DNA from: Candidatus Poribacteria bacterium
GTDB taxonomy: Bacteria; Poribacteria; WGA-4E; PCPOR2b
Reading direction: 5' to 3'
NCBI GenBank assembly: GCA_965247655.1
Contig: OZ252032.1
Coordinates: 1,861,101-1,925,100 of the forward strand
Length of the DNA: 64,000 nucleotides
A model generated the notes under the pieces. That model saw only the letters and a list, made by a program, of their open reading frames with translations. It searched no databases and was not told where the DNA came from. Numbering within the stretch: the first letter of the stretch is position 1; each line of letters opens with the position of its first letter. Shown here piece after piece: positions 1-64,000 of this stretch. A program made the translations under genes and the position numbers.

Positions 1-1089
1 TTAGCCAGCAACCCGATACCGCTCAATTGCTTCCTCATCAATCTCTATTCCCAATCCCGGTGCTTGTGGGATCTGAACGCAGCCATCTTTCACTGTATAT
101 AGCGCATCGGCTTTGACAAGCTTGTTCAAAGCCGACCAAGCGTCCTCAGGGAGGATTGGCGGGGTGGTGTAAACCAATTCTTGCATCCGGCATGTCCGGA
201 TGGTCGCAGCAACTTGCAGTGAATAGATCAGATTCATCCCGTGTGAGCCGTGAAAAATACACTCCATGCCAAACATCTCAGCCATACTTGCCACCCTTTT
301 TAGTGTGGTGATTAGGTTAGCACAATGAGGTTGGACAATATCAAACGCTTCACCTTGAACATATCCCCGATACACCTTATCCGGTTGATGCTCTCCACCG
401 GTGATAGCGATGTCTGTCTCTGCTCGCAGCCGGGCGTGCAGGTGTATGTCGCCGCGAGTGAAGGGTTCTTCCAGCCAAGTGGCATCAACCTCCTCCAATG
501 CTCTAGCGGCGCGAAGCGCGGTATCATAATCCCAAGTGGAACCCGAGTATTCCCCTGTTCTGTCTACCATCACTTCTATTTTATCCCGGCCGCCAACCCG
601 TTCGCGTATTAATCTGATGGCTTCGACATCATCCATCAGATCTGGACGGAAAATGCGAATCTTGAATGCTTTGTATCCGTGTTCTGAATATAGCGAAACA
701 TCTTCAGCCTGTTGTTGTGGGGTCACGTCGGTCTGATCCGCTGCGCCGGGCCAAACACAGGTCAGGTATAGAGGGATCTCATCGCGATAGGCACCCATCA
801 GCTTGTGTAGGGGGAGGCCTGCGGCTTTGCCCACGATGTCCCACAGCGCGTTTTCTGCGCCGAACCACTTATCCAAACCGGCTTCAAGGTGTCGCTCGAT
901 TTGAAACGGATCTTCCCCCACTAAGAGCTGGCTGACAACATCGACATCCACTCCCTCGAATCCGTAACCTGTGATCCCTTCATCGGTATGGACTCGCGTA
1001 ATCGCCGAAGAATTGTAGTATCTCTTCTGCCGTTCTTCCTCGGATATCGGAACTTCAACACGAAAACTCTCAACCGAAGTTATTTTCAT
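1..1089 (-). CDS. enolase-superfamily enzyme, mandelate racemase/muconate lactonizing (MR/MLE) family, sugar-acid dehydratase-like
   Basis: 371-aa ORF 1..1116; likely true start at internal Met (MKITSVESF, GAGG upstream). MR/MLE hallmarks: WLEEPF and ITGGEH metal-ligand motifs. Confidence 0.8.
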   Translation of the reverse strand: MKITSVESFRVEVPISEEERQKRYYNSSAITRVHTDEGITGYGFEGVDVDVVSQLLVGEDPFQIERHLEAGLDKWFGAENALWDIVGKAAGLPLHKLMGAYRDEIPLYLTCVWPGAADQTDVTPQQQAEDVSLYSEHGYKAFKIRIFRPDLMDDVEAIRLIRERVGGRDKIEVMVDRTGEYSGSTWDYDTALRAARALEEVDATWLEEPFTRGDIHLHARLRAETDIAITGGEHQPDKVYRGYVQGEAFDIVQPHCANLITTLKRVASMAEMFGMECIFHGSHGMNLIYSLQVAATIRTCRMQELVYTTPPILPEDAWSALNKLVKADALYTVKDGCVQIPQAPGLGIEIDEEAIERYRVAG

Positions 1090-1366
1090 AGCGTACCTCT
1101 CCTCATAGCAAATCAATCGGAATTCTACTACATCTAATACCGCAAGTTTCCACCTATCGCTCTGCTAGGGCAAATAATGAAAGCAAGATAAAACTCTGCT
1201 ATACACATTGCGCTCCTCCCCGATAAGATCGGGATTCAAAGCAACTGGAGCGCAGAGATTGAACATATCGCCCTACTATAGACATATTGCTCCTCTGGAG
1301 CAAAAGGCAGAACTCTTCAGATTGAACAGCAAGCCGATGGAAACTCGATATCTAGCAACTTGGGTT

Positions 1367-2473
1367 CTAATAATCTGCGACTGAGCCATCTTTCAATCGG
1401 CTGTCGGGCCAGGTGAACTTACGCTCGGCGTCTTTTCCGGTCTCAATCACCGACGCTTCGTTAACCTCAACGCCCAAGCCGGGACCCTCTGGTAGCGATA
1501 CGTAGCCTTCCTCGTCCATCTCCCATGTCTTCCGCGCCACACTTTCCGGCAAGACACCTTTGTAGCCTTCATGAATCAAGAAAAACGGGACAGATGCTGC
1601 CACATGTAGGCTAGCAGTCAAGCCGAGATGTGACATTGTACAGTGTGGTGCGATTGGGACGTGATGGGCTTCTGCGAGGGCTGCTACTTTTTTCATTTGG
1701 CTGATGCCACCACCATGCCCACAGTCTGGTTGCAGGATGTCAATTACCTGTGCTTCGAGGATTTCACGAACTTCCCAGATAGTCCGATCGCGTTCCCCTG
1801 TTGCGAGCGGAACGGGGACCGATTCGCGAATCTTCCGCATTACCTCAATGTTACCGGGAACCCACGCTTCTTCCAAGAAAAGCAGATCATCGGCTTTTAG
1901 GTAGCTAGCAAATTGTTTCACAATAGGGGGAGGCAGACAACTATGCGCGTCGAACATCACAGCCCCATCGGGTCCAACCTGTTCACGAGCGTCCCGTACC
2001 TTTTGAACTAGCTCTTTGATCTCTGCTGGCGTTCCTGCAAACGGTTTGGAACCGCCGGGACCTGTCTTGATGGCTTTGGGACTTGGGTACATCCAGACCT
2101 TGTCGCGGCATGGACCACCGAGGAGACGATAGACGGGAACGTTCCAGAGTTTGCCGGCAATGTCCCATAACGCCATGTCAATTGCGGAGATGGTATGCAC
2201 CATCAATCCACCGCCACGGATGTTGCGGTGAGCGCGAAACAGTCGTTGCCAGTGGTGTTCAATGCGAGTCGGGTTTTCGCCGATAATGATTTCCGAGAGG
2301 GATTCTGCGAGGCGGCAGGTAACATCGTTTTCCATGTTATTAATCTCGCCCCAACCTGTCACTCCCATGTTAGTCTCAATTTTGACATAGGCTTTGACGC
2401 CCATGGGGAAGGCGTGTAGCGCAGTAATTCTGATTTGAGATCCGCTATCTTCAATTTTGGGTTGATTTGACAT
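1367..2473 (-). CDS. enolase-superfamily enzyme, MR/MLE family (D-galactonate/mannonate dehydratase-like paralogue)
   Basis: 377-aa ORF; motifs FLEEAW, LATGER, GWGE capping domain; likely start MSNQPKIED. Paralogous to the upstream gene. Confidence 0.8.
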   Translation of the reverse strand: MSNQPKIEDSGSQIRITALHAFPMGVKAYVKIETNMGVTGWGEINNMENDVTCRLAESLSEIIIGENPTRIEHHWQRLFRAHRNIRGGGLMVHTISAIDMALWDIAGKLWNVPVYRLLGGPCRDKVWMYPSPKAIKTGPGGSKPFAGTPAEIKELVQKVRDAREQVGPDGAVMFDAHSCLPPPIVKQFASYLKADDLLFLEEAWVPGNIEVMRKIRESVPVPLATGERDRTIWEVREILEAQVIDILQPDCGHGGGISQMKKVAALAEAHHVPIAPHCTMSHLGLTASLHVAASVPFFLIHEGYKGVLPESVARKTWEMDEEGYVSLPEGPGLGVEVNEASVIETGKDAERKFTWPDSRLKDGSVADY

Positions 2474-2512
2474 AAACAGCTCCTTAACTCCGTATAACAA
2501 GTTAGAAGAAAC

Positions 2513-2532
2513 GGAACGCAGATCTGCGTTCC
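2513..2532. promoter_or_regulatory. 20-bp perfect palindrome GGAACGCAGATCTGCGTTCC in divergent intergenic region (candidate operator)
   Basis: read directly; immediately 5' of the MR/MLE gene start, in the divergent spacer toward the DUF3604 gene; second hairpin GGTCGGGCAAGATGCCCGACC at ~2563..2583. Confidence 0.4.
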
Positions 2533-3046
2533 CTACGAATTAATCGCATTGGATTGTTAGGGTCGGGCAAGATGCCCGACCTACAGTCATGTATGCAGGT
2601 TACAGCATATTAGGTTAGTAGGATAACATAATAGCATATCTAGCCCGAAAGGAGAAAACAAAAAGTAAGAACGAGTAGCGTGTGATGTAGGGCTATTTAG
2701 TTTTCGGTTTTCTCCTTATCTGAACCCGCGGGGATCACAGGTTAGGAAACCTGTGGCTACGAGTACATTTCCATCGTCGTATGCCAAAGTCCTACACACG
2801 ATCTACATGCGATTGCCCCTAACGTGTGATGCTTTTCTGTTGACGCTCCTAATAAATTGTGATATAAGATTGGCAGCGTTTCACCGATTATGATTCCCGG
2901 CAACGAGGGTTGGTAATGTGGCTGTTGCAGACAGGTGTTTGCATTAAAACAGAGGGTAATCAGGAATCGGTGCATATATAAACTAGACAACTGAGGCGAA
3001 CCGGTCGGGCTATATCGAAAATGATGCGGAGAAGGAGCAATTCTTG

Positions 3047-5350
3047 ATGACTGAAGAACAAGCGGCGGTCCTCGTCGATGAGAGAAATCCGGTCTTTACA
3101 ATGAATGCCTCGGAGAAATTGAACATGTCTAATGCAGACATTCATCAACTGTACGGTGGAGTGCATCTTGCGCCGCGGGAAGAGGTGGTGGCAGGTAGTT
3201 ACGGGACCTGGACGCTGACTTATACCGCAGGCAAAAAGGGCGTAGCGACGGGAGGGCGGATAAGGATTTACACTGATTCGGATTCGGATCGGGCAACACC
3301 GCAGATGGACGATCCGGCGGGTGCAGACTATCTGACGATAGAAGCACCCAAAGCTGCGCGGATAGGTGTGCTAGTACAGAGTGTGCTTTCGGTAGTGTTG
3401 ATAGTGAATGGTCGAGCACTTCAACCGGGCGAGCAGGTGGCTGTGACCTACGGAGATCGGCGCGAAGGCGGACTGGGGTTCCGGGCACAGACGTTTCAGG
3501 AGGCACGACACTATTTCTGGGTAGATGTGGATACTGCCGGCGATGGAAACATAGTGACGCTGCCTGAGCCACCGCACTTGAGTATCGTCGGTGGGGAGGC
3601 GGAAAAACTGTTAGTGAACGTACCATCAATGGTTGTTTCAGGAGAGCAGTTCCAAATCCAGATCAGGGCAGACGATGCCTGGGGAAATCCTGCCGCGGCG
3701 TACCGGGGGCTGGTAGCGATTCAGTCAGTGAATGTGAGGGTGCCGACGGAGCAGCTAAGGTTTGGCAAAGCGGATAAGGGGGTACAGTGGATCGACGGGT
3801 GCACTGTTATGCAGACGGGAATTCACCGACTGACAGCGGTCGATGAAAAAGCAGGGCTGACTGCACAGAGCAATCCAACTCTGTGTAAGGAAACCAAGGC
3901 ACCCTATAACCTCTACTGGGGGGATTCTCACGGCGGACAGGTGGCGATGGCAGAGAAGATCCCAGATTTCTTTCAGTACGCCCGAGATGTCGCCGCAATC
4001 CACTTCGCAGGCTATCAGCGGAACGATCATGTGCTGTCCAAGCGGGACTGGGCGTTACAACAGACGGCAGAACGTGCTTACGATCAACCCGGACGGTTTG
4101 TGGCTCTGCCCGGTTACGAGTGGTCAGCCAATACGAACCGGGGTGGGCATCACAATGTGTATTTCCGGCGACATGACCAACCCATTCGTCGCTCCGACCA
4201 CGGAGGGTTGGAAGACAAGTCAGATGCTGATACGGATCTGTATCACATCCAAGATGTCTACGAGGCTTTCCGGAATTCCGACGCAGTGATTACCGCTCAC
4301 GTTGGTGGTGAGCACTCGGATTTGAGCTACCATGACCCCGCATTGGAGCCAGCGGTGGAGGTGACATCCGACCATGGGACGTTCGAGTGGATTTTGCACG
4401 AGGCACTTCAACGGAATTACAAAATGGGCTTTTTCGGAGGCAGCGATAGTCACAATGGCCGTCCGGGAAACGATACGCCGGGCTTCCAGCACCGGCGTTA
4501 TGCCAAAGCCGGGTTGGCAGCTGTGTATGCCCCCGAATTGACGATTCCAGCGGTGCTTTCGGCGTATAAAGATAGACGCATTTACGCAACAACGGGAGCA
4601 CGAATTTTGATGCACACCGAAGCGACAGGACACTTGATGGGAGCAGAGTTGACCACATCGGAAAAACCGCAGATTTCCGCGTTTATCGCCGGCACGGCAC
4701 CGTTTGAATCGGTGGAACTATTTCGGGGACTAGAACGCATTTACAGCCATCCCGTGGATTGCGGCGTGGACAGCAACCGTGTGCGCATCCTCTGGGAGGG
4801 TGCCAGTCGGAAAAGTAGTTATTCAGGGGTAATCTGGGAGGGACAATTGAGGATCGCTGGCCGTCGTGTTGCAAACGTAGATAAGATTCGGTTCGACAGC
4901 CCGCGTTCCCGGGTGTTCGAGGTGGAAGATTATGGCTTGCGCTGGTATTCGGTGACCTGCGGCTACCGAAGTGGGATAATCTTGGATCTGACCGGGGAAA
5001 ATGATGGAGAACTGGAGTTGGTGGTAAATACCTCGGTGATTACGGGACCACTCTACGGGGAAAGCGGAGTCAATCCTCCTAGGCGGATGTCCTACGCCCC
5101 GGCGGAGAAAGTGGCGATCAATATTAACTTGACTGAACTGAAAAAAGGTCCTGTGACGCTGGAAATCGGCGGGTTAAATCGGCGGGTGACGATGTCATTA
5201 GCACCCACGCTACAGGAGGCTGGCGAGGTTAAATTCTCATTTGCCGACCCATCGCCAAACCCCGGCATTAATCCTTACTGGGTGCGGGTCGTCCAGACGG
5301 ACATGGAGATGGCCTGGAGCAGCCCGATTTACGTGGACTATGTAGCGTGA
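3047..5350 (+). CDS. DUF3604-family protein (large conserved protein of unknown function)
   Basis: 768-aa ORF, AAGGAG RBS 7 nt upstream of ATG 3047; motifs YNLYWGDSHGGQ, PGYEWS, GGHHNVYF, GFFGGSDSHNGRPGN recalled as DUF3604-like. Confidence 0.55.
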   Translation: MTEEQAAVLVDERNPVFTMNASEKLNMSNADIHQLYGGVHLAPREEVVAGSYGTWTLTYTAGKKGVATGGRIRIYTDSDSDRATPQMDDPAGADYLTIEAPKAARIGVLVQSVLSVVLIVNGRALQPGEQVAVTYGDRREGGLGFRAQTFQEARHYFWVDVDTAGDGNIVTLPEPPHLSIVGGEAEKLLVNVPSMVVSGEQFQIQIRADDAWGNPAAAYRGLVAIQSVNVRVPTEQLRFGKADKGVQWIDGCTVMQTGIHRLTAVDEKAGLTAQSNPTLCKETKAPYNLYWGDSHGGQVAMAEKIPDFFQYARDVAAIHFAGYQRNDHVLSKRDWALQQTAERAYDQPGRFVALPGYEWSANTNRGGHHNVYFRRHDQPIRRSDHGGLEDKSDADTDLYHIQDVYEAFRNSDAVITAHVGGEHSDLSYHDPALEPAVEVTSDHGTFEWILHEALQRNYKMGFFGGSDSHNGRPGNDTPGFQHRRYAKAGLAAVYAPELTIPAVLSAYKDRRIYATTGARILMHTEATGHLMGAELTTSEKPQISAFIAGTAPFESVELFRGLERIYSHPVDCGVDSNRVRILWEGASRKSSYSGVIWEGQLRIAGRRVANVDKIRFDSPRSRVFEVEDYGLRWYSVTCGYRSGIILDLTGENDGELELVVNTSVITGPLYGESGVNPPRRMSYAPAEKVAININLTELKKGPVTLEIGGLNRRVTMSLAPTLQEAGEVKFSFADPSPNPGINPYWVRVVQTDMEMAWSSPIYVDYVA

Positions 5351-5419
5351 TAGCCGAGTCCAGCAGGCACAGGCAAAATGCAGATGACTCATAGTATTCG
5401 CATTGAATAGGAGGCTGTG

Positions 5420-6271
5420 ATGTTAAGCAACACCCAAATAACTGAATATCATCAGGACGGATACACCGTCTGCCCAAATTTCTTGACGCCAGACGAAGTT
5501 ACTCAGTTGCTCTCTGAAACCGAGAAGATTATCAGCGACAATACGCTCGCGAATCACGATAAAGATCGGCTGGAAATGGAACCAGATCAGCCCCCAGACG
5601 GGACAAAGGTGCGTCGGCTTTATGAACCGTGCAGTTATTACCCGCTGTTCAGGACGTTATCCGAATCCGAAAAACTACTAGATGCTGTGGAGGGTTTGAT
5701 AGGTCCGAATCTCTTGTATCACTACAGCAAACTCAATATGAAGCCACCTGAAATCGGTTCGGTTGTGGAATGGCATCAAGACCTCTCCTACTATCCGATG
5801 ACAAACCGAGATTCGCTTGCCGTACTGTTTTACTTCGATGATGCGGATGCAGAAAACGGCTGTCTACAGATGCTACCCGGCCGGCACGAGGGAGATCTGC
5901 TTGCCCATACGCGCGAAGGGTACTTTCAAGGCAGAGCCACGGAAGCGGTCGATAGCTCAGAGGCGGTGTTGGCTGAGGGCAAAGCTGGCACAGTAATCTT
6001 CATGCACTGTATGACTCCGCACGCCTCGATTACCAATCGCTCAAACCGTCCTCGACGTACGCTGATCCTCAGTTACCGTGCCGCTGACGCTTTCCCCATC
6101 TACTACGGAGAGATGACGAGTCATGTGGAAACACACACACGATTGGTACGCGGACATCGGGCACAGATGGCGCGCTTTACGATGAAGGAATTCCCTGTTC
6201 CTTACTACAAGGAGAGAAGTGCCTCACTTTATGAGTTGCAGGCGCGATCGCGAAAAGGGGATATCAGGTAG
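5420..6271 (+). CDS. phytanoyl-CoA dioxygenase (PhyH) family Fe(II)/2-oxoglutarate-dependent oxygenase
   Basis: 284 aa; HxD iron motif in WHQDLSY, distal His (MTPHAS) and Arg (RRTLILSYR); AGGAGG RBS. Confidence 0.75.
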   Translation: MLSNTQITEYHQDGYTVCPNFLTPDEVTQLLSETEKIISDNTLANHDKDRLEMEPDQPPDGTKVRRLYEPCSYYPLFRTLSESEKLLDAVEGLIGPNLLYHYSKLNMKPPEIGSVVEWHQDLSYYPMTNRDSLAVLFYFDDADAENGCLQMLPGRHEGDLLAHTREGYFQGRATEAVDSSEAVLAEGKAGTVIFMHCMTPHASITNRSNRPRRTLILSYRAADAFPIYYGEMTSHVETHTRLVRGHRAQMARFTMKEFPVPYYKERSASLYELQARSRKGDIR

Positions 6272-6338
6272 CCGAAACAAATTGGAGCGTAACCAACCAA
6301 TCACACCTCTCTTTAAGAATGCTATCGACTACAAATAA

Positions 6339-7577
6339 ATGTCAATCCAACTCATTCGACAAGCCTTCAACGGCAACCGACCACCACCGAAAATGTGGCG
6401 GTCTCATGAACTGAAAGAATACTACGATGTCGTTATCATCGGTGGGGGGGCGCACGGACTCGCCTGTGCATACTACCTCGCCAAAGAGCATGGCATCACC
6501 GATGTGGCGGTGTTAGAAAAAAGCTACATCGGTGCGGGCGGCAGCGGTCGCAATACTGCAATTATCCGCAGCAACTACCTCACCCCAGAAGGTGTGCGCT
6601 TCTATAACGATAGTGTCAAACTCTACGAACAACTGTCGGACGAACTCAATTTCAATGTGATGTTCAGTCAGCGGGGGCACTTGACCCTCGCCCACACGGA
6701 TGGCGGGGTTAATACCATGCGGCGTCGGGCGGAGGTCAACCAGATCGAAGGCGTTGATTCGCGTCTAATTTTTCCCGATGAAATCAAAAGCCTCTGCCCC
6801 TATCTCGATGTAAGCGACCATCCCCGCTATCCCATTTTGGCGGCACTCTACCATCCGCCCGGCGGTATCATTCGGCACGATGCGGTCGTTTGGGGTTATG
6901 CCCATCAAGCGGACGTGCGCGGTGTCCACATTCATCAGAATACAGAGGTAACCGGACTGAAGGTACGGGACGGCAAAGTGACCGGTGTGGAAACGACTCG
7001 TGGTCACATCAAGACCGGGACAGTCCTCAACGCAACCGCCGGTTGGGCTTCGACAATCACGGCGATGGTAGGGATTAATCTGCCGTTGACCACTATCCCC
7101 CTGCAAGCCTGTGTGACCGAACCGCTCAAGCCTTTTCTAGACGTGGTCGTTGTCTCCGGTAGTCTGCATGTCTACATCAGTCAGACGGATCGGGGGGAGT
7201 TAGTGATGGGAGCGAGCGTAGATCCCTTTTCCTCCTATTCGATGGCGGGTTCACTTACGTTCCTCGAAGGCATCGCTGGTCACGTCCTTGAACTTTTCCC
7301 CTCTCTGAGCCATGTCCGCATCCTGCGTCAATGGGCTGGTATCTGCGAAATGCCTCCCGACTATAGCCCAATCATGGGGTTCACACCTGTCAATGGATTT
7401 CTGATGGATGTCGGTTGGGGCACTTATGGATTCAAAGCGTCCCCCATCGCCGGCAAAACTTTGGCAGAGTTAATCGCCACCGGTAAGACCCCAACTCTCA
7501 TCGCTCCCTTCCGCCTATCCCGTTTTGAGGAAAACGAACTGGTTGGTGAGAAAGGTGCAGCGGCGGTGGGGCACTAA
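6339..7577 (+). CDS. soxB: sarcosine oxidase subunit beta (FAD-dependent)
   Basis: 412 aa; VVIIGGGAHG dinucleotide-binding motif; followed by delta, alpha, gamma subunits. Confidence 0.9.
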   Translation: MSIQLIRQAFNGNRPPPKMWRSHELKEYYDVVIIGGGAHGLACAYYLAKEHGITDVAVLEKSYIGAGGSGRNTAIIRSNYLTPEGVRFYNDSVKLYEQLSDELNFNVMFSQRGHLTLAHTDGGVNTMRRRAEVNQIEGVDSRLIFPDEIKSLCPYLDVSDHPRYPILAALYHPPGGIIRHDAVVWGYAHQADVRGVHIHQNTEVTGLKVRDGKVTGVETTRGHIKTGTVLNATAGWASTITAMVGINLPLTTIPLQACVTEPLKPFLDVVVVSGSLHVYISQTDRGELVMGASVDPFSSYSMAGSLTFLEGIAGHVLELFPSLSHVRILRQWAGICEMPPDYSPIMGFTPVNGFLMDVGWGTYGFKASPIAGKTLAELIATGKTPTLIAPFRLSRFEENELVGEKGAAAVGH

Positions 7578-7580
7578 AAT

Positions 7581-7766
7581 GTGAGGTTCATGTAAAAAGA
7601 AGGTGCAAAGTATCCGCGAATTGACGCGAATCTACACAAATGAAAAAGAAAGACGAAAGATGGGCAACCACAAGGGTTGCCCCTACAGTCCGCTCAGAAC
7701 CGGAAATGTTCGGGCGGGGAGACCCCGTCCTTACGATTACTGTTTCACGATTTCTTGATATGAACG
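7581..7766 (+). repeat. structured intergenic repeat, copy A (soxB-soxD spacer)
   Basis: shares 5' block CATGTAAAAAGAAGGTGCAAAG and 3' block TTTCTTGATATGAACG with copies B and C; internal GC-rich hairpins (GGGCAACCacaaGGGTTGCCC; CGGGCGGGGagaCCCCGTCC). Confidence 0.6.
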
Positions 7767-7786
7767 AAATGTGAATAGAGGTCAAT

Positions 7787-8053
7787 ATGTTACTTTTAAC
7801 CTGTCCCAACTGCGGGGATCGAAATGTCAGCGAATTCCACTTTGGTGGGGAGCTTGGTTCACGTCCTAAAGATCCCTCGGCTGCTAGTAATGCAGAATGG
7901 ACAAACTATCTTTACATGCGCAATAATGTTATGGATGCACAGACGGAGTGGTGGCATCATAGTGCCGGCTGTGGTCTATGGTTTCTGGCTGAACGGCACA
8001 CACGGACTAATGAGGTGATAAAGACTTACCCTTACGCGAAACGTGATGCGTAA
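7787..8053 (+). CDS. soxD: sarcosine oxidase subunit delta
   Basis: 88 aa; N-terminal LTCPNCGDRNVSEFHFGGE typical of SoxD. Confidence 0.85.
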   Translation: MLLLTCPNCGDRNVSEFHFGGELGSRPKDPSAASNAEWTNYLYMRNNVMDAQTEWWHHSAGCGLWFLAERHTRTNEVIKTYPYAKRDA

Positions 8054-8091
8054 TGTATGATGCCTGAAATGTGATGGGGATCTCCCTATTT

Positions 8092-8214
8092 TGTGATTAG
8101 CTCATGTAAACAGAAAGTGCAAAGCACGAAGAGAAACCGAGTTTTCAAGTCCGAGAGGACCCCGTGACCGGGGAAAAAACTCGGTTTCTGTTGCATGATT
8201 TCTTAATATGAGCG
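8092..8214 (+). repeat. structured intergenic repeat, copy B (soxD-soxA spacer)
   Basis: CATGTAAACAGAAAGTGCAAAG ... nested hairpin AAACCGAGTTTTcaaGTCCgagaGGACCCCGtgacCGGGGaaAAAACTCGGTTT ... TTTCTTAATATGAGCG; ~85% identical to copy C. Confidence 0.65.
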
Positions 8215-8253
8215 TTGCGATTATCTGTCAGAGATGTGGTAACTGGAGAATGA

Positions 8254-11187
8254 ATGCGAACTGAACAAAATACACTAACAACAACGTCCAATCGACTTCA
8301 TCCGAAGCAGGGTGAGGCCATCGATCGCTCTACTACGATTCGATTCACCTTTGATGGGGTGGAGTACACCGCCTACCCCGGCGATACCGTCGCTTCGGCT
8401 CTGACAGCGGCGGGTGTCAAAGTCTTGAGCCGCTCGTTTAAGTATCATCGTCCGCGTGGGTTGCTCTGTTGCTCTGGACATTGCCCCAACTGTCTGGTGC
8501 AAATTGGAGATGAGCCAAACGTCCGCGCCTGTACCAGACCCGTCGAAGCGGGGATGGATGTGCGCGCACAGAACGTTTGGCCCTCGCTCAACCGAGATCT
8601 GCTGTCCCTGACCCAACTGGGATCGCGCTTTATGCCGGTCGGGTTTTACTATAAGACTTTCATCCGTCCCCAAAAGCTATGGCCCCTCTACGAACATACG
8701 TTACGCCATATCGCTGGCTTAGGTGAAGTTAGTCTTGATACACCCCCAGGCGAGTTTGACAAGCAATATCTACATACCGATGTCGTCGTAGTCGGTGGTG
8801 GACCGGCAGGGATTAGTGCGGCATTGAGTGCAGCCGAAGCCGGCGCGCAGGTGTTGTTTTTCGACGAGAACTCAGCCCTCGGAGGCCACCTCCGCTTCAC
8901 CGTTCCTCTGGAATCTCCCTCGACCACGCAAGCAGCCAAAGACCTACCTGAACTGTTAGAAGCGATTGATCAGCAACCGAATATTACGGTTTTCGCTGAT
9001 ACGAGTGTTCTGGGTTGGTATCAGGACAACTGGCTTTGCGCCGTGAAGGGGGAGCGTCTGTTTAAAATACGGACGAAATCGATGGTTGTAGCGACCGGTG
9101 CCTACGAAACACCGCTTATTTTCGACAACAATGACCTGCCGGGCGTTATGTTGGGGAGTGCTGTACAGCGTCTGCTTCATCTTTTTGGTGTCCTCCCCGG
9201 CAGACAGGTTGTGATTGTAACCGCTAACGAGGATGGCTGGGATGTAGCCGCCGACCTCCAGTCGCTGGGGGTAAACGTGGCAGCTATCGTAGAAGAACGT
9301 GAACATAACGCCTGTTCCAGTCCATACCGGGATGGATTGGCGAATGCCGGCGTCCCGGTGTTCTATCGACATACCATCCTCGAAGCCCTCGGTTCAAACG
9401 CAGTAAGCGGGGCAAAGATTGCACGCCTTGACGGACGGGACGAAATCTCTCCCGCAACGACACAGTCGCTGCAGTGCGATCTCATCGTGACGAGTATGGG
9501 CTGGACACCTGCTACTGAACTTGCTTATATGGCGGGTGGAAAATCGGAATACAATGAAGAACGAGCGGAAATATTACCGGTATCCACTCCACCCGGTATC
9601 TATGTGGCAGGACGAGCGGCAGGAACACACGCCGTTGATTTACAGATTGTCGAAGCGCAGCAGGCAGGATCTAACGCAGCCGCTTTTGCGGGATTTGGTG
9701 AATTCGATGAATCGACAGCGCAATCTTCTGGTGTCTTAGAACCGCGCCGTACTTCCGAGCGGGTGTGCATTCCCGGCAAAAAGAAGCGATTCGTGTGTTA
9801 TTGCGAAGATGTCACCGACGAAGATGTGGAAACGGCGATTGCGGAAGGGTACGACAGCATCGAGTTACTCAAACGATACAGTACCATCTCAATGGGACCC
9901 TGTCAGGGTGCCATGTGCTCGATGAACACCATCCACCTCTGTGCTCGCGCCAACGGTTGGACGGTACAGGAGACCGGCACGACGACCGCGAGACCTCCTA
10001 CTACGCCGGTGACGCTAGGGGCTTTGGCAGGTCAAAATATGGAGCCGGTACAGACAACCCCGATTCATCAATGGCACCTCGATCAAGGTGCAAATATGAT
10101 GGTTGCGGGGCTTTGGCTGCGCGCAAACCACTACGACGATCCAGCGGCGGAAGCGTTGGGGGTCCGTAATCGGGTCGGTCTTATTGACGTAAGCCCGTTG
10201 GGAAAACTGCAGCTTACCGGTCCCGGAGTCCCTGAGTTACTGGAACGCATCTACACCAATCAGTGGGGTAATCTCCGGGTTGGACGGGTGCGCTACGGCG
10301 TGATGTGCAATGACGAAGGCGTAGTGCTAAACGACGGGGTTTGTGCACATCTGAGGGATGATACGTGGTACATGACCACCACCTCTACCGGCGCAACAAC
10401 GATCTTTGAGTGGCTGCAATGGTGGTTGCAATCAGGGTGGGGGGAAGGTATCCATTTAACTGATCTGACGGATACCTATTCCGCCTTCAACTTGGCGGGT
10501 CCCCAATCGCGGGCGGTACTAGAGAAATTAACAGAGCGAAATCTCGCCAACAAAGCCTTCCCTTACATGCGTATCCGCTCTGCTAGGATTGCGGATGTGC
10601 CGTGTCGATTGCTGCGTATCGGTTTCACAGGTGAGCTCTCCTACGAAGTTCATTGTCCGTCGGGTTATGCGCTGCACGTTTGGGAAGCACTGATGGACGC
10701 AGGCAGGGAGTTTGGCATTGTTCCATTTGGCGTGGAAGCACAGCGCATACTGCGATTGGAGAAGGCGCACATTATTGTCGGACAGGACACCGACGCCATG
10801 TCTGATCCGCTCTCTGCTAATATGGCGTGGACGGTAAAATTGGACAAGCCCGATTTTCTGGGAAAACCTTCTCTGATGCGAATCTCTGCCGAAGGGCCGA
10901 AGCAGCTTCTGGTAGGCTTCAAGATGGCTGAATCCGATGTTGTTCCCGCTGAAGGGTTACAGATTGTTGAGCCCGAAGCGGATGGCGGTCTGAGAATTAT
11001 TGGTTGGGTCACCTCCAGTCGATTCAGCCCGACCTTAGAGGAGGCAATTGGACTCTGTTGGCTGCCGGCGGATATAGCATCTCAAAACGGTGCTTCTTTT
11101 ACGATTCGCATGGACGGAGATCTGGCAGAGGCGCGTGTCCATCACGATGCCTTTTATGACCCCGACGGAGAAAGGTTACGCGCATGA
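8254..11187 (+). CDS. soxA: sarcosine oxidase subunit alpha (2Fe-2S / FAD-NAD binding / GcvT-like C-terminus)
   Basis: 977 aa; N-terminal 2Fe-2S Cys cluster (CCSGHCPNC), VVVVGGGPAG, C-terminal aminomethyltransferase fold. Confidence 0.9.
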   Translation: MRTEQNTLTTTSNRLHPKQGEAIDRSTTIRFTFDGVEYTAYPGDTVASALTAAGVKVLSRSFKYHRPRGLLCCSGHCPNCLVQIGDEPNVRACTRPVEAGMDVRAQNVWPSLNRDLLSLTQLGSRFMPVGFYYKTFIRPQKLWPLYEHTLRHIAGLGEVSLDTPPGEFDKQYLHTDVVVVGGGPAGISAALSAAEAGAQVLFFDENSALGGHLRFTVPLESPSTTQAAKDLPELLEAIDQQPNITVFADTSVLGWYQDNWLCAVKGERLFKIRTKSMVVATGAYETPLIFDNNDLPGVMLGSAVQRLLHLFGVLPGRQVVIVTANEDGWDVAADLQSLGVNVAAIVEEREHNACSSPYRDGLANAGVPVFYRHTILEALGSNAVSGAKIARLDGRDEISPATTQSLQCDLIVTSMGWTPATELAYMAGGKSEYNEERAEILPVSTPPGIYVAGRAAGTHAVDLQIVEAQQAGSNAAAFAGFGEFDESTAQSSGVLEPRRTSERVCIPGKKKRFVCYCEDVTDEDVETAIAEGYDSIELLKRYSTISMGPCQGAMCSMNTIHLCARANGWTVQETGTTTARPPTTPVTLGALAGQNMEPVQTTPIHQWHLDQGANMMVAGLWLRANHYDDPAAEALGVRNRVGLIDVSPLGKLQLTGPGVPELLERIYTNQWGNLRVGRVRYGVMCNDEGVVLNDGVCAHLRDDTWYMTTTSTGATTIFEWLQWWLQSGWGEGIHLTDLTDTYSAFNLAGPQSRAVLEKLTERNLANKAFPYMRIRSARIADVPCRLLRIGFTGELSYEVHCPSGYALHVWEALMDAGREFGIVPFGVEAQRILRLEKAHIIVGQDTDAMSDPLSANMAWTVKLDKPDFLGKPSLMRISAEGPKQLLVGFKMAESDVVPAEGLQIVEPEADGGLRIIGWVTSSRFSPTLEEAIGLCWLPADIASQNGASFTIRMDGDLAEARVHHDAFYDPDGERLRA

Positions 11188-11873
11188 GTACCTCCAAAAC
11201 ACCCATCAAGTTGACCTCTTTATACTCCATCGCCCAACGCTTGGGCGCGACATTCACCGAACAACGTGGATGGTGTATCCCAGAGGTTTATACGACCCTG
11301 GAAGCGGAAGTTGCCGCAGCCCGTGAACGGATTGCCCTCGCTGACGAAACGTTGAATGGAAAACTACTGGTCGAAGGAGATCAGGCTGAGTCCGTGTTGA
11401 TGGATGCCTTCGATTTAGGATCACTTCAAATTAACGAAGGACGCGATGGAATCTATCGGTTACGGAATGATCTCTTTTTCATTAGTACGCCGCCCGGCAG
11501 AGAGGTTAGTGCAGAGAAAAAGCTGACGACTGCATCGGCAGCAGCATCTGAACAGTTCGTCACGGTTACAGATGTTACACATGGCCGAGTGGAGATTCGG
11601 GTGATTGGTCCTGATAGTCAGGCACTTTTGAGCAAGGTGTGTGGTTTGGATTTCCATCCTTCAGCATTCCCAAACGAAACGGCGAAACAGAGCAGTCTCG
11701 CCAAGACAACGCAGCTGATCATCCGCAGAGACATCGGCGAGTTACCGACATTTTCGATCATAGGGACACAGTCGTTGGGGCCCTATGTTTGGGATACCAT
11801 GATGGAGGCAGGCAAAGAATTTGGGATTGTCCCGATTGGCAGGGCGACGTTACTCGCGTTGACAGAGGCGTAA
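11184..11873 (+). CDS. soxG: sarcosine oxidase subunit gamma
   Basis: 229 aa; 4-bp overlap with soxA stop; position and size typical of SoxG. Confidence 0.75.
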   Translation: MSTSKTPIKLTSLYSIAQRLGATFTEQRGWCIPEVYTTLEAEVAAARERIALADETLNGKLLVEGDQAESVLMDAFDLGSLQINEGRDGIYRLRNDLFFISTPPGREVSAEKKLTTASAAASEQFVTVTDVTHGRVEIRVIGPDSQALLSKVCGLDFHPSAFPNETAKQSSLAKTTQLIIRRDIGELPTFSIIGTQSLGPYVWDTMMEAGKEFGIVPIGRATLLALTEA

Positions 11874-11897
11874 GAGCAGGGAGGGAGATCTTCTTTG

Positions 11898-13925
11898 ATG
11901 GCAAAGAACTTGACGCGTGAAAACCTCATCGAGTGCGGGCTGGACGCATCCACGTCGGATCGCTTGCTAGAGCGCATCAATCCGTTACTCGCATCGCTTC
12001 CAGCTGCAGCCTGTTGGGGAAAAATTTCGCAAACCATTCTAACCCCCGACCACCCATTCGCACTTCATCAACTCCTCCACAATACGGTTTTTGCCGACTG
12101 GGCGGGTGTGGCTGCCCCCGGTTGGTTTCCGGCTGAAGATAAAATTGCGAAGACAAACATCGCGGCGGTCATGCAGGAGTTAGATCTCGATTCCTACGAG
12201 GCACTCCATTCGTGGTCGGTGCACCATCGCGCCGATTTTTGGGAGTTGATGATTGAAAGGCTTGGAATCCAATTCCATCGAAAATTCAGTGAGGTGGTGG
12301 ATCTGTCCGAGGGAGATGAGTTTCCCAAGTGGCTTGTCGACGCACAGCTTAACATCGTTGAGAGCTGTTTTAACGCACCAAGTGATGCTACCGCGATTGT
12401 GTTTCAGTCGGAAGGTTCGATGCTTTCGACGATGACCTACGGTGAACTCAACTTCCTGATCAATCGGGTTGCCAATGGATTGGTGGATGCGGGTTTCCAG
12501 CCGGGCGACGCTATCGCTGTTAATATGCCGATGCACGCCGAATCGGTCCCCATCTATCTAGGCATCATTAAAGCGGGCGGTGTCGTGATTTCGATTGCTG
12601 ACAGTTTCGCGCCGGATGAGATTCAGATGCGTCTGCGCATCGCAAATGCGAAAGGGATTTTCACGCAGGACTCTATCCACCGTGCAGGAAAGCAGTTGCC
12701 GTTATATGCGAAGGTGGTTGATGCCAACGCGCCAAAAGCGATTGTGCTTTCCCGTGGGGACGAGCCCCCAGTTGAATTGCGAAACGGTGATTTGACTTGG
12801 GAGGGGTTTCTCAGTGATAGTGATGAGTTTGACGCAGTCGGTTGTGATCCGCACGACCACACAAACATCCTGTTTTCTTCGGGAACGACTGGAGAACCCA
12901 AAGCGATTCCGTGGATGCAAACTACGCCCATTAAATGCGCTGCGGATGCGTATCTACATCACGACATTCAGCAGGGAGATGTGCTGGCTTGGCCTACCAA
13001 TCTTGGGTGGATGATGGGACCATGGCTTATCTACGCAAGTTTAATCAATCGGGCGACAATTGCATTATACGATGGTGTCCCGACAGAAAGGGAGTTTGGC
13101 GAGTTTGTGCAGAATGCTCGCGTTACGATGCTCGGTGCCGTGCCAAGTCTAGTGAGGGCTTGGAAAAACACGGGTTGTATGAAAGGGCTTGATTGGCACG
13201 CTATCAAAGCCTTCAGTTCTACAGGTGAGTGTTCCAACTCGGAGGATATGCTGTTTCTGATGTCCACCGCGGGATACCGTCCGATTATCGAGTATTGTGG
13301 GGGGACAGAGATAGGCGGTGGCTATCTCACCGGTACAACTGTCCAACCCGCCGCCCCGGCGACGTTTACAACGCCTGCTTTGGGACTGGATATAGTCATC
13401 TGCGATGAGGATGGTCAGCCGAGCGATAACGGAGAGGTTTTTGTGATCCCACCCTCCATTGGACTCTCTACCGAATTGTTAAATAAAGACCACCATGAGG
13501 TGTACTTTGAAGGAACCCCTCAGTTTGCGAAGATGCCGCCTCTCCGTCGTCATGGAGATGGGGTTGAACGATTGGCTAATGGCTATTACCGGATCCATGG
13601 GCGTGTGGATGATACGATGAATCTCGGTGGTATCAAAGTCAGTTCGGCGGAGATTGAGGAAGTTCTAAACTCCGTGAGTGGTATTCGAGAAGTTGCAGCG
13701 ATTGCTGTGCCGCCGCCCGATGGGGGTCCCAGCCAACTGGTCATTTATGCTGTACTTCTGCCGGGAACAGATACCCAATCGTTGACCACCTCCCTACAAT
13801 CGGCGATCCGGGGGCATCTCAATCCGCTTTTTAGGATCCACGATGTCGTCGTTGTCGATGCTTTGCCTCGAACCGCCTCCAACAAAATCATGCGCCGTAT
13901 TCTGCGCGATGAGCAGTCCCGTTAA
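11898..13925 (+). CDS. AMP-dependent synthetase/ligase (acetyl-CoA synthetase-like acyl-CoA ligase)
   Basis: 676 aa; AMP-binding signature SSGTTGEPKA, ACS-like N-terminal extension, C-terminal GRVDDTMNLGGIKVSSAEIE. Confidence 0.8.
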   Translation: MAKNLTRENLIECGLDASTSDRLLERINPLLASLPAAACWGKISQTILTPDHPFALHQLLHNTVFADWAGVAAPGWFPAEDKIAKTNIAAVMQELDLDSYEALHSWSVHHRADFWELMIERLGIQFHRKFSEVVDLSEGDEFPKWLVDAQLNIVESCFNAPSDATAIVFQSEGSMLSTMTYGELNFLINRVANGLVDAGFQPGDAIAVNMPMHAESVPIYLGIIKAGGVVISIADSFAPDEIQMRLRIANAKGIFTQDSIHRAGKQLPLYAKVVDANAPKAIVLSRGDEPPVELRNGDLTWEGFLSDSDEFDAVGCDPHDHTNILFSSGTTGEPKAIPWMQTTPIKCAADAYLHHDIQQGDVLAWPTNLGWMMGPWLIYASLINRATIALYDGVPTEREFGEFVQNARVTMLGAVPSLVRAWKNTGCMKGLDWHAIKAFSSTGECSNSEDMLFLMSTAGYRPIIEYCGGTEIGGGYLTGTTVQPAAPATFTTPALGLDIVICDEDGQPSDNGEVFVIPPSIGLSTELLNKDHHEVYFEGTPQFAKMPPLRRHGDGVERLANGYYRIHGRVDDTMNLGGIKVSSAEIEEVLNSVSGIREVAAIAVPPPDGGPSQLVIYAVLLPGTDTQSLTTSLQSAIRGHLNPLFRIHDVVVVDALPRTASNKIMRRILRDEQSR

Positions 13926-13953
13926 AGCTGTTACGGCACACGGCGTGTGCCTA

Positions 13954-15729
13954 CTACTTTAGGATGAGCATCTTGCGGGTGGCGGAAAAATCTCCTGCTG
14001 TCAACGTGTAAAAATACAAACCACTTGCTACGGTCTCACCAACCTCGTTCCTCCCATCCCAATACGCCGCTTTTGATCGATTTTCATAAACTGCTGCGTT
14101 TTGATGTCCCACGTCAAGCGTGCGGACAACTTGACCGCTGCTGTTATAGATGGTCAATGTCACGAAAGCATCTTCCGCCAACCGGTAGGGGATCCATGTT
14201 TCAGGGTTGAACGGATTTGGATAGTTTGCAAGCAAGGCTGTTTCATCAGGAACCAAAGATGCTAAAAGGAGTTCAAGAGTAGTAATTCCCTCATGGAAAG
14301 TCAGAGACCCATCATCCACCTCACGTGCCATATCTATCCATTTCTGAATCATCATTGAATTCAGATCTGGCACATACTCTGCACTAGGTGCTTTGGAAGT
14401 TGTAGATTTCCCCAAGTATTGAGCAATCGCAACCAAGTCCACAATATCAACACCTCCATTCCCAGTAACATCCACTTGTGGATTATCTGTACCAAGATTC
14501 TGACCAACCAGCACCAAATCGTCAAGGGTTACATTCCCATCCCCATTCACATCATAATTTTGAACTCTAAGATTACCTGCCCTTAGTGTGTGCCGCATAT
14601 GCTGCTGGTTTACATTAGTCAGAGTTAGGTCTGTGTTCCAGAATCTACTATCCCCAGCTGCTTTTGCTTCAAAGGTTATTGAAAACAAAATACCAGTTCC
14701 ACTAGCACCTTCTGTACTAAGACGTACAGAACTAAATCCACTAACCACGCCTTCATTATTACCGATTGTACCTTCTAAATTATAAACGTCCTTTCCCCCC
14801 TTTTGTAAGAAATTACCGGGTTCAACGGAAGTCACCGACAGCACACTCGGATTGAAGTCAAAATGTCGAATTTCCCAGCCGGCTAACTCGACGACATCTT
14901 CGATAATCAAATCGATTGTGAATGTCTCACCAACCGCTACAAATGCTGTCTCATCAGGTATAGGGTTAAGAGAAAAGATAATTGTTGTATTATCGACCCT
15001 AACCCCCCGCTCTCGAAGTGCAGGTATCAGTATATTAATCGATTCATCATTCAAGGGGTTTCCCGCGACAACAATCCAATCCCCAGCCCCTATTCCACGG
15101 TTTTCTATTAATGGCGTTAGGTCTGATATAGAGTTATCCCTAAGATTAAGCCCATAAAGATTGAATAAGCCTCTCAAAGGCGTTATATCCGTTACCGAAT
15201 TACCATCAAGATCCAGGTATCCCAGGTTCGCTAATCCTACCAAAGGCGTTATATCCGTTACCGAATTACCACCAAGATACAGGTCTCTCAGGTTCGTTAA
15301 TCCTCTCAAAGGCGTTATATCCGTTATCGAATTACCATTAAGATACAGGTCTCTCAGGTTGATTAATCCTACCAAAGGCGTTATATCCGTTACCGAATTA
15401 CCCTGAACATCCAGGTATCTCAGGTTCGTTAATCCTCTCAAAGGTGATAGATCTGTCACACGGTTATTCCAAAAAGGCAGCCCTTCCAGATTAGTTGCAT
15501 ATTCAAGTCCAGTTAAATCAATTATGTCCATACTTCCTCCTCGGTCTAGGGAGTACAACCTGTTCATCTCTTCACTAGTGATTACGGCCCCATCGGCCTT
15601 ACCAAGTTGCCTATTGATAGCAGCACGGAGATTAGGGTCAGGAATATCTATGACCTGTGCTGTTGCTGTCAACGGAAGCGAGAAGCAAACCAACAGAAAA
15701 AAAGTGAAACGAAAAAATGATAGTTTCAT
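13954..15729 (-). CDS. secreted modular surface protein: signal peptide + ~7 LRRs + cohesin-like domain + dockerin-like Ca-binding pair + T9SS C-terminal sorting domain
   Basis: likely start MKLSFFRF (GGAGA RBS); 22-aa LRR units LxxLxxLxLxxNxVTDITPLxG; DVNGDGNVTLDDL / DVTGNGGVDIVDL dockerin-like loops; C-terminus NYPNPFNPETWIPY...LTIYNSSGQVV...GLYFYTL...KMLILK matches T9SS CTD. Confidence 0.75.
   Translation of the reverse strand: MKLSFFRFTFFLLVCFSLPLTATAQVIDIPDPNLRAAINRQLGKADGAVITSEEMNRLYSLDRGGSMDIIDLTGLEYATNLEGLPFWNNRVTDLSPLRGLTNLRYLDVQGNSVTDITPLVGLINLRDLYLNGNSITDITPLRGLTNLRDLYLGGNSVTDITPLVGLANLGYLDLDGNSVTDITPLRGLFNLYGLNLRDNSISDLTPLIENRGIGAGDWIVVAGNPLNDESINILIPALRERGVRVDNTTIIFSLNPIPDETAFVAVGETFTIDLIIEDVVELAGWEIRHFDFNPSVLSVTSVEPGNFLQKGGKDVYNLEGTIGNNEGVVSGFSSVRLSTEGASGTGILFSITFEAKAAGDSRFWNTDLTLTNVNQQHMRHTLRAGNLRVQNYDVNGDGNVTLDDLVLVGQNLGTDNPQVDVTGNGGVDIVDLVAIAQYLGKSTTSKAPSAEYVPDLNSMMIQKWIDMAREVDDGSLTFHEGITTLELLLASLVPDETALLANYPNPFNPETWIPYRLAEDAFVTLTIYNSSGQVVRTLDVGHQNAAVYENRSKAAYWDGRNEVGETVASGLYFYTLTAGDFSATRKMLILK
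14980..15475. repeat. tandem ~66-bp coding repeats (LRR units) inside surface-protein gene
   Basis: opposite-strand frame reads periodic KGVISVTELP; nucleotide-level periodicity visible. Confidence 0.7.
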
Positions 15730-16268
15730 AAGTTTATCTCCTTTACGGTTAGGGTAAGTCGTTGTGCTATGGCGTGTCGGACGGGTGATCCATCCCTCTA
15801 CGTTACACGACGGGCGATGAATCTTGACCGCTCCCAACCCTAAAGGATTGGGATTCTTTCAACAGACCGACACCGTTAAGGCTGCTGTATTCCCGCTTCG
15901 GCGAGACGTGCGCTGAAAGCCAGCGTCTTACCGTCTCTCCACGGGCGTTTAGACTCTCTGCGTGTCCCGCAGCGAGTATTGATTTTAAGGGCTTGGTTAT
16001 CGCCCAATGCGCCTTTTATGCTATAGGAGTGCGGGAGACACCACTTAGCAGTGGCGATAGCATTCCCCCACAAGGCGATATATCAACTATACCATATTTT
16101 ATTGAGAAAAACAAAAAAATTAAAGGGGTTGGATCCAACGCTAAAGCATTGGGCTTGCTACTATTTAGTAGTCAATGTTTTTTGCAGTAAGGGTGGGTGC
16201 ATCCTGCCCTTACAGGGGGAAAGCATCTATGCCGCAATGTGGGAACCTGTGGAAGGGGCACTTCCCTT

Positions 16269-17102
16269 TCAATTCCCATCTCCATCTGGCTGTCTCAACT
16301 GCTCAATCAACAATTCACGCTCTTGCTCGCTGAGAGTGGAAGTGTCGAGGTTCTGGATTATTTTTTCCCATCCGATGGTCTCAATAGTTTTTTCTAATCC
16401 AATAGTCTCAATGAATTTTTCCAATCCGATATTTTCGATGACCTTTTCGGGTGGAAACAGTTCTAAAATGGCGGGCAGGTCAAGGTCAAAACCGCGTAGG
16501 TTTTCGAGGTTCATATCTCTTAATACCTCCTTGAGGGCTTGAGGGTGCAAGGTTTTGATGAAGTGACTCATCTCCCTAAGTTCTTGGTGATGTTCCAGAA
16601 AAAACTGGACAATTTCTCTTTCACGCGCTCCTTTGTGAACCATCAACAACGGAAAGGTCGCCAGCGTAATTGGGAGGGTCGCAAGGTCAATTTGATAAAT
16701 TGGGAAGTGAGCGAGTGTACCGCGTTGAACTCCCGGGCCGATCGGTATCAAGTCGTCAATGTAGAGCGAGAAGTTGCTAGCAAACTTGCTGGCAATGACC
16801 CACAGTGTGATTTGGTTGCGATCGATAATTTTCTGCTGCATCTGATATAAGCAAGCGTAGCTTTCGATTTGAGCGACAGTCGCCCAATTTGCCGTATCTC
16901 CTGCCCCTTTGAACTCCCCGATTGTCGGTTTTCCGAGATAGTTAAAAGGGTAGGGAAGGGATTGAATCGGTACGCTTGGTTGAAAGAGTAAATCCATTTC
17001 AATCGGCATTTGTCCGAGCGGAATCGAGTCCTGAATCTGGATTTGGTCGCTCAGAGAGTGCCGGAGAAATTGGGCGAGTAGCGGATGCCACTGAATAGCC
17101 AT
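16269..17102 (-). CDS. Rpn/YhgA-like PD-(D/E)XK nuclease family (putative transposase-like) protein with C-terminal IGxEK repeats
   Basis: 277 aa; putative D...ExK core (MDLLFQ ... IGEFKG); C-terminal EKVIENIGLEKFIETIGLEKTIETIGWEK periodic motif reminiscent of Rpn C-termini. Confidence 0.45.
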   Translation of the reverse strand: MAIQWHPLLAQFLRHSLSDQIQIQDSIPLGQMPIEMDLLFQPSVPIQSLPYPFNYLGKPTIGEFKGAGDTANWATVAQIESYACLYQMQQKIIDRNQITLWVIASKFASNFSLYIDDLIPIGPGVQRGTLAHFPIYQIDLATLPITLATFPLLMVHKGAREREIVQFFLEHHQELREMSHFIKTLHPQALKEVLRDMNLENLRGFDLDLPAILELFPPEKVIENIGLEKFIETIGLEKTIETIGWEKIIQNLDTSTLSEQERELLIEQLRQPDGDGN

Positions 17103-17235
17103 CTTTTTTGTACTTGAGCGCTTGTCGTTTTAATCCAACGGGCACTGAATCGTCCGACTACAAACAGGCGACAAATCGCTAAACTACGGCCGTGGTGACT
17201 GTACCACAAAGGATGGTTAAAAGTTAAGGCGGGGA

Positions 17236-17262
17236 GTAGGGGTGGGGTGACCCCGCCCCTAC
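17236..17262 (-). terminator. GC-rich hairpin downstream of molybdoenzyme operon
   Basis: GTAGGGGTGGGGtgaCCCCGCCCCTAC stem-loop immediately 3' of the large-subunit stop, followed on minus strand by a T-rich tract (TTAACTTTT). Confidence 0.4.
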
Positions 17263-17273
17263 CGGTGCTGCTT

Positions 17274-19571
17274 CTACTTCCCGTTGCCGTGTAATGCAGC
17301 AACAACCTTTTCCGGCTTCATTGGGAGTTCGGTGATCCGGATGCCAACCGCGTCGGTGACGGCGTTTGCCATCGTTGCCAACGTTGGAGTGATTGGTGGT
17401 TCACCGACACCCTTCGCGCCAAACGGTCCGTCGGGTGCTTCCACTTCAACGATAACGGCCTCAACAGTGGGAAGGTCTGCGGAGGTAGGCACGCGATAAT
17501 CGACGAAGCCGGGATTCACGTTGCCTTTCTCGTTATACTGCATCTCCTCCATGGTTGCCCATGCGTAGCCTTGCACTGTGCCGCCTTCAATCTGCCCTTC
17601 GACTGCCATCGGGTTAATGGCGAAGCCGACATCCTGTGAGGACGCCATTTTCAGCACTTTGATTCTGCCAGTCTCCGTATCAATCTCGACCTTAGCGATC
17701 TGTGCGGCAAGGGCAGGTGTCGAAGGCTTTCGTGCGAATGAACCTTTGCCAACGATGGGGCCACCCGTTGTTGAGAGACTGTATGCAGCCAATTCACCGA
17801 ATCCGATTGACTTCGGTGGGTCTGCCCCGATAGTTGAAACCTTACCATCTTTGAGTTCGAGGGATTCAATCTCAGTGTTCAACCGTTCAGAGGCGAGTTC
17901 GAGGAGACGTTTCCGCGTATCTTCTGCGGCGAGCTTGGCGGTATTGCCCATTGTGAAGGTGACAACACTGCCGCCGGAACCGGTGGCATAGGGTGCTGAA
18001 TCGGTGTCGCCGCGTGAGATTGTAACTTCCTCATAGGAGAGGGTCAGGATTTCGGCGACAATCTGGGCGAGTGCTGTGTCTGTGCCGGTGATGTCTATCG
18101 AACCGTGGAAGATTCGCGCACTCCCATCTTCGTGGATAGAGACGAACATCCCACCCGGTCCACAGCCATTTGTCCAATCGCCAATCGCCACACCCCACCC
18201 TTGATTGGGTCCTTTCGTGCGATTCTTCCAATCTACCGCATCAGCGACCGCTTGTAGGGTTTCCTTATAACCGACCTTGGGCTCGTTGGCTCCTGCGGGC
18301 ACTGGATCACCTTCGACCCGCATATTTTTGAGGCGAAATTCAACCGGATCCAGGTTGAGTTTACGGGCGATATCGTCAATCTGGGATTCGCCGGCAAACG
18401 CGACCTGTGGGGTTCCCGGTGCACGATAGGCAGCGGTGCCAGACTTGTTTGTGTAGACACCATACGCATCAACCTTTAAGTGCGAGAACTTATAGACGCC
18501 ACGCAGGCGGATGGTACTGCCGATAGAAGCACCCGATACGGAACCGGAATCCCAGAAAGCCAACCCTTCACGGGCAAGGATTGTGCCATCGTTCTTCACG
18601 CCGGTTTTTAACTTAATAACACAGCCCGGTGCCGGACGGCCATCGGTAAACTCCTCTTCACGGGTCATCTGAATCTTCACCGGACGACCTGTCTTTTGGG
18701 AAAGGAGAACAGCGGGCACATGCGTGAGTACGACACCGAACCGTCCACCAAATCCACCGCCCATTGTCGTCGGGATAACGTTAATCTGATTGAGCGGAAT
18801 GCCGAGTGTACCCGCTATGCCGGATCGGATGGCAAAGGGCCCCTGCGTACTTGCCCATACAGTCACTTTTCCAGTGGAATCGGCATCAGCGACGGAGACG
18901 TGCGGCTCCATATAGGTCTGATGAACCCGTGGGATGACATACGTATCTTCGACAACCAGATCCGATTCGGCGAAGCCTTGTTCTACATCACCGCCCGCGG
19001 AGTGCGTTTCGGCGGAGATATTGTAATAGACATCCTCTTCAAGGGCTTCCAACTGTGCGTTTAACTCGGCGATCTCTGCGCTGTGGTCTTGCGATTTGTC
19101 TCGCTCAAGTTTTCTCAAGTCGGCTCTAATCGCTCGACGGGCTGGTCCATCTTTCGTATCATCGCTGTGCAGACGCGGTGCGTCCAGTTGAATCGCTTCC
19201 ATCACATCCTGAACAGCGGGGAGCACTTCGTAGTCGATCTGGATCAGATCCGCGGCTTCCTCTGCGATGTCCGGATCCGTTGCTGCGACCGCTGCAATCG
19301 GTTCGCCGAGATACAGAACCTTGTCAGTAGCAAAGACCCGCCGTCCGCTCTCAACATCGTCTTGGGTGATAATTGCTCGTACGCCGGGCAGTTTTTCAGC
19401 CTCGCTCGTATCAATATTCAGGATTTTTGCGTGTGGGTGCTCGCTCCGAACAAACTTACCGTGAAGCATACCGGGTAGATGGACATCTCCTCCGTACTGT
19501 GCCGCACCTGTGACTTTTTCAAGGGCATCAACTCTCGGTACTCTTTTGCCAAGAACTGCATATTCTGACAT
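17274..19571 (-). CDS. xanthine dehydrogenase family molybdopterin-binding large subunit (aldehyde oxidase/XDH a/b hammerhead + MoCo domains)
   Basis: 765 aa; N-terminal VLGKRVPRVDALEKVTGAAQYGGD, AYRAPG motif; no CODH AYxCSFR signature seen. Confidence 0.9.
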   Translation of the reverse strand: MSEYAVLGKRVPRVDALEKVTGAAQYGGDVHLPGMLHGKFVRSEHPHAKILNIDTSEAEKLPGVRAIITQDDVESGRRVFATDKVLYLGEPIAAVAATDPDIAEEAADLIQIDYEVLPAVQDVMEAIQLDAPRLHSDDTKDGPARRAIRADLRKLERDKSQDHSAEIAELNAQLEALEEDVYYNISAETHSAGGDVEQGFAESDLVVEDTYVIPRVHQTYMEPHVSVADADSTGKVTVWASTQGPFAIRSGIAGTLGIPLNQINVIPTTMGGGFGGRFGVVLTHVPAVLLSQKTGRPVKIQMTREEEFTDGRPAPGCVIKLKTGVKNDGTILAREGLAFWDSGSVSGASIGSTIRLRGVYKFSHLKVDAYGVYTNKSGTAAYRAPGTPQVAFAGESQIDDIARKLNLDPVEFRLKNMRVEGDPVPAGANEPKVGYKETLQAVADAVDWKNRTKGPNQGWGVAIGDWTNGCGPGGMFVSIHEDGSARIFHGSIDITGTDTALAQIVAEILTLSYEEVTISRGDTDSAPYATGSGGSVVTFTMGNTAKLAAEDTRKRLLELASERLNTEIESLELKDGKVSTIGADPPKSIGFGELAAYSLSTTGGPIVGKGSFARKPSTPALAAQIAKVEIDTETGRIKVLKMASSQDVGFAINPMAVEGQIEGGTVQGYAWATMEEMQYNEKGNVNPGFVDYRVPTSADLPTVEAVIVEVEAPDGPFGAKGVGEPPITPTLATMANAVTDAVGIRITELPMKPEKVVAALHGNGK

Positions 19572-19655
19572 GAAAAATCTCCTTTTGGAATGGAACGTGA
19601 AACGTGATGCGTAAAAGGTAAGGGTTAAAATCTTGACTTCAATACGTGGTGGACA

Positions 19656-20132
19656 TTACGCATTACGCATGACTTCCGCTGCACTCATCACGGCTTCAAT
19701 GATCTTCGTGTACCCTGTGCATCGGCAGATGTTATTACCAAGTGCGTGTCTGATCTCAGCTTCTGTTGCATTGGGATTTTCATCAAGAAATGCTTTGGAC
19801 GCCACGATGAATCCCGGCGTGCAGAAGCCACACTGGTATCCGCCTTTATCCATAAATGCTTGCTGGATGGGGTGCAGTTGATCTCGGCTTGCCAGCCCTT
19901 CTACCGTTGTGATTTCCTTGCCGTTGGCACTGACACCAAGCATCATACAAGATGTCACCGCTTTTCCATCTACAAGAACTGTACACGCGCCACAATCGCC
20001 GGTGCTGCAGCCCTCTTTTGTACCCGTTAAACCGATTGTATCACGAAGGATTGCTAATAATGTCTTTCTCGGTTCAATTAACAGATCATATGTATCAGTG
20101 TTGACCGTTAAACTGACTGGATGCTTCTTCAT
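19656..20132 (-). CDS. (2Fe-2S)-binding small subunit of XDH-family molybdoenzyme
   Basis: 158 aa; CSTGDCGACTV and CGFCTPG ... CRCTGY cysteine motifs. Confidence 0.9.
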   Translation of the reverse strand: MKKHPVSLTVNTDTYDLLIEPRKTLLAILRDTIGLTGTKEGCSTGDCGACTVLVDGKAVTSCMMLGVSANGKEITTVEGLASRDQLHPIQQAFMDKGGYQCGFCTPGFIVASKAFLDENPNATEAEIRHALGNNICRCTGYTKIIEAVMSAAEVMRNA

Positions 20133-20246
20133 TGGATTATCCTTTCTGTTCTCCGAATAGTGCTTGGGAATGAGTCTAAGATGAATATGACATCTGAATT
20201 TTCGTGCGTCCGATAAATCGGAATTTCGCTGAACTTAACCTGCCGG

Positions 20247-21143
20247 TTAGCCCTGTGCACGAGAGGTTGCGGCTTGAAGGGTCCGTCGGGTCAAGACACC
20301 AACCATTTCTCGACGATATTCTGCCGAACACCGTAAGTCCGAAATGGGCCTTGATTGCGCTGAAGCAGCTGTAGCGGCTTGTTCTAACAGTTCTGTGGTC
20401 AGGGAATTTCCATTTACAATGGCTTCGGCATCGGTAGCTCGAAGAGGTGTGGGTGCAACGGCGGCAAGCCCAATCTTGACATCTGATACGGTGCCGTTAT
20501 TGGTTTTTGCAGATGACGCCACGCCGACGAAGGCAAGATCCATTACTTCTCTAATTTTTTGCTTGATGTACTGCGAACCTTCATTCGCACCGCGGGGTGG
20601 ACATTTAAATGCTGTGACAATCTCCCCGGTTTCTAATACGGTTTGCCCCGGACCTAAAAAGAAGGTTTCAATGGGCACGGTACGCTCACCATTGGCGCCG
20701 GCAATATTAACCTGTGCGCCAAGTGCTAGCAGGGGTGCTGCAGTATCCGCAGCGGGGGAACCATGACTAATATTGCCCCCTATTGTTGCAAGGTGGCGAA
20801 TCTGGACACCGCCAACCTCACCGGCACCTTCGGCAAGCGCAGTGTAGCGTTCACGGATTATTGAATCTTTTTCCAGTGTGCGCATCTTTGTTAGCGCGCC
20901 GATTCGCAAACCGGTTCCTTCATCGTAATCAATGCCCACTAATCCGGGAACTTTTTCTAAGCTAATAACGTACTCAGGCGTTGCTGTCCGTGCCTTCATT
21001 TCTATAATGAGATCTGTTCCACCGGCTAAGAACTTTGCTTTGCCGTTATATTTTATCAGCAGAGCTGACGCTTCTTCAATTGTTGTTGGTTCAAAAAACT
21101 CAAAATTCCTCAATGTGATGACCTCCCTGAAAATACGAGGCAT
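20247..21143 (-). CDS. FAD-binding (CoxM/XdhB-like) medium subunit of XDH-family molybdoenzyme
   Basis: 298 aa; AGGTDL motif, FAD-binding PCMH fold; start uncertain. Confidence 0.85.
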   Translation of the reverse strand: MPRIFREVITLRNFEFFEPTTIEEASALLIKYNGKAKFLAGGTDLIIEMKARTATPEYVISLEKVPGLVGIDYDEGTGLRIGALTKMRTLEKDSIIRERYTALAEGAGEVGGVQIRHLATIGGNISHGSPAADTAAPLLALGAQVNIAGANGERTVPIETFFLGPGQTVLETGEIVTAFKCPPRGANEGSQYIKQKIREVMDLAFVGVASSAKTNNGTVSDVKIGLAAVAPTPLRATDAEAIVNGNSLTTELLEQAATAASAQSRPISDLRCSAEYRREMVGVLTRRTLQAATSRAQG

Positions 21144-21239
21144 CCCGCGCCTCGCAAAATGGTTGACCCTGAATGTAGTTTGACATGGTTAAAGCATACC
21201 AAATCTGATTAGGGTTGTCAACTCTTTAATAGTTGCATC

Positions 21240-21283
21240 AGTTTGTACTATTCAATGATTAAGTTTGTACTATTCAATGATTA
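21240..21283. repeat. 22-bp perfect tandem direct repeat AGTTTGTACTATTCAATGATTA x2 at edge of AT-rich island
   Basis: read directly; second copy overlaps last codons and stop of ORFan 21270..22250. Confidence 0.8.
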
Positions 21284-22250
21284 GTTGATGATGATCTTTC
21301 AGTGATTCGCTAGGACAGTCTGCGTCAGCCAATTGAACTGAACTTCCATTAAACTCAACATGTCGCTGCGTTGTAAAAACAACACATTGATCCTCTCGCT
21401 TCAACAGATGCACGTGAATGCATCCGGAAATGCCATAGATATTGATGAAATCATAGATAATTTTGGGTAGCTGATCTAGCTCGCTATGTTGATGGGGGGC
21501 ATACGGTCGAACCAAGACAGGCGAACGTCTTTTGAACGTACCGAGTAACGACTGAGGGTGAGAGCTGTGAAACAGATGTAACACACTTTTATCGGGGGAT
21601 TTGAAGAGTTTATTCCAAGCCCTTTTTAAGCTACGAAATGATCCGGAGGGCGGGGCAACATAAGAGGACAGGGAATAGGTGATATTGTTTTGTGGCTCGG
21701 TGTCCGGAGGGATATACTGGCAAATGAGAAGGGGTTTTGATTGGAACGACGTTAAAAAGTAAGCATAGCGTGCAGGTTTTTCAGCGAACAAGTCGAGAAA
21801 TTCCGAAAAGTTTGAAAGTTCGCGTGATTTCTGTTCTTCGGGTTGATCCCCTGTTTGAAAGGAATGCATCCAGAATTTAAAGCGGGCGTTAATACTGGTG
21901 CGGGTTTCGCCAATGATATTTATGAGTTCAATAGCGTGTCCGTATGTATCTTCGATAGTGCTAGCGAGATACCGATGATTTTCGGATGCGCGTTCAGTGA
22001 TTAATTTGAGATTTTCAATGAGGCGCACTATCTTTCTCTGGAATATATCAAACCCCAGAGGTGCCGCGATTAAATGTTCGACCTGTTCCACAAAATTATC
22101 AGATTTCTCAAAATCTTCTGCCAACAGATTCAACTCTAACAGCGTCTTTTTTAGAGCCTCCGAGGTCAACTGCGTTATTTCTGTTATTGACTTAGGAGCT
22201 ATTAATCGCTGAGAGCTATCTGTTGTCGTTAAATTCTTCTTTTCTTTCAT
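21270..22250 (-). CDS. hypothetical protein (ORFan, AT-rich island)
   Basis: 326-aa uninterrupted ORF, no recognisable motif; AT-rich codon usage unlike neighbours. Confidence 0.5.
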   Translation of the reverse strand: MKEKKNLTTTDSSQRLIAPKSITEITQLTSEALKKTLLELNLLAEDFEKSDNFVEQVEHLIAAPLGFDIFQRKIVRLIENLKLITERASENHRYLASTIEDTYGHAIELINIIGETRTSINARFKFWMHSFQTGDQPEEQKSRELSNFSEFLDLFAEKPARYAYFLTSFQSKPLLICQYIPPDTEPQNNITYSLSSYVAPPSGSFRSLKRAWNKLFKSPDKSVLHLFHSSHPQSLLGTFKRRSPVLVRPYAPHQHSELDQLPKIIYDFINIYGISGCIHVHLLKREDQCVVFTTQRHVEFNGSSVQLADADCPSESLKDHHQLIIE

Positions 22251-22589
22251 GCGAAGTTGTGCTATAATAGGTTATTTACCCTAATGAGAGATAAGACTCT
22301 CAAATGCTTTTGTAGATTTGTGATTATAATTTGTGATTATAAACTGTAGAAATTATACACTATATCAATTGAAAATGAAACAACTATTTCAGAAAAAGCA
22401 TTTGACATAGTGGGGTTATTGACTACGATTAGATTCTTGATGATTCTTTGACTATCTGTTAAGACGCTTTATTTTTAGAATAACCTGTCATTATAAGTAA
22501 AGATTTTAAGGAGATACTAAAGTTTGGACAATTCACGGTACAAATGATGGTTGATTGGGAATACGCTTCGGGATGCCAAGCAGCACTGC

Positions 22590-22617
22590 GGATTTGACCT
22601 GATATCAGGTCAAATCC
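22590..22617. promoter_or_regulatory. 28-bp perfect palindrome GGATTTGACCTGATATCAGGTCAAATCC (candidate operator) in 680-bp divergent AT-rich spacer
   Basis: read directly; also 13-bp tandem TTTGTGATTATAA x2 at 22317..22342. Confidence 0.5.
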
Positions 22618-22933
22618 CAGCAAAGCATCAATTGATTCACGCAACTGAGTTTCGGGACCAGTTGCCTGAGGCAATTGCTATTCAACGCCACCCTGATAAA
22701 ATCGGGGCAGTTCGATAACAAGTGAGTCGGTGTACTGGGTATTGAGCATTCATTGGTATCGTCCTGTCAAGCGGACACAGGGGTTGATGGTTGAGTATAT
22801 GCGTGCTTTAATCAAGGGATAATTATTTTCTGCAACAATCTCTGAAGATACTAACTCGCCGAATATTCACTAGACCCTTGATAACGCTACATGAATTGGA
22901 TACAAATTGTACTAACTTTAGTAAGGAGATAAC

Positions 22934-25069
22934 ATGGCAAATTGGGGCGAGTATATTGCGAGCACGCTGGACCGGCTGTCAGGCAAGCAAAAGACTTCGA
23001 CGCTTCCGCAAATCAGCCTGCAACCACGCGAAACTACTGAGGAGATCGCTATCTATGAAGGGAGGGAAACACGGCGTGAAAAGCAGGTCAAAGAACGCTT
23101 GTCGTATCAACTGTTTGAGAAAATGAGACGGCGTACTTTCAGTTGGAAATCGTATTACTACTACGATGCGTATGATATTCCACGGCTTGCAATTACAAAC
23201 GAAAACGCAACGGGCACACATATTATCGAACGACGTCACTTCCTTCCAGAAGACCGGATCATTGAAGCCAACTTTTATACGAATGCCAATACTTCTTCCA
23301 TCCTTATTGATGCCAATGACCTGGCACGCGTGAGTCAGGAGATATTTGATCAGCTCAACACCAGGTCTATCAATCTCCAAATTTATAACAGGACTTATCC
23401 TCTGGAAATCTGGTTTGATAGTGATCAGAAGCAGACAAACAAGTTTTTTCCGCTCGGTCAACATAAAATCTGTATAGACGATCAACGGGCATACTTGCTG
23501 CGCCCGTTCCGGAATCTGGGTGCCGATGGATTTGCCGCTTTATCGAATCGATTACTCGCGCAAGAAGGTATTGCGGTCGATCCGAAAAGCACTATCGAAT
23601 CATTGCTGATTGAACTTGGTAGTGAGGAACTGCTCTACCACTACCAAGATGCTCTCAATCTATATAACCAAAAAACTTCAAGGTGCCGATCTGCTGGTCT
23701 GTACGAAGATGAAGAGCAGCCCTTAATTATCACGAAAACACGCCAGCGTGCGCGTAGAGGAGATACTAGTCACCGTTCACCTGTCGATAAAAGCCGCCCT
23801 GATCCGATACCGGATGAGATGTATGGGATGCTAGCCTTCGCTTTTGAGAAGAATTTTCCAGAAATTGAGGAGGATTTGATGCACATTAGCCTCGCAGCGT
23901 TGAGCTTGGATCGGGGAGCAGTTACTGATGGTTGTGCAATTTTGAGGGATAAGCTTTGCTCCTATACAGAGATAGCTGTGCTACAGGAACATCAACTTGA
24001 ATATCTCTATCAATTTGTACAAAGACTACTAGCTGAAGAAGAGGAACAAGAAGAAGAGGTATACTCGCCCCTCGAAGATCAAGCGTATGAAGAAATTCTT
24101 GTCGAGTTGTTGGAGGGAATCCGTGACATTACAACAGATTTCCGCTACCTCCACTATCCCCCCATTACTACCCAAGTCGATACGCTTCAAGAATCTGTCC
24201 AATCACTTTCACAAGCACTCGAGGATGCTGAAGATAAACAGCACCGTCGTGAAATCAGTGACAAACGTGAGATCTTGACGAAGAAAGCGTTTGAAGTTCC
24301 TAACCCCCGCACCTACACCCTTGATAGAACAAAGGAACAAATTAGCTTTTACGAGCGGTTGCTGGAGATCCAGAAAATAGTCCACGATGTTCAAGAGCAA
24401 GCTAGTAATTCGGCTCATGATGTTGCTTTTAGTTTGGCGAAATCCGCTTATATTTTAGTTCAACTTCATTTGAAGGAGTTTCCGGACTTACGCGATATTT
24501 CTAATCAACTGATTGAACTAATGCAGCGGGAATCGGATGACAATTATAAGGAGTTTGAGCTTGACTTCATCAAAACGCTCGCGCAGCTTACCACTACCCT
24601 CCATGAGAACATCAAAATCGCCCTATCGGACCGGCTAATGAAGATAACAAACAAGCTGGAAAAACTTTGTACTGCTAATGAGCAATTTAACGAAAACAAT
24701 TGGAATACAGCTTATACAGAGTTTGTCCAGCGTGAGGTTGCAGCGTTTAATGATAAGGTGCGTGAGTCTGCAATTGAGAAATATGATCAGATTACCGAAC
24801 AGATCGATTACCAACTGGAGTTGATTGAAATCTTTATCAGCGGCATTAACGTTCCCGCATTGCTACCAGCCCAATTGCACGAATCAGGAAAAGGATTGCA
24901 GACCTTCCTCGTGGAACAACTGAAGAAATACTTGAACACACAAAACCTGCAACTTCAGAGCGTCCCAGGGCGTGAACATCAACTCAGATCTCTTATTAAT
25001 GAATTGATGCCTATGCAATTGGATACTCCACTTGAACAGTTGGAGTATTTCTTTAGAAGTACTGCTTAA
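22934..25069 (+). CDS. hypothetical acidic, coiled-coil-rich protein (ORFan)
   Basis: 711-aa ORF, AAGGAG RBS; Glu-rich central block EEEEQEEE; no motif recognised. Confidence 0.55.
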   Translation: MANWGEYIASTLDRLSGKQKTSTLPQISLQPRETTEEIAIYEGRETRREKQVKERLSYQLFEKMRRRTFSWKSYYYYDAYDIPRLAITNENATGTHIIERRHFLPEDRIIEANFYTNANTSSILIDANDLARVSQEIFDQLNTRSINLQIYNRTYPLEIWFDSDQKQTNKFFPLGQHKICIDDQRAYLLRPFRNLGADGFAALSNRLLAQEGIAVDPKSTIESLLIELGSEELLYHYQDALNLYNQKTSRCRSAGLYEDEEQPLIITKTRQRARRGDTSHRSPVDKSRPDPIPDEMYGMLAFAFEKNFPEIEEDLMHISLAALSLDRGAVTDGCAILRDKLCSYTEIAVLQEHQLEYLYQFVQRLLAEEEEQEEEVYSPLEDQAYEEILVELLEGIRDITTDFRYLHYPPITTQVDTLQESVQSLSQALEDAEDKQHRREISDKREILTKKAFEVPNPRTYTLDRTKEQISFYERLLEIQKIVHDVQEQASNSAHDVAFSLAKSAYILVQLHLKEFPDLRDISNQLIELMQRESDDNYKEFELDFIKTLAQLTTTLHENIKIALSDRLMKITNKLEKLCTANEQFNENNWNTAYTEFVQREVAAFNDKVRESAIEKYDQITEQIDYQLELIEIFISGINVPALLPAQLHESGKGLQTFLVEQLKKYLNTQNLQLQSVPGREHQLRSLINELMPMQLDTPLEQLEYFFRSTA

Positions 25070-25243
25070 CATCTATCCTTAAAAATAAAAAAAACTCCTA
25101 GAATGAACCAAAAGTGTGAAACGTGAACTGTTTTTTTTACGTTCTACATACGGATAGGGTCTACTGTGGACTCTTAAGGAGCTAATGAATGGAATAATAG
25201 CCCGATTTTAACCCCCGCCTTTATTTTAATTATTTGGAGGATC

Positions 25244-26734
25244 ATGGACTTGCTACCGAAAAAATTAGAAGCCTACCCCATTAAACCATACTTCTCTGAA
25301 CAGCAAGAACTAAATGAACGTTTGAGTGCGATTCTCCCGCCATATATATTGGAAACACCTATCGCTACGCGAGGGAAGCGTCTGTTTCGGATTCTTGTCC
25401 GATTCACTCTGATCATTTGTCTTCTGTCTTTTTTGACACTGTGTGGATTTCTAGCGCATCGCGCGGTGAAAGATAAAGATACGTTCTGGTACTACCTCAC
25501 AGAAAATCAGACCATTGTTCTGACGTTGATGCAAGGGAAGAAAGTGCAGGACACCGCAACCTATGGCGTTCTGGAAACACTCACAACCTCCGGTAAAACG
25601 ATGGAAGAGAGGCTGATTCAACTTCAGCTAGATGGATATGCCCAAAGCAACGCGCAACAAATTCCTATCATTTACGACGTAGCAGCGCAGGCGGACCACA
25701 AGAAGATCTACGAACAATTAATTCAACCGGCGATTGAACAAGCCTATCGGATTTATAACAATTTCGATCTGAAAACTGAGCAGGAAGTATATGGGATTAC
25801 CACGAATGAACTGATATATCAAAAAGGATTGAATGTGCCGGGATATAGTCCGAAGGCGTTGGAACACATGCTATTTGAAGCACGACGTTACTTCCCATTT
25901 GCGCTAATTGCCGGACGAGTTGCTGACATAGACCCATTGCTTCTGCTGAAGATTTTTGAAATTGAGACCCACTTTGATGAGACCTTAGTCGGTCTCAGTC
26001 AAACCGAAACTGGCGAAGATGATATTGGCATTGCTCAGAATAATCTGGCTGTTCTACCTAATTTGATTCGCCACATTTTGGATCCAAGTATGCCGGCATA
26101 CTCTCCCTTTTTTGAGTTTCTTAGACCTGGGAGAGGTTGGGAAATGAGAGAACAACTCACTTGGAATGAGTATTTGCCTCGCTTAGAAGAGGAGCTAGCA
26201 GGTACCTACGATCGCCAAAAAAACCCGGCTGGGAAATATTACACTAATCTTTTGAAAGCCCCTCACATCGGTGCATTCTTGGCAGCCTACCACATAAAGC
26301 GCGATAAGACCTATCGTTTCGACGAGTGTTTGGATTTTTACAGGAAAAATGCCAAAGCCCTCAAAGTTGAGCTCGATCTTAGGCAAGATCTACAGCCATA
26401 TCACTGGGCGTATTATACCTTTTACAACGGCGGTCCTAAACGTTGGCATGTGATGAGAACATATCTGGCGATGCGCCAAAATCAGGAGTTGATACCACCT
26501 GAACTTCAGGAAGCTGTGGATACGATAAAGGGGCGTAACATGGATGCACAACGGATTGGAAATAAAAACCAATATCTGAAAGAGCTCGCTTTCGACCACG
26601 CAGAAGGCAAGCTTGTTCAAAATGATGGGCTGCTTGACTATGGACTGTACGATTTCTCGCCAAATTTCAAACCTCGAGAGCTCATGTGTGGGCTTCCTCC
26701 CAACCTCGCTATGGCAAAAAAGATTGATGATTAG
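25244..26734 (+). CDS. hypothetical N-terminally membrane-anchored protein, possible lysozyme/SLT-like motif
   Basis: 496 aa; one TM (FRILVRFTLIICLLSFLTLCGFLAH); segment FEIETHFDE...GLSQTETGEDDIGIAQNN loosely resembles the SLT catalytic E...S...G-[LI]-[MA]-Q signature. Confidence 0.5.
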   Translation: MDLLPKKLEAYPIKPYFSEQQELNERLSAILPPYILETPIATRGKRLFRILVRFTLIICLLSFLTLCGFLAHRAVKDKDTFWYYLTENQTIVLTLMQGKKVQDTATYGVLETLTTSGKTMEERLIQLQLDGYAQSNAQQIPIIYDVAAQADHKKIYEQLIQPAIEQAYRIYNNFDLKTEQEVYGITTNELIYQKGLNVPGYSPKALEHMLFEARRYFPFALIAGRVADIDPLLLLKIFEIETHFDETLVGLSQTETGEDDIGIAQNNLAVLPNLIRHILDPSMPAYSPFFEFLRPGRGWEMREQLTWNEYLPRLEEELAGTYDRQKNPAGKYYTNLLKAPHIGAFLAAYHIKRDKTYRFDECLDFYRKNAKALKVELDLRQDLQPYHWAYYTFYNGGPKRWHVMRTYLAMRQNQELIPPELQEAVDTIKGRNMDAQRIGNKNQYLKELAFDHAEGKLVQNDGLLDYGLYDFSPNFKPRELMCGLPPNLAMAKKIDD

Positions 26735-26788
26735 TGCAGATGGATACGCTTGCAGAGGATACTCCCTACCCTCTGCAAGCCCGCTCAA

Positions 26789-28546
26789 ATGTCTATGCTG
26801 AGAAAATACGATTTAACGCCCTCTGTCCTACTGCTCCTCCTACCGATTATTTTCTTTTTCTTTGTCTTCCTGATATACCCTCTCCTGTACATTTTCAAAG
26901 AATCTTTCTGGATTAATAACCATCTGAGCATTGAGTACTTCAAGCTGATAGTTACGGATGAAAGTATCCGCAAGTTGGTCGTCAATAGCTTCAACATGGG
27001 CATTGTGGTAACGCTGACGACAACACTTATTACCCTGCCACTCGCATATTTCCTCACCCGCTACCGTTTCCCCGGCCGTAGCACCCTCCAAGGGATTATT
27101 CTGATTCCGATTATCATGCCGCCCTTCGTCGGGGCAATCGGCATGAAGCAGCTTTTCGGTTTGTACGGTAGCGTGAATATCTTTCTGAACAAGATTGGAC
27201 TTATCGATTTGGCGGCACCGATCGATTGGTTCGGTAGCGGATTTTGGGGAATTATCCTGCTGTCCACCCTGCATCTTTATCCGATAATGTATCTCAATGT
27301 CGTTGCAGTGCTGGCAAATGTAGACCCCAGCTTGGAGGAAGCAGCAGAAAACATGGGGGCATCGCGCTTCAGGCTTTTCCGGACGGTGACGCTTCCGCTC
27401 ATGCTCCCCGGATATTTCGCAGGTGCCATCCTAGTGTTCATTTGGGCGTTCACCGATTTGGGCACACCGCTGATTTTCAACTACAATGAAGTTATCGCCG
27501 TGCGAATCTTCCGCCAAGTTACCGATGCCAACGTCAACCCGATGGGGTATGCACTCGTCGTCTTGATTGTTGTACTGACTGCCCTTGCATTCTACATTTC
27601 CAAGCGTTGGACTGGCACCGGACGGTATGAGATGCTCGGACGTGGGCATGTCGGTTCACGTGAGATTCAAGCAAATCGTTGGATGTGTGCTATCATCTAT
27701 TGCTTCGTGGGAGTCATCATATCCATGGCGCTGTTGCCGCATATCAGTATTGTCTTGACCTCACTAACACCTGATGCTAGCCAGTGGCGGCTGAGTGTGC
27801 TGCCTCAGAGCTATACGCTGCAGCATTATTCGGATGTTTTTAGCCATGAAAGCAAACTGGAAGATACGCTACTCAGTATCAAGAATAGTTTATTCTACAG
27901 CGTGTTCAGCACACTGCTCGCCCTCGTCCTCGGAATTGTACTCTCATACCTTCTTACCCGTAGGCGCATCCCTTTCAAGAATCTGCTCGATGCTATTGCT
28001 ATGTTGCCTTTAGCCCTGCCGGGTGTTGCGCTCGCCTTTGGCTATGTGGGTAGTTTCGCGGATACGACGCTTTTGCTCCGTCATTTGCCCCAGTCCATCG
28101 TATCCATCTTAGATCCTCGACAAAACCCGATTTTACTGCTAATCATCAGTTACGCGGTGAGGCGTTTACCGTATATGCTCCGTTCAATTTACGCGGGCCT
28201 TCAGCAGACCAGTGTAACATTGGAAGAGGCATCACAGAATCTTGGCGCAAACCCAGCACGGACGCTGTATAAGATTACGCTGCCCCTTGTCATTGCCAAT
28301 GTCATCGCTGGCTCAATCCTTGTGTTCTCGTTCTCAATGCTGGAAGTTGCTGACAGCTTGATTCTTGCTATGCGAGACCAGTATAATCCGATCACCAAAG
28401 CGATTTGGAACCTGTCACAACGCCCGGTTGGTGGGGCGTATATTGCTTGTGCGTTGGGTGTGGTGGGAATGTTTATTCTGATAGCGTGCTTAGTTTCTGC
28501 GGGCCGTATCCTAGGGGGACGTTTGGGTGAGATTTTCAAGATTTGA
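26789..28546 (+). CDS. ABC transporter permease, fused two-domain (FbpB/ThiP iron(III)/thiamine family-like)
   Basis: ~585 aa, 12 predicted TM, two EAA-like loops (EEAAENMGASRFRLFRTVTLP; EEASQNLGANPARTLYKITLP); no adjacent SBP/ATPase. Confidence 0.75.
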   Translation: MSMLRKYDLTPSVLLLLLPIIFFFFVFLIYPLLYIFKESFWINNHLSIEYFKLIVTDESIRKLVVNSFNMGIVVTLTTTLITLPLAYFLTRYRFPGRSTLQGIILIPIIMPPFVGAIGMKQLFGLYGSVNIFLNKIGLIDLAAPIDWFGSGFWGIILLSTLHLYPIMYLNVVAVLANVDPSLEEAAENMGASRFRLFRTVTLPLMLPGYFAGAILVFIWAFTDLGTPLIFNYNEVIAVRIFRQVTDANVNPMGYALVVLIVVLTALAFYISKRWTGTGRYEMLGRGHVGSREIQANRWMCAIIYCFVGVIISMALLPHISIVLTSLTPDASQWRLSVLPQSYTLQHYSDVFSHESKLEDTLLSIKNSLFYSVFSTLLALVLGIVLSYLLTRRRIPFKNLLDAIAMLPLALPGVALAFGYVGSFADTTLLLRHLPQSIVSILDPRQNPILLLIISYAVRRLPYMLRSIYAGLQQTSVTLEEASQNLGANPARTLYKITLPLVIANVIAGSILVFSFSMLEVADSLILAMRDQYNPITKAIWNLSQRPVGGAYIACALGVVGMFILIACLVSAGRILGGRLGEIFKI

Positions 28547-28606
28547 TGCGTATGCGCGTGAAACGTAATGGGTCAAATGTGAGAAAAGGGGTTATTTCTT
28601 TACCTC

Positions 28607-30370
28607 TTACAGGCTCGGTTCAACATACAATGTCTTTTCATGGGTGTAAGTCACGAAGCCTGAAGCGGTTCCCTTGGGTTTGACGACATACCGAAACCAC
28701 GTATAGTCAACCGGGACATAGCTGGCATGTTGTGCTTTACTGAAGAGCGCTGCAATCTGGGCGGCTTTTAGCAGCGTTGGCATTGGAATACCCGGCTTGT
28801 TTTCAGGATTGCGAATGACAACATGTGAACCGTGAATCTGCTTTGCGTGTAACCACATATCCCGGCTTGAAGCAATCCGGCGAAGGAGTAGGTCATTTTC
28901 CTTGCTATTGCGCCCCACATAAATCTGAAAACCATCGGGCGATGTATATTTCCGAAATGCACCAGCGGATTCGCTCTGCTTGGACTGACGCTTGGTGTCT
29001 TTTATCCAACCTTTTTTTACAAACTCAGACTGAATTGCTCGAAGTTCCTTTAACCCCTTCGCCGCCTCAACCTCCGACACATAAGCATTTAATACCTCCT
29101 GCTCCGCCTCATTATCAGCAATCAACCGATGGATAACCGAAACCCCGCGTTTTGCTTTGGTGTACCTCTTGAAGTATTGTTGGGCGTTATCTGAGGGATT
29201 GAGTTGCGGATTAAGTTCGATCGATAATGCACTTAAATCTGGGCTGTAGTAGTTCTGTACCTCGATAACCGCCTGTCCTCGCTCGACTTGGTGCAAATTC
29301 GCAGTGAGGAGTTCTCCTCTGATCCGATAGTCTTCAGCCTGTTCGGCATTTGCCAAATCTTGTCGTAGTGACACCTGTTTTCGCTCCAGTGCCGCACTCA
29401 TCTTGTCCAAAACCTGACGCAAGACATTCCGCTCAGATTGCATTGTCTCATCGCGAATAACTGCGTCGTAGTAGGCAGATAGGGCTTCGCTCATCGTTTC
29501 AAAAAATCGGCTCTCGGTGTTTGGGAATTGAGCCAGTTTTAACGCAGATACAGCGACAACTTTATCTTTGTCCTCCAAGTAAGTGTGGTCGTTCGCGCTC
29601 TTCTCCGATTGGGACTGTTTGGGCGAATCGTCTGATTCGATAAGCACTTGGGGGCTGCTGCGAGAGGTCTGGAAATACGCCATAACCTGCTGATATGCCT
29701 CCCACAGGTTCGCTGAAGCGGACTGATCACCGGCGCGGGCGATAATCTCCTTAGCGAGCGTTGGGCTCAAGCCATCAATCTGATTGAAGAGGAATCGCCA
29801 ACTAACCTCCCGATTTTCAACGAGCGAAACAAAGGTCTCTTGATCTAATTTAAGTGGATGCCATTTATCCTGCTGCGGTGGCGGAGTATAGGGCAGACCG
29901 GGTAATACTTCACGATAGCGGCTCATCGTTTCGTCAATATGTTTGATGCTTTCGAGGATATTGCCGCTCGCTTCATCAACAAGGATGATATTGCCGTGCT
30001 TGCCCATAAATTCCGCGATAATCGATTTAGGTGACGTTTCGAGGATATCAGATGTAGGTTCGATAGTGAGTTTTAGGACTCGATCCAAGCCAACCTGTTC
30101 TACCGCTGTGATCTGACCACGCATAACGTGCTTTATCAGGAAGTCCGCAAAGTGGGACCTAGACTGTCCTTTCGGCGGGCGTTCAATCAGATGTGCACGG
30201 GCATGAATAGAGTGGGTTGAAATCAGCAAAAAGTGAGTCTGGGTTGACTGAGTGATTTTCAGTACAATGCTGTGAGAGTTCAACTGTTCAATATGGCGAA
30301 TGGTCCCATTCAGGATTGTATGACGGAGTTCATCCGTTACAAAATGTAAAGATAGACTATCGAATGACAT
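28607..30370 (-). CDS. Rqc2/RqcH-like NFACT-family protein (fibronectin-binding protein A homologue, ribosome quality control)
   Basis: 587 aa; NFACT-N, central coiled coil, C-terminal NFACT-R/DUF814 (GFQIYVGRNSKENDLLL ... HGSHVVI). Confidence 0.8.
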   Translation of the reverse strand: MSFDSLSLHFVTDELRHTILNGTIRHIEQLNSHSIVLKITQSTQTHFLLISTHSIHARAHLIERPPKGQSRSHFADFLIKHVMRGQITAVEQVGLDRVLKLTIEPTSDILETSPKSIIAEFMGKHGNIILVDEASGNILESIKHIDETMSRYREVLPGLPYTPPPQQDKWHPLKLDQETFVSLVENREVSWRFLFNQIDGLSPTLAKEIIARAGDQSASANLWEAYQQVMAYFQTSRSSPQVLIESDDSPKQSQSEKSANDHTYLEDKDKVVAVSALKLAQFPNTESRFFETMSEALSAYYDAVIRDETMQSERNVLRQVLDKMSAALERKQVSLRQDLANAEQAEDYRIRGELLTANLHQVERGQAVIEVQNYYSPDLSALSIELNPQLNPSDNAQQYFKRYTKAKRGVSVIHRLIADNEAEQEVLNAYVSEVEAAKGLKELRAIQSEFVKKGWIKDTKRQSKQSESAGAFRKYTSPDGFQIYVGRNSKENDLLLRRIASSRDMWLHAKQIHGSHVVIRNPENKPGIPMPTLLKAAQIAALFSKAQHASYVPVDYTWFRYVVKPKGTASGFVTYTHEKTLYVEPSL

Positions 30371-30566
30371 GAGGCAGACCTCGTGGAAGTGATGTATCGT
30401 GAATTCTCGCGCCTGCAGCAGTATCGCGTTTCTCAGCGTATCGCTCGGCGAAACGGTTGCTCATTATACCATAATTCCATAGAGAACGGCACGAAAAATC
30501 GATCTACCATGCTTCTGAGTTGATGGCTTGACTTGTAGGGGCATCTCACTGTTTCCGTTGGTAGCA

Positions 30567-30595
30567 TTGACAGCCACCTACAATTGTGTTAGAAT
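30567..30595 (+). promoter_or_regulatory. consensus sigma70-type promoter (TTGACA-17 bp-TAGAAT) upstream of aapJ
   Basis: TTGACA at 30567..30572, 17-bp spacer, TAGAAT at 30590..30595; ~95 bp upstream of the start. Confidence 0.5.
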
Positions 30596-30688
30596 TTTTG
30601 TTGAAGCCAAGCTATTTCAGGCTTTCTGAGTTTCTGACAATAGGGGTTTTCAGTTCGTCCTTATTCTAAAGTAAAAAGGAGAATTTTA

Positions 30689-31705
30689 ATGCGTAGATTT
30701 TGGTTTAGCACTTTAGTACTCGTTCTAGCTATTTCACTGATAGTGCCACCATTTGTAGGCGCGCAGGACAGTGTATTGGACAAAGTAAAAAACAGGGGAA
30801 GGCTCGTTTGCGGGGTATACGGCGGCTTGCCCGGTTTCAGTTTTCTCAGCCAAGATGGTAAGTGGAGTGGCTTTGACGTGGATTATTGTCGGGCAATCGC
30901 TGCAGCTATTCTCGGTGATCCAGATAAGGTTGAGTTCGTGCCGTTAAAGGCACCAGAACGTTTCTCCGCGCTCCAGACAGGGGAGATAGATGTCTTAATC
31001 CGAAACACTACTTGGACGCTTACCCGCGACACGCAAGTGGGGGCTGACTTCGCCCCACCTACCTTTTACGATGGGCAGGGATTCATGGTGCATAAAAAGT
31101 CCGGCATCACCTCCTTAGAGGAGTTGGCTGGAGCAAGTGTCTGTGTCACCGCTGGTAGCACGACTGAGCTAAATCTAGCGGATACGATGCGGGCTTTAGG
31201 GGTAGATTTTAACCCCGTGGTATTTGAGGAAATTGATACCCTTTACAATAGTTATGAACAGGGGCGTTGTGATGTTGTTACAAGTGATAAATCGCAGCTA
31301 GCCGCTCGTCGCAAAGTCTTTAAGGATCCGGACGCCCACGTTATCCTTGATGTAACCATCTCGAAGGAACCGTTGGGACCTGTCACCATCCACGGTGACA
31401 ACAAATGGAACGATGCCGTTAGCTGGGTTGTTTATGCCACATTCTTCGCCGAGGAGCACGGAATTACCCAATCGAATGTCAGCACTTATAAATCCAAAAA
31501 TCCAGAGATCGGACGTTTCTTGGGCAAGACTGGAGATATGGGCGGGAAACTCGGTCTGTCGAAGGATTGGGCGCATCAGGTTATCGCTGCTGTCGGCAAC
31601 TATGGTGAAATTTTTGAACGTAACCTCGCTCCTATTCGTCTGCCGCGCGGTGTCAACAAGCCTTGGACTCAAGGGGGTCTGCTGTACGCGATGCCGTTTC
31701 GTTAA
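30689..31705 (+). CDS. aapJ: general L-amino acid ABC transporter substrate-binding protein
   Basis: 338 aa with signal peptide; AapJ/BztA-like SBP; cognate permeases/ATPase lie 3.7 kb downstream. Confidence 0.8.
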   Translation: MRRFWFSTLVLVLAISLIVPPFVGAQDSVLDKVKNRGRLVCGVYGGLPGFSFLSQDGKWSGFDVDYCRAIAAAILGDPDKVEFVPLKAPERFSALQTGEIDVLIRNTTWTLTRDTQVGADFAPPTFYDGQGFMVHKKSGITSLEELAGASVCVTAGSTTELNLADTMRALGVDFNPVVFEEIDTLYNSYEQGRCDVVTSDKSQLAARRKVFKDPDAHVILDVTISKEPLGPVTIHGDNKWNDAVSWVVYATFFAEEHGITQSNVSTYKSKNPEIGRFLGKTGDMGGKLGLSKDWAHQVIAAVGNYGEIFERNLAPIRLPRGVNKPWTQGGLLYAMPFR

Positions 31706-31965
31706 TAGGTTTCGCAAACGCAGCACTATGACATCTATCGACAAGGTAAAAGGAATACCTTATGATACTTGAGGGGTGCTAATAATTATTGTCTGAATCA
31801 GGATTGTCAGGATTTAAGGATTTTCAGGATGAGATGACTCAAATTGACACCGATGAGCATTTGAGGCGAGGGCATCATTATTGATCCGATGCCGCATCGC
31901 GAGGCAAAGCAAGCTGAATCACCTATTAAACAGATGACACGCAAAACCCGGACGCTCATTTAACA

Positions 31966-32065
31966 AATCGTGCAAAGAAACCGAGTTTTGAAGTCCGAGA
32001 GGATCCGTGACCGGGGAAAAACTCGATTTCTCTGAGTTGTACTACACTTTCTTTTAACATGAGCG
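31966..32065 (+). repeat. structured intergenic repeat, copy C (5' of R-M module)
   Basis: GTGCAAAGAAACCGAGTTTTgaaGTCCgagaGGATCCGtgacCGGGGaaAAACTCGATTTC ... TTTCTTTTAACATGAGCG; near-identical to copy B. Confidence 0.65.
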
Positions 32066-32507
32066 AACCTATTTATGGGCACCCCTCATTTAGATAAGAA
32101 CGGTATCTGAAATTGTAGGAGATGCCTCCTAGTATCAATGTTCGGCAATACCTAAAAGCATGAAAAATCAACGACAAATTCTAAAAGAGAGAGACAGGGT
32201 GCCGCAAGCTATCCAAATGACGGTCGAACTCTTTTCGGGCATCGGTGGATTCCGCATCGCTGCTGAAAGGCACGGTATTCAGACGTTGTGGGCAAATGAT
32301 ATTTGTCCGAGAGCATGTCAAGTATACCGTAGTCAATTTGGAGACGCTGAAATTCGCCAAGGCGATATTCGAGCATTCGTGCATGAGATTCCTTCGCACG
32401 ATTTACTTACAGCCGGTTTTCCTTGTCAACCATTCAGTAGTGCGGGGAAAAAAAAGGGGCTTCGCGACCCTCGTGGGCATCTTTTCGCTGTTATTGTTGA
32501 TATTTTA

Positions 32508-33555
32508 GGGCCTTATGCTAGTTAGCTTCCCTTTTTTTTAGTTCCGATAAAAAAAGGGAAGCTAAAAAGTCCTCCAGTCTGTTACTATAGATGAACTTGA
32601 CAATCCATCTAAAACTGGAGGATAACCTTATGATAACCGATTTTGATGACCTCTGTCTATGGACTTATGTCATTGTTGATGACATTCTGATAAAACTCGA
32701 ACCATTACTCCGACGCCCAGGCCCCCCTCCCCCATGTAGCGATAGTGAGTTAATCACTATGATATTGGTTGCCGAATGTAAGGGGTGGGACATCGAAACA
32801 CAACTGCTATCCGACTTTAGCCAGCACCCCCATCTGTTCCCTATACTGCCTTGTCAGACCCGACTCAACCGGCGAAGACGCAATTTGGGGACAATCATCA
32901 ATCGGATTCGACAGATGCTCTTGTCAGACATTGAAGCGGCATCGGAGAAACTGTGTATTATTGATAGTTTGCCGATTCCAGTCATTCAGTTTCATCTGGC
33001 ACCTTCGTCATCAAATAATTGGTCATGCTATGGTGCCGATTATGGGCGGGTGGAATCGAGGAAACAGACCATTTTCGGCTATAAACTTCATCTGTTAGTC
33101 ACCGCAAGTGGGGTGATTGTTGATTTTGAACTTGCCCCGGCTTCTGCAACCGATTTATCGGTTGGTTACGAATTGCTCTCTGGACACCAAGATAAGCAAG
33201 TGATAGGGGATAAAGCCTATATTAGCAACCAAGTCAAAGACCAATTAGCTCAACTCAACCGTATCGATCTGATAACGGTCCCCCGACGCAACCAGAAACA
33301 GCAGATTTCCAGACAAACCAAGCGGTGGATTAACGAAATTAGGCAGAGGGTTGAAACGGTTAATGGTCAATTGAGTGAACAATTTCATATACAAAAGAAT
33401 CATGCGCATAGTTTCTGGGGGGTATGCACTCGGTTATACTCCAAACTCACCGCTCATACGCTATGCGTTTATCTCAATCAGCTATGCAAAAAAGAGGCGT
33501 TTTTACAGATTAAAGAGTTGGCGTTTCCAGTTCATTAGTAACTAGCATAAGGCCC
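32508..33555 (+). mobile_element. IS982-family insertion sequence (1048 bp) with perfect 17-bp terminal inverted repeats and 6-bp target-site duplication
   Basis: IRL GGGCCTTATGCTAGTTA 32508..32524, IRR TAACTAGCATAAGGCCC 33539..33555; TSD ATTTTA at 32502..32507 and 33556..33561; perfect 14-bp hairpin GCTTCCCTTTTTTT/AAAAAAAGGGAAGC just inside IRL (32525..32562). Confidence 0.85.
32630..33538 (+). CDS. IS982-family DDE transposase
   Basis: ~302 aa from the Met after a GGAGG RBS; motifs IIDSLPIPV, GYKLHLL, VIGDKAY resemble IS982 DDE_Tnp_1 transposases. Confidence 0.7.
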   Translation: MITDFDDLCLWTYVIVDDILIKLEPLLRRPGPPPPCSDSELITMILVAECKGWDIETQLLSDFSQHPHLFPILPCQTRLNRRRRNLGTIINRIRQMLLSDIEAASEKLCIIDSLPIPVIQFHLAPSSSNNWSCYGADYGRVESRKQTIFGYKLHLLVTASGVIVDFELAPASATDLSVGYELLSGHQDKQVIGDKAYISNQVKDQLAQLNRIDLITVPRRNQKQQISRQTKRWINEIRQRVETVNGQLSEQFHIQKNHAHSFWGVCTRLYSKLTAHTLCVYLNQLCKKEAFLQIKELAFPVH

Positions 33556-34405
33556 ATTTTAAGAAGGCATCGCCCACGTTATTTTATTTTGGAAAATGTG
33601 AAACGCTTGCTTCCAATGGAACAAGGGGATCATTTCGCCACAATGCTTGCCGCTTTGACAGCACTTGATTATCAGGTGGAATGGCGTTTAATCAATACGA
33701 TGCACTTTGGCTTACCGCAAAATCGTCAACGTGTGCTTATATTAGGCTCTTTGGGTATGACAGATGATTGCCCCGTTGTTAGACTTGCCTCATCAGAAGA
33801 TCTTTGTAGGATATTAGAAAGAAACTTTCCAATAATCAGGACTGTATCAAGCTGGACTGAGATTGAAAGACATAGTAAGAAATTTCCCAATTGGGGACTG
33901 GCTTGGAACGGACGCTTCTTTGCGGATAATATGGAATACTTCTCTGAAGCAAAGCCAATTGTACCCTTACGGCGGGTACTACAATCTACGGTTGACCCAA
34001 TTTTTGACTTCACCGAGAATACTTTGCAACGCTTAAAAGACAGCAAGCAAACTGATAAATTTGTTGAAGGTGTTCAAATTCTTTATAATCAAAATGGTGG
34101 TGCTCGCATGGGCTACACCGTGTTCGGTATTGACGGAGTTGCACCAACACTCACGTCTACAGCTAGCCGCCACTATGAACGTTACAAAGTGGGCAATTGC
34201 TATCGACGTTTGACAAATGTAGAATACGCTCGAATACAAGGATTTCCAGATCAGCACTGTTCAGCGGTTTCCATTTACAATCAATACTCTTTATATGGTA
34301 ACGCGATTCCACCTATATTTGGGAGTTGGCTCATTCATAAGATTTTACGGAATCATGTAACGACATTAAAAGAACCGAAGCAACAACAACTTCATCTTTT
34401 TCTCA

Positions 34406-35398
34406 ATGAGTCATCAAATTATGCCTACTAAGACTGAACTGCGCGGAGTACTTCATACACGGCTAGAACAAACTATGTCAGCGTTAAATCGCGCACTTCA
34501 AGAGATAAATCTTGAACGTCTTGAACCCGTTCTTTCACGTATCGGACGTGGGCGAACCTTGCCTCACTGGTACAAACAACTTTTTGAGTCGCAAGCTCTT
34601 CCCAACCTTGATGGTAAAACAGTTGGTAGCGTTGTTGAAATGCTTTTTGTCGCTGTTCTTGAAACCGTGACTTTTCAGGATATTGAAATACCGCCGCTCC
34701 ATATTAATCCTGCGCGAGGCGTTGATTTGCCGGATATTGACTTGAATATAAAGTCTCCCTCTCAAAACTACTGTACCAGTGAACCTTTTTTTTCAGCATA
34801 TGAGAGACTACTCGGTAGTGAATATGATGCCCTTATCATGCTAACTGATTATCAAACGCGCAAAACAAACCCGCCTTTGAAACTTCAGGTAATCAGGTGG
34901 CAATATCTCTTCAATACGCAATTGGCAGACTTTGCTCTGACTGCAATTGCCCGGAAACACCGCGATTGGTTGCTTAAACGGAGCGAGCCTTGGACACAAA
35001 AGATTTTTCGATTTTTGGCTTATGTCAATCAGAGCCATTGGCAAGCAGGGCATTCACTTCGTATCATTGACGCGATGCAAAACAGAGATGCAACACAACG
35101 TTTGGTGATTGCAGCGGAAAATGACTTTAGAGCAAAGAATATCCAACGCTTACACGCCGATAAAGAGGCAATACCTGATCATCAGCTAGAAAGTTTACTT
35201 TCTATAGCTGAGACTCAACCTCTAATTTTGGGAATTGTTGATGCAGCAGATAACTGGGTTGTGGAAAATTATAAAGATGTCGCTCGCCTTCCAAACGAAA
35301 ACGAATGGACGCGATTGCTTGCTAGTTCCCTAGATGGACAGATTGGAATGAGTTTTGCACTTCAATGGAGATACAATTTTGGACGGATATTTAGGTAA
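34406..35398 (+). CDS. putative type II restriction endonuclease (cognate of disrupted C5-MTase); no recognisable family
   Basis: 330-aa ORF overlapping the MTase stop by 26 bp; function inferred from position only. Confidence 0.4.
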   Translation: MSHQIMPTKTELRGVLHTRLEQTMSALNRALQEINLERLEPVLSRIGRGRTLPHWYKQLFESQALPNLDGKTVGSVVEMLFVAVLETVTFQDIEIPPLHINPARGVDLPDIDLNIKSPSQNYCTSEPFFSAYERLLGSEYDALIMLTDYQTRKTNPPLKLQVIRWQYLFNTQLADFALTAIARKHRDWLLKRSEPWTQKIFRFLAYVNQSHWQAGHSLRIIDAMQNRDATQRLVIAAENDFRAKNIQRLHADKEAIPDHQLESLLSIAETQPLILGIVDAADNWVVENYKDVARLPNENEWTRLLASSLDGQIGMSFALQWRYNFGRIFR

Positions 35399-35474
35399 TC
35401 AGCCGGCAAATATAGAAAATCAATGATGAACAACATAAAATATAAAAGCACAATCGCTCAAGCCGTACAACACT

Positions 35475-36659
35475 ATGGAAAACAGCTCACCTAAAAGTGT
35501 ATCAGAGAAAATCCCTTTCTGGCGGGATATTCGGGTCCTGCGCGTGCTGTTTCAGGTCATCTTCCTTATTGGCGTCCTCCTGTTGGCTGGTATCCTCTAC
35601 ACGAATATGTTGAGGGGACTCCGTGGTCTCGGCTTGACCTTAAATCTCGATTTTCTTGATGACGAAGCTGGCTTTGGAATATCTGAGGGGATTGCTTACG
35701 AGCCTTCGGATACCTATCTAAGAGCGTTTTGGGTGGGCGTGGTAAACACCATCAGGGTTAGTATTATAGGAATTGCATGCGCCACAATCTTAGGACTTGT
35801 TGTCGGCATCGCTCGGCTATCAAGCAACTGGTTGGTCAGACATATCGCAGCTATTTACGTCGAATGTTTTCGTAATATCCCGCTCTTGCTGCAGATTCTG
35901 TTTTGGTATACCGCTGTAATCCTTCAACTTCCCTCGGTACGGAAGAGTTTCACATTCTTAGGAGGCGTGTTTATTAACCAACGCGGGGTATATCTTCCCT
36001 CACCTCAACCCACATCGGGCGCGAAGATTTGGCTTGGTTGTCTCGCCGGAGGGTTCATTTTAGCACTGATTCTCTATTTTGTGCGGTTGAGGAAACTTCG
36101 ACAGATGGAACAGCCCGGCTTTCCTGCAAAGTGGGCTCTGCCAGCGTTTCTGTTGGTTGCCTTTGTGGGATGGTTTCTGACGCCGGGTAGACCATTTACT
36201 TTCGAGCTACCGGCTTTGAAGGGATTCAACTTCGCTGGAGGGATATACCTTTCACCCGAATTCTCCGCCCTTTTAATTGGACTTGTTATTTATACCGGGG
36301 CTTTCATCGCCGAAGTGGTGAGAAGTGGGATACAATCCGTGGCGAAGGGACAACGAGAGGCTGCTAAAGCGATAGGTCTCAGTGAATTTCAAACACTACG
36401 ATTAATTATCCTACCTCAAGCTTTGCGCGTGATCGCACCTCCACTCACCAGCCAGTATTTGAACCTCACCAAAAATTCTAGTTTAGCTGTTGCGATCGGC
36501 TTCCCAGATCTATTTAACGTCGGTAATACGATGATGAATCAAACCGGACAATCCATCCCAATTTTTGGGATGATCATGATGAGCTATCTGATTATCAGCT
36601 TGACGACATCGGCGTACATGAATTGGTACAACTACAGAATTAACCGAATCGGACGATGA
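35475..36659 (+). CDS. aapQ: general L-amino acid ABC transporter permease
   Basis: 394 aa, multi-TM, EAA-type loop (EAAKAIGLSEFQTLRLIILPQAL). Confidence 0.8.
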   Translation: MENSSPKSVSEKIPFWRDIRVLRVLFQVIFLIGVLLLAGILYTNMLRGLRGLGLTLNLDFLDDEAGFGISEGIAYEPSDTYLRAFWVGVVNTIRVSIIGIACATILGLVVGIARLSSNWLVRHIAAIYVECFRNIPLLLQILFWYTAVILQLPSVRKSFTFLGGVFINQRGVYLPSPQPTSGAKIWLGCLAGGFILALILYFVRLRKLRQMEQPGFPAKWALPAFLLVAFVGWFLTPGRPFTFELPALKGFNFAGGIYLSPEFSALLIGLVIYTGAFIAEVVRSGIQSVAKGQREAAKAIGLSEFQTLRLIILPQALRVIAPPLTSQYLNLTKNSSLAVAIGFPDLFNVGNTMMNQTGQSIPIFGMIMMSYLIISLTTSAYMNWYNYRINRIGR

Positions 36660-36674
36660 GAGGAAAAGAAGCGC

Positions 36675-37865
36675 GTGGAAGAGCGAGCACCAAATCCAGT
36701 AATTAAACCACCCACTGAATCGAAAAGCATGTTACGGTGGCTGAAGGAGAACCTCTTTAATACTTGGTATAACGCACTTTTCACCTTTTTAGCCGTTGTT
36801 TTTTTATACGTCGTCTTTAAGGGGATTTTGACTTGGGCGTTCACTGAGGCAAATTGGAACGTTATACCCGCTAACCTGCAAATTTTTCTAGTCGGTGCTT
36901 ATCCGAGAGAGGAGATATGGCGTGTATGGATTGTGATTTATACTTTGGGTCTCCTATTGGGGTTGAGTGCTGGAATCTGGGGAGGTCTAGCCCTCCGGCT
37001 TGCCCTCGTCATCGGAGGAATAGGGGGAGGAGTTGGGATTATCCTAGCCTTCTTTCCCGCTGCCCTCTCGAATAGATTCGGTTTGTTGGGCGGGGTGGCA
37101 TTGCTAGCAGGCTCTCTATTTCTGGGACGTGGCAGAAAAGAGTTGCGCCTTTGGGTTCTGGGCGGTTGGCTGCTATCATTTCCTTGGACTATGATATGGC
37201 TGCACGGATTCGCGGGCTTGCCCACCGTTTTTACAAGCAGTTGGGGCGGGCTTTTGCTAACGCTTATTCTGGCGGCTGTAGGGATTGTCGTCTCCTTTCC
37301 ATTGGGAATTCTTTTGGCTCTCGGACGGCGGAGCAATCTTCCTACGATAAAATGGGCTTCAACAGCATATATTGAAACAGTACGCGGCGTGCCCTTAGTG
37401 ACAATTCTGTTCATGGCACAGATAATGGTGCCGATTTTCCTACCTGATTTCCGCATTGACAAAATTCTACGGGCGATGCTCGGTATCACACTTTTTTCCG
37501 CAGCTTACATGGCAGAGAACGTCCGTGGAGGGTTGCAAGCGATTCCGAAAGGACAGCATGAGGCCGCCCATGCGCTGGGGCTCAACTATCCACTTACGAT
37601 GTTACTTATCATATTACCGCAGGCGCTTCGCTCTGTTATCCCGGCAATCGTTGGGCAGTTCATCAGCCTCTTTAAGGATACATCGCTGGTCACTGTCATT
37701 GGACTGCTAGACTTATTGAGTATAGCCAAAACGGTTATTGCAAACCCCGACTGGTTGGGGTTACAAACTGAAGTATATCTGTTTGCTGCGGCGATCTATT
37801 TTGTTTTTAGTTACTCAATGTCTTATATCAGTCAAAAAATTGAAGGTGCCCTGGGAGTCGGGTAG
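36675..37865 (+). CDS. aapM: general L-amino acid ABC transporter permease
   Basis: 396 aa, multi-TM, EAA loop (EAAHALGLNYPLTMLLIILPQAL). Confidence 0.8.
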   Translation: MEERAPNPVIKPPTESKSMLRWLKENLFNTWYNALFTFLAVVFLYVVFKGILTWAFTEANWNVIPANLQIFLVGAYPREEIWRVWIVIYTLGLLLGLSAGIWGGLALRLALVIGGIGGGVGIILAFFPAALSNRFGLLGGVALLAGSLFLGRGRKELRLWVLGGWLLSFPWTMIWLHGFAGLPTVFTSSWGGLLLTLILAAVGIVVSFPLGILLALGRRSNLPTIKWASTAYIETVRGVPLVTILFMAQIMVPIFLPDFRIDKILRAMLGITLFSAAYMAENVRGGLQAIPKGQHEAAHALGLNYPLTMLLIILPQALRSVIPAIVGQFISLFKDTSLVTVIGLLDLLSIAKTVIANPDWLGLQTEVYLFAAAIYFVFSYSMSYISQKIEGALGVG

Positions 37866-37909
37866 GGACGAGATTGCTTCGCGCATACTAGGAAGGGAGA
37901 TACAAAGAA

Positions 37910-38671
37910 GTGGCTGACCTTGAAAATACCGCAGATGATTCAATTATTATCTGTGAGGATGTTCATAAATGGTTTGACGATTTCCATGTACTCAAAGGAA
38001 TTACTGCCGCGTTCAAGAGAGGGGAAAAGGTTGTGATATGCGGACCTTCGGGTTCGGGCAAGTCCACCTTCATCCGTACAATAAATCGTCTGGAAACACA
38101 CCAAAGGGGTAGAATTATCGTTGATGGTATCGAACTCAGCGATGACCTTCGTAATATAGACCGTATCCGCCAAGAAGTCGGCATGGTCTTCCAACAGTTC
38201 AACCTGTTTCCCCACCTGACGGTCCTGCAAAATGTAACGTTAAGCCCTATCTGGGTGAAGAAGCTAACAAAAGGTGAAGCGGAATCGGAGGCTTTAGCGT
38301 TATTAGAGCGGGTTGGTATTGAAGAACATGCTCACAAATTTCCCGCACATATTTCGGGAGGGCAACAGCAGCGTGTGGCAATTGCAAGGGCTTTGGCAAT
38401 GCACCCCAAAATTATGCTATTCGACGAACCAACAAGTGCCCTTGACCCCGAAATGATTAACGAAGTTCTAGATGTAATGCGTGAGTTAGCTGCGTCTGGC
38501 ATAACAATGCTGGTTGTCACACATGAGATGGGTTTCGCGCGTGAGGTGGCAGATCGAATCATCTTCATCGATGAAGGGGAGATTGTTGAAGAGGCGGTGC
38601 CTGAAGTTTTCTTCGATAACCCGCAGCATGAACGCACTCGGCTTTTTATTTCCCAAACGTTACAACATTAG
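37910..38671 (+). CDS. aapP: amino acid ABC transporter ATP-binding protein
   Basis: 253 aa; Walker [10 protein letters not shown], signature [15 protein letters not shown], Walker [12 protein letters not shown]. Confidence 0.9.
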
Positions 38672-39142
38672 GAACAACTATAGTGAATTCTAAAAATAAA
38701 TAGACGCTTCTCCAGTACGCATTGTAGGAGATCCGCCTTGTGGGAGGGGAACCTTCTAAGTCCGCCTGCGAAATCAGAGGTGTCCATATAATCGGGGTTG
38801 AAAACCCCTCCCACAGCGTCCAAATAATTATGAACTTTACTATAAATCTGATAGGGACCTTCAACCCAAAAAGATGAGTGAAATAGAACCTTCGGAAAGT
38901 ATTCGTGCCATGCAAATTCAAGATCAAATCCACTGTTAAATATTTTTCATTAGAATTCTTTCTTGCATTCTTGCTTTGAATCAAGTATAATTACATTCGC
39001 AACTGTACAATGAATTAAAGAAGTGGTGTTAGGTTCAAATAGAAGCATTTCCCCCGGCTGTATGCTGTATTTTGTACCTCTTAGCGCTAAGGCTTGATTT
39101 TCATTTGCAGTTTTGAATCTTCAAGAAAGGAGGTACACACCA

Positions 39143-39343
39143 ATGGCAACAGGTCGAGTGAAATGGTTCAGTGACCAGAAAGGTTACGGATTCATCGTAA
39201 CCGACGAAGGTCAAGATGTCTTTGTCCACTATTCCAACATTGACGGTAATGGCTTCAAAACCCTTGATGAAGGACAAGAGGTCGAGTTTAATGTTGTGGA
39301 AGGGGAAAAGGGGCTCCAAGCCGAGGAAGTCAGAAAAATTTAA
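39143..39343 (+). CDS. cold-shock protein (CspA family)
   Basis: 66 aa from ATG after AAGGAGG; RNP motifs KGYGFI and VFVHY. Confidence 0.9.
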
Positions 39344-39395
39344 GGCTGATAAAGCTGACAATACTATATAAAAAAAGTAAAACCGGGGAAGAAAA

Positions 39396-39422
39396 GCTCT
39401 CAAGTAATTGAGGGCTTTTTTT
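39396..39422 (+). terminator. rho-independent terminator after csp
   Basis: GCTCTCAAgtaaTTGAGGGC stem followed by TTTTTTT. Confidence 0.6.
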
Positions 39423-39547
39423 ATTGGGCTAAACAAAATCAATGCAGGGTACCGCAGAGAACTAGCTGAGAAGCCCCTGCTGCTCTTAAAAAATCGAGCC
39501 AGATCAGTAGATCTTGTTTCGATTACTCTCCTATCATGGAAGCCGCT

Positions 39548-40060
39548 TTATTTTTTTCGGAATGCGCCCCAACCCTGACGAATTTTATTTTTCCATGTGG
39601 GTAGGTCGTCGCTATTCTCAATGCTTGCGTTTTCATCGCCTTCTGCATCGCCCTCTGTTACATGTTGGTAAGCAGGTATCTCGTCTTCTGCATCAAACTG
39701 GGGAACGTTCTGGATTAATCCAATATTACGGCGTGCTTCTTCAAAGTCCGGATTAATCATTAATGCTTGCTTCCAACAGGCGAACGCCAGTCCTGCATTG
39801 CCTTGCTTGTAACAGATAATTCCCAGCTTGTTGTACGCGTCAGGCAGGGTAGGATCGATAGATAGCGTCCGCTTAAATGCGTCGACCGCACTTTCAATTT
39901 TGCCTTGGTACATGTAAGCATTTCCAAGGTTATAGTATATCTCCGCAAGATTCGGATCTTTACGAGCGATTTCTTCCCATTGAGCAATTGCCTCGTCAAA
40001 GCGATTTTGTTTCCAATATTCAATGGCTCGGTCGTTAGCGATTTCAGCTTGCTTACTCAT
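39548..40060 (-). CDS. tetratricopeptide-repeat (TPR) protein
   Basis: ~170 aa from MSKQAEIAN; repeated W-LG-Y / A-F-P TPR patterns (YYNLGNAYMYQGKIESAVDAFKRTL ...). Confidence 0.75.
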   Translation of the reverse strand: MSKQAEIANDRAIEYWKQNRFDEAIAQWEEIARKDPNLAEIYYNLGNAYMYQGKIESAVDAFKRTLSIDPTLPDAYNKLGIICYKQGNAGLAFACWKQALMINPDFEEARRNIGLIQNVPQFDAEDEIPAYQHVTEGDAEGDENASIENSDDLPTWKNKIRQGWGAFRKK

Positions 40061-40379
40061 GAATCTTTCCAATCTGGTGGTATAGGTGGGTTGTGTAAGC
40101 TTGATGTTAGCACTCGTGAGCATCGAATCACTTACAGTTTATCTCCAATCCTTGGAGTTCGCTTAGATCATACTCGCGTTGCTCCCTTTATCAAGCCGCC
40201 TCAATATCAAGGAAGGTTATCAATTATAACATTGCTAAATAACTGTATCACATTTCGCAATTTCAGTCAACACCAAAGTCAGATAGAAATATGCCAATAG
40301 ACAAAGAGACTTGGGGGGTTCACGGGAGAGGTCCTATCGATGTCTTACAGCAGTTTCATAAACAGGCCCGATTCCATTT

Positions 40380-40874
40380 TCAGTTGATTTGGATCGTCTC
40401 TACAAGTCCCCAACTAAAGTCGAGGTAGTAATTATGTTTTTTGCTCTCAGGGACGCAGATGATGCAGCACTTACCATCGCGGGCAAAGCGATCGGTAATC
40501 GTAACAAGATTGAGCTCGTAGGAGTATATCATTTCGATAGCATCAAGGACGAGGAGATTGTGCGTTTGGAAATGTTTGTCCAGCAGATCTTCAATAGCGA
40601 TCTGTATCAGGAGGTGTATTTTTGCTTTCGCGCCGGCGTAAGCGATTGATGCCCGCTGCTTGTCTAATTCATCAAGCAGATACAGATTCAGATTTACGTA
40701 ATAATCTGTAGAATTGCCGAATTTTTCATTGAGTAGATGCTTGACCAAATTTGTCTTGCCTGACTGAAACTCTCCGATGAGACAAATCGTCCCGTGCTCA
40801 GACCCGGAATCGATATGAGCGGCTAAGGCTTGATAGGCTTCCCGTTGATTTTCATCGAGTGGGTATGTCGGCAT
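40380..40874 (-). CDS. small P-loop NTPase of unknown function
   Basis: 164 aa; Walker A GEFQSGKT, Walker B-like LLVLDAIE. Confidence 0.5.
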   Translation of the reverse strand: MPTYPLDENQREAYQALAAHIDSGSEHGTICLIGEFQSGKTNLVKHLLNEKFGNSTDYYVNLNLYLLDELDKQRASIAYAGAKAKIHLLIQIAIEDLLDKHFQTHNLLVLDAIEMIYSYELNLVTITDRFARDGKCCIICVPESKKHNYYLDFSWGLVETIQIN

Positions 40875-40961
40875 GGGATTGGTATCATCTCAGAGAGGAG
40901 ATGTTAAAAAATCCTCCCAGTGGAAGTGTGGCAGAGGAAACTCCTCCGTTGCTTTGCATTG

Positions 40962-41375
40962 TCAAAAGGTTGCCGCTTTTTCAAAGAAGTCAATCTCGAC
41001 CACATCCACATTCGCACGCCGGGCATTATCAGCGACGCGCTGGACAACCATCTCTCGAACAAATGGGATGGGGATGCGTTTGACGCGGTGGACAACTTCC
41101 TCCGTGCAACGGACTGAGGTGTTACCCAAGAATGGGCCCTCTTGTGATTTCGCTTCAGAGGGATGGTCGCACGTCTCTGGTACGAGTTGCTGCAAGCGCA
41201 TTGAAACGTAGTCGGTCACCCAACCTTTGAACGCTTCCCCTTTCTCCTCGTCAATTGCAGTCGCCTGGGGTTTCTGATCCAATTTCTGACTGATACCAAC
41301 CAGTAGATCTTCCAAGCGGTTCAAGCGGTCCTCGACCGCGGATAGTCGTTCTTCAATTTTATTTTCACTGTTCAT
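40962..41375 (-). CDS. coiled-coil protein with C-terminal PCP_red-like domain
   Basis: ~138 aa from MNSENKIEERL (GAGG RBS); C-terminus TEEVVHRVKRIPIPFVREMVVQRVADNARRANVDVVEIDFFEKA matches the PCP_red (PF08369-like) pattern. Confidence 0.5.
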   Translation of the reverse strand: MNSENKIEERLSAVEDRLNRLEDLLVGISQKLDQKPQATAIDEEKGEAFKGWVTDYVSMRLQQLVPETCDHPSEAKSQEGPFLGNTSVRCTEEVVHRVKRIPIPFVREMVVQRVADNARRANVDVVEIDFFEKAATF

Positions 41376-41496
41376 TATTTTTTTCCTCAAATGCACGGAC
41401 ATCATGCGTGATGTGTAAAACGTGAACCAACTCCTGAACCTTTGAACGAATAAGGACCTATGCAAACGGATTGAAAATATATCTGTCAGCTATATT

Positions 41497-42798
41497 TTAC
41501 CGCCGAGGTCTGAAGGACGGAACGCCTGTTTTATCAAACCGATCCTTGACGGCTTTCATGATTTCCGGGGTAATTTCACTGTAACCGTGTTCGCGGGCAT
41601 ATTTTTCGACGCTTTTGGTGACCATCCCCTGTGCGAAGGAGGGAACACGCTGCAATCTTTGTTGTGCAGCATCTGTCCATTGTAACTCGTAGTCGGCTTC
41701 AGCTGCAAAGGGAGTAGTTTTTTCAAAACGGATGTTTTGACTTCCCGCCTGTCCCGGTTGGTACTCGCAGGATGGATCTTCAGCGAGATAGTTGTCAGTG
41801 AGGGCATAGGCACGGGCGCGGCAACCGCCGCAAACGTCCCGAAATTCGCAGGCACCACACTTGCCTTCCAGCAGTTTCCGATCTCGCAGCTCTTGAAAAA
41901 CTTTGGATTGATTCCAGAGCGTCACAAAGCTTTCTTTCTTCAGATTGCCGACACTCACTGGCATGTACGGGCATGGCGTTAAATCACCTTCAGGCGTGAT
42001 GCGGCAGTAGTAGATACCGCAGGGGCATGTACCACTCGGATAGGCTTGCAAGAAAGGTGAATCCGATTGTTGCTCATAGATGACCCGTTTGTAGTGTGGC
42101 GCGCATTTTGCTGCGACGAGCATTTTGCCATGATATTTCGCCTGTAACTCAAAGAGTGTTGAGAGCATACGTTCATATTGATCGGGTGTGATGTCCATCA
42201 CCGTTTTCCCTCTACCAGTCCTCACGAGGAAATAGAGATTGAACACCTTAGCACCGAGTTCATAAGCGAAATCAACGATTTGGGGGACCTCATCGTAATT
42301 CCAGCGGGTCACAGAGGTCTGTACAAGGAAATCGAGGTTTGCTCGCTTGAGGGCTTCGACCCCGTTCATCGTGCCTTCCCAAGCCCCTTCCATCCCTCGG
42401 AACTTGTCGTGATTAACCGGGTCTACAGCATCCAAACTGATGCCTGCCCCAGCAACACCGTGATCGCTCATCCGCTGAACCGTTTCATCGTTCAGCAGGA
42501 CGCCGTTTGTGCCCATCACCACCAAGAATCCGGTTCGGGCTGCGTAATCCGATATTTTCAAAATATCAGGACGCAGCAACGGTTCGCCACCTGTGAGAAT
42601 CAGGAGGATGTTGGGATTGATTTCGGCAATCTCATCAATCACGCGGAAACACTGGGATTGGCTCAATTCCGTATCTCGATAATACCCGCTTGGAAACTCG
42701 TTGGTATCCACAAACCCAGCGGGGAGATAGCAGTGTGTACATTTGAGATTGCATAGCCGTGTGATATTCCATGAAACGGCTTGGATTTTCGTTTCCAT
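41497..42798 (-). CDS. radical SAM / SPASM-domain enzyme with C-terminal PCP_red-like domain
   Basis: 433 aa; CNLKCTHC radical-SAM cluster motif; C-rich SPASM region (CPCGIYYC ... CGACEFRDVCGGCRARAY); C-terminal WTDAAQQRLQRVPSFAQGMVTKSVEKYAREHGYSEIT. Confidence 0.8.
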   Translation of the reverse strand: METKIQAVSWNITRLCNLKCTHCYLPAGFVDTNEFPSGYYRDTELSQSQCFRVIDEIAEINPNILLILTGGEPLLRPDILKISDYAARTGFLVVMGTNGVLLNDETVQRMSDHGVAGAGISLDAVDPVNHDKFRGMEGAWEGTMNGVEALKRANLDFLVQTSVTRWNYDEVPQIVDFAYELGAKVFNLYFLVRTGRGKTVMDITPDQYERMLSTLFELQAKYHGKMLVAAKCAPHYKRVIYEQQSDSPFLQAYPSGTCPCGIYYCRITPEGDLTPCPYMPVSVGNLKKESFVTLWNQSKVFQELRDRKLLEGKCGACEFRDVCGGCRARAYALTDNYLAEDPSCEYQPGQAGSQNIRFEKTTPFAAEADYELQWTDAAQQRLQRVPSFAQGMVTKSVEKYAREHGYSEITPEIMKAVKDRFDKTGVPSFRPRR

Positions 42799-42837
42799 GG
42801 TTGCCCCTTAAACGTGATATGATGTAATGTACTTCAA

Positions 42838-42862
42838 CCGCAGAGACGCAGAGAACGCAGAG
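42838..42862. promoter_or_regulatory. three tandem CGCAGAG heptads + T7 run upstream of radical SAM gene
   Basis: CCGCAGAGACGCAGAGAACGCAGAGTTTTTTT; ~40 bp 5' of the rSAM start on its strand. Confidence 0.35.
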
Positions 42863-42972
42863 TTTTTTTCATTACGTTTTGAGCCCAAGACCCCGGCGTC
42901 TGATTCCCTGAGTTAGAACAGGAACATTGAAATTCAGCAGAAGCCCAACTTGATACCGTCCCAATTTCAAAA

Positions 42973-43479
42973 TCAAACTCCTATCATTTGGCGGAGATAC
43001 AAGGAACATACCAATACAACAAGCCCAGCAAGTATCGTAAAAATTCCGAAGAGGTCTACTTTCCTTTGCAGCTTGGCAACCGTTGAATCGTCAAAATTGG
43101 GGTTTGCCACCGCCGACTCTAACCTTCGATTGAACACCGCGATATGCAGGCTATGAAATAGCGTCATCAATCCTACAAAGGCAAGTTTCACGATAAAAAC
43201 AACAAAATAGCCATAACCCTGAGAAAAGCGCATCTGCGTGTTCAATCCAACGATGAACAGGTTCATCGCACCGGTGATCAGGAGAATGTGGATTGTGAAG
43301 CGGATAATGTGCCGCAGGCGATTCCGGATCGCGGTGGCATGTTGGACACTTTCAAGGATTTGAAAATGCTTCCTCAAAATCGGTGTTGCAACGCTGACAG
43401 AAAAAAAGATTCCGCCCAACCAAACGATTGCGGCGGTAAAGTGTATCCAACGGATGAAAAGTTCGACAATTGGAGCCAT
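42973..43479 (-). CDS. hypothetical 4-TM integral membrane protein
   Basis: 168 aa, four hydrophobic helices, conserved His pair (LFHSLHIAVF). Confidence 0.55.
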   Translation of the reverse strand: MAPIVELFIRWIHFTAAIVWLGGIFFSVSVATPILRKHFQILESVQHATAIRNRLRHIIRFTIHILLITGAMNLFIVGLNTQMRFSQGYGYFVVFIVKLAFVGLMTLFHSLHIAVFNRRLESAVANPNFDDSTVAKLQRKVDLFGIFTILAGLVVLVCSLYLRQMIGV

Positions 43480-43561
43480 AAGTGAGTGAAATAGGATACG
43501 ATGGCGGACCTATCACAGTTTGTGTGAGCGGGACCTCTTCCGTTCTCACCGTGATAAACTC

Positions 43562-44062
43562 CTACATTCCAAAATTACCGCGTGCGGTATCCATTATTTC
43601 GGTGGTGATTTCGGTGTGTCCATTTTCACGTGCGAACTCTTCGATGCTGGTCTTCGCCATCGAACGGACGAAACTAGGCACGCGCTCCAGACGCGCTAAC
43701 GCTTCCGGTGTCCATATTGGTCCGGTCGCCTCCGACTCTTGAAATGCTTCCGCTACAGCCGATGAGAACGGGCATTTCCCACCCCCTTCGGTAGATACTG
43801 CCGGCGCTTCGGAGGTCAGATTGTCCGGATTCTGCTGATTCAGGAAGGAACGCACCATCTGCATCGGCTGCGCCGCTTCGCTCTTGCCACCGAGCTGAAC
43901 ATCGAGGGATTTCAGCATTTGGGTTTCCCACGGGTTCATGTGCATTGCAAACTCAGCGAAGCAATCTGGGCACTCGAAAATCGCCGTCAACGAGCCTTGA
44001 TCTGGCGTCGCTGTTTCCTTAAATTGCATTGCTGTGTTACATTCAAGACATAAGAATTTCAT
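43562..44062 (-). CDS. zinc-ribbon + PCP_red-like domain protein
   Basis: 166 aa; N-terminal CLECN...CPDC Cys4 ribbon; C-terminal WTPEALARLERVPSFVRSMAKTSIEEFARENGHTEIT. Confidence 0.55.
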   Translation of the reverse strand: MKFLCLECNTAMQFKETATPDQGSLTAIFECPDCFAEFAMHMNPWETQMLKSLDVQLGGKSEAAQPMQMVRSFLNQQNPDNLTSEAPAVSTEGGGKCPFSSAVAEAFQESEATGPIWTPEALARLERVPSFVRSMAKTSIEEFARENGHTEITTEIMDTARGNFGM

Positions 44063-44091
44063 TGGTTGACTCCGTTTATATGCTACATTTT

Positions 44092-44976
44092 CTATTCAAA
44101 GAACGTCCGAATTTCATCCGTAATGCCGAAAAATGTTCGTCCTGCGGGAGTATCTCCGTACTGATTAACAAACACGCTGCCTTCGTCCGCAGCAATAGAG
44201 ATCCGCGGATCGAAAGGTATCTTGCCGAGCAGAGAAATGTCAAATTGGCGCGCCATCTCCTCCGTATTGCCCGACGGGAATAGGTCTTCAGTTTTGCCAC
44301 AATCGGCGCAGACATAAGCCGCCATATTTTCGACGATGCCGATCAGCGGTGCGTTGAGCAGTTTCTTTGCCACTGTCAGCGATTTTTTAACAACAAGCTG
44401 CGAAACCCCAGAAGGGATTGTAACAACAACTGTGCCGCCAAGATTCGGCAGGAGATCGACGAGATTTGGCAATCGATCTGCGCCGGGTGGAAGATCTATC
44501 AACAGATAATCAAGTGTTCCCCATTCTGTATCGGAGAGAAATTCACGGAGGGCACTCATTTCCATTGTCCCCCGCCAAGTGAAAGCATCCTTCTGTGTTT
44601 GGGATTCCCAGAGGACTGGGGTTTCGTCATCCTTGAGGAATAGATCCATCGACATCACCTTGACTCCAAGCGGACTGATGGCAGGTTTAACACCATCAGC
44701 ACCATAATCAATGTGCTGCCCTCTCACCCCCATCATTTTAGCAATTGAGGGACCATTGATGTCAGCGTCAATCACACCAACATTGTGCCCACGTAATCCA
44801 AGTGCCGAAGCAAGGTTTGCCGTAACCGAACTCTTACCCACACCGCCCTTTCCACTCATGATGGCAACAGTGTGGCGGATTGACGCAAGTCGTTGTTGTA
44901 AGCGATTGACCTGCTGCGTTACTTGTCCAACGATATTAGAGCCGCCATCGGCGGGGAGGTCTTTGTAGGTTTTCAT
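44092..44976 (-). CDS. Mrp/NBP35 (ApbC) family Fe-S cluster carrier ATPase
   Basis: 294 aa; deviant Walker A SGKGGVGKSS, CADCGKT / CxxC motif. Confidence 0.85.
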   Translation of the reverse strand: MKTYKDLPADGGSNIVGQVTQQVNRLQQRLASIRHTVAIMSGKGGVGKSSVTANLASALGLRGHNVGVIDADINGPSIAKMMGVRGQHIDYGADGVKPAISPLGVKVMSMDLFLKDDETPVLWESQTQKDAFTWRGTMEMSALREFLSDTEWGTLDYLLIDLPPGADRLPNLVDLLPNLGGTVVVTIPSGVSQLVVKKSLTVAKKLLNAPLIGIVENMAAYVCADCGKTEDLFPSGNTEEMARQFDISLLGKIPFDPRISIAADEGSVFVNQYGDTPAGRTFFGITDEIRTFFE

Positions 44977-44985
44977 AGGTTCTGA

Positions 44986-45867
44986 TTAATGATAGATAAA
45001 CAACGGAATACCCGCCTGCTCCACCAAGGATTTGGTTACACTGCCGAAGACGAATTCCGATACGCTTCGTTTCCCATACGCCCCCATGGCAAGCAGATCA
45101 ATTTCATATTCTCGGATGTAGGACAGAATGGCTTCATCGACCCTGCCTCTCAATTGGACTTTCTCCGTCTGTACTCCATATCTACGAAAGTAATCGCCGA
45201 GCCTAGCGAGCAACTGTATTCCACGACTTGCATTATTGTTGACATTCAGGAGGGTGATGTCACATTGATTCCAGATATGAAGCAGGAGAAACATCTGAAT
45301 TGCTTTGGTAACTTGGACGCTGTTATCGTAAGCGACGAGCACTTTTTTAATCTGCCTGACAGAATCGGGGACTGCTAGGACTGGGGTCAACCCGCTATGA
45401 AGGATTCGATCCAAGGTGTTACCCGGTTCGTGTTTGATGTTATACCGAAAAAAGGTCTTCTGCCCAATTATAATAAAATCGTGGAATTTTGATTCTTCGA
45501 TAATTTCCCGAAATGGGCTGCCTGTCTCTGAATGGATTGAGTGACGGATCTCTTTCTCCTGACAGTTTTTCCCAAAGTCTTTAAGGACTCCACTTACTAT
45601 CTCCCGCGTCTCCTGGAAGTGTTGCTGGTCAGCGAGTCGATCGTAGTGCATCGCTCCAATAGGCGCGGGACCGCTTGAACGTTGGATACCCGGCAGATCA
45701 ATTACGCCGATGCCGGTTAGCGAGGCGTTATGTTCAAGGGCGATTTGGGTGGCATATTCGACCGCCGCCTGAGAGTAGCTTGAACCGTCGAGACACACAA
45801 GGATTTCCGCAAAATGTGAAGGGTTTCTGGGGGGCATTGGCAAACTCCGATCTAAATTGACATTCAA
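44986..45867 (-). CDS. tandem universal stress protein (UspA) domain protein
   Basis: 293 aa, two Usp-like halves (ILVCLDGSSYS ... ; KVLVAYDNS ...). Confidence 0.75.
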   Translation of the reverse strand: MNVNLDRSLPMPPRNPSHFAEILVCLDGSSYSQAAVEYATQIALEHNASLTGIGVIDLPGIQRSSGPAPIGAMHYDRLADQQHFQETREIVSGVLKDFGKNCQEKEIRHSIHSETGSPFREIIEESKFHDFIIIGQKTFFRYNIKHEPGNTLDRILHSGLTPVLAVPDSVRQIKKVLVAYDNSVQVTKAIQMFLLLHIWNQCDITLLNVNNNASRGIQLLARLGDYFRRYGVQTEKVQLRGRVDEAILSYIREYEIDLLAMGAYGKRSVSEFVFGSVTKSLVEQAGIPLFIYH

Positions 45868-45876
45868 GGTGTGATT

Positions 45877-47820
45877 TTACTCTTGCGCTGTTTCCTCTTT
45901 ATCGCTCTTCGCTTCAGTAGTGTCTTCACCTTGCTGGTAGTATGTCCCAAGCACCTCATTGTCTAGACTTCGTCCTTCCTCAATCACCTGCGCTGCAAAA
46001 TCTAGGTTGATTGTCGTGAGGTCAGCCTCCTGCGCTCGCTGCTCGACACGGGATTGCGTGATGTTCCGCATAAATCCAGCGGGTACGAGGTTCAGCCGTT
46101 CACGGGCATCTGAAGTCCATTCAAGCGGACTTTCAAATGCTTCCCCTTGGGAAGTATCAGTGGACTCGCGGGACTGCGCGACAGCTTTCAGTTCAGGTGC
46201 ATCTTCACGGACAGCGGAAGCCTGATCCATACTCTCGTTGATAATCTGCATCGCAAATTCGTTGGTGATTGTACCGATCTTTTGGACACGTGCCGATTTT
46301 TCGATTCGCGCTTTGACGTTGCGTCGCATATACCCGCGTGGGACATTCCGCAACGCTTTTTTCGCCTGATCTGACCACTGGAGGCGTACACCATCGAAGG
46401 TCTGTTCCTCACTGACGCCGCCCTCTTGATCTGCAACTCTCTGGAGAGAGTCTTTATCGACCATCTGGAAACTACCGCCGTCCACGCCACAGACAGGGCA
46501 TTTCACAGGCTGCTGGTCGCGGGCGGCATAGCCACAATCGCCACAGATGTAGGTCTTAATCGCATTGGAATCCAAAACCGTTTGCGTTGCGATCTCTTTG
46601 GCAACCTTGGTCATCCGTTCCGCTGAACGACCCGGCATAAAGGTTTCCATCGCCTGCTCAATGACGCTCTCGGTAATGACAGAGTGACCGCGTTCAATGG
46701 CAAAACGGTGGACAGCGGTGCGTGCGATACCTTGTACTTGCGGCGGTGCCTTCGCCATCCGATCCAAGGCTTCCTGTGTCCAGACCACCGTCTCCTCCGC
46801 TCTGACATCAACTTTTGGGACGTACCGTTGGCTCGACAGGAACACATTACACGGGGCAAGGCGCAATAAATTTTCGGTGTTGCTGCCTATGTCCATATCG
46901 GAATCGCTGTGGACACCGATTCTGCCCAACACCAACATCCACGGTTCGGTCTTTCGGGCGTATTGCAAGATTTTCTCAAATGCTTTGCCATCCAACAGGG
47001 TAATTTTCAGGTCGTAGTTGTGGTCTTCCTTGGCGATGGTCCGGGCAATCTCCAGATGGGATTGATAGATTTTGGCGAGCCCGGTGTCGATAACTTCTTC
47101 GTGCAACTGCTCTTGCTCTTTGAATCGGAAGGTTTTGGAGGCTCGCTCAGTTAGGACATTGACAACCGAATTAAACACCACATAGTGGAGATACGGATCG
47201 TAGACACCAACCGCCTCAACCTGTCTATTAAATGCCTTGCCCATCCGGATTGCTGTTTTCAGTCCGCCGAAGGATTCGGGGCTGCCATCAATTCCGACGA
47301 GAATATGCCCCTTCTGTTCGTGCATCTCTTCTATATTTCGGACTACAAGGGTATCGGTCTCAATACGTCGCACAACCCGTTCAACCACCCCGCCGAGCAG
47401 GCTATCCTTAACCGCTCCCAGACCGAGAGCACCCATAATCACAAGGTCGTAATCGCTCGCCTGAATATCCTCTGCCAACTTGATGAAGTGTTTGCCCTCA
47501 GGCATTTTGGCTTCAAAGGGGATGTCATTTTCAGCGCATTTCTTCTTCATGACCTCCAAGTACGAATCAGAGATTAACTGAAGTCCCATTGTAATTAATG
47601 TGTCATGAATACGGCGCTGCTTTTCAAGTTCGGCTTCATCTTGATATTCTTCGGGGAGTGTGTACTCCATCTGTTTGAAGCGAACATCGTGCATCTTCGC
47701 CGCATAAACGTGAGAGCCAACGAGTTGGGATTGAAATTTTTTGGCGAACTCTACCGCGAAATTGACGCTCGCATCGGAATGGTCTGAGTTGTCAACAGGC
47801 ACATAGATTTTTTTAAACAT
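45877..47820 (-). CDS. multidomain protein: tandem Usp domains + rubredoxin-like zinc ribbon + three PCP_red-like modules
   Basis: 647 aa; N-terminal KKIYVPVDNSDHSD Usp; CGDCGYA...CPVCG ribbon; three repeats of W[TS]xxAxxxLxxVPxxxxxxVxxxxExxAxE (VVWTQEALDRMAKAPPQVQG.. ; LQWSDQAKKALRNVPRGYMR.. ; LEWTSDARERLNLVPAGFMR..). Confidence 0.65.
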   Translation of the reverse strand: MFKKIYVPVDNSDHSDASVNFAVEFAKKFQSQLVGSHVYAAKMHDVRFKQMEYTLPEEYQDEAELEKQRRIHDTLITMGLQLISDSYLEVMKKKCAENDIPFEAKMPEGKHFIKLAEDIQASDYDLVIMGALGLGAVKDSLLGGVVERVVRRIETDTLVVRNIEEMHEQKGHILVGIDGSPESFGGLKTAIRMGKAFNRQVEAVGVYDPYLHYVVFNSVVNVLTERASKTFRFKEQEQLHEEVIDTGLAKIYQSHLEIARTIAKEDHNYDLKITLLDGKAFEKILQYARKTEPWMLVLGRIGVHSDSDMDIGSNTENLLRLAPCNVFLSSQRYVPKVDVRAEETVVWTQEALDRMAKAPPQVQGIARTAVHRFAIERGHSVITESVIEQAMETFMPGRSAERMTKVAKEIATQTVLDSNAIKTYICGDCGYAARDQQPVKCPVCGVDGGSFQMVDKDSLQRVADQEGGVSEEQTFDGVRLQWSDQAKKALRNVPRGYMRRNVKARIEKSARVQKIGTITNEFAMQIINESMDQASAVREDAPELKAVAQSRESTDTSQGEAFESPLEWTSDARERLNLVPAGFMRNITQSRVEQRAQEADLTTINLDFAAQVIEEGRSLDNEVLGTYYQQGEDTTEAKSDKEETAQE

Positions 47821-47917
47821 CCTTCTCCCTCCAATGTCAATTTTCCATTAACGAATTATATTTTTTCACTCTTCGTTCCAAACATAATGTCTCTTGTCCA
47901 TGTTAATTTTCAGTTTT

Positions 47918-49306
47918 TTACTTCGGTCCAATCATCTGGCTAGGAACGACAACCCGATCAAATTCTTCCTCGCTCAACAGATTAAGTTCGACTACAGTCT
48001 GACGTAGCGTTTTGCCTTCCTGATGGGCAGTTTTGGCGACCAGCGCCGCATTGTCGTAACCGATGTAGGGGTTAAGCGCGGTGACAAGCATCAATGAGTC
48101 GTTCAGGTATTCTTGAATTTTCTCCCGATTTGGCTCGATACCGACGACACAGTTTTCGTTGAACGAATCACAGGCATCCGCAAGTAGGCGGATGGATTGG
48201 AGCGCGTTGAAGGCAATGACGGGCATAAATACATTCAACTCAAAGTTGCCCGATGCACCTGCAATTGCAATCGTCGTGTCGCTGCCGATAACTTGGGCGC
48301 AAACCATTGTCATAGCTTCGCATTGCGTCGGATTCACTTTCCCCGGCATAATCGAACTCCCCGGTTCGTTCTCCGGCAGCAGAAGTTCGCCAATGCCGCA
48401 GCGGGGACCGCTGCCGAGCCAGCGAAGGTCGTTGGCGATTTTGTTCAGGGCACACGCCAGTGTTTTGAAGGCACCGCTTGCCTCAACGATAGCGTCTCGA
48501 GCACCGAGAGCCTCAAACTTGTTGGGCGCAGTCACAAGGGGAAATCCGGTGCGTTTGGAGATTGAAGCGGCGGCTTTTGTAGCGTATTCCGGATGGGTGT
48601 TCAGTCCGGTGCCGACTGCGGTTCCACCGATTGGCAGTTCGTACAGATGCGGCAGCACGTGATCAATTGCGCGGAGTGCGTTATTCAACTGCGTGACATA
48701 TCCAGAAAACGCCTGTCCCAGCGTCAGTGGGGTGGCATCTTGCAGATGGGTGCGTCCGGTCTTGACGATATCCTTAAAGGCTTCGGCTTTCACTGATAGC
48801 GTGTCGCGTAGGGCAGTCACAGCAGGAATCAGGTGATTGTGAATGCGGTCAACGACAGCGACGTGGATAGCTGTTGGGAAGGCATCGTTGGTAGACTGAG
48901 ATTTGTTGACGTGGTCGTTGGGGTGGACGGGTTCTTTGCTGCCGAGGACACCGCCAAGCATCTCAATGGCACGGTTTGAGATCACTTCGTTGACGTTCAT
49001 GTTGGTTTGGGTACCGCTGCCGGTCTGCCAAACTACCAATGGAAAGTGATCATCCAGATCTCCATCAATCACTTCCTGCGCGGCTTTGATGATAATTTCA
49101 GCCAGATCCGCCTCCAGCGTTCCCAACTCGGCGTTTACTTCGGCGACAGATTGTTTGACGATACCAAGTGCCCAAATCATCTCACGCGGGAAACGTTCCC
49201 CACCAATTTTAAAGTTCTGCAATGAACGCTGGGTCTGTGCACCCCAATATCGATCTGTTGGGACTTCAATCTTCCCCATGCTGTCTGATTCAATTCTTGT
49301 TTGCAT
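47918..49306 (-). CDS. fumC: fumarate hydratase class II
   Basis: 462 aa; [11 protein letters not shown] signature, typical FumC N-terminus. Confidence 0.9.
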
Positions 49307-49429
49307 TTACCCCTCCAAGCAACTTTTGGTGATATGATCCTGCACGATTGTCGACAATCCGTTGATCCAAGCGTGTGGGAAGGTTAACGAATCGCTTGGC
49401 GATCTTGCGAAAGTTCTTACAACACCCGC

Positions 49430-50305
49430 TTATGTTCCTAACTTTGCTAGCACGCTTTGGGCTGATATTATGTGTTTGCTGAGGCCCAACTCCTTTGGCG
49501 GCAAGCCAAGTGCCAAACCGATCATCTGCGGCAGGTGGAGCACCGGCATATCAAGTTGACGTTTAACTACCTGACTGACGCCGGGCTGCAGGAGATCGAG
49601 GTTCATGTGGCAGAGCGGACAAGGTGTTACCATGCAGTCCGCTCCGTTGTCCTTTGCCTCGCCAATATGCTTCCCAGCCATTTTGAATGATGCTTCTTCG
49701 TTCTCAAGCCCGATGGGAAAACCGCAACAGCGCGTTTTGCCGTAGTAGTCTACTGGGGTGCCACCCAACGCTTCAATGACGCGTTCCATCGAAGTGGGAT
49801 TGTCAGGGTTGTCAATCCCCATGATGCTTGCAGGACGCAGAATGTAGCAGCCATAAAACGGTGCGATGCGCAAGTCGGTCAACGGCTTTTTGACCATGCC
49901 ACGTAGATTGTCCAGACCGAGTTCTTTGATAAGGACATAGAGAAGGTGTGTGACATCTACGCCACCATGATACTCGTGTCCGCCTGACTTGAGCACTGCG
50001 TTGACCTCTGCCCGGTAGCCCTCGTCCTCGGACAGTTTCTTATTGCTCTTGCGTAAACAACCGATGCAGGTCGAACAGACCGTCATCAGCGGTAGGTCCA
50101 GTTCCTCCGCGAGCGCAAGGGTCTTGGCGTTGTACGTGTCGGCAAGGACCGGATTCTGCGCTTGAAGCACGCCTGCGCCGGTACAAGGGGCACCGGTCAA
50201 TTCAACCAACTCAATACCGAGTAAGGGCGCAATCTTTTTGGTGGATTGGTTCAATTCTGGACAGTTTCCCTTGGCAACACAGCCAGGGAAGTAGGCAATT
50301 CTCAT
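49430..50305 (-). CDS. CCG-domain (HdrB-like) subunit of succinate dehydrogenase/fumarate reductase (SdhE/SdhC of E-type SQR, or TfrB-like)
   Basis: ~292 aa; two Cys-rich CCG-type motifs (YFPGCVAKGNCPE ... CSTCIGC ; FYGCY ... CCGFP ... PCPLCHMN). Confidence 0.7.
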   Translation of the reverse strand: MRIAYFPGCVAKGNCPELNQSTKKIAPLLGIELVELTGAPCTGAGVLQAQNPVLADTYNAKTLALAEELDLPLMTVCSTCIGCLRKSNKKLSEDEGYRAEVNAVLKSGGHEYHGGVDVTHLLYVLIKELGLDNLRGMVKKPLTDLRIAPFYGCYILRPASIMGIDNPDNPTSMERVIEALGGTPVDYYGKTRCCGFPIGLENEEASFKMAGKHIGEAKDNGADCMVTPCPLCHMNLDLLQPGVSQVVKRQLDMPVLHLPQMIGLALGLPPKELGLSKHIISAQSVLAKLGT

Positions 50306-50608
50306 TACATCCTCCCGTATCAATTGTGATTGGAACGTGAAACCTAATGTGTGATATGTGATGCGTAAAACAGACAGCGAATTCTTCCTTGCTTCCCCTC
50401 ACAGTTTGAGCAATGTATTCGTCTTTAATTATTCTCAATTGACCACAGACTTGCATCCATGATCGCTCCAGTCTAATGGGACCGCAATTTCAGATATGCT
50501 GAAAAGCAGTAAATCGGGTAGGTGGTCTCCAATTCTCAAAAGATGTTCTCAGAATTCGAGCGTCCCTTTCTCATCATGTGAACCGAATCGTGAACTTCTT
50601 CGAGATCC

Positions 50609-51571
50609 CTACTTCCTTTTTCCCTCTTCCAACTGCTTATGAATGCGCCGGACATCCTGGACCTCTGTCACTGAAGGGTGTGAACCGGGCAACAAGGGTT
50701 TGATTTTCCCTTTCAGGGTTGCCTTGATCGCGATACCTACGTTCTTAACAGCCCAACCCCAACCCGCTGCTTTTATCGGTAGTGTGCGCTCATCAAGCAC
50801 ACCGGTATGCGCTACGCTTTCGGTGAAGTGAAGCACATGTTTCGCGCCTATGTTGTCGGTCAGCCCCTCCTCGATTGCCTTCTCACGCAATTTGATAATT
50901 AGGTCCATCGGCGCGACATCTTTCGGGCAGACCTCCACACATTCGAGACACCGTGTGCAATCCCAGATACCGCCCTCTTCACTCAGTTCTGTCAGCCACT
51001 CTTTGGCTTTGCCGTGGCGTGGATCTCCAACCACGCGGTACGCTTTGGCCAGCGCCGCGGGAGCTAAGAAGTTTGAATCCTCCTCCAGCACCGTGCAATC
51101 GCTTACGCATGCGCCGCACATGATACAGTTCATCGGTTGTTGCAGTTCGACCATCTTGGCGTGTGGGACTTGATACTCACGTTCTGGCGGTTCTCCTACC
51201 GCCTCAATCCACGGCTTCACCTGTTTCAATTTATCCCAGAACATATCCATTTCAGTGACAAGGTCTTTAATCACCTTCATGTTGCCCATCGGCTCAACAC
51301 GAATTTCCTCACCGTCAGGTGCAAGCGTTGAGACTTTAGTCTTGCATCCCAACTTCGCGTGTCCATTGACCCGAAAGGCACATGAGCCGCAAACTGCACT
51401 GCGACATGAACAGCGCATGGCTAGTGTGCCATCGATATCTTCGCGGACTTTGATGAGCGCGTCCAGCACGGTTGCAAAATCAGGCAACTCCTTCACTTCA
51501 TAGGTATCATAATGCGGTTCCTGGGCTGTCTGCGGGTTGTAACGGTATACTTTCAAATTAGCTTGTATCAT
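50609..51571 (-). CDS. sdhB: succinate dehydrogenase/fumarate reductase iron-sulfur subunit
   Basis: 320 aa; 2Fe-2S (CSCRSAVCGSCAFRVNG), 4Fe-4S (CIMCGACVSDC) and 3Fe-4S (CTRCLECVEVCP) motifs. Confidence 0.85.
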   Translation of the reverse strand: MIQANLKVYRYNPQTAQEPHYDTYEVKELPDFATVLDALIKVREDIDGTLAMRCSCRSAVCGSCAFRVNGHAKLGCKTKVSTLAPDGEEIRVEPMGNMKVIKDLVTEMDMFWDKLKQVKPWIEAVGEPPEREYQVPHAKMVELQQPMNCIMCGACVSDCTVLEEDSNFLAPAALAKAYRVVGDPRHGKAKEWLTELSEEGGIWDCTRCLECVEVCPKDVAPMDLIIKLREKAIEEGLTDNIGAKHVLHFTESVAHTGVLDERTLPIKAAGWGWAVKNVGIAIKATLKGKIKPLLPGSHPSVTEVQDVRRIHKQLEEGKRK

Positions 51572-51650
51572 TCTGTATCTCCTCTGCGTGATGAGTAATA
51601 CGTCTAAACGTCTACTGAATTCCCGCTTTCTACGCTCTACATATTACATC

Positions 51651-53354
51651 TCAGTATTTCCGCGCCTCCGGTTGCCATTTCGTAATCGTCACCGGCAGAT
51701 AGGTAACTGCGGGTCCGTCCGGGGTATGGTAGACAGCCACATGCTTGAGCCAGTTCTCGTCGTCCCGTTCAGGATAGTCAGTGCGGGTGTGGGCACCACG
51801 GCTCTCCTTGCGTGCAAGGGCACTAGCGATAATCGTTTCAGCACAATCGAACATGAAGTCCAACTCTAAGACAGCTAGCAAATCGGTATTGAACACTCTA
51901 CCTTTGTCGTGAACAGAGACATCTGGAAAACGTTCACGGACAGCGTGGATTCTACGTTGCGCCTCAAGCAAACCGGTCTCCTCGCGAAACACACCAGTGA
52001 AGGTATGCATAATCTCGCCCATTTCCAGCCGCAGGGCGGGGGCACGCTCGTTCGTCGATCGGGCAAAAAGGTCACCGATTTTCTGCTCCTCCACCCCTAT
52101 GACCGCCTCGGAGATATTGGCGGAGTTAATGCTTCTGGCATATTCTGCCGCCCGTGCTCCTGCTCTCCGACCAAATGTAACACAGTCTAGCAGGCTGTTG
52201 CCCCCGAGTCGATTTGCCCCATGCGCTGAAACACAGGCAGCCTCACCTGCCGAGTACAAGCCGGGCAGTGGTTCTGAACCGTCCCCGTTATGTCGATAGC
52301 AGCGCCCGTCTATATCCGTCTTAATGCCACCCATCATATAATGCATCCCTGGTCGAATCGGTAGGGGCTGCTGCGTAATGTCCACACCAGCATAATCGAT
52401 TGCGAGTTCAGAAATTTGATGAAAAGCCTCTAAAATACGGTCTTTGATGTGTCGGCAATCGAGTAGTACACAGCCATCAATCCCACGTCCTTCCTGGATT
52501 TCGATCGTTTCAGCGCGAGAGACAACATCGCGCGAGGCTTTTTCCTCCAATGTCGTTGCACCATAGCGTTCCTCTTGCATAAACCGCTCGCCCTCGGAGT
52601 TTAGCAGATACGCGCCTTCGCCGCGCGCCCCCTCCGTGATGAGAAAGCCGTTGGCGGGGAGTGTAGTCGGGTGATATTGCACCATCTCCATGTCCATGAG
52701 CAGTGCACCAACCCGATAGGCTAAAGAAAGCCCATCGCCCGTCACAATAAGCCCATTGGTGCTTGGCTCGTAGACCCGTCCACAACCGCCGGTGCAGATA
52801 ATGACCGCCTTCGCCTTAAAGACTTCCAACTTGCCGCTCGTTATATCCATCGCCACAGCACCACAGCATGCGCCATCCTCCATGAGCAGTGTTGTTATGA
52901 ACCATTCATCGTATGACTTGACGTTCATCTTGAGCAGTCGCTCGTACATGACGTGCAAAATGGTCTGCCCAGTCATGTCGCCGACATGGCACGTGCGGCT
53001 CTTGTCGGTTCCGCCGAAGCCGCGCATGTGGATTTTTCCCTCTTCGTTGCGGTCAAAGATGACGCCCCAATGTTCAAGAGAGAAGACGTCCTGAATGCCT
53101 TCATGGCAAAGGATTTCGATGGCATCCTGGTCGCCTAAGAAGTCGCTGCCCTTGACAGTCTCATAAGCGTGAACCTCCCACGAGTCTTCAATGCCTAGTG
53201 CTGCGTTAATGCCGCCTTGTGCGGCCGCCGAGTGGGAGCGCGTTGGGTAAACCTTTGACATCATTGCCACGCTCGCACCGGCCTCCCCCGCATGCAGGGC
53301 GGCACTCATCCCCGCCAAACCGCCGCCAATAACGAGCACATCATATTCAATCAT
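51651..53354 (-). CDS. sdhA: succinate dehydrogenase/fumarate reductase flavoprotein subunit
   Basis: ~567 aa from MIEYDVLVIGGGLAG; covalent-FAD His region (RSHSAAAQGG), RxGxxxR active-site residues. Confidence 0.9.
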   Translation of the reverse strand: MIEYDVLVIGGGLAGMSAALHAGEAGASVAMMSKVYPTRSHSAAAQGGINAALGIEDSWEVHAYETVKGSDFLGDQDAIEILCHEGIQDVFSLEHWGVIFDRNEEGKIHMRGFGGTDKSRTCHVGDMTGQTILHVMYERLLKMNVKSYDEWFITTLLMEDGACCGAVAMDITSGKLEVFKAKAVIICTGGCGRVYEPSTNGLIVTGDGLSLAYRVGALLMDMEMVQYHPTTLPANGFLITEGARGEGAYLLNSEGERFMQEERYGATTLEEKASRDVVSRAETIEIQEGRGIDGCVLLDCRHIKDRILEAFHQISELAIDYAGVDITQQPLPIRPGMHYMMGGIKTDIDGRCYRHNGDGSEPLPGLYSAGEAACVSAHGANRLGGNSLLDCVTFGRRAGARAAEYARSINSANISEAVIGVEEQKIGDLFARSTNERAPALRLEMGEIMHTFTGVFREETGLLEAQRRIHAVRERFPDVSVHDKGRVFNTDLLAVLELDFMFDCAETIIASALARKESRGAHTRTDYPERDDENWLKHVAVYHTPDGPAVTYLPVTITKWQPEARKY

Positions 53355-53467
53355 AAATCTTCCCTGTATCCTTTCTTTATTCAGAAACGCATTGTGACCC
53401 AGCGTTAAGGGGTACCTAGAGACACAACCAGTATGTAACAGGTCCAATCTGGAAACTGCAATGGATT

Positions 53468-54130
53468 TTACCTGAGAAGAGTTTGTATATCTTGGCGAAG
53501 TTGTTGGAGATGGGCTTTGCTCCGACTATCGTAGTAGCCACGGACTTGCCCTGCCCTATCAACGAGAACAAACCGTGTGCTGTGAAGGATCTCATTCCCT
53601 TGCCGTCCTGCCGCCAAGTTGAAACCCTCGTACGCCAGTTGATAAATTGCCTCTTTCTCACCGGTTAAAAAAGACCAGCTATTATGGTCTGCACCGTAGC
53701 GATCGGCATAGCGAGAGAGCACCTCAGGGGTATCCCGTTCCGGATCAACGGAGAATGAAACAAAGTATACCCCCTCTATTGGAAATTCGTCCTGGAGTTT
53801 CGACATCTCATCTGTCATCGGTGGACAGATGGTTACGCAGCTCGTGAAGATGAAATCTGCAACCCAAATTTTGTCCCGGAGATCTGCCAACGTAAGGGAA
53901 CGACCACGCTGATCGGTCAAGGAAAAGTCCGGCAGTTGTTGATGAGCCGCGAGTTCTGACAATAAAGTTGCCGGCTCGGAGGTTGTGCCGGACTTTTGAT
54001 GAACGAGTGACCTGAGATTGACAGCCAAGATGCCAACAATCACGAGGGCTAGCACACCCCAGAGAAGTCCGCGTAGCATACGCTCGTTGGGTCTGGCATC
54101 CTGTCCTGGAGATTTGACTTTGGCTTCCAT
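53468..54130 (-). CDS. SCO1/SenC family copper chaperone (cytochrome oxidase assembly)
   Basis: ~220 aa; N-terminal TM, CxxxCP motif (CVTICPPMT), thioredoxin-like fold. Confidence 0.8.
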   Translation of the reverse strand: MEAKVKSPGQDARPNERMLRGLLWGVLALVIVGILAVNLRSLVHQKSGTTSEPATLLSELAAHQQLPDFSLTDQRGRSLTLADLRDKIWVADFIFTSCVTICPPMTDEMSKLQDEFPIEGVYFVSFSVDPERDTPEVLSRYADRYGADHNSWSFLTGEKEAIYQLAYEGFNLAAGRQGNEILHSTRFVLVDRAGQVRGYYDSRSKAHLQQLRQDIQTLLR

Positions 54131-54191
54131 AGGCGTAAAACCTAGGACGTGCAACGTAAAAGTTTTTCACATTTCACGCATCACGTTTTAC

Positions 54192-54533
54192 TTAGTGAGA
54201 TGTATCAACAACTTGAGACTCCGCCTTAGCTCCCTCATGACGAGCACCTGCCATCAGATCCGGAAGCAGCATAAACACGAGAAAAACGCAGATAATAAAC
54301 GGTGTCAGCGCAATGACTATCAAGGTTCTCTGCTCAAATTTCAGGTGCATGAAATAGAGAGCGACATAAACCGCTTTAGAACATGCCATACCAATTAGCA
54401 GGAGTGCGGTCACAGTCTGCCCCAAAGTCTGCTTTAAAAGAGGCAGGGCGACGACGACTTCAAGGATTGTGAGTATGAGAAGTATCACAAATATTCTCAT
54501 GTATTTTGGGTGTTCTTTATGAGCGTGTTCCAT
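54192..54533 (-). CDS. cytochrome c oxidase subunit IV (prokaryotic caa3-type small subunit)
   Basis: 113 aa, 3 TM, position after subunit III. Confidence 0.6.
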   Translation of the reverse strand: MEHAHKEHPKYMRIFVILLILTILEVVVALPLLKQTLGQTVTALLLIGMACSKAVYVALYFMHLKFEQRTLIVIALTPFIICVFLVFMLLPDLMAGARHEGAKAESQVVDTSH

Positions 54534-54553
54534 CTTGATTCTCCATTCGGTGA

Positions 54554-55201
54554 TTACAATAGATAGAGAAAAGTAAAGACCATGATCCAGACTAGGTCAA
54601 CGAAGTGCCAATATAGCCCCAAAATCTCGACTTTGTGGTTATACTCCGCTGTGTATGTTCCTCGCAGCCCCTTAATCAAGATAACGGTGAGGTAAATGAC
54701 CCCGCCGGTAACATGGGCACCGTGGAAACCTGTAATCGTGTAGAAGGTTGGACCAAAAAGCACCGAGCCGGAAATCGCCTCGCCAGACAACAATCCGTGA
54801 TGCGGAATTGTGGTGAGGGTGAGACCGTGCTTGATTAGCGCTGTCCATTCATACGCTTGCAGCCCCAAGAAGATTAGTCCACCCAGAATGGTCAAGCCGA
54901 GGAAGGCACACATTCTCGATTGGTTACCGTTCTGAATGGCTTCAAGGGCTTTGACCATGGTAACGCTACTACAGATTAACAGAAAGGTCATACCCGCTGT
55001 GAGTTGAATGCCGAGCACTTCGGTTGGAGGTATCCACTCCGCTGCGCCGGCGCGTACGGCACCGTAGGCGGCGAGCAACGCGCCAAACGACATAGCATCG
55101 CTAATAAGAAAGAGCCACATCCCCAACTTTCCCAAGCTGTCGGGCGTGATGGATGGTTCGTAGACATCGGCGGAATGATCGAGTGTAGTAGTTTCTTCCA
55201 A
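54554..55201 (-). CDS. cytochrome c oxidase subunit III
   Basis: 215 aa, multi-TM, conserved C-terminus GFHGAHVTGGVIYL ... LYWHFVDLVWI. Confidence 0.85.
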   Translation of the reverse strand: MEETTTLDHSADVYEPSITPDSLGKLGMWLFLISDAMSFGALLAAYGAVRAGAAEWIPPTEVLGIQLTAGMTFLLICSSVTMVKALEAIQNGNQSRMCAFLGLTILGGLIFLGLQAYEWTALIKHGLTLTTIPHHGLLSGEAISGSVLFGPTFYTITGFHGAHVTGGVIYLTVILIKGLRGTYTAEYNHKVEILGLYWHFVDLVWIMVFTFLYLL

Positions 55202-55204
55202 TTT

Positions 55205-55456
55205 TCACACTCCTTTCACATTTGAAGGGGGTTTACGATTATCGGTCCGATGTGTGCGGTAGACGTAAAACACGCCACCACCAATTAGACCGGAAACAAT
55301 ATAGGGCATCGCCATAAGGAATAGAATACTCCACTTGAAGCCCTGAACAATTGGGTCATCAATCGTTTTACATGAGGGACAGGCTTCCACAACTGTTGGT
55401 ATCAGTAGTGCAAGTACCAGAACCCCTACTATGAGTGAAAAATATCGACAAATCAT
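55205..55456 (-). CDS. hypothetical small 2-TM membrane protein with CxxC (cox-operon associated)
   Basis: ~83 aa from MICRYFSL (AAGGAGAT RBS); ACPSCK motif between helices. Confidence 0.4.
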   Translation of the reverse strand: MICRYFSLIVGVLVLALLIPTVVEACPSCKTIDDPIVQGFKWSILFLMAMPYIVSGLIGGGVFYVYRTHRTDNRKPPSNVKGV

Positions 55457-55488
55457 AAGAAATCTCCTTGGTATTTTTCTTCTCCATT

Positions 55489-56094
55489 TTAGATTAAGTA
55501 TACAAGAACATAAAGAAGGGGCCATAACACGACAACAAACGCCCAGTAAATTGCACAAACCTCAACCCCAATATAGTGATTCAGTGAAAACCGACCGGCT
55601 ATTGCCCTAGCGAAAACGACTAACAGCCAGAGGACTGCTACCAGAACATGCAAAGCATGACAACCAATGAGGACATAAAAAACGGAGCCGTATACTCCTG
55701 ACGAAAGTGTAAAACCATGATGCACTAAGCGCGCCCATTCGGAACCTTGCACAACCAAGAAAATTACGCCAAGGAGTCCTGTCGCGAATAGCCAGTTTCT
55801 GAGCCCTTTCTGACGGTCCTGTCGAATGGCTCGCAGCCCCTGAAACATTGTATAGCCGCTCAAGAGCAGGACGATTGTATTGAGTCCTGTCACGCCAATG
55901 GGCAAGCGAACATCAGCCTGCGAGAGCGGGGGCCAGGTGACACTCCCCAAGCGGAACACAAGGAATGTTCCAATCAACCCCGCGAAAAACATGAGTTCGG
56001 CACCTAAGAGTACTAGCACGGCTAGACGTGCATTACTCATCGGTCGGTCTTCCTCTTCGGCGCGTTCGTATGATGTGTGTTCTAATTCATTCAT
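55489..56094 (-). CDS. cytochrome c oxidase subunit III family protein (short 5-TM form)
   Basis: 201 aa; Cox3-like helices (HGFTLSSGVYGSVFYVLIGCHALHV). Confidence 0.75.
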   Translation of the reverse strand: MNELEHTSYERAEEEDRPMSNARLAVLVLLGAELMFFAGLIGTFLVFRLGSVTWPPLSQADVRLPIGVTGLNTIVLLLSGYTMFQGLRAIRQDRQKGLRNWLFATGLLGVIFLVVQGSEWARLVHHGFTLSSGVYGSVFYVLIGCHALHVLVAVLWLLVVFARAIAGRFSLNHYIGVEVCAIYWAFVVVLWPLLYVLVYLI

Positions 56095-56311
56095 CGCAAG
56101 TAAAAGATAAAACGTGAAAGAGGAGGAAAGCTCGATTGCAAAACAAACGAGGCTAGGAAACCCTTATCGCAGGGATATTAGTTTTTGACGAGCGCGAGAA
56201 TCGTTGCAAAAATAAATAGGACAACAAATATCACGAATAAGAACCATCCGAGACGTCGGTTTCGCTGCCGCTTTTCTTGATCATTCATCTAAGTTTGATG
56301 CCCCCATTCTA

Positions 56312-57214
56312 TTACGTCAACTTGTCGAGTGCCATCACCAAAAACACGAGCGGTAAATATATCAATGAGGCGTACAGCAACCGTTTTGCCGCTACGGTCG
56401 ATCGAGAAATAGATAGGTTGATGCCAAATCCAAGAAAGACGATGCTCAACGTCAGTGCGGCGAAAAAATAAACGATACCAGCGATGCCTATTAACGTAGG
56501 TAGTAGTGCTACAACGAGAAGCCCAAGACAGTTGATGACAATCTGTCTGTTCGTGCTTTTGCCATCAGGATGAATAACCGGCAACAAGCGGAATCCAGCC
56601 TGTGCGTATTCGTCGCGATAGATAAACGCTATTGACAGTGAGTGTGGTAGCTGCCAAAGGAACAGAATTGCAAAAAGCACCCACGCTTCGATATTGAGTG
56701 TTCCTCGCGCTGCAACCCAACCGATAACAGGTGGCAATGCGCCCGGAAACGCACCTGCAACAGTACAGAGCGATGTTTTCTGCTTCAGTGGAGTATAGAC
56801 GAACAGATACGTCACAACAATGGCTGAGATGACCAATGCGCCTAAGGCATTTACAGAAAACGCCATATAAAGCAAACCGCTAACGGTCAGTAAAACCCCA
56901 AAAAACAGGGCTGTCGTCGGTTGAAGACGTTGATCCGGCAGCGGACGGTGACACGTTCTCACCATTTGGGCATCTAGGTCGCGTTCAAGGTACTGATTTA
57001 GGGCTAATACGCCTGCCGCTGATAACCCAGTGCCGATGATGGTGTGAATTAGTTGCAGCCAATTAAGCGGTTGCGAGGACGCAATATAAAAGCCGGCTGA
57101 GGTTGTAATCAGTATCATCGAAACGAGTCGCGGTTTTGTCAGTTCAACAAAAATCGACACTCGGCGACTTATTTGGGATAGATCAACCCCTATCGTTTCT
57201 GTTGTTGATATCAT
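56312..57214 (-). CDS. ctaB: protoheme IX farnesyltransferase (heme O synthase, UbiA family)
   Basis: 300 aa, UbiA prenyltransferase motifs (NQYLERDLD; DxxxD-like), 4-bp overlap with ctaA. Confidence 0.85.
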   Translation of the reverse strand: MISTTETIGVDLSQISRRVSIFVELTKPRLVSMILITTSAGFYIASSQPLNWLQLIHTIIGTGLSAAGVLALNQYLERDLDAQMVRTCHRPLPDQRLQPTTALFFGVLLTVSGLLYMAFSVNALGALVISAIVVTYLFVYTPLKQKTSLCTVAGAFPGALPPVIGWVAARGTLNIEAWVLFAILFLWQLPHSLSIAFIYRDEYAQAGFRLLPVIHPDGKSTNRQIVINCLGLLVVALLPTLIGIAGIVYFFAALTLSIVFLGFGINLSISRSTVAAKRLLYASLIYLPLVFLVMALDKLT

Positions 57215-58380
57215 GCGGACACCTCATCGGAAACGAGCCCTCGACTAGCAGCAGGTTCTGATTTACTAGTGAAACGAAAAACGTCCAAGGTTAGTACAAC
57301 GGAGACGATCAGCATTAAAGCACCAATCGCAACATGGGCGGTTGTGATTATAACACCCGCAATAGGAGCCACGCCTTCGCCAAGAGTGGTGAACTCGGCG
57401 AGGTATGCTCCGAAACCCAAAGTTAATTGCATAGCAAGCAGCCCGCTCAATAGCAAAGCCAGCCGAACAAGGGACGGATTTTCTGGATGATTTCTCAAAA
57501 TTCGCCTCAAGAGTAAAAATATGTGAATTGTTACTAGACCCGCGAAAAGCAGGTGGGCATCCAGTCGATTCCCTGTATGCCTCAGCACAGCCCCGAAGAT
57601 AAATTGGATATAGATAAGCCCCAACGTGATGAGACTCAAACGCCTCAGGCGCGCAGCATCTGTGGTCTCAATTTTCACCGATGTTTGCAACCAGCCGCGC
57701 GAAGTAAATAACGCGAGGCACGCAGTCAATGCAAAAAACGCTTGGGCAAAACAGGCATGTATGATAGCGAGAACTCTGCTGAGGTTCGTAACGCGAAATC
57801 CACCCATCACTCCCTGAACGATGACTGCGACAAGTGCGATAACGCCAAGCCATTTCATCCATTTCCGCGCATCTTTTGCCCAGATTGATACCATCAACGC
57901 GATCGTCAGGAAACCAACGATAGATCCGATCAGGCGATGGCTGTGTTCGTACAGCACACCGTGAACGTATACATCAAGCCGCTCGCCCGATTTAATCAGC
58001 GTATAGGTGCGTTCATTCGCTTTATCCGTGAGTTTCCACCTGCTGCTTTGTTCTTCGGTTGAAATTATAACATTTTCTGACACCGAAATCTCGTTTTTTT
58101 CGAGCCCCTTCCGTAGCCCTATGGACAGGTTGCCCTTATCCAGATCGGCTTGGAGATTCGGATCAATGCTGAACAGGAATCCGCTGACTGTTTTCGAGAG
58201 CGGATAGAGAAACATATTGTATCCGAAGGTCGTGGGCCAATCGGGGACAGCGAGCCCCGAATCTGTGCTGGTTACAAGCCCACCCATGCAGATTAGGATG
58301 AAAGTCGTCACAGCGGTGAGTACAGCAAGTCTATGAAGCCACGGACGATACATTGAGTCAGTTTTACCTACCCTTTCCAC
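57211..58380 (-). CDS. ctaA: heme A synthase (COX15/CtaA)
   Basis: 389 aa, 8 TM, conserved His pairs in helices; start may be an internal Met. Confidence 0.8.
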   Translation of the reverse strand: MERVGKTDSMYRPWLHRLAVLTAVTTFILICMGGLVTSTDSGLAVPDWPTTFGYNMFLYPLSKTVSGFLFSIDPNLQADLDKGNLSIGLRKGLEKNEISVSENVIISTEEQSSRWKLTDKANERTYTLIKSGERLDVYVHGVLYEHSHRLIGSIVGFLTIALMVSIWAKDARKWMKWLGVIALVAVIVQGVMGGFRVTNLSRVLAIIHACFAQAFFALTACLALFTSRGWLQTSVKIETTDAARLRRLSLITLGLIYIQFIFGAVLRHTGNRLDAHLLFAGLVTIHIFLLLRRILRNHPENPSLVRLALLLSGLLAMQLTLGFGAYLAEFTTLGEGVAPIAGVIITTAHVAIGALMLIVSVVLTLDVFRFTSKSEPAASRGLVSDEVSA

Positions 58381-58389
58381 GGTTTAGAT

Positions 58390-58415
58390 AGGACGCAGAT
58401 TCAAATCTGCGTCCT
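58390..58415. promoter_or_regulatory. hairpin AGGACGCAGATtcaaATCTGCGTCCT between ctaD and ctaA
   Basis: perfect 11-bp stem; shares the CGCAGAT/ATCTGCG core with the palindrome at 2513..2532. Confidence 0.4.
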
Positions 58416-58424
58416 ATATCACCC

Positions 58425-60287
58425 TTAATCGGCACTGGCTCCGGCAGGTATCGGTTCACCGTGCAACGATTCGCCGTTCGGCTCCGTCTGTGGAGTCCAG
58501 TCTGCTTCGGCACCGGGAACGCTGTACTCATAGGGTCCGTGATATACATGCGGAATCTCCCCAAAGTTGCCATGAGGGACAGGCGTTGGCGCATGCCATT
58601 CGAGAGTGTTCGCTTGCCACGGATTCTGCTCAGCAACCTTCCCGCGGAATATACTCCAGAACACGTTTATTAGCAGCAGAAATTGAGCCGCACCCAAAAT
58701 AAATGCGGAGATTGTAATAAACACATTTATCGGTTGTGCAGATATCGGTTGCATTTGTTGTAAGAATTCATACTGCATCGGGTTGGCGATGCGTCGCATG
58801 TGTCCCCCAACACCGAGGATGTGCATCGGGAAAAAGACACCGTTAAAGGCAAGGAAGGTGATCCAAAAGTGAATCTTGCCGAGGGTCGAATTCATGTGTC
58901 GCCCAAACATCTTGGGGAACCAGTAAAAAATGCCGCCAAAGATAGCGAAGACGCTCCCACCGAAGACAACATAATGGATGTGCGCCACGATGAAGTATGT
59001 ATCGTGGATGTAGATATCCACCGGTGCATTTGCCATAAAGATGCCGCTGAGACCGCCAATAACGAACATCGAGACAAAAGCGAGGGAATTTAACATCGGC
59101 ACTGTAAATCGGATTGATGCACGGTGAAGGGTGCCGATCCAGTTGAAGGTTTTGATTGCCGAGGGGACAGCGATTAACATGGTGGTAGTCATAAAACTCA
59201 ACCCTAATGCCGGGTTCATCCCACTTTGGAACATGTGGTGTCCCCACACAATCCAACTGAGAAAGGCGATCGCTATCATAGCAAAAACCATTGACTTGTA
59301 GCCGAAGATGGGCTTTCTGGCAAAGACAGGGAGCATTTCTGACGCCATACCCATGCCGGGCAGAATGAGGATATACACCTCTGGATGCGCGAAGAACCAG
59401 AAGAGGTGTTGCCATAGCAACGGTTCACCGCCGCCTGACACAGCAAAGAAGGACGTTCCCGCCATCCGGTCAAAGAGAATCAGAGCGAGCGCAGAAGCAA
59501 CGACCGGGAATGCAAGCAGCAGAAGGATTGCGACGATAAAGAGTGACCAAATCACAAGCGGAAGCCGGAAGTAGGTCATTCCCGGTGCTCGCATATTGAC
59601 AATCGTGGTAATATAGTTGATAGACCCCATCAGCGAGGAGATACCCATGATGATTAGGCTAATGCACCAGAGATTCTGTCCCCAATCTACACCGCTATAT
59701 TCAGCGATTGAGGAGAGTGGCGCGTAGCCAGTCCAGCCCGCAGCAGCATGACCACCGGGAACAAAGAACCCAGCCATCATGATAATACCCCCCAACATAT
59801 TAGCCCAGAAGGAGAGCATATTCAGGACCGGGAAAGCCATATCTCTGGTCCCGATCATCAGTGGGATGAGGAAATTACCAAATGCACCAACAAGCAGCGG
59901 TACAACGACGAAGAAAACCATGATGGTGGCGTGCATCGTAAACAGCGAATTATAAAATGCCGGATCTATCACACCGCTGGGCATGTTCGTCTCTAACCAT
60001 GTTTCTTTATCGTCATCGAACCGTTCCTCCCATTTTCGGTCTGCAGCGGTTGTGACTTCGCCCTCCTCCTGATACGCTTTGGAAACCCCTATGATAGGAA
60101 GCGGTCTGTCGGGCCAAGCGAGTTGCCAACGGAAAAGCATCGCAAGCCCACCCCCGACCATGAACATAATCAGCCCAAAGATCAGGAACTGCCTGCCAAT
60201 CATTTTATGATCAAGCGAAAAGATATATTTACGAACAAAACTCTCTTCATGATGATGATCATGAGACTCGTGTGCGTGATCGTTCAT
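58425..60287 (-). CDS. ctaD: cytochrome c oxidase subunit I
   Basis: 620 aa; heme-copper oxidase His ligands, typical helix pattern. Confidence 0.95.
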   Translation of the reverse strand: MNDHAHESHDHHHEESFVRKYIFSLDHKMIGRQFLIFGLIMFMVGGGLAMLFRWQLAWPDRPLPIIGVSKAYQEEGEVTTAADRKWEERFDDDKETWLETNMPSGVIDPAFYNSLFTMHATIMVFFVVVPLLVGAFGNFLIPLMIGTRDMAFPVLNMLSFWANMLGGIIMMAGFFVPGGHAAAGWTGYAPLSSIAEYSGVDWGQNLWCISLIIMGISSLMGSINYITTIVNMRAPGMTYFRLPLVIWSLFIVAILLLLAFPVVASALALILFDRMAGTSFFAVSGGGEPLLWQHLFWFFAHPEVYILILPGMGMASEMLPVFARKPIFGYKSMVFAMIAIAFLSWIVWGHHMFQSGMNPALGLSFMTTTMLIAVPSAIKTFNWIGTLHRASIRFTVPMLNSLAFVSMFVIGGLSGIFMANAPVDIYIHDTYFIVAHIHYVVFGGSVFAIFGGIFYWFPKMFGRHMNSTLGKIHFWITFLAFNGVFFPMHILGVGGHMRRIANPMQYEFLQQMQPISAQPINVFITISAFILGAAQFLLLINVFWSIFRGKVAEQNPWQANTLEWHAPTPVPHGNFGEIPHVYHGPYEYSVPGAEADWTPQTEPNGESLHGEPIPAGASAD

Positions 60288-60396
60288 TCTACATCGACTC
60301 CTTTCTTTTTATTGGTAATTGTATCTTACAAATTGAACCGGAAATTTAAGCCATCCCTAGATGTTGACTGCCTAATCTAATTGTATCGCCCCTTGC

Positions 60397-60678
60397 TTAA
60401 GAGACGACAGCCTCCGACTTTGATAAAGGCTTTGGGGCTAAAGGACGCACGTGAAGGATTTCATCCTCCATAAGTGGTTTCACTGTCGAGGCAGAAACAA
60501 TGATCACATCAATAGTCTCTCCCAAGGCGTTGAAGACTTCAAGCGCGTAGCCTTCTTCATCCCTACTGTTTTTCGCTGCGGGCAGATGTTCTACCACTAC
60601 AGCCACATCTCCTGCGAGCAGGTTGTGTTCGGGCATATCTCGTGTAAGGGCTACCCGTTGATAAAGCTGAATTTTCAT
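60397..60678 (-). CDS. DUF4926-like small protein (TA-like cassette partner)
   Basis: 93 aa; begins 3 bp after upstream ORF stop; resembles the DUF4926 family paired with DUF6883. Confidence 0.45.
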   Translation of the reverse strand: MKIQLYQRVALTRDMPEHNLLAGDVAVVVEHLPAAKNSRDEEGYALEVFNALGETIDVIIVSASTVKPLMEDEILHVRPLAPKPLSKSEAVVS

Positions 60679-60680
60679 TT

Positions 60681-61013
60681 CTATTTCACCACCCGATCCG
60701 GGAATAAAGTCACGAAGCGTATATCCGCTGTCGTTTCGAGTTTAATCCAGATTGTTACGATATGTAGCGTACGTCCGTTTGGTCCGTTTAGGATGCCTCG
60801 AATTTCATATTTGATACCGTAAGGCGTGGTCTTGATATCCGACACCTCACTCGTTTGGATAAGCTGGTGACGGTCGTGCTCCAAAACCTCCCAATTGGCT
60901 AGCGTATATCCGGCCGAAGAAAGAAATTTAGACTTATCATTTTCCTCACGAGGCAATAGCAAATATCGTAACAACTTGTCATGGGGAATAGTAACATCTT
61001 TAGGCAGCCTCAT
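60681..61013 (-). CDS. DUF6883-like small protein (TA-like cassette partner)
   Basis: 110 aa; adjacent to the DUF4926-like ORF. Confidence 0.4.
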   Translation of the reverse strand: MRLPKDVTIPHDKLLRYLLLPREENDKSKFLSSAGYTLANWEVLEHDRHQLIQTSEVSDIKTTPYGIKYEIRGILNGPNGRTLHIVTIWIKLETTADIRFVTLFPDRVVK

Positions 61014-61031
61014 TTAATGCTATCAATTTCA

Positions 61032-61712
61032 TTATTCAGCCCACCGTTCACTCACCCACGCTGCGTAATCTTCAGCTGTGTGGACGGTAAGGTATCCGAG
61101 CATTCCAGAGTGTCCAAACCCACAGAGTTCAGCGCAGGGAATTTCATATGTGCCGGGTTTCGTTGCCTCAAACCACATGTTTATAAACCTCCCGGGAAGG
61201 GCATCTTGCTTGAGCCGGAGTTGAGGGACAAAGAAGCTGTGAATAACATCATCGGCTGTGAGCCTAATATGCACCACCTCATTAACGGGAACATGCAGCT
61301 GGTTCTCAAGTTGCAGGTCATCGTCAGTGCCCCACTCGCCGTCGGGTCCCGGGTAAGTCATGTCCCAGTTAAATTGTTTCCCGTTCACTTGAACGACAGC
61401 ACCGGGGTTACCGGGAAACTGGGAAGGGAACTTAATTTTGTTCCATTGTGGTAAGCTCAACAGTGCGAGACCGAACACAATGACCGTGGTAGCAACTGTC
61501 CACGCAATTTCTAAGGTTGTGCTACCTTCAATGTACTCCGCTTTGCGACCCTCTTGGAAACGGTACTTAATGATGAAGACGATGAGCACCGCCATAACAG
61601 CCACAAATACAATTGAGGTTATCCAGTAGATTAGGACAAAGAGGTTATCAATCCCTTGTCCAAAAGTTGAGACATTCTCTGGAAGCCATGCAGGAAAATT
61701 CAGCCACTTCAT
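61032..61712 (-). CDS. ctaC: cytochrome c oxidase subunit II (CuA)
   Basis: 226 aa; N-terminal TM, CuA site HSF ... CAELCGFGHSGM. Confidence 0.9.
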   Translation of the reverse strand: MKWLNFPAWLPENVSTFGQGIDNLFVLIYWITSIVFVAVMAVLIVFIIKYRFQEGRKAEYIEGSTTLEIAWTVATTVIVFGLALLSLPQWNKIKFPSQFPGNPGAVVQVNGKQFNWDMTYPGPDGEWGTDDDLQLENQLHVPVNEVVHIRLTADDVIHSFFVPQLRLKQDALPGRFINMWFEATKPGTYEIPCAELCGFGHSGMLGYLTVHTAEDYAAWVSERWAE

Positions 61713-61756
61713 TAAGGGCTCCTTTCTAGACTGCTGAATTTGTCAGTTAAACTCTT

Positions 61757-62551
61757 TTATGCCACCTTCGGACGACGACAAGCTGTTCGAGCAGCGGCTA
61801 AATATGTTACAACACAGAACAAACCGGTAACAAGCAGTGATAACGTGAGTTGAGGAATCTCCTCAGCGACTGCGGGTGCGTTAAAGTATAGACAACGACG
61901 CAGGGCCGCAACCCCGTAGGTGAGCGGATTCAATTTCATCGCCCATTCAAGCAATTTCGGCACACCAGATACAGGGAAGAAAGCACCGGAGAGCACCCAA
62001 ATCGGGATAAGAATAAGATTCATAATCGCATGAAAGCCTTGCGTCGAATCCATTCGCCATGCAATCATCAATCCTAAATTTGTCAAGCCAAAGGACACGG
62101 TCAGCATCACACCGAGTGCTGAGAACACGGAAAAGGGACTCAACGGCACCCCAACTATCGGTGCGAGAAACAGAAGAAGGGCACCCTGAAAGAGTGCTAA
62201 GGTTGTACCGCCAAGTGCTTGTCCCAGCACGATAACCCATCTTGAAACCGGGGCAACAAGCACACCTTGAAGAAAACCTTCTCGACGGTCTTGCACAATC
62301 GAGATTGTTGCGAAAATTGCTGTAAACAGTAGTGCAAGCGTGACGATACCGGGGTAAAAATATTCAATATAGCTCGTTCCTTCAGGAACGCCGGGCGGAT
62401 TAAATGATGCGTTTAACCCACCCCCTAAAAGTAGCCAAAAGATTAGCGGTTGCGCAATCGCGCTTACTAGACGGCTTCGTTGACGTAGGAACCGGATGAT
62501 TTCACGCCACCAAATCGTCGCCACAGGGAGTAAGAATCTTGATATTGGCAA
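61757..62551 (-). CDS. ABC-2 family transporter permease (no adjacent ATPase)
   Basis: 264 aa, 6 TM, ABC-2 type membrane pattern. Confidence 0.65.
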   Translation of the reverse strand: MPISRFLLPVATIWWREIIRFLRQRSRLVSAIAQPLIFWLLLGGGLNASFNPPGVPEGTSYIEYFYPGIVTLALLFTAIFATISIVQDRREGFLQGVLVAPVSRWVIVLGQALGGTTLALFQGALLLFLAPIVGVPLSPFSVFSALGVMLTVSFGLTNLGLMIAWRMDSTQGFHAIMNLILIPIWVLSGAFFPVSGVPKLLEWAMKLNPLTYGVAALRRCLYFNAPAVAEEIPQLTLSLLVTGLFCVVTYLAAARTACRRPKVA

Positions 62552-62810
62552 AGTTTAGTTGAGTGCGTTTTAGGTGTCGAAAAGGTTTTCTACTAATTCT
62601 TCTATCGTTTCGCCCTGTGTCCAGTAATCGGGATACGCTTCAAAGTATTCGAGAAACAGTGTCTCATCTCAGAATAATACCAATTATCATCCTTTTCCAC
62701 ATATCACAAATACCCCACCTTGATAACCCCTTTCGACCAAGCAGACAACTCAAACGCTGCGATGAACAACTAGAGAACATGCAGCAGCTCCTTGGGCCTG
62801 CTTAGAAGCA

Positions 62811-63176
62811 TCATGAGATCGCAGGCTGTGGTTTTAACTCAGCCTGAGTCGGTTCAGCTTTCAACGGTACAATACGAAACTCAATCTGCTTGCCAACGGC
62901 TTTGGCGATATACTGAAGCATTAAAACCGCGTCACCAATTGAGCTATCCTCATAGTCGGTCATTTCAAGGTCATCAATAACTTTTGCCGTTGTCCCAACT
63001 TTTTCAGCCAGTTGTTCTTGAGTCAGCGATACGGCTTCACGAAGGTCATAAACCTGTTGAGCGATATTCCCTTTGATTCGTTCGGCTTCAAGCATTTGCA
63101 TCATTTTGGGGTCGTTTTTAAAGTAGAGATGGTGGAGAATCTCCACCGCGGATGTTGTGGTTCGTTTTCCTGTCAT
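62811..63176 (-). CDS. HTH XRE-family antitoxin (HigA-like)
   Basis: 121 aa; HTH LTQEQLAEKVGTTAKVIDDLE; 4-bp overlap with upstream toxin gene. Confidence 0.7.
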   Translation of the reverse strand: MTGKRTTTSAVEILHHLYFKNDPKMMQMLEAERIKGNIAQQVYDLREAVSLTQEQLAEKVGTTAKVIDDLEMTDYEDSSIGDAVLMLQYIAKAVGKQIEFRIVPLKAEPTQAELKPQPAIS

Positions 63177-63547
63177 AGTTCAATTTCCTGTGTATGTTGT
63201 TCTGGGTTTTGCTCAAACTGCTTTTTTCGTCTAATTGCCCTTTCGATTTCTCGGTGTGGCACCTCTGCTATCTTCTTCATGATTCCGTGAGAAATCACAG
63301 CGGCAACATTGCCGTGAAAGAAGTAGAGCATCCGATACCTCACATTTCCCATTCGGGTTCTCAGTTCATAAATCTCATCTCGTAGGAAATCGGCTTGCGG
63401 ACGTCTAAGTTCATGCCCTTGCTCTTGCAAACGTTCAATCAACCATCTGCATTTCGCTTGAGCTCGACGGTTAAGACGATTTAACCAGGCCTGCGTCGGT
63501 ACGCTTCCATCTGTTTCCCTGTAGAATACAACCCGTGTTTCTGGCAT
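63173..63547 (-). CDS. type II toxin-antitoxin RelE/ParE-superfamily toxin (HigB / Gp49-like addiction-module killer)
   Basis: 124 aa; toxin-first gene order with HTH antitoxin; YRMLYFFHGNVAAVISHGIMKK motif typical of HigB/DUF891. Confidence 0.65.
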   Translation of the reverse strand: MPETRVVFYRETDGSVPTQAWLNRLNRRAQAKCRWLIERLQEQGHELRRPQADFLRDEIYELRTRMGNVRYRMLYFFHGNVAAVISHGIMKKIAEVPHREIERAIRRKKQFEQNPEQHTQEIEL

Positions 63548-63605
63548 AGTGGAATCGAAATGTTATTCAAAGTTTTCATGGGAGTTCGGTTGTTGTAATA
63601 GTAAA

Positions 63606-63833
63606 CTAACGCTCCCTCCGAGCATAGTAGTGGCGAACAGTTGTATTGATGAACGAGTTTAGACCCTCGCTCCTGATAGCTAATTCCTTCATCTGCTCAA
63701 TGCTGTGAGAGCCTGCGCTTTCATACGTGTATAGGTAAACTGAGCCAGTAGAAAACTGCACTCTTATGAAATCTGGTCCAATTTCATAAGCCTCGACTCC
63801 AGAATTTCCGCCAAGATTTCCATAGGGTTCCAT
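63606..63833 (-). CDS. KTSC domain-containing protein
   Basis: 75 aa; GSVYLYTY ... conserved KTSC-like pattern. Confidence 0.5.
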   Translation of the reverse strand: MEPYGNLGGNSGVEAYEIGPDFIRVQFSTGSVYLYTYESAGSHSIEQMKELAIRSEGLNSFINTTVRHYYARRER

Positions 63834-64000
63834 ACGCGTCCTCCTATGTGAATATGAGTATATTTTGCGAACCTAAGAACAAAGTTTAGTCGAGGGGGTT
63901 GACTGCCGCTACCTCAAGCATCTTGTTCACTTGCAATGTTTCTCGTATCTCGAATGTGCTTTCCGATACGTTGATACCAGATTAATTTGAGTAAGACAAA

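Follow-up and report, generated by a model that had tools for sequence, protein, structure and literature searches.

IS1595-type MITEs as probable passengers of a soxBDAG operon in Candidatus Poribacteria

Three hairpin-forming intergenic elements in a 64,000-nucleotide stretch of Candidatus Poribacteria DNA (the window, meaning the whole stretch that was analysed) are, with a probability of about 0.92, copies of an IS1595-type MITE mobilised in trans by an IS1595-family transposase; two of them sit as passengers in a soxBDAG operon, and the cores were modified later. Poribacteria are uncultivated sponge symbionts. A preliminary description of this DNA had offered two kinds of explanation for the elements, namely mRNA-stabilising, processing or attenuating structures on the one hand and miniature mobile elements on the other. 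The second is strongly supported by terminal inverted repeats (TIRs), 8-bp target-site duplications, more than 100 copies, empty orthologous sites and an IS1595-family parent. No account of this MITE sequence family in Poribacteria was found in the searchable literature, and the family is apparently undescribed.

The elements in the window and their boundaries are as follows.

7585..7766, plus strand: MITE copy A, 182 bp, of the 'type A' subfamily, in the soxB-soxD spacer.
7577..7584: AAATGTGA, the duplicated target on the left of copy A, which starts on the last base of the soxB stop codon.
7767..7774: AAATGTGA, the duplicated target on the right of copy A; next come the ribosome-binding site (GAGG) and start codon (7787) of soxD.
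7585..7610, plus strand: left TIR of copy A, GGTTCATGTAAAAAGAAGGTGCAAAG, aligned to IS1595-family left ends.
7741..7766, plus strand: right TIR of copy A, ending ...TTTCACGATTTCTTGATATGAACG, aligned to IS right ends.
7662..7686, minus strand: GTAG-tagged REP-like palindrome nested in copy A, GTAGGGGCAACCCTTGTGGTTGCCC on the minus strand.
7711..7734, minus strand: second REP-like palindrome nested in copy A, GTAAGGACGGGGTCTCCCCGCCCG on the minus strand.
8099..8214, plus strand: MITE copy B, 116 bp, consisting of the basic element plus a 24-nt loop module, in the soxD-soxA spacer.
8091..8098: TTGTGATT, the duplicated target on the left of copy B.
8215..8222: TTGCGATT, the duplicated target on the right of copy B, a 7/8 match to the left one.
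8150..8173, plus strand: apical-loop module of copy B, 24 nt, TCCGAGAGGACCCCGTGACCGGGG, forming two mini-hairpins.
31953..32065, minus strand: MITE copy C, 113 bp, degenerate, with its arms on the minus strand and the loop module as in copy B.

The preliminary description had reported three related elements with shared end motifs, and the copies are real, with motif matches far above chance. Shuffles predict 0.00 exact matches to the 22-nt 5' motif CATGTAAANAGAARGTGCAAAG, and the window has 2; for the 3' motif at no more than 2 mismatches the figures are 0.47 expected and 3 observed, and for the core shared by copies B and C, 0.00 expected and 2 observed. The left TIR of copy A is an exact match to the 5' pattern, and copy B was recovered by nhmmer on the plus strand over model positions 2-91 (E 4e-22). 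Copy C scored better on the minus strand (E 8.8e-12) than on the plus strand (E 9.1e-6). The 3' ends first assigned to the elements were retained, and the starts were moved to 7585, 8099 and 31953, that of copy C having been placed 13 nt too late. The conserved ends are likewise genuine, with the refinement that the 5' and 3' ends are inverted repeats of each other, so that each copy folds as one long closed hairpin. For copy A, the folding energy of this hairpin is -57.3 kcal/mol (z -3.3); copies B and C reach -45.5 kcal/mol (z -5.4) and -30.6 kcal/mol (z -1.6), respectively. The sole ORF within copy A is a mechanical 51-codon GTG ORF.

Copy C is a degenerate element. Its arms are opposite in orientation to those of A and B, its loop module reads as that of B, and its flanks match at only 4/8 positions, which leaves no clear duplication. 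It lies between an SBP_bac_3 gene and a C5-cytosine methyltransferase gene, 94 nt upstream of the latter. The methyltransferase gene is itself split by an unrelated IS (~32507-33556). This neighbouring IS was considered as a relative of the MITE and rejected, since neither its terminal repeat (GGGCCTTATGCTAGTTA) nor the 6-bp repeat that flanks it is related to the MITE.

The basic unit of the family is a non-coding sequence of ~91 bp (GGCTCATGTAAAAAGAAAGTGCAAAGCACGAAGAGAAACCGAGTTTTCAAGAAAAAACTCGGTTTCTTTGCACTAAATCTTAACATGAGCG), most commonly 90-93 bp long, with variants of 105 to 329 bp. Its TIRs measure 26 bp (GGCTCATGTAAAAAGAAAGTGCAAAG), and TIRs of about this length are conserved across subfamilies with differing cores. 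The unit is almost wholly self-complementary and folds, in either orientation, into one long hairpin of about -41 kcal/mol (z -7 to -10). Over 54 distinct canonical copies, this hairpin is 93.6% paired, the outer two helices being 89-94% paired and the inner stem 97%, with 4 inner-stem pairs that show compensatory change. Prokaryotic MITEs are non-coding elements of 50-800 bp with TIRs of at least 10-15 bp and duplications of 2-10 bp, present as many dispersed, mostly intergenic copies that depend on a transposase supplied in trans (PMC10969869; PMC11602168). The Poribacteria element shares all of these general traits: it is small and non-coding, has TIRs, target-site duplications, dispersed copies and insertion polymorphism, and has an autonomous IS with matching ends. 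It differs from other MITEs in being a nearly perfect palindrome through its centre and in having a loop that occurs in both orientations.

Insertion by transposition is recorded in the flanks. Among 93 two-ended copies, 44 are bordered by 8-bp duplications identical at 8/8 positions and 16 by duplications identical at 7/8, compared with 0.6% perfect duplications in shuffled flanks. When the register was slid by one base, only 1-2 of the 93 copies still reached 8/8, and none did after a slide of two bases. In the window, copy A has an 8/8 and copy B a 7/8 duplication. Reconstruction of the target gives a symmetric motif, WW|W-N6-W|WW, and A+T makes up 73.5% of the duplicated sites, compared with 51% in the background. 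Such a target is as expected for a DDE transposase. An 8-bp target duplication is typical of the entire IS1595 family. The copies are mostly intergenic, with an ORF of at least 100 aa overlapped at only 7 of 95 distinct sites.

A scan for the exact end CATGTAAANAGAANGTGCAAAG in 185,579 species genomes, one genome per species, returned 106 loci in 17 genomes, all of them Candidatus Poribacteria, with at most 14 exact 22-mer matches per complete chromosome. Viral contigs contained no exact-end match, the JGI metagenomes contained 2, on contigs without an organism label, and a plasmid similarity search with the MITE yielded chance-level matches only. The family is apparently restricted to the phylum; in the collections scanned, exact ends occur only in Poribacteria, bar the two unlabelled metagenome contigs. 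An HMM trained on 40 canonical copies found 156 non-overlapping matches in 930 kb of sequence.

Pfam confirms the genes of this sarcosine-oxidase (sox) operon: soxB at 6339-7577, soxD at 7787-8053, soxA at 8254-11187 and soxG at 11184-11873. The soxB-soxD and soxD-soxA spacers measure 209 and 200 nt. The initial remark that these spacers are unusually long is correct, and they are long because of the MITE insertions; when the element and one duplication are subtracted, 19 nt remain between soxB and soxD and 76 nt between soxD and soxA. The MITEs landed in short AT-rich gaps, one after the soxB stop codon and one before the soxA ribosome-binding site. Neither insertion disrupts a stop codon, a ribosome-binding site or a start codon. 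The two copies point in the direction of the operon, and 12-30 nt separate the ends of their hairpins from the intact ribosome-binding sites that follow. Occupancy varies across five orthologous sox operons (the window, L001, L002, L047 and L100), clean empty sites included, as listed below.

Window: a type A copy occupies the soxB-soxD spacer, immediately behind the stop codon of soxB; the soxD-soxA spacer holds copy B, 116 bp.
L100: the soxB-soxD spacer holds a type A copy at the same site as in the window; the soxD-soxA spacer is empty, with one target copy.
L001: the soxB-soxD spacer holds a different copy, truncated at its 3' end; the soxD-soxA spacer is empty, with one target copy.
L047: the soxB-soxD spacer holds the truncated copy found in L001; the soxD-soxA spacer is empty.
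L002: the soxB-soxD spacer has no copy; the soxD-soxA spacer holds a 172-bp copy of another subfamily at the 8-bp target used in the window, with the duplication TCGTTATT.

The target of copy B, TTGTGATT, occurs once in the empty soxD-soxA spacers of L100 and L001. The sox copies are genomic passengers; their association with sox is incidental, and they are not a dedicated regulator. [quoted passage not shown] As far as that review describes it, Chunjie resembles the Poribacteria MITE in its in-operon insertion and in forming an intergenic family of variable size, and differs in being larger and in its unrelated sequence and host.

The parentage of the family is seen in its homology to the ends of IS1595-family ISs (Siguier, Gagnevin and Chandler, 2009, as cited in PMC3281130). 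In ISs of this family measuring 977-989 bp, both ends align with the MITE, over its first 22-26 nt on one side and its last ~24 nt on the other. The closest ends are those of L109 and L118, from assemblies without a Poribacteria label, one of which is labelled Chloroflexota. L109 is a complete 977-bp IS from a metagenome match, with the left end GGCTCATGTAAAAAGAATGTGCAAAG and the right end CTTTGCACAATCATTTAACATGAGCC; its left end is identical to the left TIR of the MITE at 25/26 positions. Its transposase matches DDE_Tnp_IS1595 (PF12762; E 5.7e-19) at 69 bits, above the cut-off of 27, and scored 64 bits with NF033547, below the 75-bit cut-off, the ORF being split. It has 2,909 homologues at E ≤1e-20, of which the full-length 307-aa proteins have PF12762 and some PF12760 too.

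One member of the 90%-identity cluster of protein P0129 bears the NCBI name 'IS1595 family transposase [Candidatus Poribacteria bacterium]'. The partial contig of this Poribacteria-named transposase, L122, gives the right end of the IS, and L121, from a metagenome assembly without an organism label, is a full 986-bp copy with both ends present. The ends of L121 (the right one also in L122) each match the corresponding MITE TIR at 22/26 positions, and the MITE HMM matches them. One 6.75-Mb contig bears three identical IS copies with the ends GGCTCATGTAAAAAGTAAGTGC and GCACTTACTCTTGACATGAGCC, two of which have perfect 8-bp duplications (ACAAATTT at L112 and ACCATCTT at L113). Other related copies have a 9-bp repeat (L114) or one of 7-8 bp (L111), and the flanks of L109, L118 and L121 show no duplication. 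IS1595-family ISs thus have ends homologous to those of the Poribacteria MITE, and related copies share its 8-bp duplication. Since its TIRs match these IS ends, the MITE is a derivative of an IS1595-family lineage, and an IS1595-family DDE transposase with matching ends probably moves it in trans. Both the identity of the mobilising transposase and any activity of the MITE at present are inferences.

Unlike these ISs, the MITE has no transposase gene, and no IS copy lies beside the sampled MITEs. Neither the window nor ~870 kb of Poribacteria sequence adjoining MITEs yielded an autonomous copy. In these loci, distant TIR pairs 1.3-3.6 kb apart enclose ordinary genes and no transposase; the ORFs beside solo TIRs are metabolic genes; a search for terminal 7-mer pairs with duplications returned only a 571-bp nested MITE; and clustering of multi-copy ORFs returned orthologous sox genes only. 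A metagenome scan built to exclude canonical MITEs had no matches, and a plain-pattern metagenome scan had 2, one of which is the IS L109. The 6.75-Mb genome with three IS copies has no MITEs and no Poribacteria-type REPs in the 63 kb sampled, so co-residence of IS and MITE is not demonstrable there. The inner 14-bp stem of the MITE is absent from the ISs examined. The IS6 family had been considered as the parent on account of GG tips and 8-bp duplications; by eye, the TGT motif is one base off the IS6 consensus (PMC7986276), and the idea was abandoned after the IS1595 ends matched.

The cores of the three window copies differ, and the differences reflect later processes. The canonical loop, TTTTCAAG|AAAAAA, served as the reference for copy B, and the cores of B and C derive from insertion of the 24-nt two-hairpin module into this apical loop. 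Palindromes of other kinds hold this module in their loops at L063 and L083, and it is also present in the MITE at L072. Relative to the asymmetric arms, the loop is found in both orientations, 39 to 14 among canonical copies, which reflects a flip/flop by inversion between the inverted arms. The two loop orientations explain why B and C share a core despite their opposite arms. The core of copy A arose by nesting of GTAG-tagged REP-like palindromes into the element. Each hairpin concerned is a short palindrome, GC-rich and tagged GTAG or GTAA, of a kind that also stands alone in the window and in other Poribacteria loci; the palindrome type at 7662-7686 is found outside MITEs in Poribacteria loci, where the GTAGGGGCGGGG type is the commonest REP-like palindrome. 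The type A subtype is present at the orthologous site in L100 and at the unrelated locus L108, and the latter occurrence indicates that spread of this composite followed acquisition of the REP-like palindromes.

Transcription of the sox operon presumably runs through the elements, so that the mRNA would carry hairpins of ~40 bp. Once transcribed, such hairpins could be cut by RNase III, or could slow ribosomes and RNases. The earlier proposal of an mRNA stabiliser, processing site or attenuator gained no positive support: the elements have no Rfam match, they are absent or different in related sox operons, their covariation is marginally above controls, and the transcribed strand has no terminator- or promoter-like site. 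An Rfam scan of the window at gathering score gave 0 matches, and a scan by E-value gave only a sub-threshold, chance-level MicX match (19.3 bits against a 75-bit cut-off). On the operon strand, the promoter and terminator scan placed no site in any element; its sole call within one is a terminator-like match on the opposite strand of copy A. Over 54 distinct canonical copies, compensatory change affects 8 pairs and 9 of 1779 cells; shuffles gave 2.0 ± 1.1 such pairs, and slid controls 0-4. This covariation is weak, comes from a few divergent copies, and does not separate selection on DNA from selection on RNA.

A possible RNA-level side effect, in the form of hairpin or RNase III processing or of polarity, has one hint in its favour. 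In spacers between same-direction genes, 39 copies are co-oriented and 16 anti-oriented with the genes (p = 0.003). This bias could mean selection on the transcript or an insertion bias linked to replication. A purely neutral passenger model predicts neither the bias nor the excess of compensatory change. It is conceivable, though unlikely, that elements of mobile origin were co-opted as RNA punctuation (RNase III or RNase E sites, stability barriers, or translational coupling) that tunes the soxB:soxD:soxA ratio, an explanation compatible with the MITE reading that adds a function to it. The co-orientation of both sox copies with the operon and the position of their hairpins ahead of intact ribosome-binding sites fit this idea, as do the family-wide orientation bias and the highly paired inner stem with its 4 compensatory pairs. 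A precedent exists in the Correia elements of Neisseria and the ERIC/IRU elements of enterobacteria, which are co-transcribed with their neighbours and whose RNA hairpins undergo RNase III cleavage or are acted on via RNase E (PMC10969869). Against co-option, related Poribacteria sox operons lack the elements or have different ones, which indicates that the operon has no need of them; RNA structure by itself leaves the 39:16 bias unexplained, since either orientation folds as well as the other; the compensatory counts come from a few divergent copies; and the strand bias could stem from replication direction or insertion mechanics.

The Correia and ERIC/IRU elements resemble the Poribacteria MITE as palindromic MITE-like repeats of ~100-150 bp that are co-transcribed with neighbouring genes, and they are the best model for any RNA behaviour that the sox copies may have. 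They differ in sequence and in parent transposase, and RNA processing, shown for them, is a prediction for the sox copies. Correia elements duplicate TA; the Poribacteria MITE duplicates 8 bp, and the plasmid search showed no similarity to the Correia/ERIC type.

A broader idea, which we regard as somewhat less probable again than co-option, is that the family exceeds a passive MITE, with a hairpin or cruciform intermediate, a loop that serves as a landing pad, and a host-selected role in RNA such as RNase III punctuation. Central near-perfect palindromy, two loop orientations and a separate 24-nt module are not predicted for a simple cut-and-paste deletion derivative. If the idea were true, the 39:16 co-orientation would fit host selection for an RNA-level role in operon mRNAs like that of soxBDAG.

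It is very improbable that recombination spread the elements, in a SPRITE-like manner, as insulators or as intrinsic terminators that work in both directions and cause polarity in the operon. In favour, a moderately T-rich stretch comes after the inner stem (GAAACCGAGTTTT...AAAACTCGGTTTC) whichever way the element is read. Against, the consensus scan calls no terminator in copy B or in the MITE arms, many copies lie between the stop codon of one gene and the start codon of the next in the same direction, at distances of 0-30 nt, where termination would silence the downstream genes, and the target duplications indicate transposition rather than recombination.

The preliminary description had also called the elements REP-like, a label that is wrong for the whole element and applies to nothing beyond the pair of GC-rich hairpins inside copy A. 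GTAG-tagged REPs are palindromes of 20-40 bp (Di Nocera et al., 2013; PMC3733652), and the two copy A hairpins resemble them in tag and palindromy, whereas the whole MITE does not. That the elements are REP/BIME palindromes spread by a RAYT, an IS200/IS605-like tyrosine transposase, and not by a DDE enzyme, is hardly credible even though the entire element is palindromic: its units are 91-182 bp, with 26-bp TIRs and 8-bp duplications, its ends match IS1595-family DDE elements, and the REP-like hairpins are cargo in one subfamily and missing from the canonical unit. REPs are not known to have target-site duplications.

That the elements form a cis-regulatory RNA dedicated to sox, be it a leader, a riboswitch or an attenuator that senses a metabolite or controls read-through between soxB, soxD and soxA, is suggested by the location inside the operon, the strong structure and the unusually long spacers, and can be dismissed almost entirely, because no Rfam family reaches gathering score in the window, the element occurs at more than 100 unrelated loci beside unrelated genes, the equivalent spacers of relatives lack it, target-site duplications flank it, and the transcribed strand has no terminator-like site.

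Read as IS1595-type MITE copies, the sox spacers and their hairpins should be annotated as insertions, which guards against reading them as conserved regulatory architecture. For Poribacteria genomics, the analysis provides a defined repeat with a consensus, TIRs, an 8-bp duplication, a target motif and a link to the IS1595 family. The MITE is usable as a strain-level presence/absence marker and helps to account for assembly breaks. The filled and empty orthologous spacers constitute a natural experiment on the effect of a ~40-bp hairpin on mRNA processing and subunit stoichiometry.

Loop orientation of the miniature element (MITE) was counted in an alignment of 55 canonical copies (alignment A2) from loci L003–L105. 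Relative to the asymmetric arms, the central loop read GAGTTTTTTCTTGAAAACTC in 39 sequences, and 14 had the exact reverse complement of that sequence. The right arm has two variants, and each was found with both loop forms; these pairings were scored by eye, automated arm classification being unreliable. Since both orientations are seen, each loop form with either right-arm variant, the alignment suggests recurrent inversion of the loop between the inverted arms.

The apical loops of differing palindromic repeats, MITEs and REP-like hairpins, repeatedly contain a 24-nt module (GTCCGAGAGGAyCCcGTGACCGGGG) that gives two mini-hairpins. The module may be a tiny element with hairpin loops as its target. 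REP-like palindromes with a GTAG tag (e.g., GTAGGGGCGGGGTCACCCCACCCCTAC) are dispersed over the window and the Poribacteria loci; the most frequent type, GTAGGGGCGGGG, occurs 20 times in 872 kb. The copies are as follows.

Window 8150–8173 and 31994–32016; L063 at 5307, L083 at 3702 and L072 at 2589 (other loci): 24-nt module
Window 7662–7686, 7711–7734, 17236–17262 and about 2513–2536: GTAG-tagged REP-like palindromes

In the insertion sequence (IS) copies that best match the MITE ends (L109, 238–1168; L118, L119, and L120), the transposase lies in two overlapping frames of 152 aa and 170–193 aa, which join at GGGGAAAAAAGGGG in L109. This two-ORF split is also called in three NCBI assemblies (L118, L119, and L120), and more distant relatives have a single 307-aa ORF. 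Either a programmed -1 frameshift or an inactivating mutation common to these copies could account for the two-frame arrangement.

Near MITE copy C, a gene and the IS that interrupts it were delimited.

Window 32160–32504 and 33589–34431: C5-cytosine DNA methyltransferase gene in two pieces (PF00145, profile positions 3–97 and 108–320)
Window about 32507–33556: interrupting IS of ~1.05 kb, 17-bp terminal repeats GGGCCTTATGCTAGTTA, flanked by an ATTTTA repeat
Window 32591–33538: DDE_Tnp_1_3 transposase of this IS

This IS, which is unrelated to the MITE, splits the methyltransferase gene, and the restriction-modification module named in the preliminary description is therefore probably inactive.

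Two further kinds of repeat were observed.

Window 8027–8069, 19588–19630 and 50328–50370; L001 7089–7140 and L100 7523–7545 (loci with orthologous sox operons): short degenerate heptad runs (CGTGATG/CGTAATG/CGTGAAA)
Window 15105–15496: four tandem 66-nt repeats, 72–79% identical, in ORF 13954–15837 (minus strand)

The heptad runs lie in intergenic DNA; their positions in several genomes include the stretch just 3' of the soxD stop codon. One MITE (L011) also contains such a run. The 66-nt repeats may encode 22-residue protein repeats, since the neighbouring gene in relatives encodes a leucine-rich-repeat/cohesin-type protein.

In relatives with orthologous sox operons, MITE copies alter or abut genes.

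L002 8492–8582: MITE over the 3' end of a PhyH-family gene, upstream of soxB
L001 6764–6829 and L047 2075–2140: soxB-soxD spacer MITE without its right terminal repeat, common to both genomes

The stop codon of the PhyH-family gene is the TAA within the MITE left repeat (CATGTAA); thus, its C-terminus was rewritten by the insertion. The spacer MITE runs right up to the ribosome-binding site of soxD (…CTCGGTTTCTTATGGAGAT…ATG), where it ends. It is a remnant that has been immobilised and is now joined to the region of translation initiation.

Follow-up and report, generated by a model that had tools for sequence, protein, structure and literature searches.

The aap operon and its enlarged spacer

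The DNA analysed here is a 64-kb stretch of a Poribacteria genome (the window), which carries a transport operon of the aapJQMP type (Table 1). The gene order, with a binding protein, two ~400-aa permeases and an ATPase, is the same in 70+ related loci, and aapQMP (35475..38671) is syntenic in all relatives. JGI annotates AapJ homologues with 81% identity as 'general L-amino acid transport system substrate-binding protein', and the best NCBIfam match, TIGR01096, scores 180 bits, under the cutoff of 256. An exact-sequence lookup with the window AapJ returned no match, and a JGI metagenome scan found no relative above 71%.

The ORF list and Pfam place the end of aapJ at 31705 and the start of aapQ at 35475, with 3,769 bp between them. 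Such a gap is abnormal for the operon. The spacer is typically ~100 bp and is shorter than 350 bp in 70+ of the 80 loci encoding AapJ relatives, and aapJQMP is contiguous in nearly all Poribacteria loci and in other phyla. Large gaps in Trueperaceae (L021 and L066) were considered as further cases of cargo and were ruled out, as the AapQ proteins there are simply longer. The G+C content of the insert is 0.40-0.44, versus 0.49-0.53 in the aap genes. A preliminary description had reported that aapJ is separated from aapQMP by a hairpin repeat, a restriction-modification (R-M) pair and an insertion sequence (IS), and both the gap coordinates and these contents were confirmed. The position of the IS, which is inside the methylase gene (M) and not beside the R-M pair, was absent from that description.

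Table 1. Features of the aapJ-aapQ region (positions in the window)
Feature	Position	Strand	Description
aapJ-like periplasmic amino-acid-binding protein gene	30689..31705	+	338 aa; Pfam SBP_bac_3 2.6e-21
Ancestral spacer remnant, left	31706..31726	.	Aligns to first 21 nt of the L177 44-bp spacer; ends AGCAC (31722-31726)
Non-coding filler	31727..32086	.	~360 bp; in all same-species contigs, absent from L181
REP-like Y-shaped hairpin	31973-32034	.	Arms 31973-31989 and 32018-32034
Region directly upstream of M, part of cassette	32087..32159	+	80% identity to 71 bp upstream of L181 M
C5 cytosine DNA methylase (M), N-terminal fragment	32160..32507	+	Residues 1-116, motifs I-IV
IS982-family insertion sequence	32508..33555	+	1,048 bp, inside M; single transposase ORF 32591-33538
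C5 methylase (M), C-terminal fragment	33562..34431	+	Motifs VI-X; Pfam DNA_methylase 1.1e-24, profile positions 108-320
NspV-family type II restriction endonuclease (R)	34406..35398	+	330 aa, full length; 26-nt overlap with M end
Cassette tail	35399..35451	.	Ends in second AGCAC copy (35447-35451)
Ancestral spacer remnant, right	35452-35474	.	Homology to L177 spacer back from ~35447
aapQ	35475-36659	+	~395-aa permease, Pfam BPD_transp_1
aapM	36675-37865	+	~395-aa permease, Pfam BPD_transp_1
aapP	37910-38671	+	ABC ATPase, Pfam ABC_tran

The part of the gap nearest to aapJ is filler with a hairpin. Copies of the hairpin were sought by blastn-short and an exact-stem regex, and a second one lies at 8135-8186, between soxD and soxA of the sox operon. 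The window hairpin is partly degenerate (z = -0.7 on the + strand). Rfam searches of the whole window at the gathering threshold and of 31650-32250 at an E-value threshold gave no credible RNA family for it. In three related loci (L178-180), a simple hairpin that shares this stem is found 3' of aapJ, and many Poribacteria spacers have a strong hairpin after aapJ, with a sequence that varies by species. No trace of the DUF932 or ORF371 gene found ahead of M in L178/L179 is left in the filler. Possible 19-nt imperfect inverted repeats (31770-31788 and 32070-32088) would make the filler MITE-like, but such an origin is not claimed, as repeats of this kind are expected about as often by chance in a stretch this long.

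Methylase, insertion sequence and endonuclease

M is present as two fragments. The N-terminal fragment matches Pfam DNA_methylase (2.3e-30) over profile positions 3-98, and its ORF continues into the IS to a stop at 32525. The only start codon available to the C-terminal fragment is a TTG within the ENV motif. Rejoined, the fragments give an uninterrupted 405-aa protein that is 88-94% identical to intact homologues and shows 0 deviations at the 146 columns conserved at 95% or more. No second C5 methylase was found within the 64-kb window.

The IS is bounded by terminal inverted repeats that match at 17/17 positions (left, 32508-32524; right, 33539-33555, GGGCCTTATGCTAGTTA) and by a 6-bp target duplication, ATTTTA, at 32502-32507 and 33556-33561. 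Its transposase matches NCBIfam transpos_IS982 (NF033520; 8e-60, 202 bits versus a cutoff of 130) and also Pfam DDE_Tnp_1_3. Alignment by blastn to the same-species contigs L081-L083 (98-99% identity) breaks exactly between 32507 and 33556 with a 6-bp overlap, and none of the ~11 other contigs retrieved from the species carries the IS, their empty M site having a single ATTTTA. The IS is thus shown to be a separate, strain-specific transposition that split M between motifs IV and VI. A full-length copy with 92% identity is found elsewhere in L181, and the element is known so far only from this Poribacteria genus; a search of PLSDB plasmids with the IS gave no match. Since it landed inside the protective methylase, the cassette appears to be decaying. 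The IS probably also has a polar effect on R, a gene that begins before M has ended.

The family of R was assigned via its homologues. The 96%-identical P0001 and all 120 homologues listed carry a precomputed assignment to PF27258 NspV; a Pfam search of R itself returned 0 families with a library that had no NspV model. R also has weak matches to NCBIfam typeII_restric_endo and PADLOC REase_II. Neither a PDB sequence search nor Foldseek with a model of R (pLDDT 91) found a similar solved structure. An NspV-like system has an adjacent methylase with the complete catalytic motif set, which the rejoined M provides, and two intact genes. The window pair is not intact: M is split by the 1,048-bp IS, and R carries G33E (G in 115/118 homologues), D211H (D in 116/118) and L217S (L, I or M in 118/118).

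Lesions at the locus differ among its relatives. D211H is common to the window and to a haplotype in which R bears W188*. In L181, R is internally deleted and M is retained, and in L169/L170 an extra 1.5-kb IS lies 70 bp upstream of M, inserted at position 32090. The missense changes at near-invariant positions suggest that the window R is probably already inactive. This is inferred only, because the ORF is full length and its dN/dS versus sibling alleles is ~0.2-0.3. What had been called a defence islet does contain R-M genes, but they seem to be disabled, with M split and R substituted.

The probable specificity of the cassette, as predicted from its family and from genome composition, is TTCGAA, which is the recognition site of NspV (PMC2779907). 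In the 64 kb, no TTCGAA is found where 16.9 would be expected, the strongest depletion among the 64 palindromic hexamers. TTCGAA is also at 0 in every locus from cassette-bearing genomes and is present in several loci without the cassette. Outside the 64 kb, the genome may still have some TTCGAA sites or a second methylase that protects them.

The aapJ-aapQ junction in other genomes

An empty site is seen in the sister lineage L177 (AapJ 93%), in which the flanking genes are identical in kind and order and the aapJ-aapQ spacer is 44 bp with no insert. Its spacer aligns with the remnants at both ends of the window gap, and the right junction of the insert is common to L181 and L178. The 5-bp repeat AGCAC is found on both sides of the insert and as a single copy at the L177 empty site; it could be chance microhomology. 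No integrase or recombinase was found in any cargo at the junction, where only this repeat was seen.

The M-R pair is present in all same-species contigs (~11 others fetched) and at the same junction in two other Poribacteria lineages. In L178-180 (AapJ 76%), M-R occupies this junction, with an extra ORF in L178/L179 (DUF932 in L179). In L181 (AapJ 90%), M is 90% identical, which is the same as the divergence of the flanks. Between the window and L178, DNA identity is 86-87% in M and R versus 75-77% in the flanking aap genes, and no elevated-identity recombination tracts were found in aapJ or aapQ beside the cassette. Other Poribacteria, and also Coleofasciculus, carry the pair at loci unrelated to this one.

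These comparisons bear on the earlier proposal that a foreign block interrupts an ancestrally contiguous aapJQMP. The 44-bp site in L177 and the contiguity of nearly all other loci uphold it, as do the low G+C of the insert and the occurrence of the same M-R pair elsewhere. The proposed synteny comparison gave a divided answer: L177 is empty and most loci are contiguous, but two other lineages have the cassette at the junction. The idea of a block dropped into the operon stands as far as insertion is concerned, but the R-M pair is not recent, being fixed in the species and present in two more lineages. The same architecture in close relatives had been named as evidence against an insertion, and because such relatives exist, this objection applies in part. 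The window, L177 (empty) and L181 (M only) are roughly equidistant, so the empty site may be primary or a secondary loss, and the cassette may have spread either vertically or by recombination.

Poribacteria is a phylum known for defence-rich genomes. Other lineages carry other cargo between aapJ and aapQ: type I R-M in L011 and L016, a PDC-M08B-like gene with an hsdR remnant in L014, Uma2 in L013 and a 172-aa ORF in L173. One flanking gene pair with different defence cargo by genome is what defines a hotspot, and from its gene content the aapJ-aapQ junction is a defence-gene hotspot inside an operon. The cargo is on the aap strand in every lineage, probably since transcription of aapQMP has to pass through it. 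This co-orientation argues for read-through over the transcriptional uncoupling of aapJ from aapQMP suggested before. More tentatively, the spacer might be a dedicated operon-embedded landing pad, at which defence cargo is exchanged between lineages and kept only in the orientation of the operon; we regard this as possible but doubtful. If true, defence genes would be co-transcribed with an amino-acid transporter operon and the permease genes read through the cargo, which would be a type of hotspot with coupled expression of host operon and cargo.

History of the locus and known systems

We consider it likely that one history explains these observations jointly: a cassette was acquired by aapJQMP at a hotspot junction and is now decaying, with an IS in M and an independent filler. 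The insert is made of three layers of different age, namely the R-M pair, the filler and the IS. An ancestrally contiguous Poribacteria aapJQMP would have gained a cassette of a C5 methylase and an NspV-family endonuclease in the aapJ-aapQ spacer. The cassette would be old, as it has reached fixation in the species and is common to two other lineages at the same junction. R would probably have lost activity first, through missense changes in the window haplotype. With R inactive and the genome almost free of TTCGAA, selection for keeping M would be relaxed, and the IS982-family element would then have transposed into M. The ~360-bp filler with its REP-like hairpin would be the third, independent layer.

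The preliminary description had taken repeat, R-M pair and IS for one mobile module. That all three lie inside a single gap is compatible with a composite element inserted as a unit, but this is highly improbable. Within M the IS is flanked by a 6-bp duplication of its own, and same-species contigs that carry the remainder of the block lack it. L181 has M without the filler and hairpin, and the block ends show no terminal inverted repeats, the IS being a single copy internal to M. The claim of one module therefore fails, since the IS is a separate event and the filler is no part of the L181 cassette. Another possibility is that aapJ-M-R-aapQMP is ancestral and vertically inherited in the clade, and that the contiguous relatives reflect later loss, so that no insertion would have happened within the time span of this genome. 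This arrangement would account for the cassette in ~11 other same-species contigs, for M-R at the same junction in L178-180 and for the L181 M, whose identity of 90% matches flank divergence. It appears quite unlikely, however, as almost all Poribacteria, and other phyla too, have the operon uninterrupted, the site in syntenic L177 is a clean 44 bp, and M-R is 10 points more similar than the flanks between the window and L178; the same pair at unrelated loci and the low G+C of the insert also speak against it.

The system might also still restrict, with R active and the host saved by another methylase, by complementing M fragments or by having no TTCGAA sites. Split C5 methylases exist, for example M.AquI, and the intact R ORF under some purifying selection, like the zero TTCGAA in 64 kb, would fit an active pair. 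We hold this to be unlikely, because R has three substitutions at near-invariant positions, including one found also in the nonsense-bearing haplotype, and because M is split between motifs IV and VI with the in-frame junction lost and the TTG in the ENV motif as the only start of the C-terminal fragment. Moreover, the window has no second C5 methylase, and the IS is probably polar on R.

If the decaying-cassette history is correct, one site in an uncultured sponge symbiont displays several stages of R-M decay. These are cassette gain in a conserved operon, purge of the recognition site, R lost through missense, nonsense or deletion changes depending on the strain, and an IS hit in the dispensable M. 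The current understanding of R-M biology is unchanged by the locus. Its phenomena are all of known kinds, and it is a clear but ordinary case of mobile DNA. For annotation, the methylase should be flagged as a split pseudogene and the IS as an IS982-family element, and the restriction gene should not be presumed active.

The window pair resembles NspV-type R-M systems in that the R homologues belong to PF27258, the arrangement of M before R, with their ends overlapping, is conserved across Poribacteria and cyanobacteria, and its genome lacks TTCGAA in the loci examined. It differs in its IS-interrupted M and in an R substituted at conserved positions, and its specificity is inferred. The IS is like other members of the IS982 family in its length of ~1 kb, single ORF, perfect 17-bp inverted repeats and short target duplication. 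In Microcystis aeruginosa NIES-843, R-M loci are disrupted by IS elements and TTCGAA (NspV sites) is extremely rare (PMC2779907). The window has both features, but it comes from sponge-symbiont Poribacteria, and its population contigs show several independent lesions of one locus.

REP or stem-loop elements are found between the binding-protein and permease genes of ABC operons, as in malE-malF and hisJ-hisQ. Similarly, many spacers of Poribacteria have a strong hairpin 3' of aapJ, and the hairpin family of the window is also present in the sox operon; however, the Poribacteria sequences vary by species and the copy in the window is in part degenerate. In the E. coli and Pseudomonas pan-genomes, defence-island hotspots have been described that lie between conserved core genes. 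The aapJ-aapQ junction is similar to these in that its cargo (type I R-M, type II R-M, Uma2 and PDC-M08B/HEC-03A-like genes) varies between conserved genes. In contrast to them, the Poribacteria junction is intra-operon, with all of its cargo co-oriented and no mobility gene accompanying it.

A layered insertion between aapJ and aapQ

As the preliminary description had it, aapJ is parted from its permease and ATPase partners; the ORF list and the Pfam scan bear this out and place 3,769 bp between aapJ and the first permease gene (see the table). The label aapJQMP seems reasonable for the operon because JGI names binding-protein homologues of 81% identity 'general L-amino acid transport system substrate-binding protein'. 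No equivalog-level NCBIfam match was obtained for the binding protein. The window belongs to a Candidatus Poribacteria genome, and the top genome matches of AapJ are Poribacteria MAGs with 80-82% identity. Contiguity of these genes elsewhere, also claimed earlier, holds. In 80 loci encoding AapJ relatives (three without an aapQ match), aapJ and aapQ usually lie some 100 bp apart, and more than 70 of these loci have a spacer below 350 bp. In L177, a relative reached via database AapJ homologues of intermediate identity (AapJ 93%), the spacer is 44 bp, and the neighbours are exactly those of the window: permease, NFACT, aapJ, aapQMP, cold-shock gene and TPR gene.

Features of the window and of the loci compared with it
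Locus	Feature	Position	Remark
Window	soxD	7787-8053	heterotetrameric sarcosine oxidase operon
Window	Second hairpin copy	8135-8186	flanked by soxD and soxA
Window	soxA	8254-11187	heterotetrameric sarcosine oxidase operon
Window	aapJ	30689-31705	338-aa SBP_bac_3 protein; Pfam, ORF list
Window	Non-coding filler	31727-32086	hairpin arms 31973-31989, 32018-32034
Window	C5 methylase (M), piece 1	32160-32507	Pfam DNA_methylase profile positions 3-98
Window	IS982-family element, 1,048 bp	32508-33555	within M, between both pieces
Window	C5 methylase (M), piece 2	33562-34431	Pfam DNA_methylase profile positions 108-320
Window	Endonuclease (R), 330-aa ORF	34406-35398	overlaps M end by 26 nt
Window	Two BPD_transp_1 permeases, ~395 aa	35475-36659, 36675-37865	Pfam
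Window	ABC ATPase	37910-38671	Pfam
L166, L168	M and R intact
L167, L083	48-bp insertion in M	window-equivalent 32460
L164, L165	R W188*	G34969A
L169, L170	417-aa DDE_5/DDE_Tnp_1 transposase	5989-7242 (L169), 1750-3003 (L170)	opposite strand
L181	R deleted internally
L011	9-kb type I R-M: hsdM, hsdS, hsdR	between aapJ and aapQ
L016	hsdM, AAA_15/DUF3696 ATPase, HEC-03A-like PIN protein, hsdS	between aapJ and aapQ
L014	PDC-M08B-like aspartyl protease pair, hsdR C-terminal remnant	between aapJ and aapQ
L013	Uma2 endonuclease	between aapJ and aapQ
L173-176	172-aa ORF, function unassigned	between aapJ and aapQ

Alignment of the empty site of L177 to the window placed the left junction after 31726 (…CGCAGCAC/TATGAC…) and the right junction after 35451 (…AAAAGCAC/AATCGC…). 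AGCAC, which occurs a single time at the empty site, flanks the insert at either end in the window. With a G+C of 0.40-0.44 (aap genes: 0.49-0.53), the insert appears to be foreign DNA. At 31678-31761, a stretch that takes in the left junction and the stop codon of aapJ, the window has 18 clustered SNPs of its own; identity to same-species contigs is 98-99% over the rest of the region. The cluster resembles a short patch brought in by recombination from a divergent allele.

The element within M has perfect 17-bp terminal inverted repeats (GGGCCTTATGCTAGTTA), a flanking 6-bp direct repeat (ATTTTA) and one ORF, whose score with the NCBIfam IS982 transposase model is 202 bits (cutoff 130). Removal of the element and one ATTTTA restores an uninterrupted methylase of 405 aa. 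Intact database proteins share 88-94% identity with this restored M, which shows no deviation at the 146 columns that are at least 95% conserved among 118 homologues. The alignment of same-species contigs (98-99% DNA identity) stops at 32507 and picks up again at 33556, the two parts overlapping by 6 bp, and the element is missing from all of the approximately 11 other fetched same-species contigs that reach M. These alignments mark its insertion as a recent event of its own. L181 has a full-length copy of 92% identity at another place, downstream of aapP.

In L181, another lineage with the cassette (the M-R pair), the region upstream of M is homologous to the window only over the last ~72 bp (32087-32159); the ~360 bp before that, hairpin included, are absent. 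The filler is, on this comparison, a third layer of the insert. The second copy of this Y-shaped hairpin, at another intra-operon spacer position, folds better (z = -5.3). A simple hairpin of the same stem follows aapJ in L178-180, and many other Poribacteria have strong hairpins after aapJ that are unrelated to the window's. Rfam gave no match for the hairpin. We read it as a REP-like intergenic element outside any mobile unit with the R-M pair. Imperfect 19-nt inverted repeats (31770-31788 and 32070-32088, 16/19 complementary) enclose a ~319-bp segment with the hairpin, the right arm ending at the filler/cassette boundary. They fit a MITE-like element, but a match this good is about what chance would give in a region of such length. 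A second family of short dispersed repeats, with the core GAAACGTGATGCGTAA, occurs at 8027-8069, 19588-19630 and 50328-50370, one copy adjoining the sox hairpin. The repeat finder also detected a tandem array at 15105-15496 (66-nt period, at least four copies, 72-79% identity).

The cassette, its target site and its spread

R was assigned to the NspV family through its homologues, one of them 96% identical, which are precomputed as Pfam PF27258 'NspV'; this family is missing from the local Pfam scan, and generic type II endonuclease models match R weakly. NspV recognizes TTCGAA (PMC2779907). Of all 64 palindromic hexamers, this one shows the strongest depletion in the 64 kb (0 observed, 16.9 expected). 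It is likewise absent from the loci of every cassette-bearing genome examined and present in several cassette-free relatives. Such depletion independently supports the putative TTCGAA specificity. Other palindromes strongly depleted in the window are GGCGCC (1 vs 8.9 expected), GTTAAC (2 vs 11.3), GTCGAC (3 vs 11.6) and CTCGAG (3 vs 10.3), which suggests pressure from additional R-M systems, past or present. CATATG ranks first for depletion in other Poribacteria loci (3 vs 47.9).

Every same-species contig has the M-R pair, and two other lineages carry it or its remnant at the same junction. L181 (AapJ 90%) has the same flanks as the window and an M of 90% identity, and only the first ~90 and last ~80 nucleotides of R are left. 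L178-180 (AapJ 76%) differ in neighbourhood; their aapJ is followed by an additional ORF (DUF932 in L179), M (86-87%), R (84%) and then aapQ. Nucleotide identity between the window and L178 is 86-87% for M and R, against 75-77% for the aap genes; therefore, the cassette was shared more recently than the host genes. M followed by R is also found at unrelated loci in other Poribacteria (L182/L183, R 73%) and in the cyanobacterium Coleofasciculus, and thus the two-gene pair is the mobile unit.

The preliminary description took repeat, R-M pair and IS for a single mobile module. That view is not sustained: the IS came as its own event, the filler with its hairpin has no counterpart in L181, and the mobile unit is the M-R pair. 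It also held that the same architecture in close relatives, with evidence of vertical inheritance, would speak for ancestry. This architecture does recur within the species and genus. Even so, the empty site in a syntenic relative, the contiguous operons elsewhere and the sequence itself mark the content of the gap as a layered insertion (cassette, filler, IS), though not a recent one. The empty site of L177 may be either primary or a secondary loss, since L177, L181 and the window lie at roughly equal distances from one another.

Decay of the cassette across strains

Across the population, the locus is decaying by several independent routes. The in-frame insertion in L167/L083 duplicates 42 nt of M (32315-32356), giving an M of 408 vs 392 aa, and may be another inactivating lesion. 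The IS of L169/L170 (1,514 bp) differs from that of the window and lies 70 bp upstream of M, at window-equivalent 32090, exactly where homology to the L181 cassette begins. Mosaic haplotypes are seen in R and M among strains. In L168, aapP (12168-12923) is called as 251 aa with 47 apparent non-synonymous differences from the window; an indel or frameshift close to its 3' end probably accounts for these.

R of the window is full length, with 14 residue differences from the intact L166 allele. An alignment of 119 sequences shows three of these at near-invariant columns: G33E, where 115 of 118 homologues have G; D211H, in the NQSDW motif, where 116 of the 118 have D; and L217S, where all 118 have L, I or M. 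D211H is common to the window and the W188* haplotype; G33E and L217S are window-only. The dN/dS of R against sibling alleles is 0.2-0.4. A structure model of R (pLDDT 91) had no PDB neighbour. Loss of R activity is the usual first step in R-M decay. We infer that R lost activity first here too, which would have made M dispensable and open to the IS. The IS in M is likely polar on R because the start of R overlaps the end of M. Such polarity, with almost no TTCGAA targets in the genome, would make loss of M tolerable.

The junction as a hotspot and comparison with known systems

In Poribacteria, the aapJ/aapQ junction is a hotspot for differing cargo; no cargo was found in the non-Poribacteria loci. 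Apparent large aapJ-aapQ gaps in Trueperaceae were rejected as cargo, as the AapQ proteins are longer there. Large ORFs inside the type I R-M operons of L011 (11105-13081, 658 aa) and L016 (16010-18529, 839 aa) had no Pfam or PADLOC match and may represent uncharacterised defence or accessory genes. All cargo genes share the strand of aap, the transposase of L169/L170 being the sole counter-oriented gene seen. This co-orientation suggests that aapQMP may depend on transcription through the cargo, where the preliminary description had proposed a probable transcriptional uncoupling of aapJ from aapQMP. By consensus match only, the best promoter-like site of the region is upstream of aapJ (30567-30595), and a weak one is in the R-aapQ spacer (35413-35441).

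The components are all of known kinds: an NspV-type type II R-M pair, an IS982-family element and REP-like hairpins after a binding-protein gene. The same is true of recognition-site avoidance, IS-disrupted R-M loci and defence hotspots flanked by conserved genes. Less usual are the position of the hotspot inside an operon, its cargo strictly co-oriented, and the capture in population contigs of several lesions that arose independently at a single R-M locus. IS-disrupted R-M loci and rare TTCGAA have been reported together in Microcystis aeruginosa (PMC2779907), and the window resembles that case in both its IS-disrupted R-M locus and its scarcity of TTCGAA.

Follow-up and report, generated by a model that had tools for sequence, protein, structure and literature searches.

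Results

The locus described here lies in a window of 64,000 nucleotides (the whole stretch of DNA that was analysed, from Candidatus Poribacteria) and contains a putative restriction-modification (R-M) module, in which the C5-methylase gene is in two pieces. The methylase 5' fragment (32160..32507, + strand; residues 1-116) carries motifs I (FSGIGG), IV (PCQPFS) and V, and the 3' fragment (33562..34431, + strand; residues 117-405) carries motifs VI (ENV) and VIII (QNRQR), the target-recognition region and motifs IX and X (GNAIPP). Between them lies an IS982-family insertion sequence of 1,048 bp (32508..33555, + strand), bordered by a left (32502..32507) and a right (33556..33561) copy of the target duplication ATTTTA. 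A full-length gene for a putative NspV-family restriction endonuclease of 325 aa follows (34421..35398, + strand). The module sits within the genes of an ABC amino-acid transporter, with the substrate-binding protein gene upstream (30689..31705, + strand; its orthologue on the related contig L001 has the PF00497 SBP_bac_3 domain) and the genes for the transporter's two permeases and its ATPase downstream (35475..38671, + strand). The order substrate-binding protein, methylase, endonuclease, permease is kept in the related loci L001 to L005, L007, L008, L051 and L090/L091.

The left terminal inverted repeat of the element, GGGCCTTATGCTAGTTA (32508..32524, + strand; 17 bp), has its exact reverse complement at the right end (33539..33555, - strand). 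This 17-mer occurs only twice in the 64-kb window, even with three mismatches allowed; shuffled sequence gave a mean of 0.12 matches, and none of 100 shuffles gave two or more. The transposase gene (32630..33538, + strand; 302 aa) has the same orientation as the methylase gene. Its start could be ATG 32630 (302 aa) or ATG 32591 (315 aa), the former being the most likely, with a GGAGG at 32617-32621, 8 nt upstream; the exact 302-aa protein is recorded in ERZ26167216. The transposase scores 202.4 bits against the NCBIfam IS982 model NF033520 (cutoff 130) and covers 242 of its 243 profile positions (1-242); the models that follow in rank are for IS5, with no more than 54 bits and under their own cutoffs. 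The transposase also matches PF13612 and PF01609. Residues D112, D194 and E242 are among 13 acidic residues invariant across 11 related elements, and their contexts (IDS, GDKAY and RxxVE) are those typical of a DDE triad.

The size, inverted-repeat and duplication ranges of the IS982 family are those of ISfinder, and the element fits the family layout in its length of about 1 kb, single ORF, 17/17 inverted repeat and short AT-rich duplication of 6 bp, checked against the empty site, as well as in its NF033520 match and in conserved D, D and E residues that are candidates for the triad. It differs in its ends, which read GGGCC..., unlike those of the lactococcal IS982 prototype, and in a perfect hairpin with a 17-bp stem directly inside its left end, ahead of the transposase gene (32522..32565, + strand; arms 32522-32538 and 32549-32565), whose RNA fold has a predicted energy of -28 kcal/mol (z = -3.35).

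The ORF of the methylase 5' fragment continues for five codons into the IS, to a stop at 32525, and the 3' fragment lacks a good start codon, the earliest in-frame one being TTG 33589. Deletion in silico of the IS and one ATTTTA yields a 1,218-nt in-frame ORF of 405 aa, reading ...HLFAVIVDILRRHRPRYFILENVKRLL.... The restored methylase matches PF00145 with 222.5 bits (cutoff 22, E = 1.2e-65) over profile positions 3-320 of 324 and residues 21-375, in one stretch over the junction, and TIGR00675 with 230.5 bits (cutoff 100.65), again continuously over the junction. It has the FSGIGG, GFPCQPFS, ENV, QNRQR and GNAIPP motifs, and the intact L001 orthologue has the same ones. The IS entered at ATTTTA between motifs V and VI of the methylase, duplicating 6 bp. 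A previous sequence-only reading of this DNA had proposed a C5-methyltransferase split by a 1048-bp IS982-family insert with perfect 17-bp repeats and a 6-bp ATTTTA duplication, and these claims hold: the insert, repeats and duplication are read directly from the sequence, the transposase lies above the curated NF033520 cutoff, and the two fragments join into the PF00145 and TIGR00675 matches. FSGIGG and PCQPFS fall before the IS and ENV, QNRQR and GNAIPP after it, as had been stated, and excision restores the frame, as had been predicted, to give the 405-aa ORF. That reading had also staked its case on the restored ORF aligning to C5-methyltransferases over the junction, where the PF00145 match is unbroken.

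It is very improbable, in our judgement, that the two methylase fragments are made separately and reassemble into an active enzyme, so that protection is kept. The split between motifs V and VI does leave each motif whole in one fragment, and two-part C5-methylases exist: M.AquI naturally consists of two polypeptides, and the halves of M.BspRI/M.BsuRI, once detached, complement each other in vivo. However, in the 3' fragment ENV is preceded by neither an ATG nor a GTG start, and TTG 33589 is without a nearby ribosome-binding sequence. A transposase-methylase fusion is not possible either, since the frame of 33589 differs from that of the transposase. Furthermore, to our knowledge the C5-methylases that function when split are divided in the variable region that separates motif VIII from motif IX, outside the catalytic domain, whereas the split here is inside it.

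Two metagenome contigs, L001 and L002, are 98-99% identical to the window and colinear with it, and have an uninterrupted methylase gene with one ATTTTA. Their alignment with the window breaks exactly at 32507/33556, and empty sites are also present in L087 to L091. The closest endonuclease allele, that of L087 (4 aa different), adjoins an intact 405-aa methylase. The recent and precise transposition proposed in the sequence-only reading can thus be seen directly, in empty-site alleles with a single ATTTTA. The absence of the window allele from public collections, and the fact that IS copies are repeats, could also suggest that mis-assembly of a repeat placed the IS in the methylase gene. We find this hardly credible: the 6 bp that occur once in the empty alleles are perfectly duplicated here, and excision restores the frame exactly, neither of which a mis-join would produce.

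That reading had also called for further copies of the IS to be looked for on other contigs, and one was found, at the unrelated locus L006; it is 99.3% identical and its transposase is identical. The presence of this near-identical copy at another locus indicates that the element is mobile. The L006 copy is without a clean target duplication, and related IS copies have TAnTA on both flanks. In JGI metagenomes, the same terminal 17-mer ends ten complete distant relatives (about 64-66% identical), which have at most two mismatches at the opposite end, and fragment relatives are up to 69% identical. A search of these metagenomes with the 24-nt IS end gave zero matches, and one with the 17-nt repeat gave the distant relatives (about 64-69% identical) and chance hits, with nothing closer.

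The endonuclease ORF is free of internal stops and frameshifts. Read from the alternative ATG 34406, it would encode 330 aa; most homologues begin at MPTK, corresponding to ATG 34421, so that the overlap with the methylase stop is likely 11 bp. Of the earlier description of an intact downstream ORF overlapping the methylase gene by 26 bp, the intactness stands and the overlap is thus likely to be shorter; in some relatives the two genes have zero overlap. The PF27258 'NspV' domain is precomputed for all of the best 120 homologues, including P0001 (96% identical) and the closest allele, and the core of the window endonuclease itself weakly matches NF052465, a model for type II restriction endonucleases. 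Its placement in the NspV family, which is made through homologues 96-99% identical to it, would be safe in practice. In a set of 80 genomes spanning many phyla, the endonuclease gene is, wherever upstream sequence is present, almost always preceded directly by a C5-methylase gene in the same orientation; the pair is conserved in about 70 loci. The conserved gene pair and the NspV-labelled homologues bear out the type II R-M module of the earlier description.

The isoschizomers of NspV are BstBI, AsuII and SfuI. The site recognised by NspV is TTCGAA (PMC2779907), and we infer that the window system recognises the same site. TTCGAA does not occur in the 64-kb window, where 17.3 occurrences are expected (Poisson P = 3e-8), and it is the sole hexamer of 4,096 to be missing; TTCGA is followed 133 times by C, G or T and not once by A. 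In the Poribacteria loci as a whole, TTCGAA was observed 6 times against 82.7 expected, an approximately 14-fold depletion that leaves about one site per 53 kb, and some 100 sites are likely to remain per genome. The observed/expected ratio is 0.07 in Poribacteria, 0.07 in the cyanobacterial hosts and 0.65 in the Planctomycetota hosts of this family. Microcystis has been reported to avoid TTCGAA as well, with one site per 209 kb (PMC2779907).

The endonuclease of the window has two private substitutions, G33E (34503) and L217S (35055) in the 330-aa numbering, at which 12 of 12 related alleles agree with one another and differ from it. Position 33 is G in 206 of the 217 sequences of the family alignment, and position 217 is invariably hydrophobic and S in none; over the 3' 840 bp of the gene, L217S is the sole difference from L087. 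These radical changes at conserved positions lend some support to the possibility that the endonuclease is inactive. The predicted structure of the protein has a catalytic core too poor to place either substitution. With four departures from conserved columns, compared with 0-5 (mean 0.7) in close relatives, the window allele is unusual, short of being an extreme outlier. The pN/pS of the endonuclease gene relative to L001 is 0.24, equal in practice to the long-term value of 0.23, and the non-synonymous to synonymous counts are identical on the window and L001 lineages (6:7 on each), so that there is no signal of relaxed selection in the rates. We also considered D211H as an inactivating mutation, position 211 being D in 98% of the best 119 homologues, and rejected it because H211 occurs in alleles with an intact methylase; it is common to P0274, P0276 and P0284, all beside intact methylases, and N is also found at this position. 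The R-M genes have a higher density of private changes than the genes that flank them, in small numbers and among alleles that are recombination mosaics.

Exact look-ups in public data of the 330-aa and 325-aa forms of the endonuclease and of the 121-aa methylase fragment gave no match. The absence of the window's own allele from public records, together with the intact methylase on every related contig found and the resulting dominance of IS-free alleles in public data, could mean that the IS-bearing allele is in the minority or very recent in a heterogeneous population, or that it marks a dead-end lineage whose carriers are dying or being outcompeted. That the event is very recent is indeed indicated by the perfect inverted repeats and duplication and by the otherwise intact methylase motifs. 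However, the window allele differs from all 12 relatives at 10 further positions in the methylase and endonuclease genes, which marks it as a distinct lineage rather than a single-read variant of some strain already sampled. We consider a minority or dying allele an unlikely account of the locus.

Discussion

Our analysis suggests that the locus is a chromosomal type II R-M operon of the NspV type whose methylase was recently knocked out by an IS982-family element, and that the cell probably survives through a combination of few remaining recognition sites, a weakened or silent endonuclease and repair. According to a survey of R-M systems, loss of the methylase is lethal only if a site is available and the endonuclease is both functional and expressed (Oliveira et al., PMC4176335). 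With few TTCGAA sites left, the damage load in an unmethylated cell would be low. The endonuclease would probably be weakened or silent, owing to G33E and L217S and to the loss of translation upstream: its start codon sits inside the 3' frame of the methylase, which is now untranslated, so that translational coupling, if there was any, has been lost. The breaks that are still made would be repaired by the cell. The decay of the R-M module would then be in its early stages, the methylase having gone ahead of any visible truncation of the endonuclease.

An attenuated or unexpressed endonuclease is most likely the reason for survival, with the depletion of sites making the loss of the methylase tolerable at least in part. 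The near-absence of TTCGAA softens, without removing, the paradox of a lethal orphan endonuclease, since about 100 sites per genome are likely; at around one site per 53 kb in the lineage, depletion alone would be insufficient for survival with a fully active enzyme. The escapes from lethality listed in the sequence-only reading, namely an inactive endonuclease, protection by another methylase or a heterogeneous population, are all retained here; TTCGAA depletion is added to them, and endonuclease inactivity gains the two private substitutions. Transcription might still reach the endonuclease gene, because the transposase gene is co-directional with the operon and a scan of the locus predicted no clear terminator, making read-through possible. 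A promoter scan gave only weak consensus matches (15 sites, compared with 7.9 ± 3.2 in shuffles) and is not used as evidence. Concerning the addictive behaviour of R-M systems, that the IS-bearing allele exists at all argues against killing, or at least against complete killing, at this locus, the low site counts and the endonuclease substitutions being possible reasons.

It is also conceivable, although we regard it as a long shot, that the endonuclease is active and expressed and that TTCGAA has been purged so fully that the methylase became dispensable. If this were true, the locus would represent restriction without modification, with a six-base cutter serving as a stand-alone defence in a genome of 49% GC, and the IS insertion would mark the moment at which the methylase-free state became permissible. 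PacI is a restriction enzyme without a companion methylase, whose host genome is without its site, and the window endonuclease resembles it in having no working companion methylase and few host sites. The PacI site is 8 bp long and AT-only in a GC-rich genome, so that its absence is nearly free, whereas a genome of 49% GC would have to lose a 6-bp site by active purging, and the Poribacteria relatives of the window, unlike the PacI host, retain about one TTCGAA per 53 kb.

The least unlikely of the alternatives is that a second methylase encoded elsewhere (another TTCGAA enzyme, a TCGA enzyme or a CpG methylase) protects TTCGAA in trans, in which case the endonuclease would remain an active defence and the broken methylase would be redundant. 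The window is also depleted in further palindromes, namely GGCGCC, CYCGRG, GTTAAC, GTCGAC and ATGCAT, implying that the genome hosts or has hosted many R-M systems, and sponge symbionts have been described as rich in R-M genes (PMC5099237). Protection in trans has also been raised for solitary endonucleases in general (Oliveira et al., PMC4176335). A tblastn search of the 64-kb window with the methylase, together with a scan for motifs, revealed no second C5-methylase, nor any candidate of the DPPY/NPPY type. The closest relatives all keep their cognate methylase intact, which argues that it is not redundant in them, and we consider protection in trans unlikely.

NspV-type (TTCGAA) systems share with the module described here the PF27258 homologues, the pairing with a C5-methylase and the avoidance of TTCGAA by the host; the differences are that the methylase is interrupted here, that the host belongs to the Poribacteria instead of the cyanobacteria, and that the recognition site is a presumed one. 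A cyanobacterial host had at first been considered, given the NspV name and the GC content, and was rejected since the genomes closest to the window are those of Candidatus Poribacteria. A parallel is found in Microcystis aeruginosa NIES-843, in which four R-M-related loci are disrupted by IS elements, five restriction enzymes are solitary and TTCGAA is extremely rare (PMC2779907). Both cases combine IS-disrupted R-M genes with rarity of TTCGAA; the organism and the IS are different, and here the pre-insertion allele allows the event to be reconstructed base by base. More generally, 731 solitary endonucleases were counted in 2,342 chromosomes, and it was concluded that such genes seldom arise by recent decay of complete systems (Oliveira et al., PMC4176335). 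The window resembles these in having a restriction gene left without a working cognate methylase, but is a clear case in which recent decay has produced one.

The knock-out of a methylase gene by an IS is in itself an ordinary kind of gene decay, and the locus illustrates current understanding rather than altering it. What sets it apart is that the methylase was lost first, an order of events that should be lethal and is seldom observed. The host is an uncultivated sponge symbiont, and the allele that preceded the insertion can be consulted, as can another copy of the IS. The locus brings together three topics that are usually separate: the activity of IS elements, how R-M systems decay and the long-term avoidance of restriction sites. 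It also provides the alleles with which to gauge how much endonuclease activity must be lost before the methylase can be: that of the window, its E33G and S217L revertants, P0284 and the restored methylase. Finally, it documents a near-complete avoidance of TTCGAA in Poribacteria and gives a probable TTCGAA specificity to a widespread and mostly unnamed family of proteins.

Results

The module had been described, in a reading made from the sequence, as a type II restriction-modification (R-M) pair whose C5-methylase gene (32160..34431) is split cleanly by an IS982-family element (32508..33555), and the sequence is as that reading had it. Two copies of the target duplication ATTTTA (32502-32507 and 33556-33561, by sequence reading) enclose a 1,048-bp segment with ends GGGCCTTATGCTAGTTA (32508-32524) and its exact reverse complement (33539-33555); this 17-mer has only two matches in the window even at three mismatches, while shuffles average 0.12. 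When the segment and one ATTTTA copy are deleted, the result is a 1,218-nt ORF (405 aa), which matches PF00145 (E 1.2e-65, profile positions 3-320 of 324) and the C5-methylase model TIGR00675, in both cases in a single stretch over the junction. Motifs I and IV lie 5' of the element and motifs VI, VIII and X lie 3' of it. The ORF inside the segment scores 202 bits against a cutoff of 130 with the curated NCBIfam IS982-family transposase model. Mis-assembly as the source of this arrangement is excluded in practice, since the exact duplication and the in-frame restoration speak against it.

The insertion in the methylase gene is a real and recent event, close relatives holding an uninterrupted gene, and the transposition was as precise as had been proposed. 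Two ENA metagenome contigs, L001 and L002, encode P0001, the downstream protein's best homologue (96% identical); they align colinearly with the window for more than 17 kb, at 98-99% nucleotide identity. The break in this alignment falls exactly at 32507/33556, where the two segments share 6 bp of subject coordinates: ATTTTA, in a single copy. Two endonuclease alleles closer than P0001, P0284 and P0276 (4 and 5 aa different), adjoin an intact 405-aa methylase gene. The window's own allele had no match in any collection searched.

The element is mobile: a near-identical copy (99.3%, same ends) was found at an unrelated locus in contig L006, encoding a transposase identical to the 302-aa protein of the window. 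Ten complete distant relatives from JGI metagenomes are about 64-66% identical (shorter fragments up to 69%) and share the 17-nt terminus at one end, with at most two mismatches at the other, which supports the element's boundaries; in 11 such elements the transposase residues D112, D194 and E242 do not vary. Distant relatives sharing the exact 17-nt end (L095, L110, L111, L120, L125, L126, L129, L135, L137 and L144) have TAnTA-like pentamers on either side, as in TAATA|IS|TATTA, whose middle base is often not the same left and right, so that the flanks are not clean duplications; those of the L006 copy are TAATTA (2873-2878) and TATTAG (3927-3932). The element may prefer such targets, or its true ends may lie a few bases further out. 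A predicted perfect hairpin (32522..32565; 17-bp stem, 10-nt loop) lies immediately within the left end, before the start of the transposase gene, and overlaps the final 3 nt of the inverted repeat. It lacks a U-tail, which rules out a canonical terminator, and a possible effect is to reduce read-through into the transposase from the host gene.

No family in the local Pfam copy matched the downstream gene, and the newer Pfam family PF27258 (NspV) is found on all of its best 120 homologues; NspV recognizes TTCGAA (PMC2779907). A scan of one genome per species gave 136 relatives, the closest on Candidatus Poribacteria chromosomes (90% and 89% identical), so that the host is a sponge-associated poribacterium. 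Almost all loci that include upstream sequence have a methylase homologue directly 5' of the endonuclease gene on the same strand, a conserved M-then-R operon that upholds the proposed pairing. The 26-bp overlap proposed between the downstream ORF and the methylase stop is likely to be 11 bp, with a start at ATG 34421, as most homologues begin with MPTK. The methylase match is split between reading frames beside a full-length endonuclease in L043 (8864-9939), L086 (1317-2388) and L048 (1835-2921), and in L021 (10001-10837) the endonuclease match does not begin until residue 48. Such loci may show other stages of decay, or errors in the sequencing of draft or nanopore MAGs.

In the genus-level clade of the window, the module is flanked by binding-protein and permease genes of an ABC transporter. 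Here (30689..38671, same strand) it lies between a substrate-binding-protein gene and two permease genes and an ATPase gene of an ABC amino-acid transporter, a position kept in L001-L005, L007, L008, L051, L090 and L091; the pair sits elsewhere in more distant Poribacteria. Because of this embedding, the element could also alter transporter gene expression. Some relatives carry an extra 345-371-aa gene between the binding-protein and methylase genes (L003 5614-6729; L004 5665-6702, DUF932; L090 3680-4717; L091 1105-2142, as two ORFs), in place of which the window and L001 have a 454-bp intergenic region.

TTCGAA is absent from the 64-kb window, where a maximal-order Markov model predicts 17.3 occurrences (Poisson P = 3e-8). 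No palindrome is more depleted, and of all 4,096 hexamers it alone is absent; the pentamer TTCGA occurs 133 times on both strands, followed by C, G or T and never by A. Across 17 Poribacteria loci the ratio is 0.07 (6 observed, 82.7 expected), as it is in six cyanobacterial loci, and the site is little depleted in Planctomycetota that host the same system (0.65). This depletion supports TTCGAA as the module's putative specificity and points to a long residence of the system in Poribacteria. Other palindromes are also strongly under-represented in the window (1..64000; observed versus Markov-expected): GGCGCC (1, 9.0), GTTAAC (2, 11.3), GTCGAC (3, 11.8), CTCGAG (3, 10.4), CCCGGG (4, 12.8) and ATGCAT (4, 13.0), with CCCGAG/CTCGGG (3, 19, both strands) completing a CYCGRG pattern; judging from these counts, several other restriction specificities probably shaped this genome.

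The endonuclease ORF is full length, and the rate measures give no signal of relaxed selection: pN/pS is 0.24 against L001 and 0.23 against a distant relative, and each of the two lineages has 6 non-synonymous and 7 synonymous changes assigned to it. D211H (330-aa numbering) was rejected as an inactivating change, being common to alleles that adjoin intact methylases. Ten positions in the two genes set the window apart from all 12 related alleles, and they give three endonuclease changes: A10T, at a variable position; G33E, where 206 of 217 family members have G; and L217S, where the family always has L, I, F, M or Y and never S. Over the final 840 bp of the gene, L217S alone separates the window from L087. 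A unique residue at a conserved column is lacking in 39 of the 41 family members that have their nearest relative at 90-97% identity; the window allele scores 1, in the tail without being extreme. In a structure model with a low-confidence core, the changed residues could not be placed relative to an active site, and no fold match was obtained. The R-M alleles (32160..35398) are recombination mosaics: the methylase gene is nearer L001 (14 differences) than L087 (about 22), unlike the endonuclease 3' 840 bp, one base from L087. Four private changes fall within 18 bp (32218-32235), and the R-M genes are 86-87% identical in nucleotides to those of L004, the flanking transporter genes only 74-78%.

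Elsewhere in the window, a single ORF (13954..15837, minus strand) encodes a 627-aa protein with leucine-rich repeats and cohesin, dockerin and FlgD-Ig domains, near ORFs for sarcosine-oxidase-like alpha and gamma subunits (8254..11873, plus strand). Sponge symbionts are frequently noted to have eukaryote-like repeat proteins of this sort.

Discussion

An intact endonuclease gene beside a broken partner methylase would be expected to be lethal, a paradox that the sequence-only reading had raised. Loss of methylation is dangerous only where sites exist (PMC4176335), and the missing TTCGAA sites ease the paradox without removing it: at an estimated one site per 53 kb, a 5-6 Mb genome would still hold on the order of 100, so site depletion lowers the cost of methylase loss but does not abolish it. 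A trans-acting methylase elsewhere in the genome may protect these sites, although none was found within the 64-kb window, and population heterogeneity may explain the IS-bearing allele. Complementation between the two methylase fragments is unlikely, the 3' fragment having no usable start. The most likely single reason for survival, judged from the alleles compared, would be an attenuated endonuclease, weakened by the candidate substitutions G33E and L217S. A second, compatible reason is that endonuclease translation may have dropped, since in the gene layout its start lies within the 3' methylase frame, now untranslated, and lacks an obvious ribosome-binding sequence.

Earlier work, for example on Microcystis aeruginosa (PMC2779907), has described R-M loci disrupted by insertion sequences, extreme avoidance of TTCGAA and solitary restriction genes, and solitary endonucleases have been surveyed (PMC4176335). 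The C5-methylase, the NspV-family gene and the IS982 element are ordinary members of known families. What was first observed is confirmed and its interpretation supported, and to these our analysis adds the host, the putative specificity, the missing target site and two candidate attenuating substitutions. Somewhat unusual are the order of loss, with the methylase going first and the endonuclease ORF left intact, and the completeness of the record, in which the empty site, another copy of the IS and the private substitutions of the endonuclease are all available.

Follow-up and report, generated by a model that had tools for sequence, protein, structure and literature searches.

What does PCP_red, a module known from subunit B of DPOR, do in six copies around a radical SAM (rSAM) enzyme in the genome of a sponge symbiont of the Candidatus Poribacteria? 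The module (PF08369) has been described in the C-terminus of BchB/ChlB (structures 2kru and 2ynm_D) and as the free-standing Nostoc protein Asr4154 (2l09). In the window analysed here (the whole 64-kb stretch of DNA), by contrast, PCP_red is present in multiple copies on four proteins, with neither the nitrogenase-like catalytic domain nor the BchN or BchL partners of DPOR. No bch genes lie near the cluster, and the scores with the BchB models, 45-54 bits, stay below the cutoffs of 490-509, which agrees with the previous rejection of a role in (bacterio)chlorophyll synthesis.

The earlier note had reported a PCP_red-rich cluster of seven genes. The observation was confirmed overall, with strand and coordinates checked: all the genes are on the minus strand, at the positions reported there. 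However, the genes as listed number eight, and the coiled-coil protein has 137 rather than 138 amino acids, with its ATG at 41375, matching its orthologues. The Radical_SAM and SPASM, Mrp, tandem Usp, rubredoxin-like Cys4, 4-TM, and weak P-loop assignments hold (Pfam/NCBIfam). Six genes are conserved, namely, those for Usp-Usp-PCP_red-rubredoxin-like-PCP_red-PCP_red, Mrp, Cys4-ribbon-PCP_red, CopD-like, rSAM/SPASM-PCP_red, and coiled-coil PCP_red-like proteins, whereas the second Usp gene and the P-loop gene, previously counted as cluster parts, are lineage-specific additions found in the closest clade only. The features are as follows.

47918..61712, minus strand: upstream, co-directional COX2, COX1, CtaA, CtaB, two COX3, SCO1, SdhA/B/E-type, and class II fumarase genes (Pfam)
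45877..47820, minus strand: 647-aa Usp-Usp-PCP_red-rubredoxin-like-PCP_red-PCP_red protein, conserved core partner of the rSAM (Pfam)
nt 46651-46782, 46243-46377, 45985-46119, minus strand: PCP_red stretches of the 647-aa protein (PF08369)
nt 46468-46551, minus strand: rubredoxin-like Cys4 of the 647-aa protein, between the first and second PCP_red
44986..45867, minus strand: 293-aa tandem Usp protein without PCP_red (Usp 98.4 bits), lineage-specific addition, not core
44092..44976, minus strand: 294-aa Mrp/NBP35/ApbC-type P-loop Fe-S carrier (PF10609; GKGGVGKS and C223-x-x-C226)
43562..44062, minus strand: 166-aa protein with Cys4 ribbon (C5, C8, C31, C34) and C-terminal PCP_red, nt 43580-43714 (Pfam)
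42973..43479, minus strand: 168-aa 4-TM CopD-superfamily membrane protein with invariant His13 in TM1 (Pfam, family alignment)
41497..42798, minus strand: 433-aa radical SAM (C16, C20, C23)/SPASM enzyme with C-terminal PCP_red, nt 41545-41679, catalytic core (Pfam, NCBIfam)
40962..41375, minus strand: 137-aa coiled-coil protein with divergent PCP_red-like C-terminus, nt 40971-41111 (Pfam, hhalign)
40380..40874, minus strand: 164-aa weak P-loop protein, lineage-specific, probably outside the system

When the segments were searched with PF08369 (gathering score 32.5), the 647-aa protein scored 95.3 bits over three stretches, the 166-aa Cys4 protein 68.7 bits, and the rSAM C-terminus 58.2 bits, which bears out the earlier naming of the repeated module as PCP_red. 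The copy in the coiled-coil protein, with a Cys in place of the first conserved Trp, reaches just 18.9 bits (E 1.6e-3), below the gathering score; nevertheless, comparison of the profile of its poribacterial orthologues (n=79) with a PCP_red profile (n=137 modules) gave 97.4% and E 1e-11 in hhalign, and by this criterion the sixth copy is real but divergent. The modules, ~45 aa and three helices long, contain no conserved Cys or His, and PCP_red folds autonomously (structures 2kru and 2l09). The position of the module shifts between the rSAM and its partner proteins from lineage to lineage: the rSAMs of Brocadia and Nitrospinota carry three copies, and in Poribacteria, six copies are distributed across four proteins. 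The autonomous fold, the mobility between partners, and the lack of Cys/His would all fit a docking module, the role suggested in the earlier note.

That note missed the type of the rSAM enzyme itself. Apart from the Pfam Radical_SAM (84.5 bits) and SPASM (38.6 bits) domains, the protein matches the NCBIfam models of AhbD (heme b synthase; TIGR04545, 325 bits, E 1e-97) and NirJ2 (TIGR04055; 305 bits, E 1e-91). AhbD is its best match among all NCBIfam families, with residues 8-348 aligned over the full length of the 339-position model, and the CX3CX2C core and the full SPASM cysteine set are shared with AhbD/NirJ2, the radical SAM/SPASM coproheme decarboxylase of the siroheme-dependent pathway. 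Judging from these similarities, the enzyme is AhbD/NirJ2-like, that is, of the iron-tetrapyrrole-modifying type, and would be an oxygen-independent heme-modifying enzyme, probably a coproheme decarboxylase. Use of AhbD is not confined to the Ahb pathway; the enzyme can also stand in for ChdC without a need for oxygen (PMC13564367). Unlike AhbD/NirJ2, the cluster rSAM scores below the equivalog cutoffs (500 bits each), belongs to its own clade with 1-4 C-terminal PCP_red modules, and comes with fixed partners (Usp-PCP_red, Cys4-PCP_red, Mrp, and CopD-like) and respiratory oxidase clusters, with no ahbA, ahbB, or ahbC beside it. Because both cutoffs are missed, its reaction may differ.

This rSAM belongs to a discrete PCP_red-bearing clade. 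One to four PCP_red modules are present on all of the ~31 best 50%-identity representatives; they follow SPASM in every full-length representative scoring at least 309 bits and in none below 309. Other clade members score 276-338 bits on the AhbD and NirJ2 models. The clade has named representatives in Poribacteria, Brocadiales, other Planctomycetota, Nitrospinota, Binatia, Dehalococcoidia, Rokubacteria, and Deltaproteobacteria. The clade has no name in NCBIfam, and no description of it was found in the searchable literature.

The best fold matches obtained for a homologue, PqqE, SkfB, SuiB, and anSME, could suggest a different activity, namely, a protein or peptide maturase that would modify a respiratory-complex subunit or a PCP_red protein, with PCP_red as the substrate-recognition handle. 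Most solved SPASM relatives are indeed peptide or protein modifiers, the close association with particular oxidase gene clusters would suit a dedicated maturase, and PCP_red is carried by the enzyme as well as by its neighbours. We nevertheless consider a maturase unlikely: peptide-modifying SPASM models score about 130 bits or less against the rSAM (E 1e-38 or weaker, NCBIfam), far behind AhbD and NirJ2; the fold ranking is biased because no solved AhbD or NirJ structure was among the sequence or fold matches; no RRE domain scored; and the partners (ORFs of at least 70 aa surveyed) are conserved folded proteins with metal sites rather than precursor-like peptides.

In the window, the cluster closes a co-directional COX2-COX1-CtaA-CtaB-COX3-COX3-SCO1-Sdh-FumC array (Pfam), and the Rokubacteria contig L168 repeats the order COX1-CtaA-CtaB-COX3-COX3, with Usp-PCP_red and rSAM next. 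Gene order is conserved across phyla, at least seven of which have the Usp-PCP_red/rSAM pair next to genes of respiratory oxidases. Outside Poribacteria, the Usp-PCP_red gene usually precedes that of the rSAM, in settings with "bd-like" oxidases, c-type cytochromes, EB_dh heme proteins, SCO1, aa3 oxidase with CtaA/CtaB, or a hemY neighbour. Among the 11 Pfam-annotated contexts outside Poribacteria and Brocadia (L003, L084-L087, L168-L173), a Usp gene lies beside or near the rSAM in all 11 (with PCP_red on nine of these Usp proteins), cytochrome c and/or EB_dh genes are present in eight, a Cyt_bd_oxida_I-like gene in six, and SCO1 in two; an aa3 oxidase operon with CtaB (and, in L168, CtaA) is followed or faced in two. 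The metagenome survey comprised 80 rSAM loci. Heme or respiratory neighbours were found in 22 of the 35 loci of at least 8 kb, and the gene immediately downstream of the rSAM (47 loci) was CopD-like in 8, bd-like in 6, and HemY-like in 5. The HemY-like neighbour, confined to one subclade, is above the cutoff of the protoporphyrinogen oxidase model (252 and 230 bits against 97.85). Neither failure of PF08369 nor dispersal of the genes, named earlier as grounds for doubt, is seen, since the model matches and the genes keep together in 80 poribacterial loci as well as in other phyla.

A conserved, highly transcribed cluster of a bd-like oxidase, two cytochromes c, and an alternative NxrC (EB_dh) is a feature of Nitrospira, Nitrospina, and anammox bacteria (PMC6606698). 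The same four-gene set adjoins the Usp-PCP_red/rSAM pair in L003, L086, L170, L172, and several metagenome loci, whereas the poribacterial window has an aa3 oxidase and no bd-like gene; the rSAM and Usp-PCP_red genes are not mentioned in the searched literature on this cluster. The system might make or insert a non-standard heme for particular terminal oxidases, rather than serve general heme b synthesis, the candidates being a modified heme of bd-like oxidases or an oxygen-independent heme O/A-related route. We give this version a modest chance. In L003, L086, and L170 the gene adjoins bd-like oxidase genes, and in L171 and L172 it shares a cluster with them; what is known of the bd-like complexes comes solely from genomic and transcription data (PMC6606698); CtaA/CtaB and aa3 oxidase genes are adjacent in the window, L168, L087, and L118; SCO1, a cofactor-insertion factor, is co-located; and the rSAM scores below the AhbD cutoff. 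Yet no unusual heme has been reported for these complexes in the literature searched, Poribacteria have no bd-like gene close by, the Brocadia rSAM gene stands alone, and the HemY adjacency better suits general heme synthesis.

In the 647-aa protein, Usp scores 125.5 bits (Pfam), and the rubredoxin-like module, with its CxxCGY...CPxCG knuckles, falls just short of the PF21349 (RUBY_RBDX) cutoff (23.5 against 26.5 bits); G-x2-G-x9-G-S and CxxCG...CxxC are invariant in the family alignment (n=18). Orthologues lie immediately upstream of the rSAM in 22 of the 42 metagenome loci having upstream sequence and are found also in L003, L085, L086, L168, L169, L172, and L173. The 293-aa Usp protein occurs in the closer poribacterial clade only (73-91% identity) and is absent from the other loci; its origin as a recent duplicate of the 647-aa protein was ruled out (BLASTP E 0.012). 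The Mrp protein (PF10609, Mrp/NUBPL ParA, 250.9 bits) shares the deviant Walker A and CxxC motifs of Mrp/NBP35/ApbC carriers but, in contrast to Desulfovibrio MrpORP, matches the ATPase part only (model positions 2-248 of 365), and it is under both NCBIfam equivalog cutoffs (MrpORP, 254.6 against 450 bits; ApbC, 173.4 against 348 bits). An upstream Mrp gene is conserved in roughly half of the poribacterial loci; Mrp also occurs in L085, L087, and L168, and 13 of 70 metagenome loci have it no more than 8 kb from the rSAM. The 166-aa family is present in 12-13 other loci, mostly immediately 3' of Mrp, and 12 of its 13 members retain the Cys4 ribbon. The CopD-like gene adjoins the rSAM, and the coiled-coil gene lies 3' of it, in 80/80 poribacterial loci; no counterpart of the coiled-coil protein was found outside Poribacteria. 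The 168-aa protein itself scores 29.6 bits with CopD (cutoff 32.1) and 18.6 bits with UPF0093/HemJ (Pfam); in its family, CopD matches nine of ten members (best E 2e-12) and UPF0093 five of ten, and H13, W20, P33, T69, G70, and K98 are invariant. The P-loop protein, whose gene is restricted to the closest poribacterial clade, scores 23 bits with both AAA_14 and BrxF, under cutoff (Pfam/NCBIfam).

Such partners could also point to Fe-S repair or delivery under redox or hypoxia stress, with Usp sensing, Mrp delivering, PCP_red tagging clients, and the rSAM as one client. Usp, the rubrerythrin-type rubredoxin module, and Mrp are stress- or Fe-S-associated families, and among solved structures TB31.7 of M. 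tuberculosis, a hypoxia-linked protein, matches the Usp part best. However, the invariant cross-phylum pair is Usp-PCP_red plus rSAM, with Mrp in a minority of loci, which argues that the rSAM is the centre of the system and not one client among many, and the neighbours are respiratory and heme genes rather than general stress genes. We therefore regard the stress scenario, which takes up the suggestion of the earlier note, as improbable. The recurrent partners, heme-copper and bd-like complexes, SCO1, CtaA/CtaB, and hemY, suggest heme and respiratory-complex maturation instead of a generic redox-stress system.

The reading that we prefer, tentatively and with slightly less than even confidence, is an accessory system of membrane respiratory complexes in which partners dock via PCP_red on an oxygen-independent heme-modifying rSAM. 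The AhbD/NirJ2-like rSAM would most probably act on an iron tetrapyrrole, and most likely decarboxylate coproheme to heme b without oxygen; as a possible alternative, it would make a related change to a side chain of the heme intended for the oxidase. Mrp would load or repair the three [4Fe-4S] clusters of the rSAM, and the Cys4 modules (rubredoxin-like in the 647-aa protein, a ribbon in the 166-aa protein) may pass electrons to or from it. The ATP-binding tandem Usp domains might have a gating or sensing role, the CopD-like protein, which has the invariant His, would tie the system to the membrane, and PCP_red, without metal ligands, would be the common docking unit that holds the partners on the rSAM.

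Several observations run counter to this accessory-system reading: the AhbD/NirJ2 scores are sub-cutoff, the Brocadia gene is alone, HemY neighbours are confined to one subclade, and ferrochelatase, UroD, and ChdC genes are absent from all annotated contexts. In addition, bd-like, HemY-like, and EB_dh genes are missing from the 10 kb around the cluster in the 80 poribacterial loci and from the whole 64-kb window. Furthermore, an oxygen-sensitive enzyme is encoded beside aerobic oxidases, and microaerobic life is an assumption.

The presence of the Usp-PCP_red/rSAM pair next to respiratory oxidase genes in such diverse bacteria suggests that it probably assists heme maturation for respiration, as a helper not described before.

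The region 40380-47820 is occupied by eight genes, all on the minus strand and spaced 9 to about 170 nt apart, whose closest homologs (94-97% identity) come from Candidatus Poribacteria:

Gene 1 (minus strand), 647 aa: two Usp domains, PCP_red, a rubredoxin-like Cys4 ribbon, and two more PCP_red modules
Gene 2 (minus strand), 293 aa: tandem Usp protein
Gene 3 (minus strand), 294 aa: Mrp/NBP35-type ATPase
Gene 4 (minus strand), 166 aa: Cys4 ribbon and PCP_red
Gene 5 (minus strand), 168 aa: CopD-like protein with four TM segments
Gene 6 (41497..42798, minus strand), 433 aa: radical SAM/SPASM/PCP_red enzyme (hereafter rSAM)
Gene 7 (minus strand), 137 aa: coiled-coil protein
Gene 8 (minus strand), 164 aa: weak P-loop protein

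These genes terminate a 14-kb co-directional array (47918-61712) that encodes COX2, COX1, CtaA, CtaB, two copies of COX3, SCO1, SdhA/B/E-type proteins, and a class II fumarase. The Sdh/Frd of the array is non-classical, being composed of a flavoprotein, an Fe-S subunit, and a CCG-domain, HdrB-like subunit. Promoter-like (11 vs 10.6 expected) and terminator-like (17 vs 9.9 expected, sd 3.8) sites are near background, and the scan for these signals defined no operon limits. Elsewhere, the window contains a heterotetrameric sarcosine-oxidase-like set (6339-11873; DAO-type beta subunit, 977-aa alpha subunit with GCV_T, SoxG-like gamma subunit), a xanthine/CO-dehydrogenase-type molybdoenzyme (17274-21143), and a DDE transposase gene (32591-33538) followed, up to 34431, by a C-5 cytosine DNA methylase gene that is apparently 5'-truncated, matching only positions 108-320 of the methylase model. 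The GC content drops to 0.42-0.45, vs about 0.50 elsewhere, in two stretches (13954-15837 and 21270-26734); one encodes a leucine-rich-repeat/cohesin/dockerin protein that ends in a C-terminal secretion sorting domain, and in the other lie three large ORFs, of 326, 711, and 496 aa, none of which matches Pfam.

The repeated module of the cluster was identified in the earlier note, from recurring residues, as PCP_red-like, and the search with PF08369 bears this out: five modules exceed the gathering score of 32.5 (95.3 bits over three stretches, 68.7, and 58.2 bits). The sixth, in the coiled-coil protein, scores 18.9 bits, under the cutoff, and is homologous to the family by profile-profile comparison (hhalign probability 97.4%, E 1e-11, 46 columns). 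The modules share the fold of the solved PCP_red domain; in their alignment, conservation is seen at Trp, Ala, Pro, Arg/Lys, Glu, Ala-Arg, and Ile-Thr positions, and at no Cys or His. PCP_red is a genuine point in common with DPOR, and nothing else of DPOR is present in the cluster. The BchB/ChlB models TIGR01278 and NF002789 (cutoffs 490-509) yield 45-54 bits, over the last ~60 model positions only, and neither bchN nor bchL nor any other bch gene was found among the scanned ORFs of the window or in related loci. We thus reject a chlorophyll/DPOR function, as the earlier note also did.

The radical SAM enzyme contains the CX3CX2C motif (C16, C20, C23) and ten cysteines in the SPASM region (C232, C258, C260, C265, C276, C314, C317, C323, C326, C344), and scores with both the Radical_SAM and the SPASM Pfam models. 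By sequence, it resembles AhbD (TIGR04545, 325.2 bits) and 'NirJ2' (305 bits), with the whole catalytic part aligned in each case and both scores falling short of the 500-bit equivalog cutoff; two other members of its clade, P0278 and P0271, reach 276 and 324 bits on the AhbD model. Identity as NirJ, the enzyme of heme d1 biosynthesis, is not supported: the score on TIGR04051 is 189.8 bits against an equivalog cutoff of 515, and nirS, nirF, nirD, and nirL were seen in none of the rSAM contexts that we read. An exhaustive search of 1.84 billion representative proteins, combined with a custom PCP_red HMM, delineates the clade: all full-length representatives with at least 309 bits carry one to four PCP_red modules immediately following SPASM, and those below 309 bits carry none. 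The nearest relatives lacking PCP_red are AhbD/NirJ2-like (277-533 bits on the AhbD/NirJ2 models). PCP_red defines an AhbD/NirJ2-like clade of radical SAM enzymes.

Members of this clade are named from Poribacteria, Brocadiales ('nirJ 3'), other Planctomycetota, Nitrospinota, Binatia, Dehalococcoidia, Rokubacteria, and Deltaproteobacteria (taxonomy beyond Poribacteria being taken from representative proteins, cluster look-ups, and metagenome contigs), and are annotated in databases merely as 'radical SAM protein'. NCBIfam has no model for the clade, for the Usp-PCP_red and Cys4-PCP_red families, or for the coiled-coil protein. In the AlphaFold2 model of the Brocadia rSAM-PCP_red fusion (pLDDT 83.6), the enzyme adopts the PqqE/SkfB/SuiB/anSME fold, and each PCP_red forms a short strand followed by three helices; no solved AhbD structure is among the sequence or fold matches. 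A maturase modifying a protein or peptide, with an oxidase subunit as substrate, would fit this fold and the oxidase genes that surround rSAM in many genomes; given that the peptide maturase models of NCBIfam score at most 130 bits and that neither Pfam nor NCBIfam gave an RRE match across the surveyed ORFs (down to 60-70 aa), we consider it quite unlikely.

The 647-aa protein matches PF00582 (Usp) with 125.5 bits, and the motif G299-x2-G302-x9-G312-S313 is invariant in an 18-sequence alignment of its tandem Usp part; G-x2-G-x9-G-[ST] is what we take to be the ATP-binding signature of Usp proteins. Its rubredoxin-like segment scores 23.5 bits on PF21349, under the cutoff of 26.5, and the residues of the CxxCG...CPxCG knuckles (C426, C429, G430, C441, C444) are invariant in the alignment. 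An insert of this type, CxxCG(Y)...C[PAT]VC, between the first and second PCP_red characterizes one Usp-PCP_red subfamily (Poribacteria and loci L087, L149, and L168); the remaining subfamilies have one to four PCP_red modules and no ribbon. In the Cys4-PCP_red family, 12 of the 13 members retain the N-terminal ribbon. The Mrp protein (PF10609, 250.9 bits) has the deviant Walker A motif SGKGGVGKS and a CxxC motif (C223-A-D-C226), and stays under the equivalog cutoffs for ApbC (173.4/348) and MrpORP (254.6/450). The membrane protein itself is below the cutoffs for both CopD (29.6 bits vs 32.1) and UPF0093 (18.6 vs 34.2); among its relatives, 9 of 10 match CopD (best E 2e-12) and 5 of 10 match HemJ/UPF0093 weakly, and the family has an invariant His in TM1. 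These matches support a probable assignment to the CopD superfamily, at the superfamily level only; identification as HemJ is not supported by the weak UPF0093 matches.

Conservation of the cluster in Poribacteria was assessed in the best 80 of 386 matches from a scan of genome contigs, all 80 being poribacterial, with rSAM 77-97% identical to that of the window. The CopD-like gene, rSAM, and the coiled-coil gene occur together, in constant order, in all 80 genomes; in about half of them, the genes for the 647-aa protein, Mrp, and the Cys4-PCP_red protein lie no more than 10 kb upstream. Only the closest clade has the second Usp gene, the P-loop gene, and adjacency to fumarase. We reject a recent origin of the second Usp gene by duplication of the 647-aa gene. 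The search for genes for a Cyt_bd_oxida_I-like (hereafter bd-like) oxidase, HemY-like protein, or EB_dh was negative both within 10 kb of rSAM in the 80 loci and over the full 64 kb of the window. A ~240-aa PhyH-like gene (phytanoyl-CoA dioxygenase family), present once or twice, separates rSAM from the coiled-coil gene in many Poribacteria (for example, L036 11504-12223; L040 11330-12849; L047 11349-12068; L055 12635-13420); the window has no such insert, but a PhyH gene lies apart from the cluster at 5417-6271. Between rSAM and the PhyH-like gene of L055 (11336-12100), a unit of ~25-30 aa is repeated (…TAQRSGSTTGNVLRHNGVDLLLEMCYG…) and can be read in more than one frame, which suggests a tandem DNA repeat.

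Outside Poribacteria and Brocadia, we read 11 Pfam-annotated contexts of rSAM:

L085 (Nitrospinota): cytochrome c, DUF420, Mrp, PCP_red protein of 149 aa, Usp-PCP_red, rSAM
L086: Usp-PCP_red, rSAM, Cyt_bd_oxida_I-like, cytochromes c, cytochrome c-EB_dh, PCP_red protein of 228 aa
L087: aa3 oxidase operon facing rSAM, then Usp-PCP_red, Mrp, PCP_red protein of 168 aa, CopD, bd-like
L003: EB_dh, Usp-PCP_red, two membrane proteins, rSAM, bd-like, cytochromes c
L168 (Rokubacteria), on one strand: COX1-CtaA-CtaB-COX3-COX3-COX4-DUF983-Usp-PCP_red-RUBY_RBDX-PCP_red-rSAM-140 aa-PCP_red 344 aa-Mrp
L170: NXR/Nar-like molybdoenzyme set, Usp, rSAM, bd-like, two cytochromes c, EB_dh
L171 (Dehalococcoidia): bd-like, cytochromes c, SCO1, Usp-PCP_red, rSAM, with SCO1 first and the Usp gene flanked by two small genes
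L172: bd-like, cytochromes c, SCO1, Usp-PCP_red, rSAM
L173 (Binatia): cytochrome c-EB_dh, cytochrome c, Usp-PCP_red, rSAM
L169 (Deltaproteobacteria): Usp-PCP_red, rSAM, cytochrome b gene nearby
L084: cytochrome c, Usp, CBS, rSAM

The order COX1-CtaA-CtaB-COX3-COX3 is common to the array of the window and the Rokubacteria locus, where it precedes the Usp-PCP_red/rSAM pair. In 80 further metagenome loci, many of them on short contigs, ORFs were called and clustered. The gene directly upstream of rSAM encodes Usp-PCP_red in 22 and Cys4-PCP_red in 4 of the 42 loci whose upstream sequence reaches 1.5 kb or more; directly downstream (47 loci), the neighbor is CopD-like in 8, bd-like in 6, and HemY-like in 5; and a heme or respiratory neighbor is present in 22 of the 35 loci of at least 8 kb, all these counts being minimum values, since some genes were masked by spurious antisense ORFs on contigs of high GC. 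The HemY-like neighbors score 252 and 230 bits on the protoporphyrinogen oxidase model, above the cutoff of 97.85. Altogether, Usp-PCP_red is an almost obligatory neighbor of rSAM, the Mrp, Cys4-PCP_red, and CopD-like partners recur, and the pair is repeatedly found inside clusters for heme- and copper-containing respiratory complexes and the factors for their cofactors (CtaA, CtaB, SCO1, and HemY). The alternative of the earlier note, a general system of Fe-S or redox stress, would accommodate the Mrp, Usp, and ribbon proteins; next to this recurrent respiratory setting, we find it distinctly improbable.

Two additional gene types were noted in these loci. A B12-binding radical SAM gene lies directly upstream of Usp-PCP_red in L099 (5896-7521) and also in L108, L109, and L112, members of the subfamily in which a CopD-like gene follows rSAM; its product is related to slr0320, the 'photosystem II high light acclimation' protein of cyanobacteria (447.6 bits, cutoff 775). 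Type II DMSO-reductase-family molybdoenzymes are encoded in several Usp/rSAM loci:

L085 16977-21842; L170 1881-6743: NXR/Nar-like sets with a NarJ-like chaperone
L086 3400-6641; L172 13998-17275: Rieske and molybdopterin arsenite-oxidase-like pairs, with CCP_MauG peroxidases

The rSAM of Brocadia and of some Nitrospinota itself carries three PCP_red modules, and the Brocadia rSAM gene stands alone. PCP_red is thus attached to the enzyme in some lineages and to the partners in others, and this Rosetta-stone pattern, along with the autonomous folding of the module and its lack of metal ligands, leads us to propose that PCP_red could be a docking unit. In DPOR, BchB is paired with the Mrp-related BchL, and tethering of Mrp through PCP_red would echo this pairing.

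Under the interpretation that we favor tentatively, at a little short of an even chance for the whole, rSAM would act on an iron tetrapyrrole, with its clusters supplied by Mrp, electrons carried by the Cys4 modules, ATP bound by the Usp domains as a gate or sensor, and the CopD-like protein providing a link to the membrane. The exact reaction is a matter of lower confidence still; the likeliest would be that coproheme is decarboxylated to heme b without oxygen, a role already suggested for AhbD homologs where the coproporphyrin-dependent pathway operates (PMC13564367). The most interesting rival, itself a sub-variant of the heme-enzyme interpretation, is an oxidase-specific pathway for a modified heme, to which the oxidase genes next to rSAM and the sub-equivalog AhbD scores would both be open; we deem it unlikely. 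The bd-like complexes are known from genomes and transcripts only (PMC6606698, PMC9040806), and the literature that could be searched has no account of PCP_red other than in DPOR, nor of bd-like oxidase genes with a radical SAM gene next to them. More speculatively, and with a rather small chance of being right as stated, the Usp-PCP_red/rSAM-PCP_red pair could be a dedicated cofactor-maturation machine of terminal oxidases, including the never-purified 'bd-like' oxidases of nitrite oxidizers and their relatives, that makes or inserts a heme species without oxygen, with PCP_red representing a new class of portable docking modules that tether rubredoxin-like carriers and the Mrp ATPase to a radical SAM enzyme.

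If the heme-enzyme interpretation is correct, these findings would define a widespread, unnamed branch of AhbD/NirJ heme enzymes, represented in at least seven phyla by about 40 clusters at 50% identity, and would offer a testable substrate for it. They would also provide the first function of PCP_red outside chlorophyll synthesis, a module of which free-standing forms, such as Asr4154, have structural-genomics structures without a known role, and would place an assembly factor in the gene clusters of bd-like and aa3 oxidases, which are poorly understood and whose carriers include such environmentally important organisms as nitrite oxidizers, relatives of anammox bacteria, and sponge symbionts.
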